A stretch of 64,000 nt of DNA from Perna viridis. Lineage: Eukaryota. Position numbers and translations under genes: made by a program. Below are positions 1 to 64,000 of the stretch, piece by piece (positions within the stretch are counted from its first letter, which is position 1; the number at the start of each line of letters is the position of its first letter). The DNA is taken from NCBI GenBank assembly GCA_037379345.1, contig CM074515.1, positions 16,182,001-16,246,000 on the forward strand, given 5' to 3'. The notes below the pieces were generated by a model. That model saw nothing but the letters and a program-made list of their open reading frames with translations, was not told the origin of the DNA and made no database searches.

Positions 1-221
1 TCTTTGATCAATTTATTCAGGTCATGGCAGAGAATTGATATGTAGTTCAAAATGTCTTTTTGTAGTGCTAGCCTTTAGCCACTAGCCAGAAGCCCAGGTC
101 TAGTAAAAATTGATTTGGGCTAGTGAAATGATGTGTACTTTTCTTGTTTCAAGCTAGTTGAATCCTATACCATCATCTATTATTTGGGCTAATCATGGAG
201 AATTTGAAAGAAAGGACTGAC

Positions 222-615
222 TTTTTTAGCTCACCTGGCCAAAGGCCATGTGAGCTATTGCCATCCCTTGGCGTCTGTCCTCATTAACAATTTCTTAAAA
301 CTCTTTTCCTCTGATACTACTTGACCAATTAGAACCAAACTTGGTATGAATGTTCCTTGGGGTGTCTTGCGTAGAACTGTGGTGGGGATTTTAGATCCTT
401 CGAAAAACATGGCTGCTGTTACTAAAAACAAAAAATAGGGGTCAGACAGTAGTTTTTCGCATATATCTCCAAAACCGTTAGGTTTAGCCAAATTCTTTGA
501 ATGGCTGAAATGATCCTTATTATTAGGACTACAAAAGTCTTAAGGCATAGAAGTTGTCAGACGACTCCTTGTAAGAGTTAACCAGGTGAGTGATTCAGGC
601 TTCTGGGAGCCTCTT
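222..615 (+). mobile_element. Helentron/HINE-like non-autonomous repeat (internally deleted copy) in the last CTDP1 intron
   Basis: Begins TTTTTTAGCTCACCTGGCC and ends CCAGGTGAGTGATTCAGGCTTCTGGGAGCCTCTT: subterminal inverted repeat GCTCACCTG/CAGGTGAG plus 3' stem-loop. Near-identical blocks recur at 33850-34563 (-) and 54282-55696 (+). Confidence 0.75.
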
Positions 616-711
616 ATCAATGATGTCAAGTGTTTTAAACTGTAATTGAACTACTCTTGTGGACTTCACCATAGCACTTTACAATAAATAGAAATATATA
701 TCTGATTTCAG

Positions 712-2551
712 AGCTCTTTTCCCATGTGGTGATAAGATGGTTGCTATTATTGATGACCGAGAAGATGTCTGGAACTTTGCCCCAAATCTAATCCATGTTA
801 AACCCTACAGGTTCTTCCAGGGAACAGCTGATATAAATGCTCCCCCTGGTCTTACTAAGACTGAACATGATCTAGAACCAGTTCACCATAGAGTCAGGAC
901 AATATCTAGGTCAAAGTCTGTTGAAAATGAGGCTGAGGACAAAGTCAGTGAGCAAGATGAGAAAGATGAATCTACCGAAATGAATAAAGAGGAAAACACA
1001 GTAACTAATGATGAGAATGAAGACAACAAACTTTCTGATGAAGTAGAAACAAAAAATACCAAATTTGGGAATAAAGTTGAGTTGGAAAATAAAGATTCAC
1101 AGTTAAAGCCCAACAATGAAGAACCTACAGAAAACATGGAAAAAGTTGACATGGTATCTGACAATAACAATAAAGATGGTCTAAGCAAAGATCTTTCTAC
1201 TGAGGATAACACTGAACCTAAAATATCTGATGATATCAATCAAAAAGAGAATAAAGATAAGTCTGATAACACAGATTCTGAGAAAAATGAGGAAGGTATG
1301 GATGTGGATGATAGGAAGGATGGTCAAGGAACCAACCCAGTTAATGATGAAAGAGATTGTAAGAATTCAAAAAATCCAGAAAGTGAGGGTACAGATCAGC
1401 AGAAAAGTGGTGAAAAAGATAAATCAAATAATAAGGAGTCAGAAGAGGATGTTGTGATTGAATGGGATGATGATGATGATTATTTATTGTATCTTGAGGA
1501 AATTCTTACAAGAATTCATAAAACATTCTTTGACTTTTATGATCAGATAAAAAATAAAAATGAACAGCAGGAAATGCCAGATCTTAAAGATATTATAACC
1601 TACATCAAAAAGAAAGTTCTTCAAGGTGTCAATATTGTGTTCAGTGGAGTTTTTCCAACAAATATAGACCCTGAGAAAAGTAGAGCTTATGTTGTAGCTA
1701 GAGCTCTTGGGGCTAACATTCATACAAACATCATTCCTAAAGGTGATGTAGAAAAAGGTAAAGCAACCACACATCTCATAGCAGCAAAACTTGGTACTAA
1801 CAAGGTCAAATTAGCTCAAAAGACAAGAGGAATTAAAATAGTAAATCCAAATTGGTTGTGGAATTGTGCTGAGAGATATGAGCATGTCGATGAGCGTTTG
1901 TTTCCTTTAGAAAAAGAAAATTCACGATCTGATACTGTGGATTCTCCTGATGTTACGCAGGAAAGATCAAGGAAAAGAAAATCAGACGAAACTGAATTAG
2001 ATTGTGTATCAGAAAAACGTTTGAGAAAGAATGATGGGGACCAAGGAACGTCCAACGATGAGGTATTAAAATCTGGTGCAAATGACAATATTCCTGGTCA
2101 TAGTGGACAAGACAGTGTTGACAATCCATTATTTTCTAGGACATACAATCCATTGTTAGCATTTTCTGATGATGATTTGGCTTGCATGGATAAAGAGGTT
2201 GAGGACATTATGGATGAGGATCCAGATGAAAATTCATCTGAAGATGATGACGAGAGGGATTCCAGGATGAGATCTCGTGTACTAAGTAGTGAAAGTGGTG
2301 AGTCATCGTCAGAAGACAGTTTATCAGGTGATTTACCAAGAGGTTGGAAAAGGAAATCAGGATCAAGTGATAGCCCTCATAGCTCAGATAAAGATGAAAT
2401 TAATGACCATGAAAATGAGAATGACCTTGACAAGTTCGAGAATATTGTGGAAGCTTTTGCTCCTGACACAGAATCTGATGACAATGATTCTATTGGTTCT
2501 ATGGATGATGAAATGGCTGCTGCTATAGACAAGGAGTTTTTAGGCATTTAA
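712..2551 (+). CDS. CTDP1: RNA polymerase II CTD phosphatase FCP1, terminal coding exon (upstream exons lie outside the window)
   Basis: Acceptor TTTCAG at 711, then ALFPCGDKMVAIIDDREDVW (FCPH C-terminal motif), an acidic insert, DDDDYLLYLEEIL, a BRCT domain (VLQGVNIVFSG...THLIAAKLGTNKV...VNPNWLWNC) and an acidic tail ending DDEMAAAIDKEFLGI; TAA at 2549-2551. Confidence 0.95.
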
Positions 2552-4644
2552 TTTTTTCGATAGGCCACATCATGCTCTTTCTAAATATTGATATTTTTTT
2601 TCATTTATAATGTAAAATTATAATTCATTGTAAGAGTAAGACCCTGTATGTCATATTTATCTGTTAACTTTGATTGAAACTTTGTTCTATAAATTCAAAA
2701 GCCTTTCAGTGGAAGTAGCAGATCTCGGGGAGGGTTTTTGGGATTAAAAACCTCTTTCAGTCAAAGAAATTTTGTTTTGCCTCTGAAAAAGGGGTTATTA
2801 GGTTCTATAAAGGTGACATGATGTGGCCTGATTTAAGCGTTCATTTCCTTATGTTATCAAGGCAGCTGTAGTTCTGCATATAGTACATCACAAGTGCTTC
2901 ACTAGTAGTGCTGGTCACACCATAAATGCCATTGGATCTTTTTTAAATGTAAACTGTTAAAAGAAGTACTGGTATTATGAATTTTTCTAACATTTTGATT
3001 GTTTTTTAGGGGATTTACTAATGTTAATTTTTCAAAATGACCAAACTTTGGACTTTTTGAATTGATTCTTTATTATTTCTATAGTGCTTAATTTAAATGG
3101 ATGTCATGCAACAGTTCAGTAAAAGAACTTAATAGTATGTTCATAGATGTAAGGGATGTAAAGTTGATCACTCTAGTCTATTAATACATTTACTGATAGA
3201 AATTAATTATTTGACGATGAATGGTGTTTATTGGTAAGTTGTTTTTCTCCATACTTCGATAATTCTCTTAAGATAATGGCCAACATAATTTTTATTTTAA
3301 GATATCAATTTATTATTTTTACTAAAATTGGTTTCAAGTATTATCAATTTATGATTAGTTAGGTCTGTAAGAAAAAAGATGATTGATGTTATGGTTTGTA
3401 TGTGACATTTACTTCTATTCTAATGAGTGAATGTACAATAATTGTGTTGAAATGTCAATTTAATTAGAAGAATACCTTTAATTATTGCAATTTTCAGATA
3501 TATTTGGCAGGAAATGACTTGACATTAAATTCAATAATCATCTTCATAAAAATGAAGTTACGTTGCAAAATGCTATAAAAAAAATGTCTGTACTTTTTTT
3601 TTGTTAAACAATGTATGAGTCATATTTCAAAATTGTTTAGATCAGCTGTTATGGTTTTCTTCACTACCCAATAATGTGCAAACTTTTCTTTTGAAATTTC
3701 ATTGAATAGTGTAACCTGTCAAATATGAAACCAATCTTAAATGTGGATCCCCCCCCCAAAAAAAAAAGAAAGAAAGAAAAAAAGAAAAGATCACTTGTAG
3801 GAGATTCATTAACATCATTTATGAGGTTGAAAGGGGTTTCAAATATACATCAGATTAATTTTGAGTAACCTTTGATGTGACCTTCATTGGTTTGTTGGAT
3901 CTTCTAGGAGTGGACTTGTGGTAAGATGATTTGTATTTATAAATTCAGATCTTGTGTCTGATATGAAAAAAAATGTTACCTTGTTAAACGATAATAGTAT
4001 ATAGTTTTAATGACTGGCAAAAAGCCTCATATTATACCCTGGTTATAGAAAACTTGGTTGTACTTTCAAACAGGCCTAGCTTCATTAATAACATTAAAAC
4101 TGTTGGAAGTGACTGATAGATTTTATACTGTAAAACATTTCATATTTAGTCACTTTATTCTTTTTTTTTATGTTTGTTTAATACTGTATTCTTTTGTTAC
4201 AATAATAAAGACTGTTGAGATATTGGTAGTATTTCCATTCTATTAGTGCCTTATAAAACAATTGTGATGTACCCCTGAAACCCAAATATTGGTAGTGTTT
4301 CAAGGCTATTAATGCCTTAGATAACAATAGAGATGTACCTGTAAAACCTGAATATAACAAGTTTCGTGCCATTCTTCTTGTTTCCATAGATAGGAATTGA
4401 TTGCAGAGTTCTTTGATTAGCACCCTTAAAGCAGAACTGTTTTCGCTTTCAATTGAATTTCAAATTTTGTGCTATATTGTGTCCAAAACAGTTGTTATGT
4501 CCAAAATTAACTGTAAGATCCTATGTTTAAGTGTGTCAGAAACTAATATTGTGTTCACACTTGTCTCAAGTGAACAGAGTTCAAAATGCTGTGATCATAT
4601 CATGCTGCACTTTGTGAAGCTCTTTATTTGCTTTTATGTTTATG

Positions 4645-4980
4645 GCGACAATCCCTTCAGCACCTGCGTATGGAGTTTTCATATCACAACTCGTACGTTG
4701 CCAGAGCTTGCCGTAAATACCCAGGCTTTGTATTTGTTCAGTGTCATAGTTTTCCTTTTTGTGAGCAACTGTGTGTTTCTAGAAAAGCAATCGACGCTTA
4801 CCATACCTGTTCACCCAGTTTTTAGTGGAGTTCGAGTTGCTCATTTACTTTTGTTATTTTTACTGTTTATTTTAGTTACTTTATGTTCTTGGTTGTGTAG
4901 TCTACCATGTCTGTTTCTGTCCCTCGATTACATTCTTTTGGTTTCCGCTAGAATCTTGGTTCCCTTGATTACTCTTTCAT
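4645..4980 (+). mobile_element. Penelope-like (Naiad-type) retroelement 3' remnant
   Basis: ATCCCTTCAGCACCTGCGTATGGAGTTTTCATATCACAACTCGTACGT translates to IPSAPAYGVFISQLVR (PLE RT thumb motif), followed by a 3'-end-like sequence GACGCTTACC...GTTCACCCAGTTTTTAGTGGAGTTCGAGTTGCTC. Confidence 0.65.
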
Positions 4981-5759
4981 AGGATTTTTCTTGATTTTTC
5001 GCGAGTCCACCCCCCCCCCCCCCATTTCCTTCACCACTTTGATCGGCCTTTAATTATTTCTATTTACCCTCCCCTAACGTGAAATCCTGGATGCGCCTTT
5101 TATCAAGTTGTGATGTCCAAACTTCAGTGTAAAAAAATGACATCGATAGCTGATCCTTTCTCCCTTTATATTGATGTTGTTAGTCTATTTTATCATTCGA
5201 AAAGACAACTTCTAGTTAATGAGATAACTTAGTCATCAATGCAGAAAATATAGCACAAATGAGTTTAGTATACCTATTTCTGGTTTTGTCGAAAACTACA
5301 TTTAAAGCAGACACTTGCTTGTATGTGTGTTTCTTTTTTTTTCATTTACGGTGGTATTTCATTTTGTTCCATTTTATTTTCGTCAGTTCATTTCTATTCG
5401 TTTCAATTTTTGTTCCTTGTTTTTATTTTGTAGTTAGCCGTAAAATCTTGCTTGTACATCATATTTTTTTCTTGTCCACTAACACCAATCAGTTAATAAA
5501 TGTTTTATAAAAAGATTGATTTGCCTAAAGTGGGTTACTGACATAAAATTTGACCAGTATAAAGATAGTATTCTACAATAAGGCATTGACCATTTATCAT
5601 GAGACTACAATATCCAAATTCAGATATGAGCCCTATGTTATTACCATTGGCCTAACGTCGTCGAAGACCGAGATGTAATGTTTAAAAAAAAAAAAGACCT
5701 AAATATCGTCCACCTTCAAAATATACTGGGCAGACTCTCGACGGGTCAAACATGACGCT

Positions 5760-6295
5760 CTTTTATTTTCTTGTAAAGAGTGGTGCAAGCTAGAAAAAGC
5801 CGATAAAAATCTCGTGATGCTTTCCTCGATAAATGTAAAAACATTGTAAATATTCAAATTCTCACCCGGAAAACAACTTAGAAATTAACCCAATCCATAA
5901 TCAAGAATTAAAACTTCAAGTATGATGTTCGTCTTTGCACCGATAAACAAAGCAGCCAATAATGTAGTAGTGGTGTGACGTAGATACTATATAGATGTAA
6001 ATTTAAAAGAATGAAATTTTGAATTCTTCTACATTTCAAGCCATGCACTCAACAGAGAGTCAGATAGTAAACAAGTTATAGTACTGGCACAGATAAGCTA
6101 AAGGCCCCCAATGAACATTTTCAAGTCCCTACCATGTATTGTTTACCTAAATTACACAAGAATCCCTCCGAATTCCGTTTCATTTAAGCGTTTCTGTCCT
6201 TTTAACCAGTGCTCATACTAAATTAAAGGAACTAATGAATAATTACAATAAGGCATATTTACATGATGGTGTTCACTATTTTTGGAGTGTGAAAA
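5760..6295 (+). mobile_element. Penelope-like (Naiad-type) RT N-terminal fragment, degenerate
   Basis: Frameshifted motifs PINKAANNVVVV*RRYYIDV (5940-5999), TMYCLPKLHKNPSEFRFI (~6131-6184) and HYFWSVK (~6274-6294). Boundaries approximate. Confidence 0.75.
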
Positions 6296-7225
6296 TGGCG
6301 TATCGATAAAACGGATCAAATAAGAGTAACAACAAATTACCCAGCACCAATCCGATCCATTATCACGTCAAGTCCAAAATAAATATGACAAAATAGATAT
6401 TACATCACTGGAGCAGCTGGTACCGCTGAATCTGTTTTACAGCGCCAAACCTTTCTCTTCTATTGCGGCTTGAATAGACCGCTCCCGATTAAACATTCGT
6501 ATGCTATAGTGTCATAATCGGTAATTCAGTGGTCATATCAGTAAAAAGAATAATTTACAAAAGGCTATCACAACTCATTGTTTTGGAAGAAACTGAGTAT
6601 TTTTCAACCAAAGACTGATATCTGAAAAAGACTCTGATAATAGAATGTCCTCATATTCCTGATTCAGGAATCTTTTACGCAGATATTTTAATATGGCGTT
6701 CAAGGAACCCAGAGAGTTAGTACTTGCTATAGCGTAGCGAAAATTATGAAATATGAACTCCATATACAGGAGTTGAAGGTATATTGATGCACAGGTAAGG
6801 AAAATTGATAATTTTTTAAACTAAAGTCTTCTCTTTTATCATAAATCTTAGTACAGAGATGACCACTGTTGTCGAATTTGAGATGTAGGTCCAAAAAAGA
6901 TGCTGGACAATCATTTCCAGAGATACATGTAGTCTTCTTTACCGCAAGCTTAAGCTCTGATGGATATATTGAAGGTAACCATTTCCCAAAAGAATTATTT
7001 TAAGGTTGTTACTGATGGACAATACATCATCAATATATCTGTGTGTGAAATTAAAAGGATTTCGCATTTCTTATATTTTCATTCTTTACGAAATTCTGAA
7101 GTAACTCAGTCTCGTATGAATACAAAAAACAAGTCGGTTAGGAGAGGAGCACAATAAATACCCATGGGAATGCCAACTTGTTGCTTAAAAATAGCTCCTG
7201 CAAAAGTGACAAATGTGTTATCAAC
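6296..7225 (-). mobile_element. Penelope-like (Naiad-type) RT core, thumb and 3' region; 5'-truncated and degenerate
   Basis: Minus strand reads VDNTFVTFAGAIFKQQVGIPMGIYCAPLLTDLF (~7225-7125), NFTHRYIDDVLSI (~7052-7014, YIDD catalytic motif) and NIPSTPVYGVHIS (~6785-6748). Confidence 0.85.
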
Positions 7226-7306
7226 ATGGAATGAGATAGCAGAACACCGAATTGATGCACTCGAACACCTTCTATTTCATTGTATGCATTTCAATGAGTT
7301 CTTTAA
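7226..7306 (-). repeat. 81-bp inverted duplicate of 7625-7772 lacking an internal 67-bp segment
   Basis: Its reverse complement equals 7625-7665 + 7733-7772 exactly, or 7625-7662 + 7730-7772 with one mismatch. Confidence 0.9.
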
Positions 7307-7549
7307 ATGAAAACACAATTATCAACTTTTAATAGTCAAATTTGGATGTTCCAGTTTTTGTGCTCCTTTTTTGTGGTCTCCTTATATTTTTAACAAATAC
7401 ATTTAAATTTAATTTTACGTAAGTGCACCTTAATAAATTGTAATGTAACAGATTTAGACATTATTATATAAGTACGTTTTCGTTACTGATTATATATTTC
7501 ACTTTTTTTTTTTTTTGGTTTTTAGTAAAACTTTCATTTTTAAAATTGA

Positions 7550-7570
7550 TTTCCGCTTCCGGAACGCTAA
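7550..7570 (+). promoter_or_regulatory. Putative SF3B3 core promoter with an ETS-type CTTCCGG motif
   Basis: TTCCGCTTCCGGAACGC at the switch from very AT-rich to CpG-containing sequence. Candidate 5'UTR donors at 7663 (AAG|GTGAAT) and 7911 (ACA|GTAAGT); acceptor at 10211, just before the ATG at 10220. TSS not verifiable from sequence. Confidence 0.4.
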
Positions 7571-10219
7571 TGGAGCGAAATTAGCCGGCTTGTTTTGTAC
7601 ACAAACTATCTGCCTGCATCTGCATTAAAGAACTCATTGAAATGCATACAATGAAATAGAAGGTGAATCAGATGTGTCTTAGCTAAAAAAAATGTCACTT
7701 TTGTCATGTATGAAAATTCTGAACCGTAGGAGTTCGAGTGCATCAATTCGGTGTTCTGCTATCTCATTCCATTCCCGATCTCCTAGTTTCGATTTAAGTG
7801 AACAAATTACTGTCACCAGTTCATTGCTATATTATAAACGCAGTTAAACGGGTGTTGGCCATTGTCCCATAATGTTAGCTGAATGCATTAGTGTTTTCAT
7901 TTGTTCAACAGTAAGTCTAAAAGAACTGCTTGCTAGTTAATAATTAACTGTTCATTCTAGAGTTTTATTCTAGAACATCTACCTGGTAATACTAAATTTA
8001 ATGAATGTATTAATGATATAGGCTGTAGATTTATGTAGAGAGACATCATATGGTGAAAAGTCATGTGGTGGTAGTTGCAACTTGTGTGAATCTATCGTGG
8101 GACCTTTTGTTGTATAGTTGGTGCTCTAACTGACTAAGAGTTCACTCACAGCATAGCAGTTTAAGGCTGGCGATGTACTTAACCAATTTCAGTGCACCCC
8201 TCCCAATTTTTTTTTTTTGAGGCACAGTTACCACCAGGGACCCTTGAAACATACAGGTTCTCCACTGTTACTGCCAAGCCCGTAACTCAACTTGGAACTC
8301 TTCTGGCTAAAACACCATGCACCCTGTGCAACTTAGTGACCATGACCTCTTATGAATCCTAGATTTAAATTTCCTGCTACAATAGAGTTGCTTGCAGCAC
8401 CATTATTGTGACGTCGTTCAATGGTAGCTATGCGAATTAACTCCCTAGTGCAGCTGATTAAGACTGGCTGTATACATGACCAATTTCACTACAGTTATTA
8501 TCCACGAGTTGAAAGGTCACTTTGCTCTAAATGACCCCAGGTTTGTCTGAATAACCGGGATTGGGAAGGCAATGGATTATGGGTCATTTGCCCATTCTGT
8601 CTATAAATGATCCATCTAAAAGAAAATTAGACATATTCTAAGCAATCGGCCCTTTCACAAAATTTCCTTCCAAACCACTGGAATAACCTTTTGATATCAG
8701 AGAAACAATGTAATTTTACTTTGAGATATCAGTTATCTTTTTTTATTTGACTGATTGTTCAGAATCAAAAGAATTTATTATTTACATCAATGGCACCTGC
8801 AAATTGTGGGGGGATGGCAAACCGACTTAAAAAAATCACAAGACCAGACATACCCTTCATTACCCACTTTCTTCATTGGTAAATAAAATACAAATTCGAG
8901 GGAATCTGTGTGTTTAGTTGAAGGAATAAATTTTTTTCTACAAGAAAAAACTTGCAATAAATTGAACAACCCATTTACAATCCTACTGTCCATTGAAATA
9001 CCCTAGATATCTTAGAAATTGAAACCTCCCATGCTTTACAGGAACAGAAACATAATTGGATCACATGACTTATTTATTAAAAAATTTGATCTTTCCAAAA
9101 TTTTGAGGTGGACATACGAGTTAAGCTAAGATAAAAAAGAAATAGAACACAATTTGACCAGTTTAAATAATAAATTTAACTTGGGTCAGGCTTACTTTCA
9201 TTACTGAACTGGAGCATGTCCTGTGTGCAACAGAAAGAGCTAAAAATAATTAAAAAAATTTTTTATAGAAAACCTATGATATAAAAAATAGACAGCAGTT
9301 TTGCCTCTAATGGTTAAAACTTGAATTTTTAAGTACAAAAAGGCAAATTAATCATATATACACTGTAAATAGTGTTCATACACATTTGTATTATTTTAAT
9401 ACGTACAATGTATTCTTAGATTCATTTTGATACAGGACACTGTCAAAACACACACAAGTTGCTTGCCATGCATATGTCTAGGTTCATTGTGTTTTGGGTT
9501 GTTGATATAGAATGGTGACCATTACACCTGGAGAAAAAGTATTATTTGAATTCAGAATTATTTTTCGATTTAAGGAAATGAGTAAAATGATAATTTATAC
9601 TTACTCCTACTATGTGGGTAAGTACTATTAACTGGTAATTCAAATAATAACCTGTTTGAAAATGGTAAGGGAGACTTGATCCAGGATTTGAAGTCGTAGA
9701 AAGCACGGAAATATTATTAGTGATGAATGTAATCTTTCAAGGATGTACGTTGACATTGTTATTAAGAAAAAGTAGAAAAACTGGAAATCTGTCTCATTTG
9801 CATAAGGTTCAGAGATGTCTGGAATTTTCTCAAACTGGGTCAATGACCAATTCTTGTGACATGAAATGGATGATTTCAAATAAGATAATGGGCCAATAAT
9901 ATGAATAATGCATTATTTTACAAAAGGAATGGGCCTCCCTATCGTTATGGGCCATTTTAGGGTCAATGGCCCATGACCCCTTCCCAAAGGAATCCATGGT
10001 GTTTCTAGTTGAGAACTTGATAACTCATTTTGACCTTAGTTTATGTAAGATACATTAGATATGATTTGTAATTGGCATCTTCCCTTTTCCTAAAACATTT
10101 TCTTTTATACTGTAACACTATTTAGTGTGACCTATTAAATTCTTCATCAATACTTAAATTATTTTACTTTTTATTGTTAAATTTATTTTATTTTACTTGG
10201 TTCTATTTCAGTTTCTAAA

Positions 10220-13200
10220 ATGTTCCTGTACAATTTGACACTCCAAAGGGCCACTGGGATTGCCCAGGCAATCCATGGCAACTTCTCAGGCAGCAAGCTA
10301 CAGGAGATAGTTGTTTCCAGAGGCAAAATATTAGAACTGTTAAAGCATGACCCAAACACTGGAAAAGTTTATCCATTGTTGTCTGTAGAAATATTTGGAA
10401 TGATCAGATCTCTTATGCCTTTCAGATTAACTGGAGGGTCAAAAGGTATTTTTTTACAACAGAATTCTGGAACTATTTCAGTGTTTGCAATGAGTAGGGG
10501 CTTACTTGAGTGGTTTTAAGTTTAATCCCTGTATTTAAAAACTTGTAGAACACAATTATGGACACCCCAATTGATGTGACAAAAAATATATGGGTACAGA
10601 GGTTTCAGGTTTAATGTTAAATTTCTAATAGCAATTCTAGTATATGCACAACAGTGTTTCAAAGTAAAATCTTATCTAATATTAAAAGAAATATAACAGT
10701 TTTACAACATGGAATTTAGTAAATACTTCATTGAATCTTTTCATCAAAACATTTTTCACTTACTTATTGATATCTACTTGAACATTTATTTTTCAGATTA
10801 CATAGTTGTTGGTTCAGACTCAGGAAGAATTGTTATTCTAGAATACATACCACAGAAAAATGTCTTTGAAAGAGTAAGTTTTTCATGAAAATTGAGAATG
10901 TAAGGAACACAGTTTGTTATGAACAGGACTTAAAATAAGGATTTGCCCCTACTAATTTGAAAATGATTCTAGGTGGGGCTTTTGATTTTTTTCTTTTGGC
11001 ACACATGGTAAATGTTTATTTTAGGCAGTTGAAAATAATAAGTTTTAACTTAAATATTTGTAGGACCATTTTGATGTATTTATTATTTTGACAAGAAAAC
11101 CTGTTTTCACGTGCTTCTCTCCCGAAAGATTGTTTTTGCATGTTAGTGGGTTAGTTTGTTACCTATATCTTAATTTTATTTGTTCTTTGTTCACACAGTC
11201 ACACTGTCTGTTCAGTCAATTGTTGTCCCACAAATACAGCTGTACAATTATTGCTACTCCTCTGAAACCACTGAATGGAGTTGAATTGAACTTTCACACA
11301 TTCTTTATCACCTGATGGAGCTGTATGCCTCCTATTGAATTACTCCATCTGAATGACTTTGGGGGTTTCCTATATGGTTTCTGTGGACTGGAGTATGAGT
11401 ATCACTGAAAGAGATTCTTACAATAGTCATCAGAGAATTGAGGGGGTGTTACATATATATTTAGCATGAAACAGAGAAATAAACTGCTTAATGTTCAATA
11501 CATTTTATTGGTTACCTCAGATACATCAAGAAACATTTGGTAAAAGTGGTTGTAGGAGGATAGTGCCTGGACAGTACCTGGCAGTGGATCCAAAAGGAAG
11601 AGCTGTTATGATTGGTCAGTTTTATCTAATTGTCTGCATTGTAGCATTATGATTCACTTTTTATATTTATAAGATATGGTCATATGAAATCATTTGAAGT
11701 ATGAGCATACCAGTGTTGACTAAATTAGATACAAATTAGATTCATGTGTATTGTAATAAATAATGACAGTGTTTTAAAAAAACACCTCAAAACTGGATAA
11801 GCAGAGGAAATTCTAGTTGTAACATTAAAGGGAACATATACCTCCCGCATACTAAGTTGAGGTGTATATAGGAATCAACCTATCTGCATTTTATAGGGGT
11901 AAAAATGACCATTTTATCTCAGTGTTAAAAAACTTCTTGGTCCTGGATGTATGTCTATGGTATTAGGTACAAATGTTTTAAGATTTGAAAGTTTATTGTA
12001 AAAGAATTTTTATGATTTACAGGTGCTGTAGAGAAACAGAAACTTGTATATATTTTGAACAGAGATGCTCAGGCAAGGCTTACGATATCATCACCATTAG
12101 AAGCTCACAAAGCGAACACTCTAGTCTACCATGTTGTTGGTGTTGATGTTGGTTTTGAAAATCCTACATTTGCTTGTTTAGAAATTGATTATGAAGTAAG
12201 TTCCTATTTTTTAATGCAGACGTCTGGTATAAGTTATTGTATTACATATCAAAACCATGTGTTGTTAACTGCAGTGCACTATACGAATCATTTAAGGATT
12301 AGTAGTTGTATCCCCACTCATTTGACTGGGATTGCGATCACCTTGTAGGTCTGTTTGTCATACTTTTCTGTTACATATTTCTCTGCTTCTATTGAAGAGG
12401 ATGCTTATATATTTGGTGTATTGCATGATGACTCACACTGGGTCATACCTTTCTAGGTTCCTCTTTTATCTACTTCCTGTTCACCATACAGCTTAATTAG
12501 ACAGAAATGGTTGAGTTGAGGGAATATTCATAGGATGAGGTACTGTGTAACTTTTTTGTTGATATTTGTGGTGTTTTATTTCATATTTTTGTGGAAGGTC
12601 TTTGGGATCATATTTGTAGGTCATTACAGAATAATCTTGTTGGTTTATTTTGCTGGCACAAACTTGAGGCCAAGTAAATAATAGTCTTGTTTCTTGTTAC
12701 CAGCAAGAAAAAAGGTAGGTAGGTAGGGAAATTATTATATTTTTCTAAAACATTTTACACTGAATTTATTGGAAAACAAGCTTGACTTAAACAGTGGTTG
12801 AGCCAAAATGATATTCAGTGAAGGCACAAAAATTAGGATGGTAGAGTAGCAGGAAACAGACATTTTGAATACTGATCTTTTTTTAATGTTTTTAGGAAGC
12901 TGATTCTGACCCAACTGGAGAGGCTGCAGAAAAAACACAACAGTTATTGACATATTATGAATTAGATTTAGGTTTAAACCATGTGGTTAGAAAATACTCT
13001 GAGCAACTCGATGAACATGCCAATTTTCTGGTATCAGGTGAGATGATGAAGTTGAAGCACAGCTTTGTTTATTATGAATCTTGTTATGAAATATTGAACC
13101 AAAGAAATTATTAACTTGGTAATACATAATCCATTAATATCCACAAGACTATGTCAAGAGAAGATTAATTGACCTACAACTGCATAACATATCAAACTAA

Positions 13201-16200
13201 AATAAATGTGAAAAACGACTTTGTAAATTATTTATGTAGAGGGCAGGATAGGTTTTTCACACACTATCTTAGCTATGTCATGTTGAATGAGTAATGGCCC
13301 TAAGGAAAAGATGCATATATGTTTTTCTGATTTATTAACTTAATTTTATCGGTTTTAGATATCGTCTCCTAGATTTCTCCATTGTACTTATTTTGGTGTG
13401 TAATTTCAATTCAGTGTTATATTGTAATAAAATTTCAAACCTAATTTATATAATAATGTTCTGTTGATAGTTCCTGGAGGAACAGATGGACCAAGTGGTG
13501 TTTTGATATGTTCTGAAAACTATGTTACCTACAAAAATATTGGTGATCAGCCTGATATACGATGCCCCATACCAAGACGCAGGGTAAGATTGAAACTATT
13601 CATTCAATAGTTATTAAGTGACCAGTTGTCCTTCACAGCATTCTTTAAATGGAAATTTGGTAAAAACATTTCAGACTGAATGAATTCATAGTTACATGTT
13701 TTTAAGAACTTTCAAAATCAAAGGGATCAGGATGTCTACTTTTTTAGAGGACTCAGATTTACCTGGGCTTTTACGCATTTTAAATCAAAGGTCTGCTTAA
13801 GAAATACTTTAAGTTCTCACTAAAGTGTTAACAAAAAAGATTGAAGGTGCAAGACTTTCAAAGATCTTAAAAGAGAAATGGAGGGTCCAAGACCTTGGAC
13901 CAGAAGAAATCAAAGCCACTTGTTTATTGTCATTTTGAATTGAGATGTTTCTTAATATATGTGTATGACACTATGTCAATAAAATACTTTGATGTTGCAG
14001 AATGACCTAGATGATCCTGAGAGAGGAATGATCTTTGTCTGTAGTGCTACTCATAAAACTAAAGTAGGTAGAAATTGATATGACTAGGATGTACAATGAT
14101 ATTACTAAATAATGATTGTGTTATATACTAAGTAAGGAAGCACATGTTAAGAACAAAGCAGAAGGTAAAATTTCAAATGTACTTTTTAAAATGAGCATTA
14201 TTAACAAATATTTCAAAGTAAAAATCAGGATACAATAATGCCTGTCAAGCAGTCAGGGGATAAAAAAATATAATTTGTTGACCTTTTAACTAGTGCTTCT
14301 GTTACAAATGATGTCATTAGTATGAGGAAGCTGCTACCCTGAATGCCTGCATAGGCTTCTAAATTTTCATAATGAAGACATGCCTTTTGTTGAGATGGAA
14401 ATAAGCCAAGTTTTCTCTTTGGTTATGAGACCAATGACAATCAGTTTGATATCAATGCATTTCCAGTTGTATTATATTAACCAATAATGAAACAATATTC
14501 TGAAGAGTATTAGTTTCCTATTAAATATACATTCTTGTTTAACATTGTCATGTGAGTATACATTTTCTCTTTTCAGTCCATGTTCTTTTTCCTTGCACAA
14601 ACAGAACAAGGAGATATATTTAAAATTACATTAGACACAGATGAGGATATGGTAAGGAGAATTTTCAAAGGGCAAACATCATGTATTTAAAAAAAAATGT
14701 GTTTTATGTTGAAGTAGATTGGTGTGTCTTAACAAAAAATTCAAAGGTGCAAACATGTTATAAGAGATTATTTTACAGATTGCCAAATCTTACAGTTCAG
14801 TACAAAGCTTCATTGCATACTCAACCTCAGTCGTAATATGGTTAGGAAGAATGGGACACAGTCTTGTTAAATTAATTAACCTGTTATATCATTTTACTCT
14901 TAAAAAATGTTTCTTCTATATTTATGCATGCAGGGAAGGAAAAAATGTTATTTCCTGAATTTTCTTAATGAACTCCTTTTATAAACCTTGGTAAGGGTTT
15001 TATCAGTTGAATTATGGGTATAGCTATTAAAAATTTTAAAAAGAATGTTTGAAAAAAGACTGTATTCAGTTTATTTTTCTATCTTTTATCTCTGGTCTTC
15101 AGTCTTTGGTCTTTCAGTTACTGCTGTAGAAGGATGGTTATTCTTTTTTGTTAGGGTATATAATTTTTTTTTATATGAAGGAAAAGGGTGTTTTAATAGT
15201 TCTTAATCATTTATTCCAGGTTATATCTATTAATTTGAAGTATTTTGACACAGTACCAGTGGCAGCAAGTATGTGTGTGCTGAAGTCTGGTTTCTTATTT
15301 GTTGCTTCAGAATTTGGAAATAGGTAATTTTATTGATGGTATTTTTAACTGGCTTTTATTTCTGAGTTTATTTTTTGTTATTGGTTATGTAATTAGTAAA
15401 AACAAACTTTTTCCGTAACAACAGAATAAAGGTTGTTAGTAACCATAGATATAGTACCATTTGTGGCTGTATTGCTACGCGTTAAGTGCTCTTGAATTTT
15501 AAAATATTGACTTTCCACTGAAATTTCAGGCATGAAAATAAACTTAACTTTAACTTAATTTACCAATTCTGCTAGGGAAAAATTGCATTGTTGTGGGTAA
15601 TGGGAATTGCCTGTACAAGAGACCTGTGTCTTTTATGTTAACAATAGAAAACTGAAATCACTCATACATGTAATATTATTAATTTACATTTATGTTTCTG
15701 TTAAACTGACTGTTTATATTTTCTTTCAGTTATCTGTACCAAATAGCTCAGTTGGGAGATGATGATGATGAGCCCAGATTCAGTAGTAATACACCTCTAG
15801 ATGAGGGTGACACTTTCTTCTTTTCACCAAGGCCACTGAAGAATCTAGTTCAGGTGGATGAAGTGGACAGTCTTTCACCTATAATGTCTTGCCAGGTATC
15901 TAGGGGGATCATTTTTCTTGAATTTATCATCTGCAGAAAATTATTGTTAAGTTATTGGCATAAAAGCCAGTATCTATGATGTTATACATGTAGTACCAAT
16001 GTGCATGCACTCAAACTTATTCCAATCAATTTCTTATCCAAACTGTATAAAATCTTTGGAAGAGCTAGGTTTCTTAAGGTTTATATGGTTATTTGAAAAA
16101 AAATTAAAGTTGTGTGATGATGTCATGATACATACAGAATAATGGCAGTTTTGAAATCAATATAGAAAAAAAATACAAATGTTCCATTGAGTTGTTCAAA

Positions 16201-19200
16201 ATAAACATAATTACATGTATGTTTATTAGTGATGTCATACTAGATTTGATGTAATGCCAATCAAAATTGCTGAAATTTATCAGTACTGATGCAGTCAGTG
16301 TTGGTGTTGTAATACCTACATGTAGTTCAGTATACAGTGCTTGGTTTTATGAAAAAATCTCAAATTGAGATTTTCCTCAAATCTTTCATATCCTTCTCAA
16401 AAACTCAGGATTTAATGAAATTCTCAGCTTGAGATTATTTTATGAAACTCGGACCATAACTAACAAAACTTCCATTTTTAACTACATGTAAATGATATTT
16501 ATGCATTTTTATAGATTGCTGATTTAGCAAATGAAGATACACCACAATTGTACACTTTGTGTGGGAGAGGACCCAGGTCTACTCTAAGAGTTTTGAGACA
16601 TGGATTGGAGGTCAGTATTCAATGTCTTTCAATCTAGTTTTATGTGTTGTGGCAAGGAATAGTACATGTATGCATTAAAAGGTCTTTGGTTTTTTTTTAT
16701 ATATTAAGGCAAGTGATGTATTTTGGGCTTATTAAGAAATAAAATTTATGGTTATTTTCTGAACATTCAAGAATTTGTTTTTTGTTTTGTTTTATTAAAA
16801 AATTGAAAGTTCTTCCAAAAGCCTTTTAGAAATTTTCAGGATCTTAGTTGCAAATCATACATTTCTTAATCAAATCATCATGATGCAACATCTATGTAAT
16901 GATTACATGTTGAGGTAGAAGCTGTTGTTTATTTTTTAGGTATCAGAAATGGCTGTCTCAGAACTGCCTGGTAACCCTAATGCTGTATGGACTGTCAAGA
17001 AAAATGTAGATGGTAACTTTAGATTTCATATTCTGTAGGTGTGTGGACAGTGTTTATAACACTGGAGAGGACTTGTAATTCTTTGTTTTTAGGTAGTAGA
17101 TCCCAAATTAAATGTTCCTGTATCTTATTGTTCCTTATATTTTCTCTCTTGAATTTGAGATACTTTCTACATTTTAAATATTTTTGAAATGCTAAAAGTC
17201 TTTGTAACAGTTTGTAGTTATAGTTGTAAACATTTAATTTGGGTATCTGGTTGATAACTATTGAACAGTCACATTGAAATATTCATGCAGATTGAATTGT
17301 AGTTTTAGAAACAAAGCTTTTATATGAAATATTTATGACATGATTATTGTTCAAACTGCTGTTGTAATACATCTTTGTAAGTTTTTATGAAATCAAGTAT
17401 TTTTCTGCATGAATTTCAAAGTTGACCAACTCTTGTACTTGTCTAAATGTGTGTTACAAACATCATGATCAATAGTAGTCACAGAAGGGCTTGATAGATA
17501 GGGAAAGTTGTTTATAACATTCAGATCTTATCTTGCCTATTCTGGTCATCAGTGTGAAAACTGATAGGGAACAGAAGTCCCTCAAGACCTACAACCTTTC
17601 TTAAGAAGTAGATTAATATGGGCTGGTGCTATGGAACTATTCCAACACCAAGCCTATTTTCTAATTTCAGGTGCAGTCTAAGAAGTTCCATGACAGTAAT
17701 CAGGTGGGTAGGCTGGTAGATATCTCTACTGGCATGACTACATGGTGTACTATGACACTTTAGCTGATTCCATAGAATGTTGCTTCTAATAAAATGGTTG
17801 TCAGTGTCTACAGGTGTTGACACATTTCCAGGAAGCAGATTAAGACCATGCTATTGAACCTTATTTCTAGAATGCAGAGTCTAGTTAGTTGATGACTATG
17901 AAAACAGAAAATCTAGTGCTACAGGATTCTCTCTTAAATGAATGTGACTTAATGTTTTGATTAAGTTTATTTAAACCATAGTTTTGAGCGATTCTGTGAA
18001 AACTTGTTTTTATACCCCTGCAGACGAAGTTAAAGAATAAAGGAATCACACAGTTCTTCTGTTCACTAACATATATCATATAAGCATACATGGAACTTAT
18101 CCTAAATGTAGTTGTGCATGAAGGAAGATAATTTTTTTGGATGCCTGCAACTTAAATTTTGTTTTACATTATAAAATCTTGTTAACACAACTGCTGATGG
18201 TCTATTAATTTTGATAGAATGTATGTAAGTTTTGTATCATGTGCATTAAGGAAAGTAATTTTGGTCTGATGCTTGAGATCATGTAACTTCACAGTTTAAG
18301 ATTATTTATATCCATATGAAGTGGAAGGTATTTTCTTTGAGCTTGTTCACAGTATTTCTAGTTGGTTTGAGACAAGACAAACAAGTAGTTATTGCTTATG
18401 TCTTTTAAAACTTACCATTTAAGTCACATTCAGAGCTTTTCCAACAAAATGTGCAAGTGGTTAACATGTTAATGGTCTTGCATTCAATACTCTTGTGGAT
18501 TGATGGATGTGATTTCTTTAGAATTTGTGAAAACTCTCTATTTTTGTACTCCCACTCAAGTAGTGATGTATACTGGAATTCCCTTGTCAACCTGTCATTT
18601 CATCTGTCTGTCTTTGAGTGTTTTGGTATAAAAGTTTTGTCCATTTGGGGTGCAAGTCATCACTAAGTTAGTTTGGGCTTTTTATATGTAACGAAATGTG
18701 TCCAGATTGTATCTTTTTTTGGCCCTTTGGAACATGATTATTGAAAATTTAATAGAACTTGGAATGACATAAAGCAAACAGTATCATGTTAGCATTATCA
18801 TTGTTGCAAATTAATCAACTTGAGAAATTGTTTAAGTATTTAATTTCAGTAAATACAGGTATAAGGAACTCATCCTTATGAAATAAGAATTGTAGGGGTC
18901 TAAAGCATAATTATAATTTACTGTTCATTCTATTTACAGAGGAATATGATGCCTACATTATTGTGTCCTTCGTAAACGCTACCTTGGTATTGTCTATTGG
19001 AGAAACTGTTGAAGAAGTTACAGATTCTGGTTTCTTAGGTACAACTCCTACATTGTCCTGTTCACAGCTTGGAGATGATGCTCTTGTTCAAGTAAGTTTA
19101 TCAGTTGTATAAGGGAGCATTGATAGAAGTATTGATAAGCAGATCATCATTAAATATTCTGCCACAATATGAAAAAATCCTGGATTCTCATCCAAATTAG

Positions 19201-22200
19201 TTCATAATTTTGGTTGAGTGGGCTAATTTTATGTTTTATCAGTTAAAATGAAAAATGCTGTCAATTTTAAACAAATCATTCGAAATTGGACAAAAAATCA
19301 AAATCAAATTTTTGAGTCTGCTGAATGACAATAAAAATCTCATGATAAAAGTAATGGTATTTTTCAGATTTACCCAGATGGAATTCGTCACATTAGATCC
19401 GACAAGCGTGTTAATGAATGGAAAACACCAGGAAAGAAGAGCATTGTCAAGTGTGCTGTAAATCAGAGACAGGTTGTCATTGCTCTTACTGGTGGTGAAC
19501 TAGTCTACTTTGAAATGGACCCAGTGAGTGTTGTAATATTGTAGTGGGCTATGTGATGAATACTGGGAAATGACTAAACATATTTGTAACTTAGTGGTAA
19601 ACAGCACTGTATGGTTTGGCCTGATAACCTGCAGTAACTTGATAATATGTCCATTGGTTGGGATACACTTTGGTGTAGTTTGATATACCAGAATAATTTG
19701 CTACTATTTTTATGAATAAATTCAATATCTTTGATAATTCCTTAGCACCTTATTATGTAATACATGTATATGCATTTGGTAGAGATACTTTATCTTTTCA
19801 GACAGGTCAGTTAAATGAATACACAGAAAGGAAAGAAATGTCATCTGACGTAGTTTGCATGGCATTAGGAAGAGTACCAACTGGTGAACAGAGGTGTAGA
19901 TTCTTGGCTGTGGGTCTCTCAGATAACACAGTCAGGATTGTGTCATTGGACCCATCAGTAAGTTTACACAGATTTAAAGTTGTTTCATAGTCCGTGAGTT
20001 CCATCAAATCCTCTTTGTGTAATGCAACTCATAAGACATCCACCAGGGTCCTCCATCCAGCTTTGTCTTTTGCTATTCTTTCCATTTCAACCAAATCCTT
20101 GAATGCAGTCAAAATAAATGATAATTAATGATGGATGAATGAATGATATGTGCTTACTGTGTATTTCAGAAAAAAAGGGGAAACTCATTGTGCATTTTGT
20201 TTGAGTGATTACTTGAAATATATTAATGACACACTAAGATGATAGTTAATATAAATGTTTGCTTTATTTTACAGGATTGTTTGTCCCCTTTGAGTATGCA
20301 GGCTTTACCTGAACCTCCTGAGTCGTTGTGTATAGTAGAGATGGGTGGTACAGAGTCTAAAGAAGAAACAGGAGAACCAGGAAGTGTTGGAGGGCTCTTC
20401 CTCAATATTGGACTTCAGGTGTGATATTGTAGTACAAAAACAAAATGTGATATCTTTCAAGTCTTTTCAGAAAGATCTTTCAATTTGAAAATTGTGTTTA
20501 TCTAGTAGAGAGTTTTTGAAGGTACCCTCAAAACTTTTGAGTCATTTGTATTTGAAGAAAATTGAATCAATTGTATTTGAAAAATGCTTCACACAAGTTA
20601 AAATAATGTTATCACTCTATATCATGGGATGAAATTCAGGAAAAAATTGTAAGACAGACTGATGGTAAACTACATGTGAAATTTCTAAGGGCATAAAAAA
20701 GATACAATCTGAACACTGTTTGTTATATTAAAAAAGCCAAACTAGACTTAGTGGTGATCTGCACTCCATATGGACAAAACACTTAAGCCAAAACACTCAA
20801 AGTTTGGAAGGTACCCTCAAAAGGTATGGTCCCCTCCTTTAAAACTCTCATGATATGAAACCGTGACTGTCAGGAACAGTATGAACTAGGGAGTTCTGTA
20901 ATGTAGTGCCTTTATGTGCAAGTAGAGTGTGTGATACCCCCAGTCAACAAGTGGATGATAACTGAAATCACCTGGACTGTCCTTCCATCTGAATTTCATC
21001 GCAATTAATTCAATTCTCATTTTCAAATTTGGTGTGTGGATTTTTATAGATGCTTTATATATTGTAAGTGATTTTTGTTGCTGTCAGGTAACTTCGTGTT
21101 CCATGTGACTTAGCCATTTACACTTTATGGAATGGTAGAGATAATTCTCTGCTCCAATGGAGGAATTGATTTCAAATTTAGTAGTGAGTTTTATATAGAT
21201 ATGGCACAGTTGTAAGCAATTTTCATTGCAGTCCAAAATCAACTTCTTTTACAAGTTAGAGTATACCTAGTGTGACAATGTGTTCAAATTTCATGTTCAT
21301 AATATACATTTTTTAGTAATGAAAATGGTTTGGATAGCAGTATGGTGAATTGAGAAATAACAATTAGTTGTTTTGTCTTTGATTTTAATTACAGAATGGT
21401 GTTTTACTGAGGACAGTATTGGACACAGTAACTGGTGATTTATCTGATACAAGAACAAGATATTTAGGATTAAGACCTGTCAAACTCTTCAGAATAACCA
21501 TGCAAGGATCTGAAGCTGTAAGTGCCTTACTTTCTCAGATATGAAATAATCCTGATATACTATCATTATAATAAGTAAAGTCTGATCATGACAGTAAATT
21601 TTTAAGATGATAATGTAGGATTTGAGTTGATAAAGAGAAAGTAAATGAATGTTAAGGATGTAGAGGTCAATCTAAAAACACTAAAGCCACTCTGTAGGTA
21701 CACTGTTAGGGTTAAGGATAGATTTTAAATGTTTTTCTTTTTTCCATGTTTTGCAATGTTTAAATAAAATATTATTGTATTAATTCTTGTATAGTAATTG
21801 CATCTTTCACGTAATAACCTATTATTAATAAATTTAATCTTCTATTCAGGTGCTTGCCATGTCCAGTAGGTCTTGGCTGAGTTATACATACCAAAACAGA
21901 TTTCATTTGACTCCATTATCATATGAATCACTAGAATATGCCTCTGGTTTTGCGTCAGAACAGTGTCCTGAGGGAATTGTAGCCATCTCCACAAATACTT
22001 TAAGGTAGGTTAAAAAAATACCTCTTTAAGAGTTCAAAGTTCAGCAATAATTTATAATCTTATCGTGTGAGTGCGAAGAAATGTAGATTAAGTCGTGTAC
22101 AAATTTTTGGTGCAGAAAAGTTGGTGCAATTATATACTAAATTTGAATTATTTTCGTGTAGAGCAAACAATGTCTTTATATAAAAGGATTGTGAAGTATA

Positions 22201-25200
22201 TTTTCTTTGTATAGAATTTTGGCTTTGGAGAAGTTGGGTGCTGTGTTCAATCAAGTTTCTCATCCAGTACAATTTACACCAAGAAAATTTGTGATCCATC
22301 ATGAATCAAATAACCTGGTGGTGATAGAAGCTGACCATAATGCTTATACAGACGCAACAAAGATGGAGAGAAAACAGCAAATGGCTGAGGTAAGTATGAG
22401 TCGTCCTCTTATTTTCAATAGAGTTATTTCTATTTTTTTTTAATGTTGTCTCTATATAATTTTATGTTATTTTTAGCAAGGAAGTCTTCATGGATTTCTA
22501 AAAGTCATGCTTGTAAAGTAATGTATGCTTTCAACAGATGCTTTAAACAAAAAAAAATCCTTTTTTATTTCAGGAAATGGTAGAATCTGTGACAGAAGAA
22601 CAAAGAGAAATGGCAGCTGAGATGGCAGCACAGTTTTTGAATGAAGAACTACCAGAGACTATATTTGGTTCTGCAAAAGCAGGAGCTGGAATGTGGGCTT
22701 CTATCATCCGTGTCATTAATCCAATCACTGGACAGACACTGGATAAAATTACACTGGAACAAAATGAGGCAGCTCAGAGGTATGCTTATTTCAGTTGATA
22801 GGGAGCATTCATTTTTAGAAAATCTGTTATACACTATCTTGATGAAAATATAGCTCTGCAATGCAATGTTAAGATTTGTTATCTCCTTTTCATAGAAATT
22901 ATAGGGAGATACAGAAATGTTACCCTTGATCTTTTACCTCTTATCATTATTCTTGTGGGCATCTCTTAATTGACAGTAATTGGTTCATACTAGGATCATA
23001 GATAAAGTCTCAAACTCTGCTTGGTCATAGTGTCAAAATCTAAGTCATTTTTTTTTTCTGATATACATGTCAGTTTTATGACATTTGCTTCAGTCCTTTG
23101 CTTCTGATTTAATGATAAAACAGTTTTTATACTTTTCAGCATTGCTTTGTTAAAATTTGCCAGTCGAGGTGATGACCAGTTTGTATTAGTAGGTGTGGCT
23201 AAGGATTTAGTTTTACAACCCAGATCAATAACTGCTGGCTATATTTATGCTTACCAACTCACAAACAATGGTGAAAAATTAGAATTCCTACATAAAACTG
23301 AGGTTGAAGAAGTACCAGCTGCAATTACTACTTTCCAAGGGAGATGTTTAATAGGAGTGGGCAAATTTTTAAGAATTTATGATCTTGGAAAGAAAAAGAT
23401 GTTGAGGAAGTGTGAGAATAAGGTATGGAAAAAATAAGTTCTTTTCTTTTTACTACAAAAAAAATTATGTTTTATTCATGAAAAGCTATTAATCAAAATA
23501 CACTTGGCTTCACGTATTAACTACAGTTGCTTAGTAAAAGAAGTGTCCTGAAATTTTTCATGTAAAAATGCAGTACTTGAATATATTATTCATGTAAAAA
23601 TAATCAGTTCTTCAATAGCGTAACCGTATGAAATTGACTGATCTCTATCCATTTTTTATTTCAGCACATTCCTAACTTTGTTGTTGGAATTCATACAACA
23701 GGAAGTCGTATCGTAGTGGCAGATATTCAGGACAGTTTTCATTTTCTACGCTACAAACGTCAGGAAAATCAGTTGATTGTATTCTCTGATGACACAAACC
23801 CACGATGGGTCACTGCATCTTGTATGTTAGATTATAATACTGTGGCTGGTGCAGACAAGTTTGGAAATATCACCGTGGTAAGTAGTAGAGAATGGATATT
23901 AGAAAAGAAACAGTAGCTTGTGTTGAGTGGATATTTAATGACATGGAGTTATGAGCAAGACATGAACTGACATAATTTCAAATAAAACAATTCTCAACTA
24001 ATGAAAATGAAAACTATGTATCTATCATTGAGTAAATGTGTTCTTTGTATTGATCGTTAGAAAAATGCAACTTTAATCTTAATCTGAATATACATTTTCC
24101 TGTAGGTACGCTTGCCAGAAGATATTAGTGATGATGTTGATGAAGATCCTACTGGAAATAAAGCATTATGGGATAGAGGTCTTCTAAGTGGAGCTTCTCA
24201 GAAGGTTAGTGGCAATCAGACTAGTATGTTCTGTTTAAAAACAGAATCGAAAGTCGGATATTATTCTTTAATTTAGACAAGTATGATACAGGTCTTTGAA
24301 GTAGAGCTTATCAAAAGATCCACAACTTTGTCAATGCATTGGCAAAAAGAATCTATAAATAGACCAAAGCAGAACAAATGTAATATTGTAGGAAAAGAGT
24401 TTTTTTTTATCAGTGACTACCAATATCTGCTATAATTTCATATCTGATATGGAAACTAATTTTATTGTTTCTGTTATGTCCCAAGATAATGTTAAATACT
24501 TTAAAGAAATTAAGTCAGAAGTAAATTGAATTCTCTACATTTCCATGGTAACTAGAACTTTCATTCCTGTTACATTTGTCATCTCATATTGATGTTTAGT
24601 GTCTTTAATGTTATTTCAGGTTGATACAGTAATCAGTTTCCACATTGGAGAGATAATAACATCATTACAGAGAGCTACCCTTATTCCAGGAGGTTCAGAG
24701 TCTCTAGTCTATACCACATTATCTGGTGGTATCGGCATGCTTGTACCTTTCACATCTCATGAGGTATAGTCTTATTTAACAAAAAAAATAGTTCTATAAT
24801 GATATGGTGTTGTCGTCCATTGACACTTGGATTTTGTTCGGTGACTTTATTATTAATGGATCTAATATAATATTAACCATTCAAGATCTGCAGTTGTATC
24901 AAGCTGCACTCAGCAGAGCCTTTTATTCACAAAAGCCATAACATCTTTACCTTAGTGTAGGTGACAATTCATGTATTATATTTTTTTGGCCTTTTGACAG
25001 CAGATTCATCTTTGTAAAGATGTGTTGATCAAATTTAGGGTTTAATGTGGATATGATGTAACTTTCATCCGTGTTTCACCTGAGAAACTGATTACGACTT
25101 GCAAACTGATCCACATATCATTATTTAGAAAAATACATAATTTTTAATGAATTTAATGGAATAGTTAAGTCCCAAAACTATGGATTATGCATCTTTATTG

Positions 25201-26824
25201 ATATATACACTGAAATGACCAAAGATTCAATTGTTAATATTGAAAAGAAATTTTATTTTATGTGGTTTATTTAAAAAAAAAAAACAGTTTGAAGCTCTGA
25301 GTATTTTTCAAATGTCTATTTCAGGATCAAGATTTTTTCCAACATTTAGAAATGTATATGAGATCAGAACATCCACCCCTGTGTGGTAGAGACCATCTGT
25401 CTTTCAGGTCTTACTATTTCCCAATCAAGGTAGGTGCCCCACATTTCTTATACATATATTTATACATATACTTGCCAGTCAGTAGAACTGGAAGGAATTA
25501 TGACAAACAGTAACTTTTACCCATTATGAATATTGTCTCGTCAGGATTTGCTATGAAATGTGGGGTTTTTAATGCAATAGAATAAAGTTACTTAGTTTTA
25601 ACCTGACTTTTTGGAATGAAAATTTATTATGGACAGTGGCGGATTCTGGGGATGCAGGGGGTTAGCACCCCTCCTTTTTATTGGAAAATTTGTCATTTTC
25701 ATGTGAAAATTAACAAAAAGTGGCAAATAATATCCTAGCACCACCACCCCTTTTTTTAGAGGGACCCCAGCTGGCACCCCTCCTTTTCAAAGTGTCTGGA
25801 TCTGCCCCAGATAGATTTGGTGATGTATTGTGAAATGCCATGCCTAAGGCTGTCATAATGCCAGTGTTTCAACTTGATAGTTTTTGACTGAATCTTTTCA
25901 AATTTTGATGTACAAGTATAGCTTTCAGAAACATAAGGAAGGACTCTATTGATTTTCATGACTTTGGCTATTTTTGTTTCAAAGTTAAGATCTTTCTATA
26001 GGGAAATATGGTAGTTAGTGGGAAAGTCTGGTTGTCTTGGTTTATATGTACTTTAATAGTTGTTATTGTTTTACTTTTTGTAGAATGTGATTGATGGAGA
26101 TCTTTGTGAAATGTTTAATTCCATGGACCCTGGAAAACAGAAAGGCGTAGCAGAGGAATTAGACAGAACACCTAGTGAGGTATCTAAACAGGGATAAAAA
26201 AAAAAAAAAAAAGAAAGAAAACAGTTAACATGGAAGAATTTAAGTATCAATCAAAGAAATCGCACTGGTTAAAGTTGATGTGGATATGATGCAAACTTAA
26301 TCCGTGTTTCACCTGACCAATATGATTACAGCACTAGAGCTGATCCACATAATGAATGGTTACAAGTGTACACATTTATATTCTTTTCTTATTGTGTTTT
26401 GTGCAAACCACTGAAAACTATGTAAAAGGGAAATATGTCGGTATGTGCATATATCTGCTTTCTTTCTACCTTTATTACATTTTGTACATTGACATATTAT
26501 GCAACATATCAAAAACATTTCTTTATCTTGTATGTTGCAATGTATGTCTTCATGAAAGCAGAATTCCTTTGGTTTTTCTTTGTGTTTAAAATGTTTCCAT
26601 TATCTTGATACGAGACCTTAACACTAATAAACAGAATGTGGTTTCTCCTTCCTTAGTGCTGCTGTATATTATGATGTGATATCTGACAAGTTTTTGGCAA
26701 TTGAAGAATTAATACCTTTTGCTATGTCGGTATTCTACTTGTATTTAAAGATGAATAATTGTTTGTTAATATTTTTCAGGTATCAAAGAAGCTAGAAGAT
26801 ATCAGGACAAGATTTGCTTTCTAG
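10220..26824 (+). CDS. SF3B3: Splicing factor 3B subunit 3 (SAP130), complete, 27 coding exons, 1217 aa
   Basis: Starts [14 protein letters not shown], ends [14 protein letters not shown]. Exons: 10220-10445, 10797-10873, 11521-11614, 12023-12195, 12896-13037, 13471-13583, 14001-14063, 14577-14651, 15220-15323, 15730-15895, 16515-16610, 16940-17012, 18940-19091, 19368-19523, 19802-19957, 20275-20418, 21395-21517, 21850-22004, 22215-22389, 22574-22779, 23140-23422, 23665-23877, 24106-24204, 24620-24763, 25325-25429, 26084-26179, 26780-26824. Sum 3654 nt; all introns GT-AG with consistent phases. Confidence 0.97.
17671..17703 (+). other. Candidate 33-nt poison (PTC) cassette exon in SF3B3 coding intron 12
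   Basis: TTTTCTAATTTCAG|GTGCAGTCTAAGAAGTTCCATGACAGTAATCAG|GTGGGT. The upstream exon ends in phase 1, so inclusion reads G-GT GCA GTC TAA (stop). Flanked by hairpins on both sides. Confidence 0.5.
19546..19630 (+). ncRNA. Candidate orphan C/D-box snoRNA in SF3B3 coding intron 14
   Basis: Perfect box C GTGATGA at 19553-19559, box D CTGA at 19621-19624, imperfect terminal stem GGCTA/TAACC. No convincing target assigned. Confidence 0.35.
25045..25116 (+). ncRNA. C/D-box snoRNA, SNORD126-like, copy A (SF3B3 coding intron 24)
   Basis: Terminal stem ATGTGGA/TCCACAT; box C ATGATGT 25053-59; guide TCCGTGTTTCA 25068-78 complementary to conserved 28S UGAAACACGGA; D' CTGA 25080-83; C' CTGATTA 25088-94; D CTGA 25106-09. 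Paralog at 26278. Confidence 0.88.
25634..25810. mobile_element. Short TIR MITE-like element
   Basis: CAGTGGCGGATTCTGG ... CTGGATCTGCCCCAG imperfect terminal inverted repeats; GC-rich island inside an AT-rich intron; related to 34334-34499. Confidence 0.55.
26278..26350 (+). ncRNA. C/D-box snoRNA, SNORD126-like, copy B (SF3B3 coding intron 26)
   Basis: Stem ATGTGGA/TCCACAT; box C ATGATGC 26286-92; identical guide TCCGTGTTTCA 26301-11; D' CTGA 26313-16; C' ATGATTA 26322-28; D CTGA 26340-43. Only boxes, stem and guide are conserved with copy A. Confidence 0.88.
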
Positions 26825-27243
26825 TTAAAATTATGCTGACAAGAAAAGATGAGAAAATCCATAGAGCTTGGTCATAGGATGACCATTCATAGATAATGGC
26901 CAACGAAATATTATAATTCGTACATACATCTATGAAATAATTAACCTTCTAGCAGCTTTGTATTGTGTGTGTACCAGGGACGTTTACACAGGACTTGGCT
27001 GATATGGCCATTCTTGTACTGTACACACTTTAACACTTTTCAACATCTCATTGCATACATCTCTTCAGTCATTACTACATTCGGTTTTTCCATGAATGAT
27101 TTTATAACTTATGTTTTGTTAACTTTGCAATGTCATTAAAATGTCAATGAAATTTCATTATGTCACAATTTGTAATTGTAACCATTACAATCATGTTTGT
27201 GATGCAACATTGTTATCATGCAATGTACATAAAATGTTAAAAA

Positions 27244-27248
<5 letters not shown>

Positions 27249-27286
<38 letters not shown>
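27249..27286 (+). repeat. Poly(A) tract (~38 nt) downstream of the SF3B3 stop
   Basis: Uninterrupted A run seen directly. Confidence 0.9.
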
Positions 27287-27287
<1 letters not shown>

Positions 27288-28741
27288 ATTTCAAAGATCT
27301 TTTGCTTGGTTTGTTTCTGTCTTTACTCTTTTATTTCCCTTCTGAGACTGTTTAGTCCACTGCATGATAATGATCCTGCAGAAAAATAGTCTTATTATCC
27401 ATTGAAACTCCTTTGGTATCATTTCCTTCCTTTTTCGTTGTTTTGATAATAGTATCAATCAAAATTATTTAAAAGGGTTGAAATCAGTCGAAATTAAGGT
27501 TTGATCCACAATCAAAATGCTATTTAGTTCAAAATTAATTAAATTGTGAATTGTGGGTATATCAACATTAATGACACCACAGTACATAGTTACTTGATTC
27601 AAAATTTCCTGTATTGTCCAAAGAGAATCAACCAATTAGCGTATTTTAAATCAAATGACATGCCTTCAATGGCAATAACTTCAACAAGAAATCATTCAAC
27701 TTGAACCCAGTGGAGGCTTTTGTGTGCACGATATTACTGATTATTTCCTCAATTTGTAGTTTATTTCTGTCTAATATGGTTTTCAAGATGTTTGCTAAGA
27801 ACTAAGTCATTTTTTCACTGTTCAAGGACAATAATACTAATAAGAAGTCATCCAACAGCTTCGACCAAAATGAAAACGGGAAGGCCTTATTGTAAGGATC
27901 ATTTCAACAATGGGTAATCTCTTTTCATCTATAAGGATTTCAAGTAATAAGCTAAAAAAAAAAAATTTAAATCACAATATTTTACCTTCCTGGGGCAATA
28001 AGATGCATCATAGAATTTGACCAAATTGAGAATATAGAGCTCTTCAAGCTGAAAAAGCACGGTCACATTAATTGGAGACTAGTTTCCTGAAGTGACCAGT
28101 AAAATTCACTTTTTCACTTTTTTCACAAAATTTCTTGAATATTCCTAACAATTTTCAAAGTTTAAAATCATAAAAAGAAGGTTAGTTTTCGGTATTATTA
28201 TAAGTATTTTGGAAGCAGGTGTTTCACAGAACGTATCAATTTATAGTACATGGACATCGACGGTACTGTAACAATGCAACTTCGGCCGAGTCCGTGAGGA
28301 GTCACCCGAGGTTTGCCGATTGAAATGGTCTGTACCAGAGGTTATACCGGATTGATGTTTGGATTGTAATTTTCTACACTTATTAGGGATGAATTACACT
28401 TTTTTTTTTAATAAATTGGGTATTGTCATGGGAGCTGAATAACCAAAAGTAACTGATTAGTGTAATTTTCTCCATACCTCCTTATTTTCAGAAAGTAAGT
28501 ATTGAGTTTTTTTTTTAAACTCACCTGGAACGGAAGTCGATGTGAACTTTCGTCATTACTGTGAATCTGTCATCATTTTTCGTAGATAAATCTTTTCCTC
28601 CACCGCTCAGTGGATTATTTTCAAATTTGGACACCATGCAACATCCTTGAGATATTTTTTTATTAACATGACGGCCATTGCTATTTTAGGCCACATGGGT
28701 AAAGTCCCCGATTTCTACATATATATCAAGAACTAAAAAAG

Positions 28742-29225
28742 CCCCGTGCAGGTCCGGGTGTTAAAAGAATAGGCCTGCAGCAGCGCTAAGCTTATCGTAT
28801 AAGGCGACTAAATAGTGCTCAGAAACCTAGCCGGGGGCTAGGCGCTCTGCCCACAGCAACTGGGATGTGTGCCCCAGGTGGTGGAATGGGGTACCCCTGG
28901 CGTGTTACATGCTGGGGTTGTCAGGCTATAATACGGAAAACCTGACCGCAAACCATAGTGGTGCACCGTGTTGGGAAAGATGCCACGTTCCTCGCACGTT
29001 AAAGAACCCTGCTGTGGTATTCGATAGGAGTAGGAACCTTTGCGCTCCGCCAGAGGAGGCTAAATTGCCCGACCTTACCCACCCACCCCCTTTTTCCAGT
29101 GGCAATCAAAATTTGTCGGCCCCATTATCCTTGTGACCCATCCTTTTTTTTTCATTTCATGTTCATTGTCTGAATATAGCTGAAATATTGCTGCTCGGAC
29201 GTTAAACCCCAACAAACAAACAAAC
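28742..29225 (+). mobile_element. Full-length RUDI-type SINE (non-tRNA head, V-like core, (AAAC)n tail) with 13-bp TSD
   Basis: TSD AGAACTAAAAAAG at 28729-28741 and 29226-29238; head CCCCGTG...GCTTATCGTATAAGGCGACTAAA; core GCACGTTAAAGAACCC; tail AATATAGCTGAAATATTGCTG...ACGTTAAACCCC(AAAC)n. Appears inserted into an older HINE-like remnant (~28518-29650). Confidence 0.8.
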
Positions 29226-30324
29226 AGAACTAAAAAAGATACTGAGACATAAATAGACTGTCCCTTTTTACCTTGAAGAGCTCAATAAAGTCTCCATTTG
29301 GTCGAATTCTATGACGTCATTGTCCTACGGAGGTTAAAAATTGCGATTTTAAATAGACGAAAAGAGACTTCCAGTTGTTGAAATGATCCTACCAGTCTTA
29401 ATTTGGTCGAAGCTTATTAATATTATTGTCCTTGGAAGACGAAAAATGACGTTTTGTTTTACAGTTTTAATAGAAAACATCTTGGAAACCATACTAGACT
29501 GAAATCAACTTTCTAATGATGAAATAATCCGTACGATTGTCTCTACAAAAGTTTCAATTGCGTTGAAGTTGTTGGATGACTTCTTGTTAAAGTGCCTTTG
29601 AAAAAATAGCTATTTTGCAGTTTCTGGGTTATATTTGTTGACCTTAGCAGATAGGGAATAAAAAAAGTTTCAGTTGCTTGTTCCTGATTTCAGAGACACC
29701 CATAGTATAAACTTCAAAAAGGTACAGGAATGAATTCCAGTTGATCTCAAAGTCATCTACGGACCCATGCTCAAAAATCTTACCGCGCACAAATTTGTAT
29801 GAAACGGATGTTTCATATTTAAGAATTTTCAGGGAGACTGCCTTGCATAGTTTTGACCCGTAGTATTGTGTAATGAACAGTTGGCTTATTGCGTAGTTTA
29901 CAAATTTAGTACTAAGACCTTACCAGTGTATAAAGTTTTTAATATCCTTTAAATTAAACATACACAAGTTAATGCGACAAATTTCTGTTGGGGATTTTAG
30001 TGTAAACAATTAAAATACAAATGGTATTATACTTTAAAATGTATTTCTATGTCATTATGGTTTTGAATGAAATTTTAATTTTCCATTTTTAAACTCTGAC
30101 CGCAGAATATCTTACGGTAAATATGATTAAGAAACTAACCAAACATGGACGAATATCAAAGCAACAAGACTTGTGTTTAATGGCAGTATAAATTGAATAA
30201 TCTGTGACTCGATCACTACCAAGTGAAAAAGCATTAAGATCTTTTTCGGACAAGTTGAAGTTAATGCTAATTAACTAGTGAAAGTTTGAAAAAAAAAACG
30301 CAGGTTGGAAAAAAAGGAAAAACT

Positions 30325-33300
30325 TCATTTTTGTTTTATACTGTAATCCAGCGACCGGTTACATACTTCCTGGATCCAATCCCTTTCCTTAGTCCGTTTG
30401 TGTGCAACTACCTTAATTTCTGTGTTTCCGAACTCGAAATCTACCAGAATTTCCACTGAGTAATTTGACGGTTCATTTAGATCAATTTTTATCTCCGCCA
30501 ATTTCTTGCATCCGTTATCGTCTATGTATTCAGGGTTTTCATATGGACTGTAATATACACGCAACTTAGCGAATTCTTGATTTTTGTCAATGGTTTTAAA
30601 AGTATGGGAGCGTTTTTCACCAAGGGATACTCGCGTTTTGGCGGAGACCAATTGATGGAAAGTGTCCGAACAACGCTTAACCCCATTGACCCATATTGCC
30701 CTGCTTTTATGATGCTTTGTTGGATCAAACCTTACACTGCTTGCGATCCCATACGTATACTTTAGTAACCTAGAACATATGACATCGGGTTTATGTCCAT
30801 ACGTTACAGCCCCTTTCAAAACTGCGGTTGAAGCCTCTTCCACTGTTTGAACTCTTCCGGGAAATATTTCCTTTAAAGCATTTTGGACAATAGACGATTC
30901 AGATAGTCCACCGACTAAATAAAATGTATCAACGTCATTTGAATCGCAAGCTTCTAATGTGTTTTGTATTAATGACTCTATTTTTTTTATTGTAGTTTTG
31001 AACATTGAAAGATAGAATTCCTCTTTAAATTCTAATTTATCTTTAAATACTTTAAGGCTTTCTGCATGTTTCGATGTCCCCAGTAAATCAATGAAGTTCT
31101 TATTCTTGGTATTTTCCAAGCAAAGGGAATTAAATATTGCAATTGGAATCTGCAATCGTTTTGAGGTAGAACCGGATTTCTTTTTGAACTCTTCAATAGA
31201 CATCTGAAGATCTGAATATTCTTCTAAGTAGTCTTTCTTTAGCTTTAACATCATGTCAGTTCCCATCACATCACGAAAAATGTGTAAAAATGCATTATCA
31301 ATATCTGTACCACCGCATTTTTCGCCACATGGAATACATATATTTTTCATCTGGCCATCCTGTAAAACTTCCTGAACAACTGTATCGGTAGTGCCGCCTG
31401 AAAATTAAATAATTCGAAATAAATACAAGGTCGTAGCCAAGGGGAGGTGCGACGGGTGCGATCGCATCCCCTTTTAAAAAATACTTTGATTTACATCTTA
31501 GCCTGTAATTAAAGAGAAATCATACCAGGTAACCAAGTAAAATTGCTTATCGGTGATCAGTTTGCACCCTACCCCCATTCAGAAAACCTGGCTACGGCCC
31601 TGTAATATCTGGCAAAATTTAATGGGTTGTGTAAATTCCAATATGATAGATACTCGCAATTTTATACTTTGGAAAACATTACGGACCCAAGGGCCGACAT
31701 TTTTATTATTTTCTATACACAATAATATGATTTATTTTTAGACAACAATTTGTCCGTTTTTCATTTAGGCCAGAGCAGATTTACTTGAAAAAAAGAATTG
31801 TCAAGTTATTATTGAATTATTATAGGGGATCTTGTCGAATAAAACAAGTAGGATATCGTGAAAAAGAAACAAAAAGTCAAGTTAAGAATGTAACTAAACA
31901 ACCTCCAATGTCGACAAGTAGGAACTTTTGCTGTTTTTGAATGAAGCCCTTTGTCCAACAGTACACTGCTGCAGTCTCAGGCTCGTGGGCCAAGCAAAGG
32001 TATTTCCCGAGACCAGCCTGAAATGGTGAATTTACCGTTTAAANNNNNNNNNNNNNNNNNNNNNNNNNNNNNNNNNNNNNNNNNNNNNNNNNNNNNNNNN
32101 NNNNNNNNNNNNNNNNNNNNNNNNNNNNNNNNNNNNNNNNNNNNNNNNNNNNNNNNNNNNNNNNNNNNNNNNNNNNNNNNNNNNNNNNNNNNAACACACG
32201 ACATAATTTCAAAAACAGCGAAAAACCTTTATAACAACAACAAAAAATACAAAAGCAGTCATCTGAGCTTGAAAATGGTTTTCTTTTGTTTCGATTCATG
32301 TTGAGTTGATAATTTCTTACTCTTAAAAATAAATCACACACCAGCACTCACACACACAACCAGACTATTATTTTTGCCGTCTACACACCTTTTTTCCGCA
32401 CTGTCGCATGAAATTCTTTGCTGCCTCTGACCAGATTGTAGGCACCGTAAGCACCCATGATATCATATTCTCTTGGAACTCAGGATGTGAAGCCTTGAAG
32501 TGGTCACTCAAGACTTTTATGGAAGCAATAAAAACCGTTTCTGCCTTGAGTGGTTTTCCTGAGACATCTTCAACCACGAATCCATCTTCATTTACCTACA
32601 TGCATTAACATGTTATCAAGGATTAATTCGGAAAGAGATTAAGTTTGCGAATATGGACCGTTACTTTAATCGACACTGCATATAATGGGAAAACGAACGG
32701 ATTATGGTGAAACACGTAAAAACCTACACCAGATAGTAAATACATGTACTTTCAGTAGAATCATTTCATCAGCAGAATAGACCCGTCAGTGAAAGGCCTT
32801 TCTTAATTTGTAATTTATCCACTTTTCATTCAATTTCACGGGCACCAGATGTACTTTTGTTCATTATACATTGTAAAATAACTAATCTTAAATCAAGTAA
32901 TATGATGTATTGAAATATTACATTTTAATTGGTGATTTTATCAGCTAAAGTGTTTTAGTGGTTAAAACTCAGTTCTTCATACGATATACACATCAATTCT
33001 ATGTCTAACTATCCACAACACAATATTAACAGTATTTCTTTTTTGTGAACCAGTGGGTGGAAGTATGATGAAAATATAAACGTGATACTGTTTAACACAA
33101 ACTCGTTTTAAGTGTTTACGCACAACTTTTAAATTTATACGCAAATCAAAATACTTTTTTCTAAGGGAAAAAAAAATTAAACGTGTCAATTTTAATAAAT
33201 ACTAAAACCAAGGCTGATGTTCTTAGTTTCATGTATGAATGAAAATAATAACATTAGAGAACGTCTAATGGACTTTTACCTGTTCGCTGTAAAGATTCAT

Positions 33301-33582
33301 CTTGAACTTTTCGAAAAAATAATATTCATTTTGTTCCTTGTTTTTTAGAACTTCTTTAAATTTCTCCTTTGCCTCAAATCCAAATGCAATGCAGTCCTTC
33401 TTTTGATCAAGCAGGATACAGGTCGGACATTTTACATTTACTTGATTGGTTCCAGTCCATATTTGGTTAGCATAAACAATGGCTGGATCTTTTTTGAAGT
33501 CCTTTGCTGTTGAAAACGCGTAACCACTAAATGTTGTTCCCAGATCGATCGCTACAACCACAGAAGGCGGGGACATAGACAT
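30325..33582 (-). CDS. HSPA12: Heat shock 70 kDa protein 12 (HSPA12A/B)-like, 4 exons, 565 aa
   Basis: Exons (minus): 33582-33280 (VVVAIDLGTTFSGYAFS...CPTCILLD...FFEKFKMNLY), 32595-32389 (WVLTVPTIWSEAAKNFMR), 32017-31903 (LAHEPETAAVYC...FLLVDIG), 31397-30325 (GGTTD...LVGGLSES...AVLKGAVTYG...YTYGI...FGNTEIKV). Sum 1698 nt, frame intact. Confidence 0.92.
31426..31602. mobile_element. Short TIR MITE in HSPA12 intron 3
   Basis: CAAGGTCGTAGCCA ... TGGCTACGGCCCTG terminal inverted repeats. Confidence 0.6.
32044..32192. other. Assembly gap (149 N) in HSPA12 intron 2
   Basis: Run of N seen directly. Confidence 1.
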
Positions 33583-33849
33583 CGCATCTTACGCTGTCAA
33601 GCCATGTATATTTAAGAATTTTTCAATGTAAGAAACAACAAGGAAGAAATATAATTCCGTGATTTAAATAATATTGATGTCTACTTCATGGTTATACAGT
33701 TATGACTATTGATTATTGAAGTATTTCTTAGTGTTAAGACACGATTCTCGGAAGTGTGGCGATTTCCAATTGATATTATATTTGCTCTGAATTTTTGTTT
33801 CACATAGAGGGTATACTAATATTATTATTATACATGTATTCTATTTCAG

Positions 33850-34563
33850 TTTTGAAAGATTTTTTGGTTGACAATATATAGTAACAGCAGCCATGTTTTT
33901 CGTTTGATCAAAAATCCCCACACAGTTCAATGCAGGATATCCCAAGAAACATTCATACCAAGTTTAGTTCCAATTGGTCAAGTAGTGTCAGAGGAGAAGA
34001 TTTTAGAAAGAAATAACATCAACATAGCAAAAAAAAAATGTCGAAAAACGGCAATTACTCCAACATGGCGAAAATTTGACCACAGATAGATCTCATCATG
34101 CTGAACACTTTTTTCCAGCCAGAATTTGGCTAAACCTAACGATTTTGGAGATAAATGCGAAAAACTACTGTCTGACCCCTATGTTCTATTTTTAGTAACG
34201 GCGGCCATGTTTTTCGACGGATCAAAAATCCCCATATCACTTCTATGCAGGATACCCCATGAAACATTCATACTAAGTTTGGTTCCAATTGGTCGAGTAG
34301 TGTCGGAGGAGAAGAGTTGTTAACGACGCCAACCAGGGGCGGATCCAGGATTTTAGTTGGGGGGGGGGGGGGCGTTAATTGAATTACATGCCGTGCAAAG
34401 CAAGGCAAAAAGTATTATAATGTAAAAATGGTGGTGAATTTTTTTCCTACCGATTTAGGGGGCGTACGCCCGGTACGCCAGTCCTTGGATCCGCGCCTGC
34501 CAACGACGGCGACGGACGCGAAGTGATGGGAATAGCTCATACGGTCTTTGGCCAGGTGAGCTA
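33850..34563 (-). mobile_element. Helentron/HINE-like repeat, same family as 222-615
   Basis: Reverse-complement match to 222-500 (ORF-track peptides [19 protein letters not shown] and [19 protein letters not shown]); ends GGCCAGGTGAGCT; internal tandem subrepeat. Confidence 0.75.
34334..34499. mobile_element. TIR MITE with 5-bp TSD nested in the HINE-like repeat
   Basis: CAGGGGCGGATCCA ... TGGATCCGCGCCTG flanked by CCAAC at 34329-33 and 34500-04. Confidence 0.75.
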
Positions 34564-34741
34564 CAAAGGGGTATTGAATCCTTGTCCCAAGTACTTGGAA
34601 AGTTATCATATAATGGTCTTCAAATGAAATCTTAATTTTTAATAATAAACATCACAAACAACAAATAAAACTACAAAATCAATCAATCAAACAAACAAAC
34701 GAGCAAACAAACAAACAAACAAAAAAAAGAAATTATGTAGT

Positions 34742-35844
34742 TCATTGTTCTGATCCATATAGCTTTTTATTCAGCACGCATAATTGTCTGATGAGGCCAT
34801 CGTGTGGTAATATCCTCCGTTTCTTGGCAACCAATGTTGCAGCCTCTGTTATAGTCATACCACGTTTGGTCATCAGATATGCAATGGCCACAGCAGGTGC
34901 CTTTCTATATCCAGCATTGCAAAACATGAACACTTTTCCTGCAAGTGAAGACAATTTGTGTTTGTATACCAAGTCTTTAACTTTTTTTTTAATATAAGCA
35001 ACAATGCAAACTGAAATGACAGAGACTTGCTTCAAAAAACAAAAAAAAAAACCAAACAAATAGCCAGTGCAAGTTTGAATCTATTACAATTCGAGTTGAA
35101 TAATGACATATAATGATATAGTGTTACCGTGAATTGGTTGAGCTCGTTTTAGTTCGTCGTGAAAATTCGTCTGAACAATTGTAAACTTTGTAATGATTAC
35201 TCGGGATTTTCATATATGTGATATACTATAAGGAGAAAAAAAACATGTAACTCAATATACCCCATTACTTAACTATGTAGATTTTCAAATAGATCTAACG
35301 TGTAACAACCAAAAATTTATTCACAATAAGAAAAAATCAATTTTATTCGTATTGTTGTTTATTGTTCTTTTGTTACAACCAAAAATTACAGAAAATGTTC
35401 ACCCCGTCAAGAGATCGATAATATAAGTCAAGCACTACTGCTGGACCTTAAGGATCGTGAACCACTAATTATTATCTTTTTAGTTATTTTTTTTGTTACT
35501 ATTCATCATTTACAGCAAAACTGCAAGGTTTACAAACAAAACAAAGGTGCTTTTTCAAAATGACCACCAAATACAAAGTATATGTATCATGTTTCATTGG
35601 TGTCGGGAAATGCTGAGGGCAACAATTCGCCCTATGCATTTTTATTTGATATAACATTTGAGATGTTGTATCTAATATAATTTTTCGGAGTTTTTATTTT
35701 GATAAACCCACTGTTGAAAAATGACAGAGTTTTACCAACAATCGTGAAGGAGGTGGTTAATTTGTTAATGCAGTATTTCAATGCAAATGAATATGAACTC
35801 ACTTCGCTGTAAAGCACTGTTTCTAGTTTTTTTTCGCTACCAAA

Positions 35845-35895
<51 letters not shown>

Positions 35896-36649
35896 AATAA
35901 TTTTGAAATAATTTAAAAAAAATAATGATTTGATCCAACTTTGTCTTACCTCCTTTGCGGACAGTCCTGTCGATTAGATCAGCTGTTTCTATGAATACGG
36001 GTATATAATTCTTCTTAGGTTCGGCCTCATCTGAGATGTCAACCGGATGGTAAAGTAATCCTAAGTCTCGGTAATAATAAGAACTAAGAAACTGTACATC
36101 AAAAGATATTACATCTGTGATCCCCATGTGTACCAACTCTTTCTTATTCTCTGCCTGCATGCTGTCAATTATAAAAGATAGTCCTTATTGCATAAAATAA
36201 CGAGGACACTATTTTGAAAGAGGTGTGAAAAAGAGAAAATGCAAATTGAAAAAAAAATGGGAAAGGTAGGGACGGATCCAGAGATTTTGGAAAAAAAATG
36301 TGTTAGAAGGGTTTCAGAATATAGTGTTCCAGGCTATTGTTTGTTAATTTTGCCTTCTGAATTTTGCACAAAATGGACAAAAAAATTTCCAAAAAAAAAT
36401 GTAAAAAAATCCCCGGACCCCAATGACCCGTCACTGACAGGAGAATTTCTTATCTAAATATTTTTTGCAAACTAGTACTCACTCGGTTCCAATAAAAATA
36501 TCCGGGTAGAATTCCGTACAATGTGTCATTTTCGCGTCGGCATCTCTGTCTTTGAGATAATTGGCGACAGACAGAAACAAATCATTGTCATAATCCATAG
36601 CTTCCCTGGTCAATGTCTGACTAATATACATTAAAAGGCTCTTTGTCAT
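34742..36649 (-). CDS. Atypical dual-specificity phosphatase (DUSP3/13/26-like), 3 exons, 191 aa, divergent P-loop
   Basis: Exons (minus): 36649-36483 (...HCTEFYPDIFIGT), 36161-35950 (MGITDVI...YYRDLGLLYHPVDISD...TADLIDR), 34938-34742 (GKVFMFCNAGYRKAPAVAIAYLM...ILPHDGLIRQL). 576 nt, phases consistent. Start Met uncertain; TATAAAA at 36686-36680. Confidence 0.85.
35843..35895. repeat. (AAAT)n microsatellite in DUSP intron 2
   Basis: About 13 tandem AAAT units. Confidence 0.95.
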
Positions 36650-37199
36650 TTAATTTTATGTTGAAAAGTGAAATAAACATTTTATAAGGAAAGTGTTTAT
36701 ATTTCAATTATGGGGTGCTGTAAACAAGGGGGCTATTTGAACCATACTCTCAAACAAGATATGTACACTTTCTTAGTATTTACTTTTAGAAAATTAACGT
36801 GATTTGAGTACACATCATCGTCATTTCACAGACATTTAATAGTTTATGTATTTATAACATGCTTGCATTGTAAGTGTTTCTTGACTTCCCAACCTTTGAA
36901 CTTGATTAAATGTCATATGAACTTTATTGAAAAATACATAAAAGTACTCTGAACAGGATATAACACTCACATCTAAATAAGTGACTGCCTCGTGGAAAAG
37001 GTGTTTCGCATGTACAATGGTGGAGTTCAGTGATAGCAAACAGTGGCCGTTGCTTTTCATTAAAAACCTGAATATTTCCTCTGCATGTCTATAGAAGCAA
37101 GGAAACGCAAATACTCGTCAAAGGTGATATTTGCAGAGTAAAGACGTTTTTTCCTGTACTTTATCTAATCATCACAATGTAAATATCGGTAGAACCACG

Positions 37200-40100
37200 C
37201 TAATATTTACCATCACCAAACCAACACTCAACATAACAATAAAATTGTCAGGCATATCAACCTTAACTAAATAAATAAAGTAATAATGTAGAAAATGTTA
37301 TTGGAACATAACTTTTTTTCGAGTGTAATATCGTGACCGAGAAAAAAACTGGCACATATTACTATGAAGTTAAGTCCTGTTATGTAAGCGACACTGACAC
37401 CGAACACTGTACTTCATTTATTCATATTTATATCTATGAAATAAGATATCTTATTAAAATTCTTTATCGTATTTCATATAGTAAAAAGCTCTTTTTAAAT
37501 TAACTTATAGAGTTCTTTTTAAAAGATATCTTCTAAAGTATATGAGATTTATTTTATAAATTGACTACTGTTCATCGCTGTATTTCTAAAACGTGAAAAG
37601 TCACTATCATTCTCCATGGTTTCTGCCTATTGCTTGTTCGCATAAATCATTACATGCTGTTTCACTACTCGTTTCCATAGGATTTTACAAGGAAAAGTCA
37701 TGTCTCCAATGAAATGTTCAATGGAGCTCATGAGATCGTACTTCTGGAAGAGCGTAAAGCAGTCGGAAATAAAACCAAACGAAGTACATGTATGTTCTTT
37801 ACTTCTCGGGTAATTGTAAAGCCTATATAAGAATATACATTTGGTGACGGTCTCTGTTCGAAGTGTTGTAAGTTTTTGGAAGAATTTAATCTTTCTAATG
37901 TCAATTTCATACAAAATATCGTGGTAGCCTAACATGCTTTCTACCATTTTTGATTTTGTGCATTTCCGCAGACCTTGGATGTGTTGAAATATCCTCAATG
38001 CCTGAATGTTACGTACTGTGACATAGCATTCCATAGATCACATCCTTATAGAACTGATTTACGACGATTTTGCCGATACGACAACATCCCGTAAAATAAC
38101 CACCGACTTTTTCGCATGCAGATATGACTGCTTCGTTTGCTTTCAACTGAGTCATGAGCACTATACCAAGATGAATTTGTTTTAGTTGTTTTAATGTCCA
38201 TTTCGCCAATGCCAAAAGTCCAACGAAACGGGAATATAAAGATTTGCTTGTTACGCCTAATTAACAGAATATCGTTTTTTTTAAACACATCTTTATGTAT
38301 TTGTAACAAATGTTCAACTTTTAAACTGACTGGACTCCATGATAATAAGGCAATGTCGTCGGTGAATTAAGGGTATCCGCATGCAATTCCGTTCAGTAAA
38401 ACTACATAGGGCGAACATTCTAAGCTATACAAAAATGTTACTAATGTAAAATTTGTACAAGAAAGTAGATAAGACTCCTCCTCGCCACACACCTCGGTTA
38501 ATTGGAAACCATCATGAACGTTCACTATTCATTATTACCACACTTCTCGTGTTTGTATAGCTTTGGTCAACAATGCGTAACATTGAACCATTAATCCCAA
38601 GATAATATATTTATATAATTTACGAATCAAACCAGCATGCCACATCGTAGCAAAAGCTCGTTTTATGTGAAAAAAATAAAATACAATGCTATTTTTCTCT
38701 AACATTGTCTCAACGGTTTTCGTACACGCAAGTCTATTGTAAAACCTTTTTTTTGTAGAATGACGATAGAAGTGCAATCCGTCTGTACGAGTCACTTTTG
38801 TGCATTGGCTTATTTCCCCCTTCATGAATAGAAATGATAAGCGCCTTCTTCCACGATGACGGGGTAATGCCAATCGCCAATGTTGAGTTAAAGAGTTTCG
38901 TGATGGCGATTATCAATTGTCGTCCAGCATGCCGTATGTGTTGATTTTGAATATAGTAAACACCAGGTGCTTTGTTTAGCTTAAGCTTTTGCCCATGAGA
39001 AAATCCTCCTCATATGTGATTCGACCATTGAGCACTGTGTCTTCTGTTGTATCCGCCATATCACCATATGGAGCATTATATCTGTCGTCATTACTGACGA
39101 ATGTTTCACTATAGTAATTTGCAAAGCATTCTAAAATGTCAGTAGAAAATCGGTAGGCTATATCAGAAACTCTGATTTCTTTACGCATGTGTCGTTTAGT
39201 CTTTTTATTTCTATGCCACATTCTCCAAAATAGACGTATGTCACGCTCTGCGGCTTCATTCTTTTCTTTAGAACTGTTATCTAAGTACTTTTGATAGGCC
39301 GTATCGTACATATTTTTGAATGTTCTTTTCGCATATTTGTAGTTCATGTAAGCCACATATTCAAACCCTGTGCTATCCATATATTCCTCATGTCCCTCGC
39401 AGTCCTGTGATCTTCCCGAACATCTTTTGTACAGTATTGTTTCTGATTTGTATTGAATCTAGTTACTGGAATTGTTTCATTTGCCGAATTGAACTAATGT
39501 GCGAGTGATTTCGGTATTTACTTTTGCTATAGAGTCACAGTGATCAGTATCATCATACTTCATAATGGCACAGCGAATCTTGCAGTCAACATGTAGTTGA
39601 CAATTAACGAAGTTGACAATGATAGCTTTTTTCTTTGTGATCGAATAATGTATGCATGGAAACGGTCAACAGGAATGTTAATTTTGAACAAGTTAAGTAT
39701 ATGATAAGATACCAACTCGGCGTCTTCATTTCTTAATAATACAATGCATGTGCTGACACAAGTCATTAAACGGTTCAGGAACTAAGATATAGTCCAGAGT
39801 AGTCTGTCTATGTGTAAAAGTGTAGCTAGGTCCTTTGCAAAAATCCGCTTTGTTGATTGGAATCAGTGCATGTTTTGCTATTAACAGAAATTTAATATAA
39901 GCCGGGCCGTGACTTGCCATAAAGCACTGAAGAGATTGGAACAGTACCATACTATGCATTAAAATCTTCCGCAAAAATCATTGTACATGTACCCAGATGA
40001 GAGTAGTACATGTACCTATACAAGTCGTTAAGATATTCAACACAGCTACTGTACATATCAATATCTTTTTGTGAGTCGGCAGATACACACCAAACATGAA

Positions 40101-40410
40101 TATTGAACTGTTAGTGTTAGTAACAAATTCAAGCCCGTGAACACATTTTGTAAGGTCAGTTTCAATAACATTTAAACCATTATATATGTCCCGCTGCACA
40201 AGAACAGCACATTTTCCGCTACCAAAAGAAAATCTCAAGTCTAATTTATCGGTCATAACGCAAGTCATAGTTTGGATGAAGTGACTGAAGAAACGAACAA
40301 CATATTTGACAAGATATATACATCACACTTTATTTTTTTCAAGAAGATTGTTCAAACTGTAAGAAGATAAAATTATCCCCTTACATTCCAAGTAAGAATA
40401 GACAGTTCTA
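37200..40410 (-). mobile_element. Degenerate non-LTR retrotransposon (APE endonuclease + RT; CR1/L2-like)
   Basis: Minus strand: LSILTWNVRG (~40405-40376), FGVYLP, YTFTHRQTTLDYILV (APE); GITPSSWKKALIISIHEGGNK...DSYRRIALLS, KRAFATMWHAGL, RGVWRGGVLSTFLY, FTDDIALL (RT). Many frameshifts and stops; 3' boundary approximate. Confidence 0.85.
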
Positions 40411-40812
40411 TTATGGAGATTAGAATAAGCAAAGTTTTCATTGTTTTATTCATTATATGTTCACGCTATCGCCAATCCTGCTTGTTGCAGTTAATTACAA
40501 ACCAACATTCAACTTTGAGAAAAGACGCACTTATGATACAAAATGGATGATTTTTTTTTTGTCATGGACACCCTCTTAACATGATTATATTCACGTAAAA
40601 ATGATTATTTTTTTCATCTATATCATTTTCTGAGTATTTTCAATGTTTTTTTCATATCAATATTGCATAAGTGAGGTACGACTCAACCACGCACTGTAGG
40701 ATTAAAATTTTAAAAGCCGTGGTTAAAGCAACTCGAGCTCGAAATTACAATATATTAATATGGGTTTTTCAAAAACTGGATCTCTGTGTAAATTGTAGAA
40801 GAGGAACCAGAT

Positions 40813-43800
40813 ATGGCAGACGGGAAGCAAGTTGTGGTAGACAAGAAAAACAAATACGACAGACAGCTTAGGTTTGTTTATTTTTTTACAGTTTGCACTT
40901 ATTATAGTACTCTGATGTGCTTCTTCTTTGCACTTCTCACAATCTACTTTGTATTACTGATAAGCAGGTGAGATATTAATGTAAGGATTTGGCCATTTTG
41001 GGCCAAGAGATGACTTTCAGAGATGTGCTTCCAACCTTTTGTTAAATAGTCAAATATAGTATAGGAGAGTTCTCTGTGTTGTCATCACTTACCTATGATT
41101 TGGTTTTGGTTGGCAAAAACCCATTGAGTGGCATGGGGCATCAACTTTAAATCATCATTAGTTACTTTTCCGTTTTTTAAGATAATTGAAAAATTCTTTT
41201 TGGTTCCCTAAACTGCCAATCAAACTCTTTTTATCCATGGAATTTTTAAATCAATATTCAGTAATTAGACTAAATGAGCATAAAATTTTAATTATTATTT
41301 TATATGAAAATAGAGGTTTACATATAAATATCGTTTCAAATTTATTCTTCAAGTAAAACAATTATAAATTCACATGTAAAATATGAATTCTTTTATGTAA
41401 ATGAAACATTTTACAGAACCAAAATTGGATGTAAAATAACAAAGCTATAAAGTTTTGAAAATTGGTATTCTAATCATCAAATTGTTAATTGTTTATTTTG
41501 TTGTTTATTTGCCAACCAATTTGACACTTAATGATATGCAAATTAGTGAATATGACATCACTAATGAGATTGGCGAACTTTCCTATAGTCCTTCATTTTT
41601 CAAGTATAGGACAAACTAAGCTCATAGATTCTGAGAGGAATGGTTGCATCATGTATTGGTTACTGGAACTGCTACTCTAAGTTGTTTAACCCATTCTACA
41701 AAAGAAGGGGTTAATATGAAACAGACACCATGTGGAATGCTCCTCAAGGACAGAATTCTTAACTAACAATGTGCTAACTTGCAATTTTATACAATTCTGA
41801 AAATGGTTCGAATTGTCAGGCATTCATAGGGATGTATCTATGGATGAGACGGATGACATCATTTTAGTAAACACTTCAGCGCTGCCATCTCAAAACAAGC
41901 ATTTCATGATTCTGTTGACTTTCTTGGAAAAAGTTATTTGTTTTGAATTGTTGAAGCTAGCAAATGTTTCCGGAACGGGAAAGGTTCTCAATCTTATTTA
42001 CAATAATTACTAACTCATGGCTAAGTACCATGTACACTACACTCAGCGACTTTTGTTTCTCTAACACTCAAGTTGGAGTTTTAACCCTTAAGCTGCTATA
42101 TGCTACTATTGTCGTTCCGATATTTTGATGGAAAATTGTTACACGCGACTATTGTCATTTTCGAAAATAAGTTGTTTAAGTTCGTTCCTAGACAAGGAGG
42201 GAATTCGGGAAGCAGTAATAAAGGAAATAAATTATATTATATGTTTTGATTGGTCCAAATCTTGCGTATTTCAAGATTCTCGGATGTTTTTATGAATTAC
42301 AAGGATAAAATTGAAAGTAAATACTTTTGATGAAAAATATCTCAAAATGGTGGCTGCTGATTTGAGTAACGATTATGAAGTTGCCATTTTTTCAACGAAG
42401 TGAAGACGATGATGCCAAATTCGAACATTTGGGACCAGAGAAGATGAATCTTAATTGAAATATACTTTGCAATTTATCCCTGCGTGATTTTTCTCCGCAT
42501 TCTGATTGGGATTCCCCCAACGACCTCTGCAATGGATGAGTGCAAAATGACAGGGAGGTTTACTGGAAAAGCAAAATCGAACAAAGACTTTATGCCTTAT
42601 GGAACTCCTTTGGATTCTCTAAAACTGTTTATTGATGATTACTTATAACTGTCATAGTTGGTGAAATGAACTGATATGTAGAAAAGAGGGACGATGATAA
42701 TTTTTTCAGCATTTCTTTGATGTTTTCATAGTAAACAAGTTAAAAAAAAATAGGAAGTACAAGCTGCTAGCCCAGACCATAGTTTAGTTTACTATTTTCT
42801 ATATGTTCAACTATTTTTACCAAAAAGTTCAAAATCTAGTAGGCATGGGCTGCTGGGTGACTGCTAATTTTTATCCCTGCTTGATATATACCTGGGACTT
42901 TTAACTTTTTAATGTGTGAAACATGTTTTCAGAAGTTTTATGTTTGTAAGTGTTTAATTATTATGAAGTCTTATGTTTATGGAATTGTTCCAAGTATTAA
43001 ATCATCAAAACTTATATTATCTCACATTCATTTGCACCTGGACAGGTAAATATTGCAGATGGGAACAAACAAATGTGAAAATATGACACTATAGAATCCA
43101 ACAATACTTTTATAGGTCTAAGATTAATAATAACAAAGATATGCTCATTCAAACAGTAAGCACAATTAGTCATTTTTCAATTTTTTTATGCAGCATTACA
43201 CAATTAAACAATAGAAAATAGCATAGCAGCTTAAGAGTTAAATCTGTGTTTGTTGGTGAAACACCGTGACATGGTGAAAAGTGAGTGTTACACTCACCCA
43301 TCTGGGACATTGTATATTCCTGTTGTTTATTGTTTATGGAGAATCAGTGACCTGGGTGTGAAATTCACCCACCATGGTGAAGTTAATCTCATTGATCTCT
43401 GCCGACCAAATGGACATTTGTACATATAAAATAAAAGTAAATATCTGACATCTTGCCAAAATTTTTTAGGACCCATTGTAAATAACAAGATGCTAAATTT
43501 TCATTTTCCAATTTTTGATCTTCTCTAACATTTAGCTCCCTCAGGTGCATTCAAATATATCATGTTAAAAGGATCAAATTTTCAATAAAAAATGAACCAA
43601 AATAAGGTACGTGTAGGTATGTTATGCATTATTATGAGTCAAAATTGGTCAGAAACTGAGCTAGTCGAAACAATCAAACATTGTATGCTAAAAAATTTCA
43701 AGTAAGCTTTATCTTCTGTCTAGGTTTAAAAAGTATCTAAACTTAGAAACAAGGAAACTGTTTTACTCAGGATATATTCTCTCATTAAGTGTCTGTTGTA

Positions 43801-46800
43801 GTTCTACATGTATTTGGGACAATTGTACAAAAGAAAATTTACAACATGTACTTATACTACAAAAGAGGGCAGCTAGGCTTATACTTGATGCAAAATTCTG
43901 TGCCCCATCCAGCCCCCTTTTTAATTTTTAGTTTAGGTTGGCTAACTGTTGAGAATAGAATTATACATCGCAAGTGCTTTTCTTGATTGATCATCAAATG
44001 GGTTAGCTCCATCTTATTAGCAGATAAAATAAAATTTTTGTTTGAAGTAAATCCATACTGTTCACAAAATGCCATAAACAATGCTATTTTTATTCCTAAA
44101 TCTCAGACAGAACTATCGAGATATTCTGGCCCATCTCATTGGAATACCCTCACAAATGAAATAAGAAGTTGAAAAGGAATAAGTCTTCTTAAGCAGAAAT
44201 TAAATATCTTCCTAATAGAACAAAGGACTAAAGAATAATTCAATTTTATTTACATGTTTTATAATGTTAAGTGATAATCTTGTTTGAATGCATTTATGTA
44301 TAATTTACTAGTACTCATTTAGTGGCATCATAATTAACTTCTTTATTTTTGTTTCTATTGTGCGAGGGCTTCAGGGAAGATTATAGGTAAACTATCTGTG
44401 TTACCTTCTAAAAATGAAGTATTATTAATATTATTATTGTAATTAATGGTAGTCCTTGCAGAAATGAAAATGTAATTGTATTTATTTTATGTACTGAACA
44501 AATGTGGAGATAGATGTATATTGCCAAAGGTTATTGGACATACATGTAAATGGAATCTGCTGTAAGAATTGGTCTATACAAGAGTAAATGTCATGCATAT
44601 AGTCCTGATATTAAGATGCAGTATAAAACAATATGATTTTCTTGAATTTTCTGCCCACATCTTGTGGGAATTGGGGCATCAAAAATTACTGATGTACTTT
44701 TGAATGTAGCTTAGCATACTTGTACAAGAAATAGCTAATTTCCATTGAAGTATGCACATACAAATTGTGTGCTTTCTGTGTTTACTTATTGTTTTTAAAT
44801 ATTTCAGATTATGGGGAGACCATGGACAATCTGCTCTAGAGTCTGCATGTGTTTGTCTTGTCAATGTTTCTGCAGTTGGTACAGAAATACTCAAAAATAT
44901 GATTTTACCAGGTAGCAATTTTAATTTTTTTGTTTTTTGTTTGGTTCTAATTGCTCAAAAATCTCAAAGATCACATGATTTGCAATTGAACTTGCTATTT
45001 AAGGTTTAAACACAAATATCCCATCAATAGCAAATGATATGGATTCAACATTCCATTTAAGGTTGTTTTAGGAGTTAACAATGATGGATTTATCAAATTA
45101 AAAAAAAAAATAAGGTCAGGCTGACAGATACATTTAACATAATACATGTACATACATTGAATTCTATCTAATTTAATATAGTTACACTAGATATGAAAAG
45201 CATTATGAAAGTCAATTAAACTGATAATATTTTCTGTTGTGAAAGTTTGTTTTAAATACAGAACAGGTTCTATCAGCTGTTTTTGTTGTTGTATTTCATT
45301 GATAACCTCTGTTTTAAAAGTTAAATTTTTTTCTATGTAATCAGGAATAGGATCGTTTACCATTGTGGATGGTAGTAAAGTTAATGGAGAAGATGTTGGG
45401 AACAAGTTAGTACTTTTTGATTAACTTCATGTAATAGTGTTGTATGATTGGTTCAAGTATGGTTAAAATCTGTCTGATAAATAGTAATACACACTGTGAC
45501 TTGTTTAAAAATGTTGAACTGGCTAATTAAATATGACTGTATAAAATCTGTATATGTGTGGCATGAGTCTAGAAAACAATGTTTTAGGCTTTCGTTTTCT
45601 TTTTTATTTGTTCTTACAAAAAAGTATCAAAGATAATAAAACACAAAACTGTGGATGGACATACACTGCTGATTTATTTCTGTAATATATAGACCTAATT
45701 TTTGATTACCATTGTAGCTTCTTCTTGACCAAAGACAGTATTGGAGAGGTAATGTACATATTGGAGAGGTAATGTATCTATTGGAGAGGTAATGTATCTA
45801 TTGGAGAGGTAATGTACATATTGGAGAGATAATGTACATATCGGAGAGGTAATGTACATATTGGAGAGGTAATGTAGATATTGGAGAGGTAATGTATCTA
45901 TTGGAGAGGTAATGTATCTATTGGAGAGGTAATGTACCTATTGGAGAGGTAATGTATCTATTGGATAGGTAATTTACCTATTGGAGAGGTAATGTATCCA
46001 TTGGAGAGGTAATGTACCTATTGGAGAGATAATGTACCTATTGGAGAGGTAATGTACCTATTGGAGAGGTAATGTACCTATTATAGTTGATCTGGTAACA
46101 TAGATATCTTTTTAGAAAGAACTCATTTACAGCTATGTCAACTGATATATAGAAGGTTTTGAGAAATAAAAAAAGCTGTGTTTGTGTACTTTTTTGTAAT
46201 ACTGTAATGAGAAAATCCATTCAATTTATTTGTACATGTACCAAGAATTTTAAGAAAACACATATATTGTTATGGTTTTTCAAGTACAGCATACCTTTAA
46301 ATTATCTATGAAAAGGTACTTCCAGCTTCTGATGTATATAAAAAAAACAATAAACAAATCTGATATAAGTTGCCATGGAAATCAGATAAATACAACACAA
46401 ATTTGTAGTAAAGTTTTTGATTGAGTTCTCTGTTACATTTATAGTCTCGAGCCAAAGCTGCAGCTGAGCTACTGAGTGAGTTAAATGATGATGTTACAGG
46501 AGATTATGTGGAAGAGGTAATAGCAGTCAAATTTATATATCATATTCAATCAAATTGATCTGTATTACATTGTACAATGATAATCTGCTGATAAAATAAT
46601 GTTGCTACAATGCCATGGTCTCCAACCCTAAAAAAGAAATCTTTGATAAGGAGATACCATTATCATCCATGATATTGAGTTGTAAATAGTCTGATTCAGT
46701 CAATCAGAAAAAAAGTTCTTGCTTTTCTTTATTCTGTGTTACATTGTTAATTCACTATAGTATTTCAGATAATGTATGATTTGTTAATAATATGTTATTT

Positions 46801-49800
46801 AATTAGCTCTCTACTACTTATAGTACTTTAACTAAAGCTCAGTTTAATTTCAGAGTGCTGAGAAGTTAATCCGAGCTAACCCTGACTTCTTCTCCACATT
46901 TACAATAGTCATTGCAACTAATTTGTGTGAAAGGTATTTCTTATTGGCATTCTTGTGCTGCTGATTTAAAATAGTGGAAATTAAACATGTTTACCTAAAT
47001 AAAGTATTTCTTTTGACACAGCCCATGATAGTATAGTGGATAAAATTATTACTTCAAATTTTTGAACAATATCTCTTTGGGGTTTCATATTCTTCATTTT
47101 GTAGTGAAATTTTATTTTTTTGCATTTCCCATGAAAATTTGATTTTTATAAAACTTTTAATGCAGATGGGTTTATTGCCAGGCATGCAACATATATGAAT
47201 GGATCCTGAACTACTATTCAAATGCTTGGAGATTTGTGATTTACACATCGTTGAGTTCAGTATTAAAGAAAATCATGTTTTCATGTAAAAATACAGATAA
47301 AAATAGAAAAATATATATTTCTAGATGATAAAAATGATAAGAAAAGCATAAAATAGAAGATTTTGCATTGTAATGCAGCATTTTTGAGATCAAGAGAAGT
47401 GAACAATAAAATGCAAATCGGTCTTCAGATTTCGAGTCTTACTTATACATCAGAAATTCCTGAAAGGAAAATGAAACTAGAATGAGACTTATAAACCATA
47501 TAAATAAGTTTTGAATATTGAAATTGTAACAACTATGTCTGATTATCATCAGCATCACAAATAATCTAACACAGAAAGCTGCAATGATTTGAAATTTCAA
47601 ATGGTCAAGCTTTCTTTGTTATTTCTGTTTTGTTGACTTAAGTAACATTAGAACTTTTATGACCACATGACTTGTTTTATTGCAGGGAATTGTTAGAGTT
47701 AGATTCATTGTTATCTCAGAAGAATATTCCACTGTTAGTGTGTAGAAGTTATGGTTTCATTGGATATATGAGATTAGTAGTCAAAGAACATACAGGTATC
47801 ATCACAAAACCTCTTAGTTTTATAGGTTATCTGTCTTGATAAAGTCATCATTAATAAATTTCATTACATGTAATAGACTGAGCAGCTTTCATCCTTACTC
47901 CAAAAGAAATTAAAGGGGAGGTTTCATGGATTTTATTATTCTCTCTTGAAGAACAAGTTTTAGCCACGGTCCTGCCATTTGAGAAGGAATTAAATCTTGC
48001 AATTACTTCCTATTGGCCTTAAGAAAATTGTTTGCCTTAGCACTTTTAAAGTCTCTAAGCAATTACAAGGTTAATTGTTATCTGTTAGATCAAAAGAAGA
48101 GAACATGGAGTTTTTTTATGCATCAGTTTTCTTTTTACAATATTAAAATGACAGAGATCTTCACTTAGTTAGCTCCTAAAGATTTCATTTTGTTCATCTT
48201 GAGGAAGTAGGAGATAACTGTATTGTATTTGATGGTTTGGAAGTGTCAACTGTGGATTTGATGGTAGCAAATTGAGTTTATTGGCAATGCTGGCTGGTGA
48301 GTGGATGTTTTCCACTGCCAAATCTAGATTCACAAGGACAAATCTTTAAAAACAATATGGTTATATTAACATGCCTAAAAAATTGCTGACAGTACATCAT
48401 TGAATTATTATCCAATGAAATTACAATGAATGATGCATTATGAATATTAACTCACTACTTCTCTTGATTATTTCAGTAATAGAATCTCATCCAGACAGTG
48501 CCCATGAAGATCTGAGATTAGATCGCCCATTCCAGAAACTGGTGGATTATTGTAATTCTCTCAACATGGAAACTATGGATCAAAAGGTACATGGTGGTCT
48601 AAAACTTTAGTTTATTTTAAGTAGAAGAATTTTTTAAACCTCTTCTTTCCATACATTCTACTTTATAGAATGTAGGTATATTCTAGAATTGATATAGGGA
48701 GATCTGTCTGTCACCTAACCAAATGTAGTATTTCTTTTGACACACCCCATGATAGTATAGTGTTGTATGTTTGTAACATTGATGTTGTAGGGAGAATGTA
48801 AACGACTTTTGTATGCTGTGTACATATTGTCTCTGTGTGTTGTTTTTGAATAATTTATGTCCAAATTAACTGTTTATTCATGACTTTACATGTATACCAT
48901 AATGATGTTGATTGTGTGAGGATGCAACTTAATAAACATGTCTGTTTTTTGTGTCGTGGACTTAGTCAATTTTTACAACCACTTGATCAGGATTATAGTT
49001 ACAATGCAACACAACATGATTCTACAATAGTACAATGTCATTAAATTGTAGGGAACAGGATTAAAAATTGTTCTCTTCTTAGATTAAGTAGTACATGTTT
49101 GCTTTTAATAAATACTTTGTTGTATTATATGGTTATGTTTCAGGATCATTCCCATACACCATGGCTTGTTATTATCTACAAATATTTACAACAATGGAAA
49201 GAAACAGTAAGTTCACATTATACAAATTTGCAAGTTTATTAGTGGCAGTGCTTCATGGTTTTATAATGAAGACATTAATCTGAAATAGCTGTCAATTATG
49301 ATGGTGGATGGCAAATTAAGGTTAAGGTCATCATAATTGATAGATATTCAAAATTAAAAGAGAGTGTCTAATGGATCACAAAGGTGTTCTGTGGTGGTTA
49401 AGGAGGGCACATTGGTATAATGTAGGGCAGATTTCTAACTAAAGAGCTATTTAAATTACTCACTAGCCTAGCTAGATTTGTATTGAAATTGGAGCTGGTC
49501 TGTTTCAACTAGCTGTAATCACAGCAAATTTGTAGGACTCATTGAAAATCAGCTGCAAGAGTAATAACATCACAGCAGTTACCTCATGTTTGTTGGTTAC
49601 TTAAAAAATATTGGTTCTAGATCATCTCTCAACACTTTATATCACACTTATTACATTGTATTAATAATGACTAATATATGAATAGTACTGTTAAAACAGT
49701 TTAATCCTTTTTATTTAGCATGATGGTTGTGGTCCTAAAAATTATAAAGAAAAAACACAGTTTAAAGAACTTATAAAGAAAGGTAAGTAAACATACCCAT

Positions 49801-52800
49801 ATATTATTATCAAGTTTTTATAAAAAGATATTTAAAGTTAATTATCATCTTGATTACAAACATGATATTTTTCTGCTTTAAAACTGAATTTTGCTTCTCA
49901 AATCTGGCTTTTACCGTTTCTTTTTTTACTGTAAGGTGCCTTCAGGTTATGTCAGTTTCTGTTTTTTGTTGTTGTTGGCTTTGTAAAATCAATTATCTTA
50001 TCTCCAGTTAATTGATGCTGTTTATCACATGGACATAATTCATTGAATCAGTACGAAACATGTATAAATAATGTGACAGTTCTTTTGTTTGTGGGGTACC
50101 AATTTTTGTGGATTTCATTGGCAAGGTAAACCGTGAAATTTGCTTCCAAACGAAAAAGATTATTTTCTTTAAATTGCATGACAGGATCATCAAAACAATG
50201 AATCCATGATCTTGTGCTTTTCCCCAAAACCACAAAAGTTGATACCCATGAATATAAGTACTTTATATAAGATTTGTCAACTTACTGGAGATGTATATAT
50301 TTAAAGTTATTCACTTGTCACTCTATATTACAGTTTTTACTTTCTTTAGTCTGTTTTTTTTTCAAGGTAAAATGAAGGATCCTTAGGGTACTTAAGTGTT
50401 TTATTCTTTACTTCCAGGTATAAGGAAGAACCCTTAATGTAGTTAAGTGTTACCCTTAACCTCCATGTATAAGGTAGAACCCTGAGGGTACTTAAGTGTT
50501 TTATTCTCTGTTACCAGGTATAAGGAAGTGTTTCATTCTCTGTTACCAGGTATAAGGAAGAACCTTGAGGGTACTTAAGTGTTTCATTCTTTGTAACCAG
50601 GTATATGGAAGAAACCTGAGGGTACTTAAGTGTTTCATTCTTTGTTTCCAGGTAAATGAAAGAATGCTGAGCGTACTTAAGTGTTTCATTCTTTGTTTCC
50701 AGGTATAAGGAAGAACCCTGAGGGTATACCACTGGAAGAAGAGAATTTTGATGAAGCTGTTAAGAGTGTTAATTCAGCACTGGTACCCACCTCTGTATGT
50801 TGTAATTTTTATTGTGTTATCAATAAGTTGTCCATTTGTGAAATTATGAATAAATATTTCATAGATGATAAAATATTATGTACATGTGCATGGAAATGTA
50901 ACAATCAAATGTACACTTGGTTTATAACATTAACAGTAAGTGATTTATCCCTATTGGAGATATTAAAAAAAAACTTATGTTAGGTCTTTTTAATGTACAT
51001 GTATACTTGAACATACATGTATTTTTCTAAACTATTGCTCTACATCATCCTCTTCTTTGCATCGTACTTCAGAAACTACATGTATGTTTTCTGGGTATTG
51101 TCAGAAATGTTCTTGTTTTTTGTTTATGTTGTTCTTGCAGATTTTTATATTGTTATTAATGTTAACTGTTAAATGGAAGCTTTATTTTCATTTTTTATTT
51201 ATACTACATTGACGATTTGAGTTATGTCCCTTTGTTTGCATAATTTTTATGTGGGCATTGCCCTACAGAATGATATAAATAGTTAACTGCCTTTGATCCT
51301 TTTGTGTTCTCTTTGAGTATTTATTTTCCTGTCCAAGTAAAGACAATTTTCAAATTAAATAATTAGTATTATAATGATATTAACATAAGTAACAGCACTG
51401 GTAATGAATGTATGCTTGGTTTTTTTAAAGATGCCTGGCGATGTCAATCAGCTGTTCAGTGATCCATGTTGTGATAATGTTGACTCTGAGGTGAGTATAA
51501 CACAGTGAAAATTCTATGTAAAAATTTTACATATCTTTCAGACATTAAGATAAGATTTAAGTTAAAAGATCCATGTAATTTGTCATTATACATTGTTTTT
51601 ATAACCATTTTTTATGTACATTGTACCAAGAGCTGGAATTTAAGATTATAAACCAATTAGGTTATGATATAATGCCTTTTAAATAGATACAAATTTTGTT
51701 GTCAATTCTTTGGTAACTATTGTATCTTGATAGCTTGAATTTGGATAAGGAAGCATTCCATTAGATAGATCACGTTATTTACATTGTGCAGTCCTCTCAA
51801 CACTTGGAATCAAGCAATAACAATTAAATAAAAGTATATGAAGGTGTATAGTAAAACATAACTTGAAAATATACCCTGATTTCTCTATTTTTGCTTTAAA
51901 AACATGGGTCATAATTTTGGAAATATTTAAATTCCATCTGGGACTTGATCTTCAATATACCTTTAGGAATTCACAAGTAATTCCATTTCATTTATGTTCA
52001 GCTTGTACTTTTTACAGAATTTTTTTTTGTATTTTCAGAGTTCATCCTTCTGGATACTAGTTAAAGCTGTTAAACAATTTGTAGAAAATGAAGGTCAAGG
52101 TAATTGTATAGGATTTACAAAGTAGTTCTCACAATAAAAAAAAAATGTATCATCAGAAATTATCAGATTTGCTGAACCAAACTCAATTCAGCCTGCGTAG
52201 ATTTTAGTGTGATTTTTTTCTCTGAATAATAAACTCTTACCAGAAAAAACAGGCTAGTAGAGTTTGCATGGTACTTGCCCAACAACTGTCTTACTGATCC
52301 CTTTTCAGTAGCTAATATGAGAATTGATGACAAAAAAATATATTCATAGAGCATGTATAATTCACTTTGCAGAATTCAATTTTTCTTACTCTCTTTCATA
52401 TTGAAATAGTAAAAAATTCTTGTCTTGAATGATGCAATCTGTAAAAACTCAAAACAAAATAAAATACACGAAAACTTTAAGTTAAATGTTGTGGAAAAAA
52501 TTTTTTTTAATAGTTTTTGATGAGTGCTGGGTAGTTTGTCTCTTGAGAATGATATAAATACTTGATGAATGATAGTATAATTCCACAGGTTATTTACCTT
52601 TGAGAGGAACTATACCTGATATGACAGCTGACTCAAATAGGTACATACAGCTACAACATGTATACAGGGATCAAGCTGATCACGATGTTGCTATAGTAAC
52701 AGATAAAGTCAGGAGGATTGAACAAAGTATTGCTAAGGTATTATTCATTTCTTTTTTGATGAAGTCAGTGTTCTGTGTAAAATGAAAAATGATAGTTTGC

Positions 52801-55800
52801 TTTCATTTTCTGAATTTGATATCTCAGAAGTTTCCTTGTCTATTAACACAATATATATATTTCAACCAAGGCTCTGGAAACAGCAAAAAATGCTTTATAT
52901 TGACTGAGAAATACTTTTGTTGGTATACAATGAAGACACCATTTTGTGTCAGTCTTCTGTGGGAATAGTCAAAGGATAATGGACATCTATACATGCTGTG
53001 TAATTAATCCTCATTATAATTCACTAGAAATTGAGTTTGCCAAGTGTCAACTATTTCATGCTCAGTAACCCATAAGCTCATGATTAACCTGCCCATGGGA
53101 CTTATGGATGACATAATTTAATTATTTCATACCATTTTGGTTGCATGTAATTGTTTATTCAATAAAGATTGATAGTTCACACAATTGTCACCTTTTTCAT
53201 TTTTGCAAAAGATGCACAGTACCTCAGTGAAAAAAAACATGGTTAGTGTAGTAAAGGAAACTATTTGTTGGGTATAAAGCCCAAAATGTATTTATGGACA
53301 CAACACATTGTAAAATTTCATCCAGCCTCCATCATGATGCTATTGCAAAATATTTTTAAATTACCCTTCAAATTGTATCAATTCTATGTATTTTATAGTA
53401 GTTTTTCTTATTTGTATATAAACAACCAATCATTTACTTCAGACCATGGTTTATGTTAAGTAAAAATTGTCTGTAAAAGTGATGGTAGCTCATTTTCAAG
53501 GAATTAGAATGTTAGGAAATGGATTTTCTCGCTGAATTGACTTTCAAAACTGTAAAAATGTGTATAGGTCTTTTTCCTTCTTCATTTAAGTGTTCTAATG
53601 AATGTAATCTGTATGGTTGACACCTATTGCTACAAACATAAACTCATCTTATGAAGACTGACAAAAAGACCAAAATTGAATGAACAAATTTCTTGTTTTC
53701 AATCCATTTAAATATTTTTACTTTGCCTTAATTTCAGTTTTGAAAATTAGAACAGGTTATCTAAGATCAAATATGTTGAGGGCTTCATCTCTATTTTGTT
53801 AAATATTGTTAAAAGGAGTCGGACTAAGTTTTGAATAAGGTTTGAGTGTGCTTAATTATAGGAGAAATAAATTTTATAGTTATTTGTAAGCTGGGATTAG
53901 AATGTGTTGAATTATACTATCTATAACTTTGTGAGGTGTGATTAGAGTATGCTTAATTATTACTTCGATAACTTTGTAAGCTGTGATTAGAGTATGCTGA
54001 ATTATTATAACTTTGTAAGATGTGGTTTTGGTCTGTTGTAGGAGGAACCACTTCATATAATAGCACCACCAAAACATGTATGATTTCTCTGTTACCCTTT
54101 ATTTACTCCAGTTATTGGGCAAGGAATTGTCAATGTTATTGGCAGAAGCAGTGCATTTTGTTATTATATATTGTGTCAATCATTATAAGTTAAAAGTTAT
54201 TGTTAGAACAACTCCTTTACATCTGTTTTTAAACCCCCACAGTAGGGGCTATATTGCAGTTACTTTGTCCGTCTGTTATACTTTTTAGCTCACATGGCCT
54301 TTAGCTATTGCCATCACTTGGCATTCGTTGTCTGTCGTCATTTTCGATAACAATTATATAAAACTCTTCTCCTCTGAAGCTACTTGACCAATTAGAACCG
54401 AACTTGCCGTTACTGAAAATAGAACATAGGGGTCAGACAGTGATTAAGCTAAATTTTGTTTAAGGTGGTTATAAGTGTTGAGCATGATGAGATCTATCTG
54501 TGGTCAAATATTTGTTTTAATTTGTTAAGTCATGTTTAGTTATTGCCCTTTTATGACGTTTTTTTGCTATTTTTCATGTTATTTCTTTAAAAAATCTTCT
54601 CCTCTGATACTACTTGACCCATTGAAACCAAACTTGGTACAAATGTTTCTAGGGGTATCCTGCATAGAACTGATGTGGGAATTTTTGATCCGTTGAAAAA
54701 CATGGCCACTGTTACTAAAAATAGAATATAGGGGTCAGACAGTAGTTTTTCACATATATCGCCAAAATCGTTAGTTTAGCCAAATTCTTTCAATAGCTGA
54801 AATGATCCTTATTATTAGGACCACAAAAGTCTTCAGGGATCAAAGTTGTCAGATGACTCCTTGTAAGAGTTATTGCCCTTGAAAGGAGAAAAATGATGTT
54901 TTGTTTTGTTTTATTTTTTTTTTTTTTTTTTACAGTTTTTAGTCAATATTTTGACAACTATGATAGATTATAAGAAACTTTCAATTGTTGAAATGATTCT
55001 TATGATAAGTCCTACCAAAGACTTCTTGAGTCAAAATTGTTGGACAATTTCTTGTTAAAGAAGTTAATTCAGTAAGGGCAAAATTTGGACTTGAAAACAA
55101 AGTTTACATGAAGAAACTTTAATGTTGTTTCTCCAGCTCTTCAATGTGTTTTATAGTTGATTTGATTAGTATATTGTAATAGTTTGAACCTATATGGTCA
55201 TATAAGCCCTTCAAACTTGATCAAGATTTGAAAACCTGTTAAAAAGGCTGAAAAACACCTAATTTTGTGCCGTTTATCACTCTTTTAACAATGGCCACAT
55301 GCATGCTGACTCTCTTTCTTCTTAATTTTGTGTATAATTGTCAGTTACAACTTGTGTAAAAATATCTTGAGTCAACAGATGTGTGGCCACTTCCATTCCA
55401 CACAGAAAACACCGTAAAAATTGCAGAATTGTTACATGTTAAAGGATTTTGTAAAAATTACATAAATGCATACTGCTATTTCTGGAATAATGTCATAAAT
55501 CTTGTCAAAAACATTTTATATTCAGTGTTCGCCACCATTTTACTATACTACTACTACCTAGAAATCAGCTTAATCAAATTTTCAAAAATGCCCAAATTAT
55601 GAGGCCAAAAGGGGTCCTTACCGAACATTCTCCTTTATTGCCTTTGAAGGGCAAAATTCAACCAGTTGAGCGATTCAGGCTCCTGGGAGCCTCTTGTTTT
55701 GTTACAGATTTCTCATTTTCTACTAGAGGGAATGCTTATATATTTGTAATAATGCTTTTTAATGATGACTTGTACTTTGTCTCCCCTTTTCAGGTTCATG

Positions 55801-58800
55801 AGTTATCTACTTCCTGTTTACTGATCGATTTTGTAGTTTTATATAGGTGCTGCATAATGGAAATTTTGTATAAGATTTCTCAGCTTCTTTCAGAGGGAAT
55901 GCTAAAATAATTGGTTTATAGTTTCTGCATGATGACTTGTACTGTGTCACCTTTTCTCAGCTTTTACTGAAATGGTTGAGAGAGAGTATTCTTAGCACAA
56001 CATAGCGTGCGACATATTGTTCATTTAAAATTATTTAATGTCCCACTGGTTTTATTACAGATGCTACACATTAAAAAATGTGTTGTTTGAAACATAGAAT
56101 TTTCACTCAAGATTAACATACCTCAGTGAAACTATTATTGAAGTATGTACCGGTACTCAATAACTAAATAAGTGGCTTTAAAAAGCTTTGACCCATACAT
56201 ATTTCATGCTTGGCTGAACAAACAAATACAAAGGAATTTAAACATTTGAATCCTACTATTAGATGTATATCAATATTCCCATACAATATTAATAGATTTT
56301 AAAGTAATATTTGAATTAAAAATGTTGTAGCAAAATGCACTGATTATTTTCTATGAAATTCATAAAAATAAAAGACAATTGTAAATTTACAACATAGAAA
56401 GAGAATCTTCTGATCAACAATTCAAAGCCACATTGACATACTCCTTTTATTGGACCAGAAACAGAAACATGACAACTATGTCATTATTATGTCAACAATG
56501 TCATTGATATGTCTACATGATGTCTGATAAACAGTACTTCATTTTGTTTACTGGTTTTCTGTTTTGTGTTTATTTATTTTCCAAATTCAAGTGCTCTACT
56601 TCAGGCAATTTGTTTTAACTGGCTACCGTTCTTCAGATAAGATCATTGTTTTAAAAGAATAATTCTCATGTACAATAATATGTATTCTTAACTATGTAGA
56701 CTTGTAAAACATCTGTAATTGTTGGATGATTGAATAGCATGACATATTTTTGAGCCCATTGTTTCATTATTTAATTGTTTGCCACTTACGATGTACTTTT
56801 GTATTTTATATTAAATTACTCAAGGGCCTCTACATTTTCAGATTGCTACAGTTTTTGTCCTGTTTCTATTTCATTATTGGTCCATTTGCACATGAATGAA
56901 GTTCTGTATTAGTTGCTAATAAGTTTTGACAAGCTGCATGAACAGCTCTTTTCTATAAATAGACTATAATGTCAAGTTGCCACGTTATTTGTTTTGCAGT
57001 GTAAGCAAAGCTTCTTCAGTTTTCTATGAATAGACTGTAATGTCAAGTTACCACATTATTTGTTTTGCAGTGTAAGCAAAGCTTCTTCAGTAAAGCCTCA
57101 ATTTGGTGTTGCAGTTTTTGATATGATTTTATACAAATTATTAAAAAAGGAAAAAGCCTTTGTTGTAGTTTTGATATAGGGCAATTTGTGTACAAATAAT
57201 TAAATTGAATAAAACTGCATGTCTGAGATATAAAGTTGACTTGACTTTTGTATGTAACTGTATCAGATCGTGTAAGCAGTATAAAATATCAAAAACTGCA
57301 GACTTATTTCACCACAATCTTTCTTTTAAACAAAGCAGGAAATCCTAAGATGATTCTGTTTTTATGATATTTAGTGTTACCTAGTTCACTCTTTTTATTT
57401 AATTACTTGGTATAATGAAAGATTTCAGTATGATCCCTACTGATATTGAAGTAATTATTATGTTTTATTTATACTTATTATGTACTGTATATATAAAGAA
57501 AAATAGTGGCTAAAACATTGATAGGAATCCAATGAAAGTTCATAATGTGGAAATAAAAAATCAATAAATTGCATCGAGGTGTTAAGATTTTGAAATAGCT
57601 AACTATGTAGATTGTTGTAATTGAAAGTGCAAACAGTTCAATCATGCAACAAATATTCTCAATAAAATACAACTAGCACTATGTGTATAATTTTAGTTAG
57701 ATATATTATACTTGTAATTTGCCAAGTGAATTAAATTATTTAATATATTATATTAAAAATATAAAATTCTCTTTCTTAGATCATGCTTTTTGGATATGTA
57801 TTTACTCTTTCAGGGTATATTAAGACTATGCTTTACACTTTAAAGAAAACTGAAAGTTTTGTAAGCTCACCTGCACACAATTAGCATATATCTCTGCTAA
57901 TGCTTTACCAAGATTTAGAAATACCCGGTATTTGCAAGAATGATGTAAGAACAGATGTTCATAAATGATTTTGTGTATCCCACTTGATCATTTGATATGT
58001 TTATCAAATTTTACAGGTGAGCGATTCGGGCTCCTTCAAATCTCTGTTTTTTTTCTTTTAACACCAAAAGCTGTTGTCATGTAGATGAAGAAAATGAAAT
58101 GACTTCGCCTTTCAGGAACATAATTTCTAGTATTTGCTTTCATTAGAAGACAAAACATAAATGATTCTCCCCCTTTCCTTTTTAACTTGATCATTTGTTT
58201 TATCAGATTTAGCTTGGATGTATTTTTTTTTTTGATAAATTTTACATGGAAAAATGTGTTTCATTAACTTTATTTTTTTCTGTTACAGGATACCATTATA
58301 TCTGATCATGACATTAAGTTATTCTGTAAGTAGAATTAATATCCATTCAAAATAGTACTCACATCAGTGCCATCCAGTCATATAGCACAGAGATTTTCAA
58401 TAAAGATCAACCAGGCGTAATGCAGTACACTAAAGAGAAGATACGACAGAATTGAAATTAAAATTTTTAAATTGTATCCCTCTGGGTCAAAATCTACAGG
58501 AGTGTAACACCCACAAAATTCGGCGGTATATTTTATACACTGGTGATAGCACTGATTACAAAAACCTTATGTTTTTACACATATTAACTGCTTGGGAATA
58601 AAGGTGTTTGAAACTGTTAGAGTCTTGAGGTATTGTTTTTATTTAGTATCTATTTAAATTAACCCACATGTTTGTTTAATGGACAATAGTAAATATTTTG
58701 CCAAATTTAGAAAAAAAGCATTAGATTACAACTGAACTTCTACATTGTAGTAGAATATCCAGCAGATAGCTTAACATACCAAATCAATAACTCATAAATG

Positions 58801-61260
58801 GATGTGTAAATGTTTTATGTTGCAGGTAAAAATTCTGCCTTTTTAAGAGTATTTAGATCTAGATCATTATCAGAAGAATATGATAGTTCAAAAGCTAATA
58901 TACAAGTGATAGGTAAGGAAACCTAGACAGTGAAGAACTACAAAATCTTCAATTTTAGTTAAAGCTTTGGTGTAATCTATTGTCAGAATTAACAATAAGG
59001 TACATTTTCATTCTGAAATTATAGTAAATTATGTAATTATACCCTCATTCAGTGGTATATTGGAATCACCTTGTCCGTCCCTCCGTCTGAGTTTCCTTCC
59101 TTTGGATAGATTGATTGCTAATTTCGTATTTGGTTTTATATAGATGGTTCATATGTTGTAAGTGATTTTAATTTGCTGTCCAATATCAAATTCATGTCTC
59201 TTGGGACTTAGCCATTGTCACTATACGGAATGAGTGAGAGTATACCATGATAGTGCATACAACTTAATGTTCTGTCTGAATCAAATGAGAGATATGATGA
59301 AAAATTAATTTACCAAGATAAAGTTTGGTTAAAAACAAGTCAGATTTATTAATATTTGTGAATTAAACCTCATGCATGTATTAGGGTATACAAAAGTAAA
59401 CATGTGACAGATGTTTAAAGAAAATTTGAATCTATATCCCACAAAAACCATGACTATTATGTATGTTTTAATGATCATTTTAGAAAGCGCTCTTTCATGT
59501 TACTTGTCTGCTGCTTGTATAGAAAACAATTTTGGTATTCGATAAAAGTAAGAAAAATAATATTTTATAGTACCAGGCATCCGACTAGTGGCTGTGTTAC
59601 TCTAAACAGCAGGCAATAGTGGCTATCATCAATAACATTTTTATGATTTGGTGTTGTATCTTTCCTTTTGTTCTTTTGTACAAATCAAGGAGTATAAAAA
59701 TCTGATTGTTCTTCAGTACTGGTAAAGGGGTATATAAAATTTGAATATTCTTTTGCACTAATCAAGAAGTATATAAATTCTTATTGTCCTTTTATACTGA
59801 TCAAGTAGTTTATAAAATCTGACTGTTTTTCTGTCCTGGTTAAGGAGTATATAAAATCTTATTGTCCTTTTGTACTGATCAAGTAGTGTATAAACTCTGA
59901 CTATTCTTTGTTCTGATCAAGGAGTATTTAGAATCTAACTGATCTTTTGTACTGATCAAGTAGTGTATAAAATCTGACTGTTCTTTTGTACTGATCAAGT
60001 AGTATATAAAATCTGGCTATTCTTTTGTACTGATCAAGTAGTATATAAAATCTTGCTGTTCTTTTGTACTGATCAAGGAGTGTATAAAATCTTATTGGTT
60101 TATATTGCAGCTCAACATTTGTCAGATGAAGATAGTGATGATGAGTTTATATTTTATGTTCTCTTACGGGGTGTAGATAAATTTAATGAGGAGTATAATA
60201 GATACCCTGGTGTATATGAAGATCAAATAGAAGCTGATATTCCAAAGTTAAGGGTAGGTAGATACTAAATGATTTATATTGTACCCTGTTTATGTTTATA
60301 ACAAAATAATTTAATTTCAGAAGTAACACACTTTCTGATTGGATAAAAAATTTTGTCCATTTTGTAATGTGACTGTGAATGTTTTTTAGTGTACAAGTCA
60401 TGATTGAGGTTATTTCTTCATAGACTGAAAATATCTAACAGTCATTCATTAAGAAACTTAGACTTTCAGAGCTGGTTTATGTACCTTTTTTTCCCAGTGT
60501 TTTAATTTTTGCCATATTCCTGGTCAGCATCAGGATGCAAAAAAAACCAAAAAAAACACTTATACAGTATTATTACAATGATTTGTTTTGGAAGTTCAAA
60601 ATGAAGTCAGGTAAACTGCTAAATCATGGTATTATTTTGAGTTAAAACATTCTATGTGAGAAAACAAAGAAAAGTTTTAATTATTTCTTAATTGGTATAA
60701 GTTTTTATAAACTTTCTTTATTGTAGACTTGTGTACAGAAACTTATACATGATTGGGGTCTTAATTCTACCTCTGTCAAAGATGATTACATTCATGAAAT
60801 GTAAGTAGTATAGTTTCAATTCATAATACCTGATCTTTTCTTCTTATCACAAAATAATGATCCCCTTTATTGTATCATATTCTTTTTCATATGAAGTAAG
60901 TTTTTAAGGTTCTAATATTTGATAATTAAGTTATGCCATGTAATGTAAAGCCTATTATTATATTGTTAATTAAAAAAAATGTTTTTGATTTCATTTTAAC
61001 AGAAGAATGAACCTTTAGTAGCGAAGTAAATGTTTTTTTTTTCTTACCGAATCTAAGGTATGATGAGGTGGCATGTTATCACCATTTATATTTTTTTCAG
61101 ATGTCGTTATGGAGCGGCTGAACTACACACAGTCTCATCCTTCATAGGTGGTGCTGCAGCGCAGGAAGCTATTAAAATACTGACGAAACAGTTTGTCCCA
61201 TTTAACAACACCTATATTTATAATGCAATGAAACAATCGTCAATGACTGTACAACTGTGA
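40813..61260 (+). CDS. NAE1: NEDD8-activating enzyme E1 regulatory subunit (APPBP1), complete, 19 exons, 538 aa
   Basis: [27 protein letters not shown] ... [25 protein letters not shown]...TVQL*. Exons: 40813-40871, 44808-44911, 45345-45405, 45718-45748, 46445-46516, 46854-46933, 47686-47795, 48477-48586, 49144-49206, 49719-49782, 50703-50794, 51431-51490, 52039-52099, 52589-52737, 58289-58325, 58826-58912, 60111-60253, 60727-60800, 61101-61260. Sum 1617 nt. Confidence 0.96.
42085..43237 (+). mobile_element. Non-autonomous piggyBac-like DNA transposon in NAE1 intron 1
   Basis: TTAA at 42081-84 and 43238-41; TIR CCCTTAAGCTGCTAT / ATAGCAGCTTAAGAG (1 mismatch in 15); internal decayed transposase-like peptide [12 protein letters not shown]...IVGEMN near 42605-42675. 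Confidence 0.8.
45741..46080 (+). repeat. 17 x 20-bp minisatellite built from the NAE1 exon 4 donor site
   Basis: Unit TTGGAGAG|GTAATGTA(CA/TC/CC)TA; the first unit contains the true exon-intron boundary at 45748/45749. Confidence 0.97.
50345..50725 (+). repeat. ~8 x 51-bp minisatellite built from the NAE1 exon 11 acceptor site
   Basis: Unit TGTTTCATTCTTTGTTTCCAG|GTATAAGGAAGAACCCTGAGGGTACTTAAG; AG ends at 50366, 50417, (50466 mutated), 50517, 50549, 50600, 50651 and the true site 50702. Confidence 0.93.
53880..54025 (+). repeat. Degenerate ~45-bp tandem repeat (about 3 copies) in NAE1 intron 14
   Basis: Recurrent ATAACTTTGTAAGCTGTGATTAGAGTATGCT(T/G)AATTAT. Confidence 0.7.
54282..55696 (+). 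mobile_element. Longer Helentron/HINE-like repeat copy in NAE1 intron 14
   Basis: TTTTTAGCTCACATGGCC start, CCAGTTGAGCGATTCAGGCTCCTGGGAGCCTCTTG end; internal blocks match 222-615. Confidence 0.75.
56951..57090 (+). repeat. Tandem duplication of ~71 bp
   Basis: TTCTAT(A/G)AATAGACT(A/G)TAATGTCAAGTT...GTAAGCAAAGCTTCTTCAGT occurs twice in tandem. Confidence 0.85.
57864..58047 (+). mobile_element. Short HINE-like remnant
   Basis: AGCTCACCTG ... CAGGTGAGCGATTCGGGCTCC termini as in the other copies. Confidence 0.5.
59672..60097 (+). repeat. ~11 x 39-bp minisatellite ending just upstream of the NAE1 exon 17 acceptor
   Basis: Unit TCTTTTGTACTGATCAAGTAGTATATAAAATCTGACTGT with period 39 (copies at 59944, 59983, 60022, 60061); acceptor AG at 60109-60110. 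Confidence 0.9.
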
Positions 61261-64000
61261 TAAAACCTTGCAACAGCCTTGTAGTAATTAGTTATATCAT
61301 TGAAATATGGACAGTGCAATTTATGTATTGATCAAATTAATTCAAAATACACTTATACTGACATAAAATACAATCGTGGTCATTTGTTGACATAAAGTAC
61401 ATAAGTACTAATTTCTTGTATCTTAAGTATGGATTATACTACAAGGCCTTTTTGTTATATTTATATATAACATGTATTTTGTGTATTGATACGAAACTAG
61501 AAAGAGTTTTAAAGTTACATTTAAAGTATTGTTCTACATTTGGTTAAAATCAGGAGAAATCTGTTGAATTATCTAGTTTATACAACCAAGCATTTTTTAC
61601 AACATGTTTTTTTTTGCTCATTTCTTATCAAATTTTGTCCAGGATTAGATTTAAAAGCTTGACCTAGTTGGGTTCTTTTGTTTGTCAAATATAATTGTTT
61701 ATTTTTATTTCTAAAATGTTTGACAGTTTTTATTTTGATATTGGTTGATGGTAAAAATGAAACCTTTTGACTTGTTTTTACCACACATTATTTATTGGGA
61801 TCCTAACAGGTAAATCTTTGTTTCATTGGAACTTTTGTAGGTTCTTTGGTCACATTTATCCTGTGTCACTTTGCTCTGTCAAAACTTAAATCGCTATTAA
61901 AAATGAGTTACAGTGTCCATATTTTTCGTATTCGCCCAACTGTTCTTGAATTTAACACTGGTTTTCTTCTCTGTAAATGTAATAGGTGACTAGATGTTTA
62001 AACTTTTTAGTTTTTGTGTCATTTTTAATCCTATTACTTTTTCATTAGTTTTTGATGTGGTAGATCACGCACATTTTAAGCCTTAATAGTTCATTCTTAT
62101 TTATAGAACATTAACATGTACGTGGATTTCGATCTCTTTATAGTCGTGAGTAATATATTTGTTCAAGGAAACAAGAGATGTGTTATTAGAACAATAGATC
62201 AGGGAAAATGTCCTTGAGGAAAACAGCAACATTAAATGTATAGCAAAAGATGGTAAAGTTAATCCTGCAGCATATAGTAGAACTGCAAGATTATAGTGGT
62301 CCCTATATTTACAATGCAATCAGAAATGTACAATATAATTATAACTTTCAAATAACTACTATAAGTTTTCTACAGATACTTCGTTACTAAATATGAATTA
62401 AAACATAAAATGAATAATAATATTATAAACAAACAAACAAACAAAACAAAACATTGAGTGTTAAATAAAAAATAATTCCTGGTATAAGAGAAGAAGATCC
62501 GGGTAAAGTAAATAAATTTTACTTGGTACAAAAATCCAGAATTTCTATTGGAGAATATTCCTGTTTTAATTGCTTGCTCTATCAAAAAATAACGATGATT
62601 GGGTTGTTGATATGAACTATTTATAGATAGATCACCCAGATATATCATCATATCTAGGCTGTATCACCCTCTAGACAGGATTGTTTTTTGAATTGGTATG
62701 CTTAACCTGAAATTTGCTGTATTAATATCTTCGATAGTTTTGTAATTAGCATAATCTATACTAAAGATAATATTTGTTAGCACTAGACATCTGTACAAAT
62801 TCCGACAATTGAAAAAATGCATTCTCCAATGCATTATTTTTCAAATCTCATTTTCTTGTTAGGTAATAACTTACAGGAAACTGAGAACAATTTCGCATGC
62901 TCCATTTTCAAGATAATTAATTTTCACGAACTGAACGAGTTAATCAGTTAAAGCACGCATCTATACTCCAATATTTCTGAACATAATTACGTCAACACGA
63001 ACAATTATACTTAATCAAATGCATGTTTTATAACTTCAATATCGTCACCCGGGATTGTCACTCTGTCCGAGTAAGAAAAAAAAAGTATAAATTGAGCTGT
63101 ATCGTTAGCAGTAAAATCAAGTGCTATTCTCGTCGTAGATTTTGTGTCAAATGAAAGGCAATATGTATAAACTAGAATTAAATTACATGTTATAAATTAT
63201 AGTATCATTCTGAGAAGTCTAGACACGTGGTTATTCTCCGTAATGCGGATCAAATTAAGACATGTTTAATATACGGCAAAGACCTTAGCAAGTAAATGCT
63301 CAATTCTAGATGCCAAAACACAAACATTTAACCCACAAATGGCTACATCTTGACAAGAAAATGATCACAGACTCTAATAATGTTTTAAATAGTCCTTTGT
63401 GAACATTTTCTCAAAATATTATTACTTGATACGAGGCATATGATGAAACAATTGAGTCCACCGTTTTTTCTTGTACTTCAAAATCTGTCGGTTATTATTG
63501 GTTTTATGAAGTGTTGACTTTCGCCTTTTGTTAATAGAACCACGACCTAAAGTCTTGTCCATAGGACATACAAATTGTATGTGTAATGCAAGAAAACTCA
63601 TGAGTAATCATGAATAATGTTCAAGAGTGGAAAATATGTCACATACGTGAAAAAAGTAATGGAGATAAAATGGGGATAATCCTTGATCAACGAATTATAT
63701 TCATTCCTGAAAATGAGATAAAAGCATTGGTCCGCATGAATCAAGTAAACTAGTTTGTTCTTTCATGAACATACCGATTATTATTTTTTTGAAAGATGTA
63801 AGGCCTCTTCAATCCTTTTGTACAACATTTGTTTCAGTTTGTATCGTATTGAAAGATTCCTTTGATAAGAAACGCAGATATTCTTTCAGCTTAATTATTG
63901 TTTAACTTTTCTATCATTGACAGCCTCTGATTGAAAACTATTAATAAAAAGTCGGAAAGGACAGTAATTTGCATGATAACACAAAGAATCAGTACAAGGA

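What the first reader, a model, noticed from the sequence alone, without database searches (positions are those of the whole stretch)
17480..17830. Candidate structure-gated poison exon in SF3B3, a possible autoregulatory switch of the branch-point-recognition complex
Seen: coding intron 12 (17013-18939) is the longest intron in the coding region and holds a 33-nt segment with a good acceptor (TTTTCTAATTTCAG, 17670) and donor (CAG|GTGGGT, 17704). Although 33 nt preserves frame, inclusion gives GGT GCA GTC TAA, a premature stop far upstream of the last junction. A long hairpin lies just upstream (17618-17657: ATGGGCTGGTG..TGGAA/TTCCA..CACCA.GCCTAT) and separates a branch-point-like GATTAAT (17611-17) from the pyrimidine tract. 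A 9-bp hairpin follows the donor (GCTGGTAGA/TCTACTGGC, 17712-17733), with more stems at 17544-17589 and 17799-17822. TGCATG motifs occur at 17406 and 18115 and an ACTAAC at 18065. Known: many splicing factors autoregulate through AS-NMD poison exons, and SF3b recognises the branch point. Inference: inclusion may depend on a hairpin-bridged branch point, letting SF3b level feed back on SF3B3 mRNA.
Basis: partly seen in the sequence, partly recalled or inferred. Interest (0 to 1): 0.8.

Follow-up and report, generated by a model that had tools for sequence, protein, structure and literature searches.

The report
Known SF3B3 poison exon with stem-loop
The 33-base stop-codon exon and the hairpin in front of it are real and are spliced into RNA, but they are this mollusc's copy of a stem-loop-controlled "poison exon" of the splicing-factor gene SF3B3 published in 2024 for flies and humans, so the finding is correct but not new.

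Summary
Assembled contigs of public RNA runs carry both junctions of the 33-nt exon: 17012|17671 in one run, and 17703|18940 in two runs from two studies. They sit beside the normal 17012|18940 junction, at roughly 10-25% of its contig depth.

The element is already published. Li et al. 2024 (NAR 52:6002, PMC11162794) describe a conserved stem-loop that hides branch sites just upstream of a poison exon in animal SF3B3. The window's arms match their vertebrate consensus (GGCUGGU...ACCAAGCC; right arm 13/15).

I found the same module in front of the same exon in 12 other animal contigs. Published fly and human experiments show the stem represses inclusion by hiding branch adenosines in its right arm. 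U2/SF3 knock-down lowers inclusion.

One point may be new.

The hairpin after the donor, the other stems, TGCATG and the distal ACTAAC are not conserved or are at chance.

The parts
16940..17012 (+). SF3B3 exon upstream of the regulated intron (encodes [24 protein letters not shown] plus the first base of the next codon)
   Evidence: Translation. RNA joints 16610|16940 and 17012|18940. The same peptide lies upstream of the module in the other animal contigs.
17013..18939 (+). Regulated intron, 1927 nt, phase 1. It lies directly before the exon that matches human SF3B3 residues 469-518.
   Evidence: GT..AG joint 17012|18940 in runs X1, X6 and X8. PDB match of the downstream exon.
17611..17617 (+). 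Branch-point-like box GATTAAT (family consensus UACUAAY), ending 1 nt before the stem
   Evidence: TAA[CT] lies within 22 nt 5' of the stem in 12 of 13 lineages. For six loci, the product of the per-locus background frequencies is 1.9e-6, a post hoc figure. Function not shown.
17618..17636 (+). Left arm of the conserved stem-loop (core GGCTGGTG)
   Evidence: Folds. Matches the published vertebrate left arm GGCUGGUACUUGGUG. The combined pattern GGCTGGT-N-ACCAAGCC is unique in the window, with 0 of 100 shuffles matching.
17640..17657 (+). Right arm of the stem-loop (TTCCAACACCAAGCC). It carries adenosines 17644, 17645, 17647, 17650 and 17651, the inferred concealed branch sites, 19-26 nt from the AG.
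   Evidence: 13 of 15 identical to the published vertebrate right arm, with 0.07 chance matches expected per 64 kb. CTGG...CCAG is invariant in all 13 sequences. Branch-site use is inferred from fly and human experiments and was not tested here.
17658..17670 (+). Pyrimidine tract and 3' splice site (TTTCTAATTTCAG). Its AG is the first AG after the stem.
   Evidence: Joint 17012|17671 in X1. The spacer is 10-19 nt with no other AG in all lineages.
17671..17703 (+). 33-nt poison exon; in-frame TAA at 17679-17681
   Evidence: Both junctions are seen in RNA contigs. Orthologous exons of 29-64 nt each carry an in-frame stop or a frameshift. 33-nt exons followed by a GTGGGTA donor also occur in L082 and L084.
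17704..17709 (+). 5' splice site of the poison exon (GTGGGT)
   Evidence: Joint 17703|18940 in X1 and X8, two studies.
17712..17733 (+). Hairpin after the donor (GCTGGTAGA/TCTACTGGC). Real fold, specific to this lineage or due to chance.
   Evidence: -10.0 kcal/mol. Donor+1..+45 has z = -2.4 here, but no matching hairpin occurs in the five other lineages tested (one has a different, marginal stem).
18940..19091 (+). SF3B3 exon downstream of the regulated intron
   Evidence: 48 of 50 residues identical to human SF3B3 469-518. Joints 17012|18940 and 19091|19368.

Best explanation
This is the bivalve orthologue of the published SF3B3 poison-exon module (Li et al. 2024). When the 33-nt exon 17671-17703 is spliced between exons 12 and 13, it places a TAA after three codons, near residue 468 of about 1217. 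The mRNA then yields no SF3B3 and is expected to be degraded by nonsense-mediated decay. How often the exon is used is set at its 3' splice site. The weak branch adenosines that serve it lie in the right arm of a 16-bp stem-loop (17618-17657), which hides them. When the stem is closed the exon is skipped and productive mRNA is made. When the stem opens, or U2 snRNP is abundant enough to invade it, the exon is included and SF3B3 output falls.

Shown here: the anatomy, its conservation, and use of both splice junctions in RNA.
Inferred from fly and human experiments: branch sites on the right arm, a repressive stem, sensitivity to U2/SF3a/SF3b levels, and decay of the included isoform.
For: RNA. 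Joints 17012|17671 (X1, contig depth 22.4) and 17703|18940 (X1 26.4; X8 11.4) lie beside 17012|18940 (X1 68.6; X6 32.7; X8 93.2). In X1 the depths into and out of the exon balance: 10.2 + 22.4 in, 6.3 + 26.4 out. One X8 contig runs from unspliced intron at 17370 through the exon into exon 13. So the downstream half-intron can be removed while the upstream half is still present, as expected if the exon's 3' splice site is the slow, regulated step.

Homology to the published element. The right arm matches the vertebrate consensus at 13 of 15 positions, with 0.07 chance matches expected. GGCTGGT-N-ACCAAGCC is unique in the window, 0 of 100 shuffles. The stem has 16 bp with a bulged A as in vertebrates, and the G17628-C17646 pair replaces the vertebrate A-U.

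Conservation. The module lies directly upstream of the same exon in 12 other animal contigs. These include sequences fitting the published insect consensus CUGGUGnnUUG / CnRACAYCAG. The stems tested have z between -2.9 and -4.5. Every exon has a stop or a frameshift.

Gene identity. PDB SF3B3 E = 1.7e-24; Pfam RSE1 first propeller and CPSF_A.

Published mechanism.
Against: No branch point was mapped in this species. By sequence alone the conserved UACUAAY-like box 5' of the stem is a better U2/SF1 site than anything in the right arm. The apical loop has 3 nt, against the published 5-8. Formal covariation on a fixed-column alignment is weak because the core is invariant: score 0.120, reached or exceeded by 46 of 500 shuffles. 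The RNA evidence is assembled contigs from runs whose RNA label is a guess, so the depths are rough. X6 shows no inclusion. Decay by NMD and dependence on U2 were not tested here. An inclusion of about a quarter in X1 is high for an efficiently degraded isoform.
Confidence: 0.75

Rival explanations
1. One reading: the functional branch point is the UACUAAY-like box (A17616) just 5' of the stem. The closed stem brings it from 54 nt to an effective 15 nt or so from the AG and hides the AG inside the right arm. The stem would then promote, or be needed for, inclusion.
For: The box lies within 0-8 nt of the stem base in 12 of 13 lineages, and 10 of 13 have [AC][CT]TAA[CT]. Every right arm contains a CAG that the stem would mask, and the true acceptor is the first AG after the stem. 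In L006 and L085 the stem is only 7 bp, with few paired adenosines, yet TACTAAT is perfectly kept about 40 nt from the AG.
Against: Published fly and human minigenes: destabilising the stem raises inclusion; mutating the five right-arm adenosines abolishes it; compensatory right-arm changes that restore the stem nearly abolish inclusion rather than restoring the wild-type level. The upstream box is therefore not sufficient in those species. Lariat and branch-site data there place the branches on the right arm.
Confidence: 0.15
2. Splicing noise: a chance pseudo-exon that is occasionally used and has no regulatory role.
For: X6 shows no inclusion. The evidence is contigs, not reads. The exon sequence itself is poorly conserved.
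Against: The module is conserved in position, stem, spacer and stop-or-frameshift property across 13 lineages, including insect-like ones. The junctions appear in two independent studies at roughly 10-25% of the constitutive depth. Genome edits of the orthologous stem change SF3B3 level and phenotype in flies and human cells.
Confidence: 0.04
3. A competing-structure switch specific to this lineage. The second GGCTGGT copy (17711) and the donor-side hairpin (17712-17733) would offer the right arm an alternative partner that loops out the whole exon.
For: GGCTGGT occurs twice in the intron, P = 0.003 post hoc. The best duplex between the right arm and the downstream region has P = 0.056 in the window. 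The donor-side hairpin has z = -2.4.
Against: Not conserved. Duplex P values in the five other lineages are 0.19, 0.65, 0.73, 0.35 and 0.078, and combining all six by Fisher's method gives about 0.12. None of the five has a matching donor-side hairpin; one has a different stem at P = 0.043. L082, L084 and L008, which share its pyrimidine tract (L082 and L084 also its donor), lack it by eye.
Confidence: 0.06

Closest known systems
SF3B3 intronic stem-loop with concealed branch sites plus downstream poison exon (Li et al. 2024, Nucleic Acids Res 52:6002, PMC11162794; human exon 11a, Drosophila exon 5a)
   Same: Same gene. Same position, directly before the exon encoding E(Y/F)DAYIIVSF. Same arm sequences (GGCUGGU...ACCAAGCC with a bulged A). 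A 16-bp stem within the published 14-17 bp. A short exon with a premature stop 13 nt after the stem. Alternative inclusion seen in RNA.
   Different: A bivalve copy not named in the paper's main text. The apical loop has 3 nt rather than 5-8. The exon is 33 nt. A conserved UACUAAY-like box at the 5' foot of the stem is not mentioned in the paper's main text (its supplement could not be read).
AS-NMD poison exons of splicing regulators (SR proteins, hnRNPs and others; named from general knowledge, with Pervouchine et al. 2019 cited)
   Same: A cassette exon carrying a premature stop in a splicing-factor gene, used to hold the factor's level steady.
   Different: In the classic cases the protein binds its own exon, which is highly conserved. 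Here the exon sequence drifts. Control sits in an intronic stem and in general U2 snRNP availability. Direct autoregulation by SF3B3 itself has not been shown.
Yeast introns with structure between branch point and 3' splice site (refs 56-58 of Li et al.)
   Same: A hairpin lies between a consensus branch-point-like box and the pyrimidine tract/AG. It would shorten the effective distance and mask an internal AG.
   Different: In SF3B3 the experiments show the stem represses use of the acceptor and that the branches used lie inside the stem.
Recursive splice sites / RS-exons of long introns (from general knowledge)
   Same: The window's acceptor reads AG|GT, and the exon is a short cryptic exon with a stop.
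   Different: AG|GT is present in only 5 of 13 orthologues. The intron is only 1.9 kb. Both exon junctions are seen in mature-looking contigs.

Membership tests
SF3B3 concealed-branch-site stem-loop / poison-exon module (Li et al. 2024) | Lies in SF3B3, in the conserved intron whose flanking exons are homologous across animals ('homo-intron II') | tested here: met
   The downstream exon matches human SF3B3 residues 469-518 at 48 of 50 positions; Pfam RSE1 and CPSF_A. The module lies before the same exon in 12 other animal contigs, and where the contig reaches far enough (10 of the 12) also after the same upstream exon. Equivalence with human intron 11 was not checked on human sequence.
SF3B3 concealed-branch-site stem-loop / poison-exon module (Li et al. 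2024) | Stem of 14-17 bp interrupted by 1-2 nt, loop usually 5-8 nt | tested here: inconclusive
   16 bp, one bulged A, and one 3x1 internal loop, which is larger than the stated 1-2 nt. The apical loop has 3 nt, or 5 if the closing A-U pair opens. Stem length fits; loop and internal loop deviate slightly.
SF3B3 concealed-branch-site stem-loop / poison-exon module (Li et al. 2024) | Arm sequences match the consensus (vertebrates GGCUGGUACUUGGUG / UACCAAUACCAAGCC; insects CUGGUGnnUUG / CnRACAYCAG) | tested here: met
   Right arm 13 of 15, with 0.07 chance matches expected per 64 kb. GGCTGGT...ACCAAGCC is unique, 0 of 100 shuffles. CTGG/CCAG is invariant in 13 of 13 sequences.
SF3B3 concealed-branch-site stem-loop / poison-exon module (Li et al. 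2024) | A poison exon with a premature stop immediately downstream of the stem | tested here: met
   The exon 17671-17703 starts 13 nt after the stem; TAA at 17679-17681.
SF3B3 concealed-branch-site stem-loop / poison-exon module (Li et al. 2024) | The exon is alternatively spliced (both included and skipped mRNAs exist) | tested here: met
   Joints 17012|17671, 17703|18940 and 17012|18940 in contigs of RNA runs from three studies.
SF3B3 concealed-branch-site stem-loop / poison-exon module (Li et al. 2024) | The branch adenosines used for the exon lie base-paired on the right arm | not testable with these tools
   Five adenosines lie at 19-26 nt from the AG, three of them paired in the predicted fold. 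No lariat data could be obtained, because the single read-laying run returned contigs only.
SF3B3 concealed-branch-site stem-loop / poison-exon module (Li et al. 2024) | Destabilising the stem raises inclusion; U2/SF3a/SF3b knock-down lowers it | not testable with these tools
   Bench experiments only. Published for fly and human.
AS-NMD autoregulated splicing-factor genes | The included isoform is stabilised when NMD is blocked, and the factor's own level changes inclusion | not tested
   No NMD-inhibited or knock-down data sets could be examined. The stop lies far upstream of the last exon junction.
Recursive splice site with RS-exon | Conserved AG|GT at the acceptor, which regenerates a 5' splice site | tested here: not met
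   AG|GT in 5 of 13 orthologues only. The regenerated site here would be ATG|GTGCAG, which is weak.

The most novel reading that the evidence does not exclude
The UACUAAY-like box at the 5' foot of the stem (GATTAAT here) is a conserved part of the module that the paper's main text does not mention. It could also be a decoy site, or an SF1/QKI-type protein site, that competes with the hidden right-arm branch sites. The switch would then be a choice between two branch sites rather than simple hiding of one.
Probability: 0.25. Interest if true: 0.5.

Novelty: already known. Interest (0 to 1): 0.3.

Why it matters
That shows the approach can find real RNA switches. For biology, the main message is confirmation. 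The SF3B3 stem-loop and poison-exon module exists and is used in a bivalve, and its arm cores are identical to those of vertebrates. This supports an origin before the split of protostomes and deuterostomes.

The only point that might add knowledge is the conserved branch-point-like box at the foot of the stem. If it is functional, it would refine the published 'concealed branch site' model. It is easy to test in the existing fly and human minigenes.

Tried and rejected
1. Alternative pairing of the right arm with the second GGCTGGT copy downstream. It is marginal in the window (P = 0.056) and not conserved; Fisher's method over six lineages gives about 0.12.

2. Donor-side hairpin as a conserved element. 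A matching hairpin is absent from the five other lineages tested; one has a different stem at P = 0.043.

3. RBFOX-type TGCATG and the distal ACTAAC. Both are at chance frequency, and no GCATG is conserved near the orthologous exons.

4. Recursive-splicing reading. AG|GT is not conserved.

5. Transposon origin of the exon and hairpin. The region is single-copy in the genome. A dispersed repeat does lie further downstream, at about 18106-18363.

6. Folding 17600-17740 as one piece gives only z = -1.47. The signal is in the individual stem, not in the whole region.

7. Fixed-column covariation count. It is weak because the core is invariant and bulges shift the register: score 0.120, reached or exceeded by 46 of 500 shuffles. 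MAFFT also misaligned the variable apical stems, so I built no covariance model.

8. The scan of bacterial and archaeal genome contigs for the exon found nothing.

9. Several contigs with the same intron and a 98-100% identical exon-13 peptide (L003, L005, L009, L013) show no recognisable module in the 1.5-6 kb available. This is loss, divergence or a longer intron; left unresolved.

10. Three long ENA contigs could not be read because the sample files were too large.

11. The paper's supplementary species list is not held, so I could not tell whether molluscs were in its survey.
Full report
**What is in the sequence.**

Exon 12 of the gene ends at 17012 (GTAGATG|gtaact). A pyrimidine-rich acceptor ends at 17670. 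A 33-nt segment (17671-17703) is followed by a strong donor, CAG|GTGGGT. Exon 13 starts at 18940. The intron is in phase 1, so inclusion reads G|GT GCA GTC TAA, with the stop at 17679-17681.

The gene is SF3B3. Exon 13 is 48 of 50 residues identical to human SF3B3 469-518 (E = 1.7e-24). Other exons hit the RSE1 first propeller and CPSF_A families. The map of open stretches fits the claim that this 1927-nt intron is the longest coding intron.

I searched exons one by one, by reference. I neither built nor searched a joined spliced model. The region 17480-17830 is single-copy in the 723-Mb genome.

**Structures.**

The 40-nt hairpin 17618-17657 folds to -18.2 kcal/mol. It has 16 bp, one bulged A, one small internal loop and a 3-nt apical loop. 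Only four other places in the AT-rich 64 kb fold as well, and its z-score against dinucleotide shuffles is -4.0.

The 9-bp hairpin after the donor (17712-17733, -10.0 kcal/mol) is also unusually stable for this window. The stem at 17544-17589 is moderately stable and the one at 17799-17822 is trivial. Folding 17600-17740 as a single piece gives only z = -1.47.

**RNA evidence.**

I laid contigs of four public runs from four studies on 16500-19550. The runs are labelled RNA only by guess, but X1, X6 and X8 carry GT..AG joints at every constitutive junction, so they are RNA. X5 shows no spliced joint.

- The normal joint 17012|18940 is present in X1, X6 and X8 (contig depths 68.6, 32.7, 93.2).
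- The joint 17012|17671 is present in X1 (22.4).
- The joint 17703|18940 is present in X1 (26.4) and X8 (11.4).

In X1 the depths entering the exon (10.2 from unspliced intron plus 22.4 from exon 12) equal those leaving it (6.3 into the intron plus 26.4 to exon 13).

In X8 one contig runs from unspliced intron at 17370 through the exon and is spliced to exon 13. The downstream half-intron can therefore be removed while the upstream half is still present. That fits a slow, regulated 3' splice site for the exon.

Contig depths are crude. As a rough guide, the included form is about a quarter of the junction depth in X1 and about a tenth in X8. No sequence variant was reported inside 17600-17740 in the four runs, while several lie in the flanking intron; the numbers are too small to interpret.

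The with/without-NMD-block comparison could not be done.

**It is already published.**

A full-text search led to Li et al. 2024, Nucleic Acids Res 52:6002 (PMC11162794). They describe a highly conserved stem-loop in animal SF3B3 genes that hides branch sites and sits just upstream of a poison exon (human exon 11a, Drosophila exon 5a).

- The stem has 14-17 bp and the loop 5-8 nt.
- The vertebrate arms are GGCUGGUACUUGGUG and UACCAAUACCAAGCC. The insect arms are CUGGUGnnUUG and CnRACAYCAG.
- The exon is reported in most animals except nematodes, fishes and spiders.

The window's arms are GGCTGGTGCTATGGAA (17621-17636) and TTCCAACACCAAGCC (17640-17654). The right arm matches the vertebrate consensus at 13 of 15 positions, with 0.07 such matches expected by chance in the window. 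The pattern GGCTGGT-N(10-35)-ACCAAGCC occurs once, and in none of 100 shuffles. The bulged A is kept. The pair G17628-C17646 replaces the vertebrate A-U, a compensatory double change.

**Independent comparative check.**

I searched metagenome contigs with the exon-13 peptide. I also ran the word search of protein fragments with it and then looked up the contigs that encode the hits. None of the contigs I used carries the human form of the peptide, and I took none for human.

The same module is present in 12 further lineages: L008, L082/83, L084/87, L088, L006, L085, L024, L018/20, L016/17, L019, L035 and L034. It lies directly before the exon-13 equivalent in all of them. Where the contig reaches far enough (10 of the 12), it also lies after the exon-12 equivalent.

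- CTGG and CCAG are invariant in all 13 sequences.
- The six stems tested have z between -2.9 and -4.5.
- The spacer from stem to AG is 10-19 nt and holds no other AG.
- Every exon (29-64 nt) has an in-frame stop or a frameshift.
- L016 and L019 fit the insect consensus.
- L082 and L084 share with the window a 33-nt exon, a GTGGGTA donor and a nearly identical pyrimidine tract.
- L006 and L085 have only a 7-bp stem.

A fixed-column count of covariation is weak: score 0.120, reached or exceeded by 46 of 500 shuffles. The core never varies, and bulges shift the register of the outer pairs (G-C in some lineages, A-U in others). The apical stems differ in sequence yet stay self-complementary in each lineage.

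**How it most likely works.**

Published minigene, antisense, SHAPE and genome-editing experiments in fly and human cells give the following.

- Disrupting the left arm raises inclusion (29% to 57% in fly, 60% to 87-94% in human).
- Mutating the five right-arm adenosines abolishes inclusion.
- Compensatory right-arm changes restore repression.
- Knock-down of U1-70K, U2AF38 and SF3a/SF3b subunits lowers inclusion.

In the window the right-arm adenosines (17644, 17645, 17647, 17650, 17651) lie 19-26 nt from the AG, a normal branch distance. Three are paired and two sit in a bulge or internal loop inside the helix.

The best-supported reading is that the stem hides weak branch sites. The exon is included when the stem opens or U2 is plentiful, and the resulting premature-stop mRNA lowers SF3B3 output. 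Direct autoregulation by SF3B3 itself is not shown, and nothing on mechanism was tested in this species.

The published data argue against that for fly and human.

However, the motif is not a chance hit. A TAA[CT] lies within 22 nt of the 5' foot of the stem in 12 of 13 lineages, all but L034:

- window GATTAAT
- L008 GACTAAC
- L082, L006 and L085 TACTAAT
- L084 CACTAAT
- L024 and L020 AACTAAT
- L016 TATTAAT
- L019 GTAATAAC
- L035 TACTAAC
- L088 TGTAAC

Ten of the 13 have [AC][CT]TAA[CT]. Background frequencies in the same introns are 4-18% per 16-nt window. Their product over the first six loci is 1.9e-6. I chose the motif after seeing the data, and the 13 lineages form about nine independent groups.

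The consensus UACUAAY is the canonical branch-point / SF1 / QKI-type site. With the stem closed it would sit an effective 11-24 nt or so from the AG. The paper's main text does not mention it, and its supplement is not held. Whether it is a second branch site, a decoy or a protein-binding site is unknown. I give the dual-site reading about one chance in four.

**Items without support.**

- The donor-side hairpin and the second GGCTGGT copy (P = 0.003 within this intron, post hoc) are not conserved.
- TGCATG and ACTAAC at 18065 occur at chance frequency, and no GCATG is conserved near the orthologous exons.
- AG|GT at the acceptor occurs in only 5 of 13 lineages, so a recursive-splice-site reading is rejected.

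**Verdict.**

The element is an orthologue of a published, experimentally dissected module, so the novelty class is 'already known'.

Earlier notes of this scan call the genome a mussel-like bivalve; I did not test that. The run of N near 32,040-32,190 was left untouched.

Noticed in passing
window 18106-18363: Both ends of this stretch belong to a dispersed repeat with at least 40 copies in the genome. High-depth RNA contigs from other copies give the odd non-GT..AG 'joints' at 18130-18133 -> 18338 in all four runs. The insertion accounts for part of the intron's length.
   Followed up: partly
window 17691-17699; L020 about 1680-1690; L008, L016, L024 and L088 poison exons: A short motif, TGAC(0-2 nt)ACAG, recurs inside the poison exons of distant lineages (CCATGACAG is shared by the window and L020). 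It may be an exonic splicing signal. I made no statistical test.
   Followed up: no
L003, L005, L009, L013 (upstream of the exon-13 match): These contigs have the same intron position and a 98-100% identical exon-13 peptide, but no recognisable stem/poison-exon module in the 1.5-6 kb available. This may be lineage loss, as the paper reports for nematodes, fishes and spiders, or a longer intron.
   Followed up: partly
L082/L083 and L084/L087: Two ENA samples each carry two long contigs with nearly identical copies of the SF3B3 module. These are haplotigs or a recent duplication.
   Followed up: no
window 692-2548 (+): A single 619-codon open stretch upstream of SF3B3, with a BRCT domain (Pfam E = 5e-7) and long acidic, serine-rich tails. 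It looks like the C-terminal exon of an FCP1/CTDP1-type phosphatase gene.
   Followed up: partly
window 18713 and 18779-18792: Polymorphisms between runs: a 1-nt insertion (X1) and a 14-nt deletion (X5) in the distal intron, plus SNPs at 17500, 17843, 17863 and 18380. None falls inside the box-stem-exon module.
   Followed up: no

Follow-up and report, generated by a model that had tools for sequence, protein, structure and literature searches.

Minisatellites that carry an exon-intron boundary within the repeat unit are known from human genes. Among the closest is the 37-bp VNTR of F7 intron 7, in which only the upstream donor is used (Borensztajn et al. 2006, PMC1557585), and arrays of the same architecture are reported through that source for CBS (a 31-bp VNTR of 15-20 units in intron 13), 6-16, LMNB2 and PDGF. 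The 25-bp VNTR of human ABCA7 intron 18, whose units start with the donor GT, changes the splicing of its own region and gives rise to NMD substrates (De Roeck et al. 2018, PMC5954066). Splicing-associated repeats have also been catalogued in human (PMC10078293). A different kind of system is decoy-type retention, in which extra splice-site clusters go with the retention of a single intron, as in SF3B1, OGT and ARGLU1 (Parra et al. 2018, PMC6097662) and at VWF exon 44 (Conboy 2021, PMC8706089); the decoys of the first three are conserved cassette exons in introns longer than 1 kb, whereas that of VWF is one exonic site.

The window analysed here is a stretch of 64,000 nucleotides of Perna viridis (contig CM074515.1, positions 16,182,001 to 16,246,000), in which the donor of NAE1 exon 4 lies in a tandem array. 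As in F7, unit 1 stands across the real exon-intron boundary, identical donors are repeated into the intron and the most upstream is the only one detected in steady-state RNA, and the array is almost certainly a boundary-spanning minisatellite of the F7, CBS and ABCA7 kind. It differs from F7 in having 17 units of 20 bp in an invertebrate, in the 31-nt exon and in retention of the whole intron, of which the F7 passages make no mention. Two pseudo-sites are used in CBS and 6-16, and none was detected in NAE1 RNA; measured ABCA7 alleles show retention of one unit and length-dependent skipping of the next exon, in contrast to whole-intron retention in NAE1. The likeness to SF3B1, OGT, ARGLU1 and VWF is the retention of a single intron rich in extra splice sites, but in NAE1 these are tandem copies of recent origin that carry a donor only, within an intron of 696 nt, and their decoy role is putative.

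The architecture is therefore of little importance by itself, being known and common; what is new, and the useful part, is the selective retention of intron 4. A search of titles and abstract openings, drawn largely from open-access journals, brought up no paper in which a minisatellite across a donor leads to retention of a whole intron.

NAE1 and its exon 4 donor array

The gene was identified as NAE1 from the matches of exons 2 and 14 to human NAE1/APPBP1 chains (E 1.6e-12 and 8e-11, respectively), and the locus is single-copy. When 18 exons were joined by their coordinates, using the first donor of the array (donor 1), a product of 519 aa with no internal stops was obtained. The features are as follows (positions in the window):

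40813..40871, + strand: coding part of NAE1 exon 1, with the ATG at 40813; its join to exon 2 shows up as a loose end in all four RNA runs
44808..61260, + strand: NAE1 exons 2-19, intact frame of 519 aa, from exon joining and the human NAE1/APPBP1 matches
45345..45405, + strand: NAE1 exon 3, 61 nt; joined to exon 4 in 21 reads and in 3 contigs
45718..45748, + strand: NAE1 exon 4, 31 nt, from RNA joints
45740..46079, + strand: donor-spanning minisatellite, 17 x 20 bp, donors at 45749+20k
45749..45750, + strand: authentic donor (donor 1), the sole donor detected in RNA
45749..46444, + strand: NAE1 intron 4, 696 nt, retained selectively in RNA
45770..45772, + strand: in-frame TAA that would be included from donors 3-17 and is included in RNA that keeps the intron, from sequence and translation
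46445..46516, + strand: NAE1 exon 5, 72 nt, with a donor (GAG|GTAATA) nearly identical to that of exon 4

The array comprises 17 complete units, the first of which carries the exon 4 donor, and was called by TRF at 45739-46082 with a period of 20, 17.2 copies, 92% matches and no indels. In the register starting at 45740 each unit is made up of nine exonic bases, the donor hexamer and five variable bases; unit 1 consists of nine exonic bases, which are the last 9 nt of exon 4, and 11 intronic bases. GT is present in 15 of the 17 units and is replaced by AT in units 5 and 15 (at 45829 and 46029). The sequence GAG|GTAATG is found in 14 units and TAG|GTAATT in unit 12; beyond donor 1 there are 14 GT donors, 13 of them with the bases of donor 1 from -3 to +6. 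The units sort into nine types, and the 18-mer core of the array occurs 12 times in the 723-Mb genome, each time within the array, against no occurrence of a reversed control. The microhomology TATT is found at both ends of the array (45739-42 and 46079-82), which suggests that the array likely arose from a single copy by slippage between the two.

A preliminary description of this DNA had reported a 17-fold, 20-bp array across the real boundary of exon 4, with GT kept in 15 units and lost to AT in two. All of this agrees with the present analysis, the start given there (45741) marking the same array in a register one base later, and the exon numbering is also right, as exon 1 is joined to exon 2 in RNA. 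Its statement that only donor 1 is productive is borne out by translation: use of donor 2 would add 20 nt, shift the frame and lead to a stop inside exon 5, and donors 3-17 would run into the in-frame TAA. The polarity of unit variants that it described holds on average (variant class against position in the array, permutation p 0.001), and identical units adjoin beyond chance (identical neighbours p 0.04), but units 2-3 are of the TCT class and the overall divergence between units shows no correlation with their distance (Mantel rho -0.03, p 0.57).

Donor use and retention of intron 4 in RNA

Four RNA runs were examined. X21 consists of raw stranded RNA reads, of which 19% of the run was read, and a threshold of 3 reads was set for a junction; X13, X11 and X15 are RNA-type assemblies, and rare variants drop out of their contigs. 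Reads were placed on two stretches, one with the first three units and the other with the last two, on either side of 45800-46039, so that copy number and deep donors were judged from reads folding onto the end units. At position 45361 in exon 3 all 14 X21 reads have A for C, and the X13, X11 and X15 contigs are the same as the window; this is an allelic difference in X21.

Donor use was judged in steady-state RNA with NMD active. Sixteen X21 raw reads continue from 45748 into exon 5, compared with 21 at the exon 3-4 joint, and all three assemblies agree with this junction. No exon 5 junction from donors 2-17 reached at least 3 reads in X21, where later donors would fold onto donors 2-3, and the X13, X11 and X15 assemblies contain no junction to exon 5 except that from donor 1. 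Their donor 1 contig extends 28 nt into exon 5, which is the merge point of the retained-intron path, whereas by graph reasoning from k = 31 a path from a later donor would merge at 20 nt. The 95% upper bound on downstream-donor use in X21 is 17% if no such reads exist and 40% if two reads hid at each of two places. Donor 1 is dominant, which can be held with high confidence, and minor use of downstream donors is possible as NMD is active.

Among introns 2-10, intron 4 alone is retained, and this was seen in 4 of 4 RNA runs. In X21 the purely intronic bin 46187-46333 has a sense-strand depth of 3.0, and the depth is 0 in all ten purely intronic bins of introns 5-10 that are free of RNA-covered dispersed repeats (bins 47216-47509, 48098-48391, 49274-49567 and 50009-50302, which have such repeats, were set aside, as was the last bin). 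Introns 2 and 3 have a depth of 0 outside bins with repeats or A-runs. In X13 a contig of 420 nt connects the last unit, across the rest of the intron, with exon 5 at a depth of 21.2, and an unspliced contig from exon 4 into the array has a depth of 55; the corresponding unspliced contig of X15 has a depth of 69, with every word unique to the unspliced junction, and in X11 a 427-nt contig leads from the array into the intron at a depth of 10.3. The spliced branch back-calculated from the bin depth is 46 for X13 and 29 for X15, and the same calculation leaves 0.1 in X11, as expected.

By crude estimate, the unspliced shares amount to 11% in X21 (3′ part), 17% in X11, 32-54% in X13 and 70% in X15 (5′ end); these are rough values, as contig depths are means over words, the library types of X11, X13 and X15 are unrecorded and the X21 counts are small. 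The unspliced signal is larger at the 5′ end of intron 4 than at its 3′ end (up to 55 against 21 in X13). AATAAA motifs are present in the intron at 46165 and 46349, with an A-run and a GU-rich stretch behind the first of them, and may bear on this excess.

DNA contamination was rejected as the source of the intron reads because these runs show no coverage of introns 2, 3 and 5-10. An origin from another locus was also rejected, as the core is unique to the array and the X21 intron reads lie on the NAE1 strand. Recursive splicing at the AG|GT of the units is unlikely, given the lack of a pyrimidine tract, the short intron and the absence of such joints from the RNA. The selective retention of intron 4 is very probably real. 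It fits the idea, put forward in the preliminary description, of an array that binds U1, without proving a role for the array.

Possible causes of the retention

The best explanation, which has about an even chance of being correct, is that this minisatellite of the F7, CBS and ABCA7 kind leaves donor 1 in use and that intron 4 is retained partly through the 14 extra donors acting as U1 decoys. A 20-bp duplication would first have captured the donor and been tolerated because growth went into the intron. Weak donors 20 nt apart presumably cannot all bind U1 together, and the most upstream would win, as in F7; non-productive U1 binding beside a 31-nt exon may then slow the removal of intron 4, and the resulting RNA, with its stop at 45770, would be held in the nucleus or degraded.

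NAE1 has built-in controls for this explanation in exon 5 (near-identical donor, no array) and exon 11 (acceptor-side array). The intron behind exon 5 is not retained, which counts for the array as the cause. The exon 11 array also has AG|GT(A/G)A motifs and its intron is unretained in the part examined, which counts against it. Small exons can by themselves delay splicing, and exon 4, at only 31 nt, could do so alone, which also counts against the array. Intron 4 contains 15 AG|GT(A/G)A motifs, and each of the other 16 NAE1 introns has 0-4.

Two features of decoy-type retention are found here, namely selective retention in every RNA run and many competing splice sites within the intron; cassette-exon decoys are not, intron 4 being 696 nt long and the units being donor copies that are purine-rich before each AG. 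Clustered donors mark decoy-type retention (PMC6097662), one cryptic donor was enough for retention in VWF minigenes (PMC8706089), and a threshold of ~30 nt, possibly reflecting U1 steric interference, has been discussed (PMC3413131). Against the decoy reading, U1 bound just downstream of a donor can aid splicing in PAH (PMC5933811), and the passages on F7, CBS, 6-16, LMNB2, PDGF and ABCA7 mention no whole-intron retention (PMC1557585, PMC5954066). For an array-free comparison, no related locus was found in metagenome contigs and no array-free allele in the samples examined. That the array contributes to the retention can be affirmed or doubted about equally. The retention effect would most likely be a cost that the gene tolerates rather than a switch under selection, and a selected regulatory role of the array appears quite unlikely.

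Arrays of the F7 kind are usually called silent since the first donor alone shows in spliced RNA, and junction counting misses unspliced RNA; in NAE1 the cost seems to surface as just such RNA. If the array is the cause, repeats of this kind can reduce the output of an essential gene without new isoforms.

Alternatively, and as a tentative but real possibility, the array may be a neutral passenger, with intron 4 retained either because it lies behind a 31-nt exon with a weak donor and is spliced late, or because its retention is a long-standing trait of NAE1. No other exon of the gene is as short as exon 4, whose donor agrees with the U1 consensus at 6 of 11 positions and has no +5 G. The full splicing of intron 3 and the delay at intron 4 are what would be expected from ordered splicing around a small exon; known arrays of the F7 kind are mostly silent according to the passages in PMC1557585, and arrays are common in this genome (68 per Mb) with no enrichment at exon edges. 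However, the exon 5 donor is equally weak and its intron is not retained, and unspliced shares reaching 50-70% are more than one would expect for a constitutive intron in an essential gene. Retention of NAE1 intron 4 is also unreported in the same body of titles and abstract openings, and the NAE1 passages of PMC4734150 and 10.1101/035188 are silent on this intron.

The preliminary description had also proposed that the downstream donors compete, that a sizeable share of transcripts is thereby sent to NMD and that array length sets NAE1 output. Such competition is conceivable from the 13 donors identical to donor 1 over -3 to +6, and donors 2-3 would make exon 4 51 and 71 nt long. In addition, donor 2 is used in ABCA7 (PMC5954066) and two pseudo-sites are used in CBS and 6-16 (PMC1557585), and NMD would conceal RNA of this type, which could also form part of the surplus of unspliced signal at the 5′ end. 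The RNA does not support this ladder of donors, as no downstream junction reached the threshold in X21 against 16 reads at donor 1 (upper bound 17-40%) and none is present in the three assemblies; one-unit retention in ABCA7 is also unchanged by VNTR length (PMC5954066). This makes the proposal improbable.

Sequestration of donor 1 in RNA structure, for which the units offer AGGUA and its complement UACCU, is very improbable. The array does fold better than shuffled sequences (z -3.1, dinucleotide shuffles being a weak null for a tandem repeat), but by opening cost donor 1 stands sixth among 17 NAE1 donors, and the full array makes it easier to open (4.1-4.5 kcal/mol) than it is in models with a single unit (5.3-6.1); masking of the donor was rejected on these energies.

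That the array is an assembly artefact is next to inconceivable: although no read or contig was seen across the whole of it and the number of units, 17, is that of the assembly, its existence is established by the nine unit types, by DNA contigs from two other samples that begin or break inside unit 16 with raised depth, by the genome-unique core and by X21 RNA reads that run from unit to unit and include the AT-donor variant (3 of 17) and a GAT variant (3 of 17).

The units occur in independent DNA and RNA runs, and the array is present in samples of other animals. It varies internally between them, as an X11 contig carries units in an order that the window does not have. Of 1324 aligned positions, 27 differ between X4 and the window. 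Retention of intron 4 (~10-70% across samples) might be set by how many 20-bp units there are or by their state, and the array would then act as a naturally segregating dial on neddylation capacity, which is a doubtful proposition at present. If unit number does set retention, the locus offers a natural test of how tightly spaced U1 sites stall splicing.

A second NAE1 array, its genomic context and other features of the window

A further junction-spanning array was found in the same gene:

50361..50726, + strand: second junction-spanning array, ~51 bp x ~8 units, with the exon 11 acceptor and exon start, from TRF and sequence

Its units repeat the acceptor and the first 24 exon bases, with one short unit of 32 bp and one unit in which AG is changed to AT. 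The real acceptor is at 50703, and the six AG sites upstream of it all lead to stops. No retention of intron 10 was observed in its 5′ 640 nt in X21. Two of the 36 NAE1 boundaries are captured by arrays, against 0.10 expected, where the first prompted the search and the second alone gives p ~0.09.

Tandem arrays were then surveyed in a genome sample of 1.0 Mb (nine contigs, sampled as 100 stretches of 10 kb each, the window excluded), which contains 68 arrays per Mb. There was no excess of arrays at exon edges in this sample, with a score of at least 20 in 4 of 68 arrays and 30 of 408 random intervals (Fisher p 0.80), although this is a weak test as the scorer was trained on the few exons of the window. 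Two of the four exon-adjacent arrays look like coding repeats, one (L020) is a plausible acceptor array and one (L052) is unconvincing. At L020:3661-3819 a motif resembling a branch point, a pyrimidine tract and an acceptor recur together in three copies of 52 bp, the most upstream of which has lost its AG. The exon behind this apparent triple acceptor has a weak SQS_PSY match (E 0.025, below the cut-off) and may be NDUFAF6-like.

Other repeats were noted within NAE1. A 39-bp array of ~11 copies at 59668-60092 ends 18 nt before the exon 17 acceptor at 60111, the AG of which lies outside the array, and a 71-bp duplication in intron 14 (56949-57091) contains an acceptor-like motif to which no exon was assigned. 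Short, high-copy dispersed repeats, perhaps MITE-like, are found in NAE1 introns at ~47230-47500, ~49290-49520 and ~50085-50200, with a DNA depth several hundred times the background.

Elsewhere in the window, a multi-exon gene of the RSE1/DDB1/CPSF1 family (Pfam PF10433, PF23726 and PF03178) lies at ~10181-23913 (+ strand), and no TRF array was called inside it except a 23-bp doublet at 10154-10199. Long ORFs are present at 692-2551 (+ strand), with a BRCT domain, and at 30325-31404 (- strand), with an Hsp70-family match.
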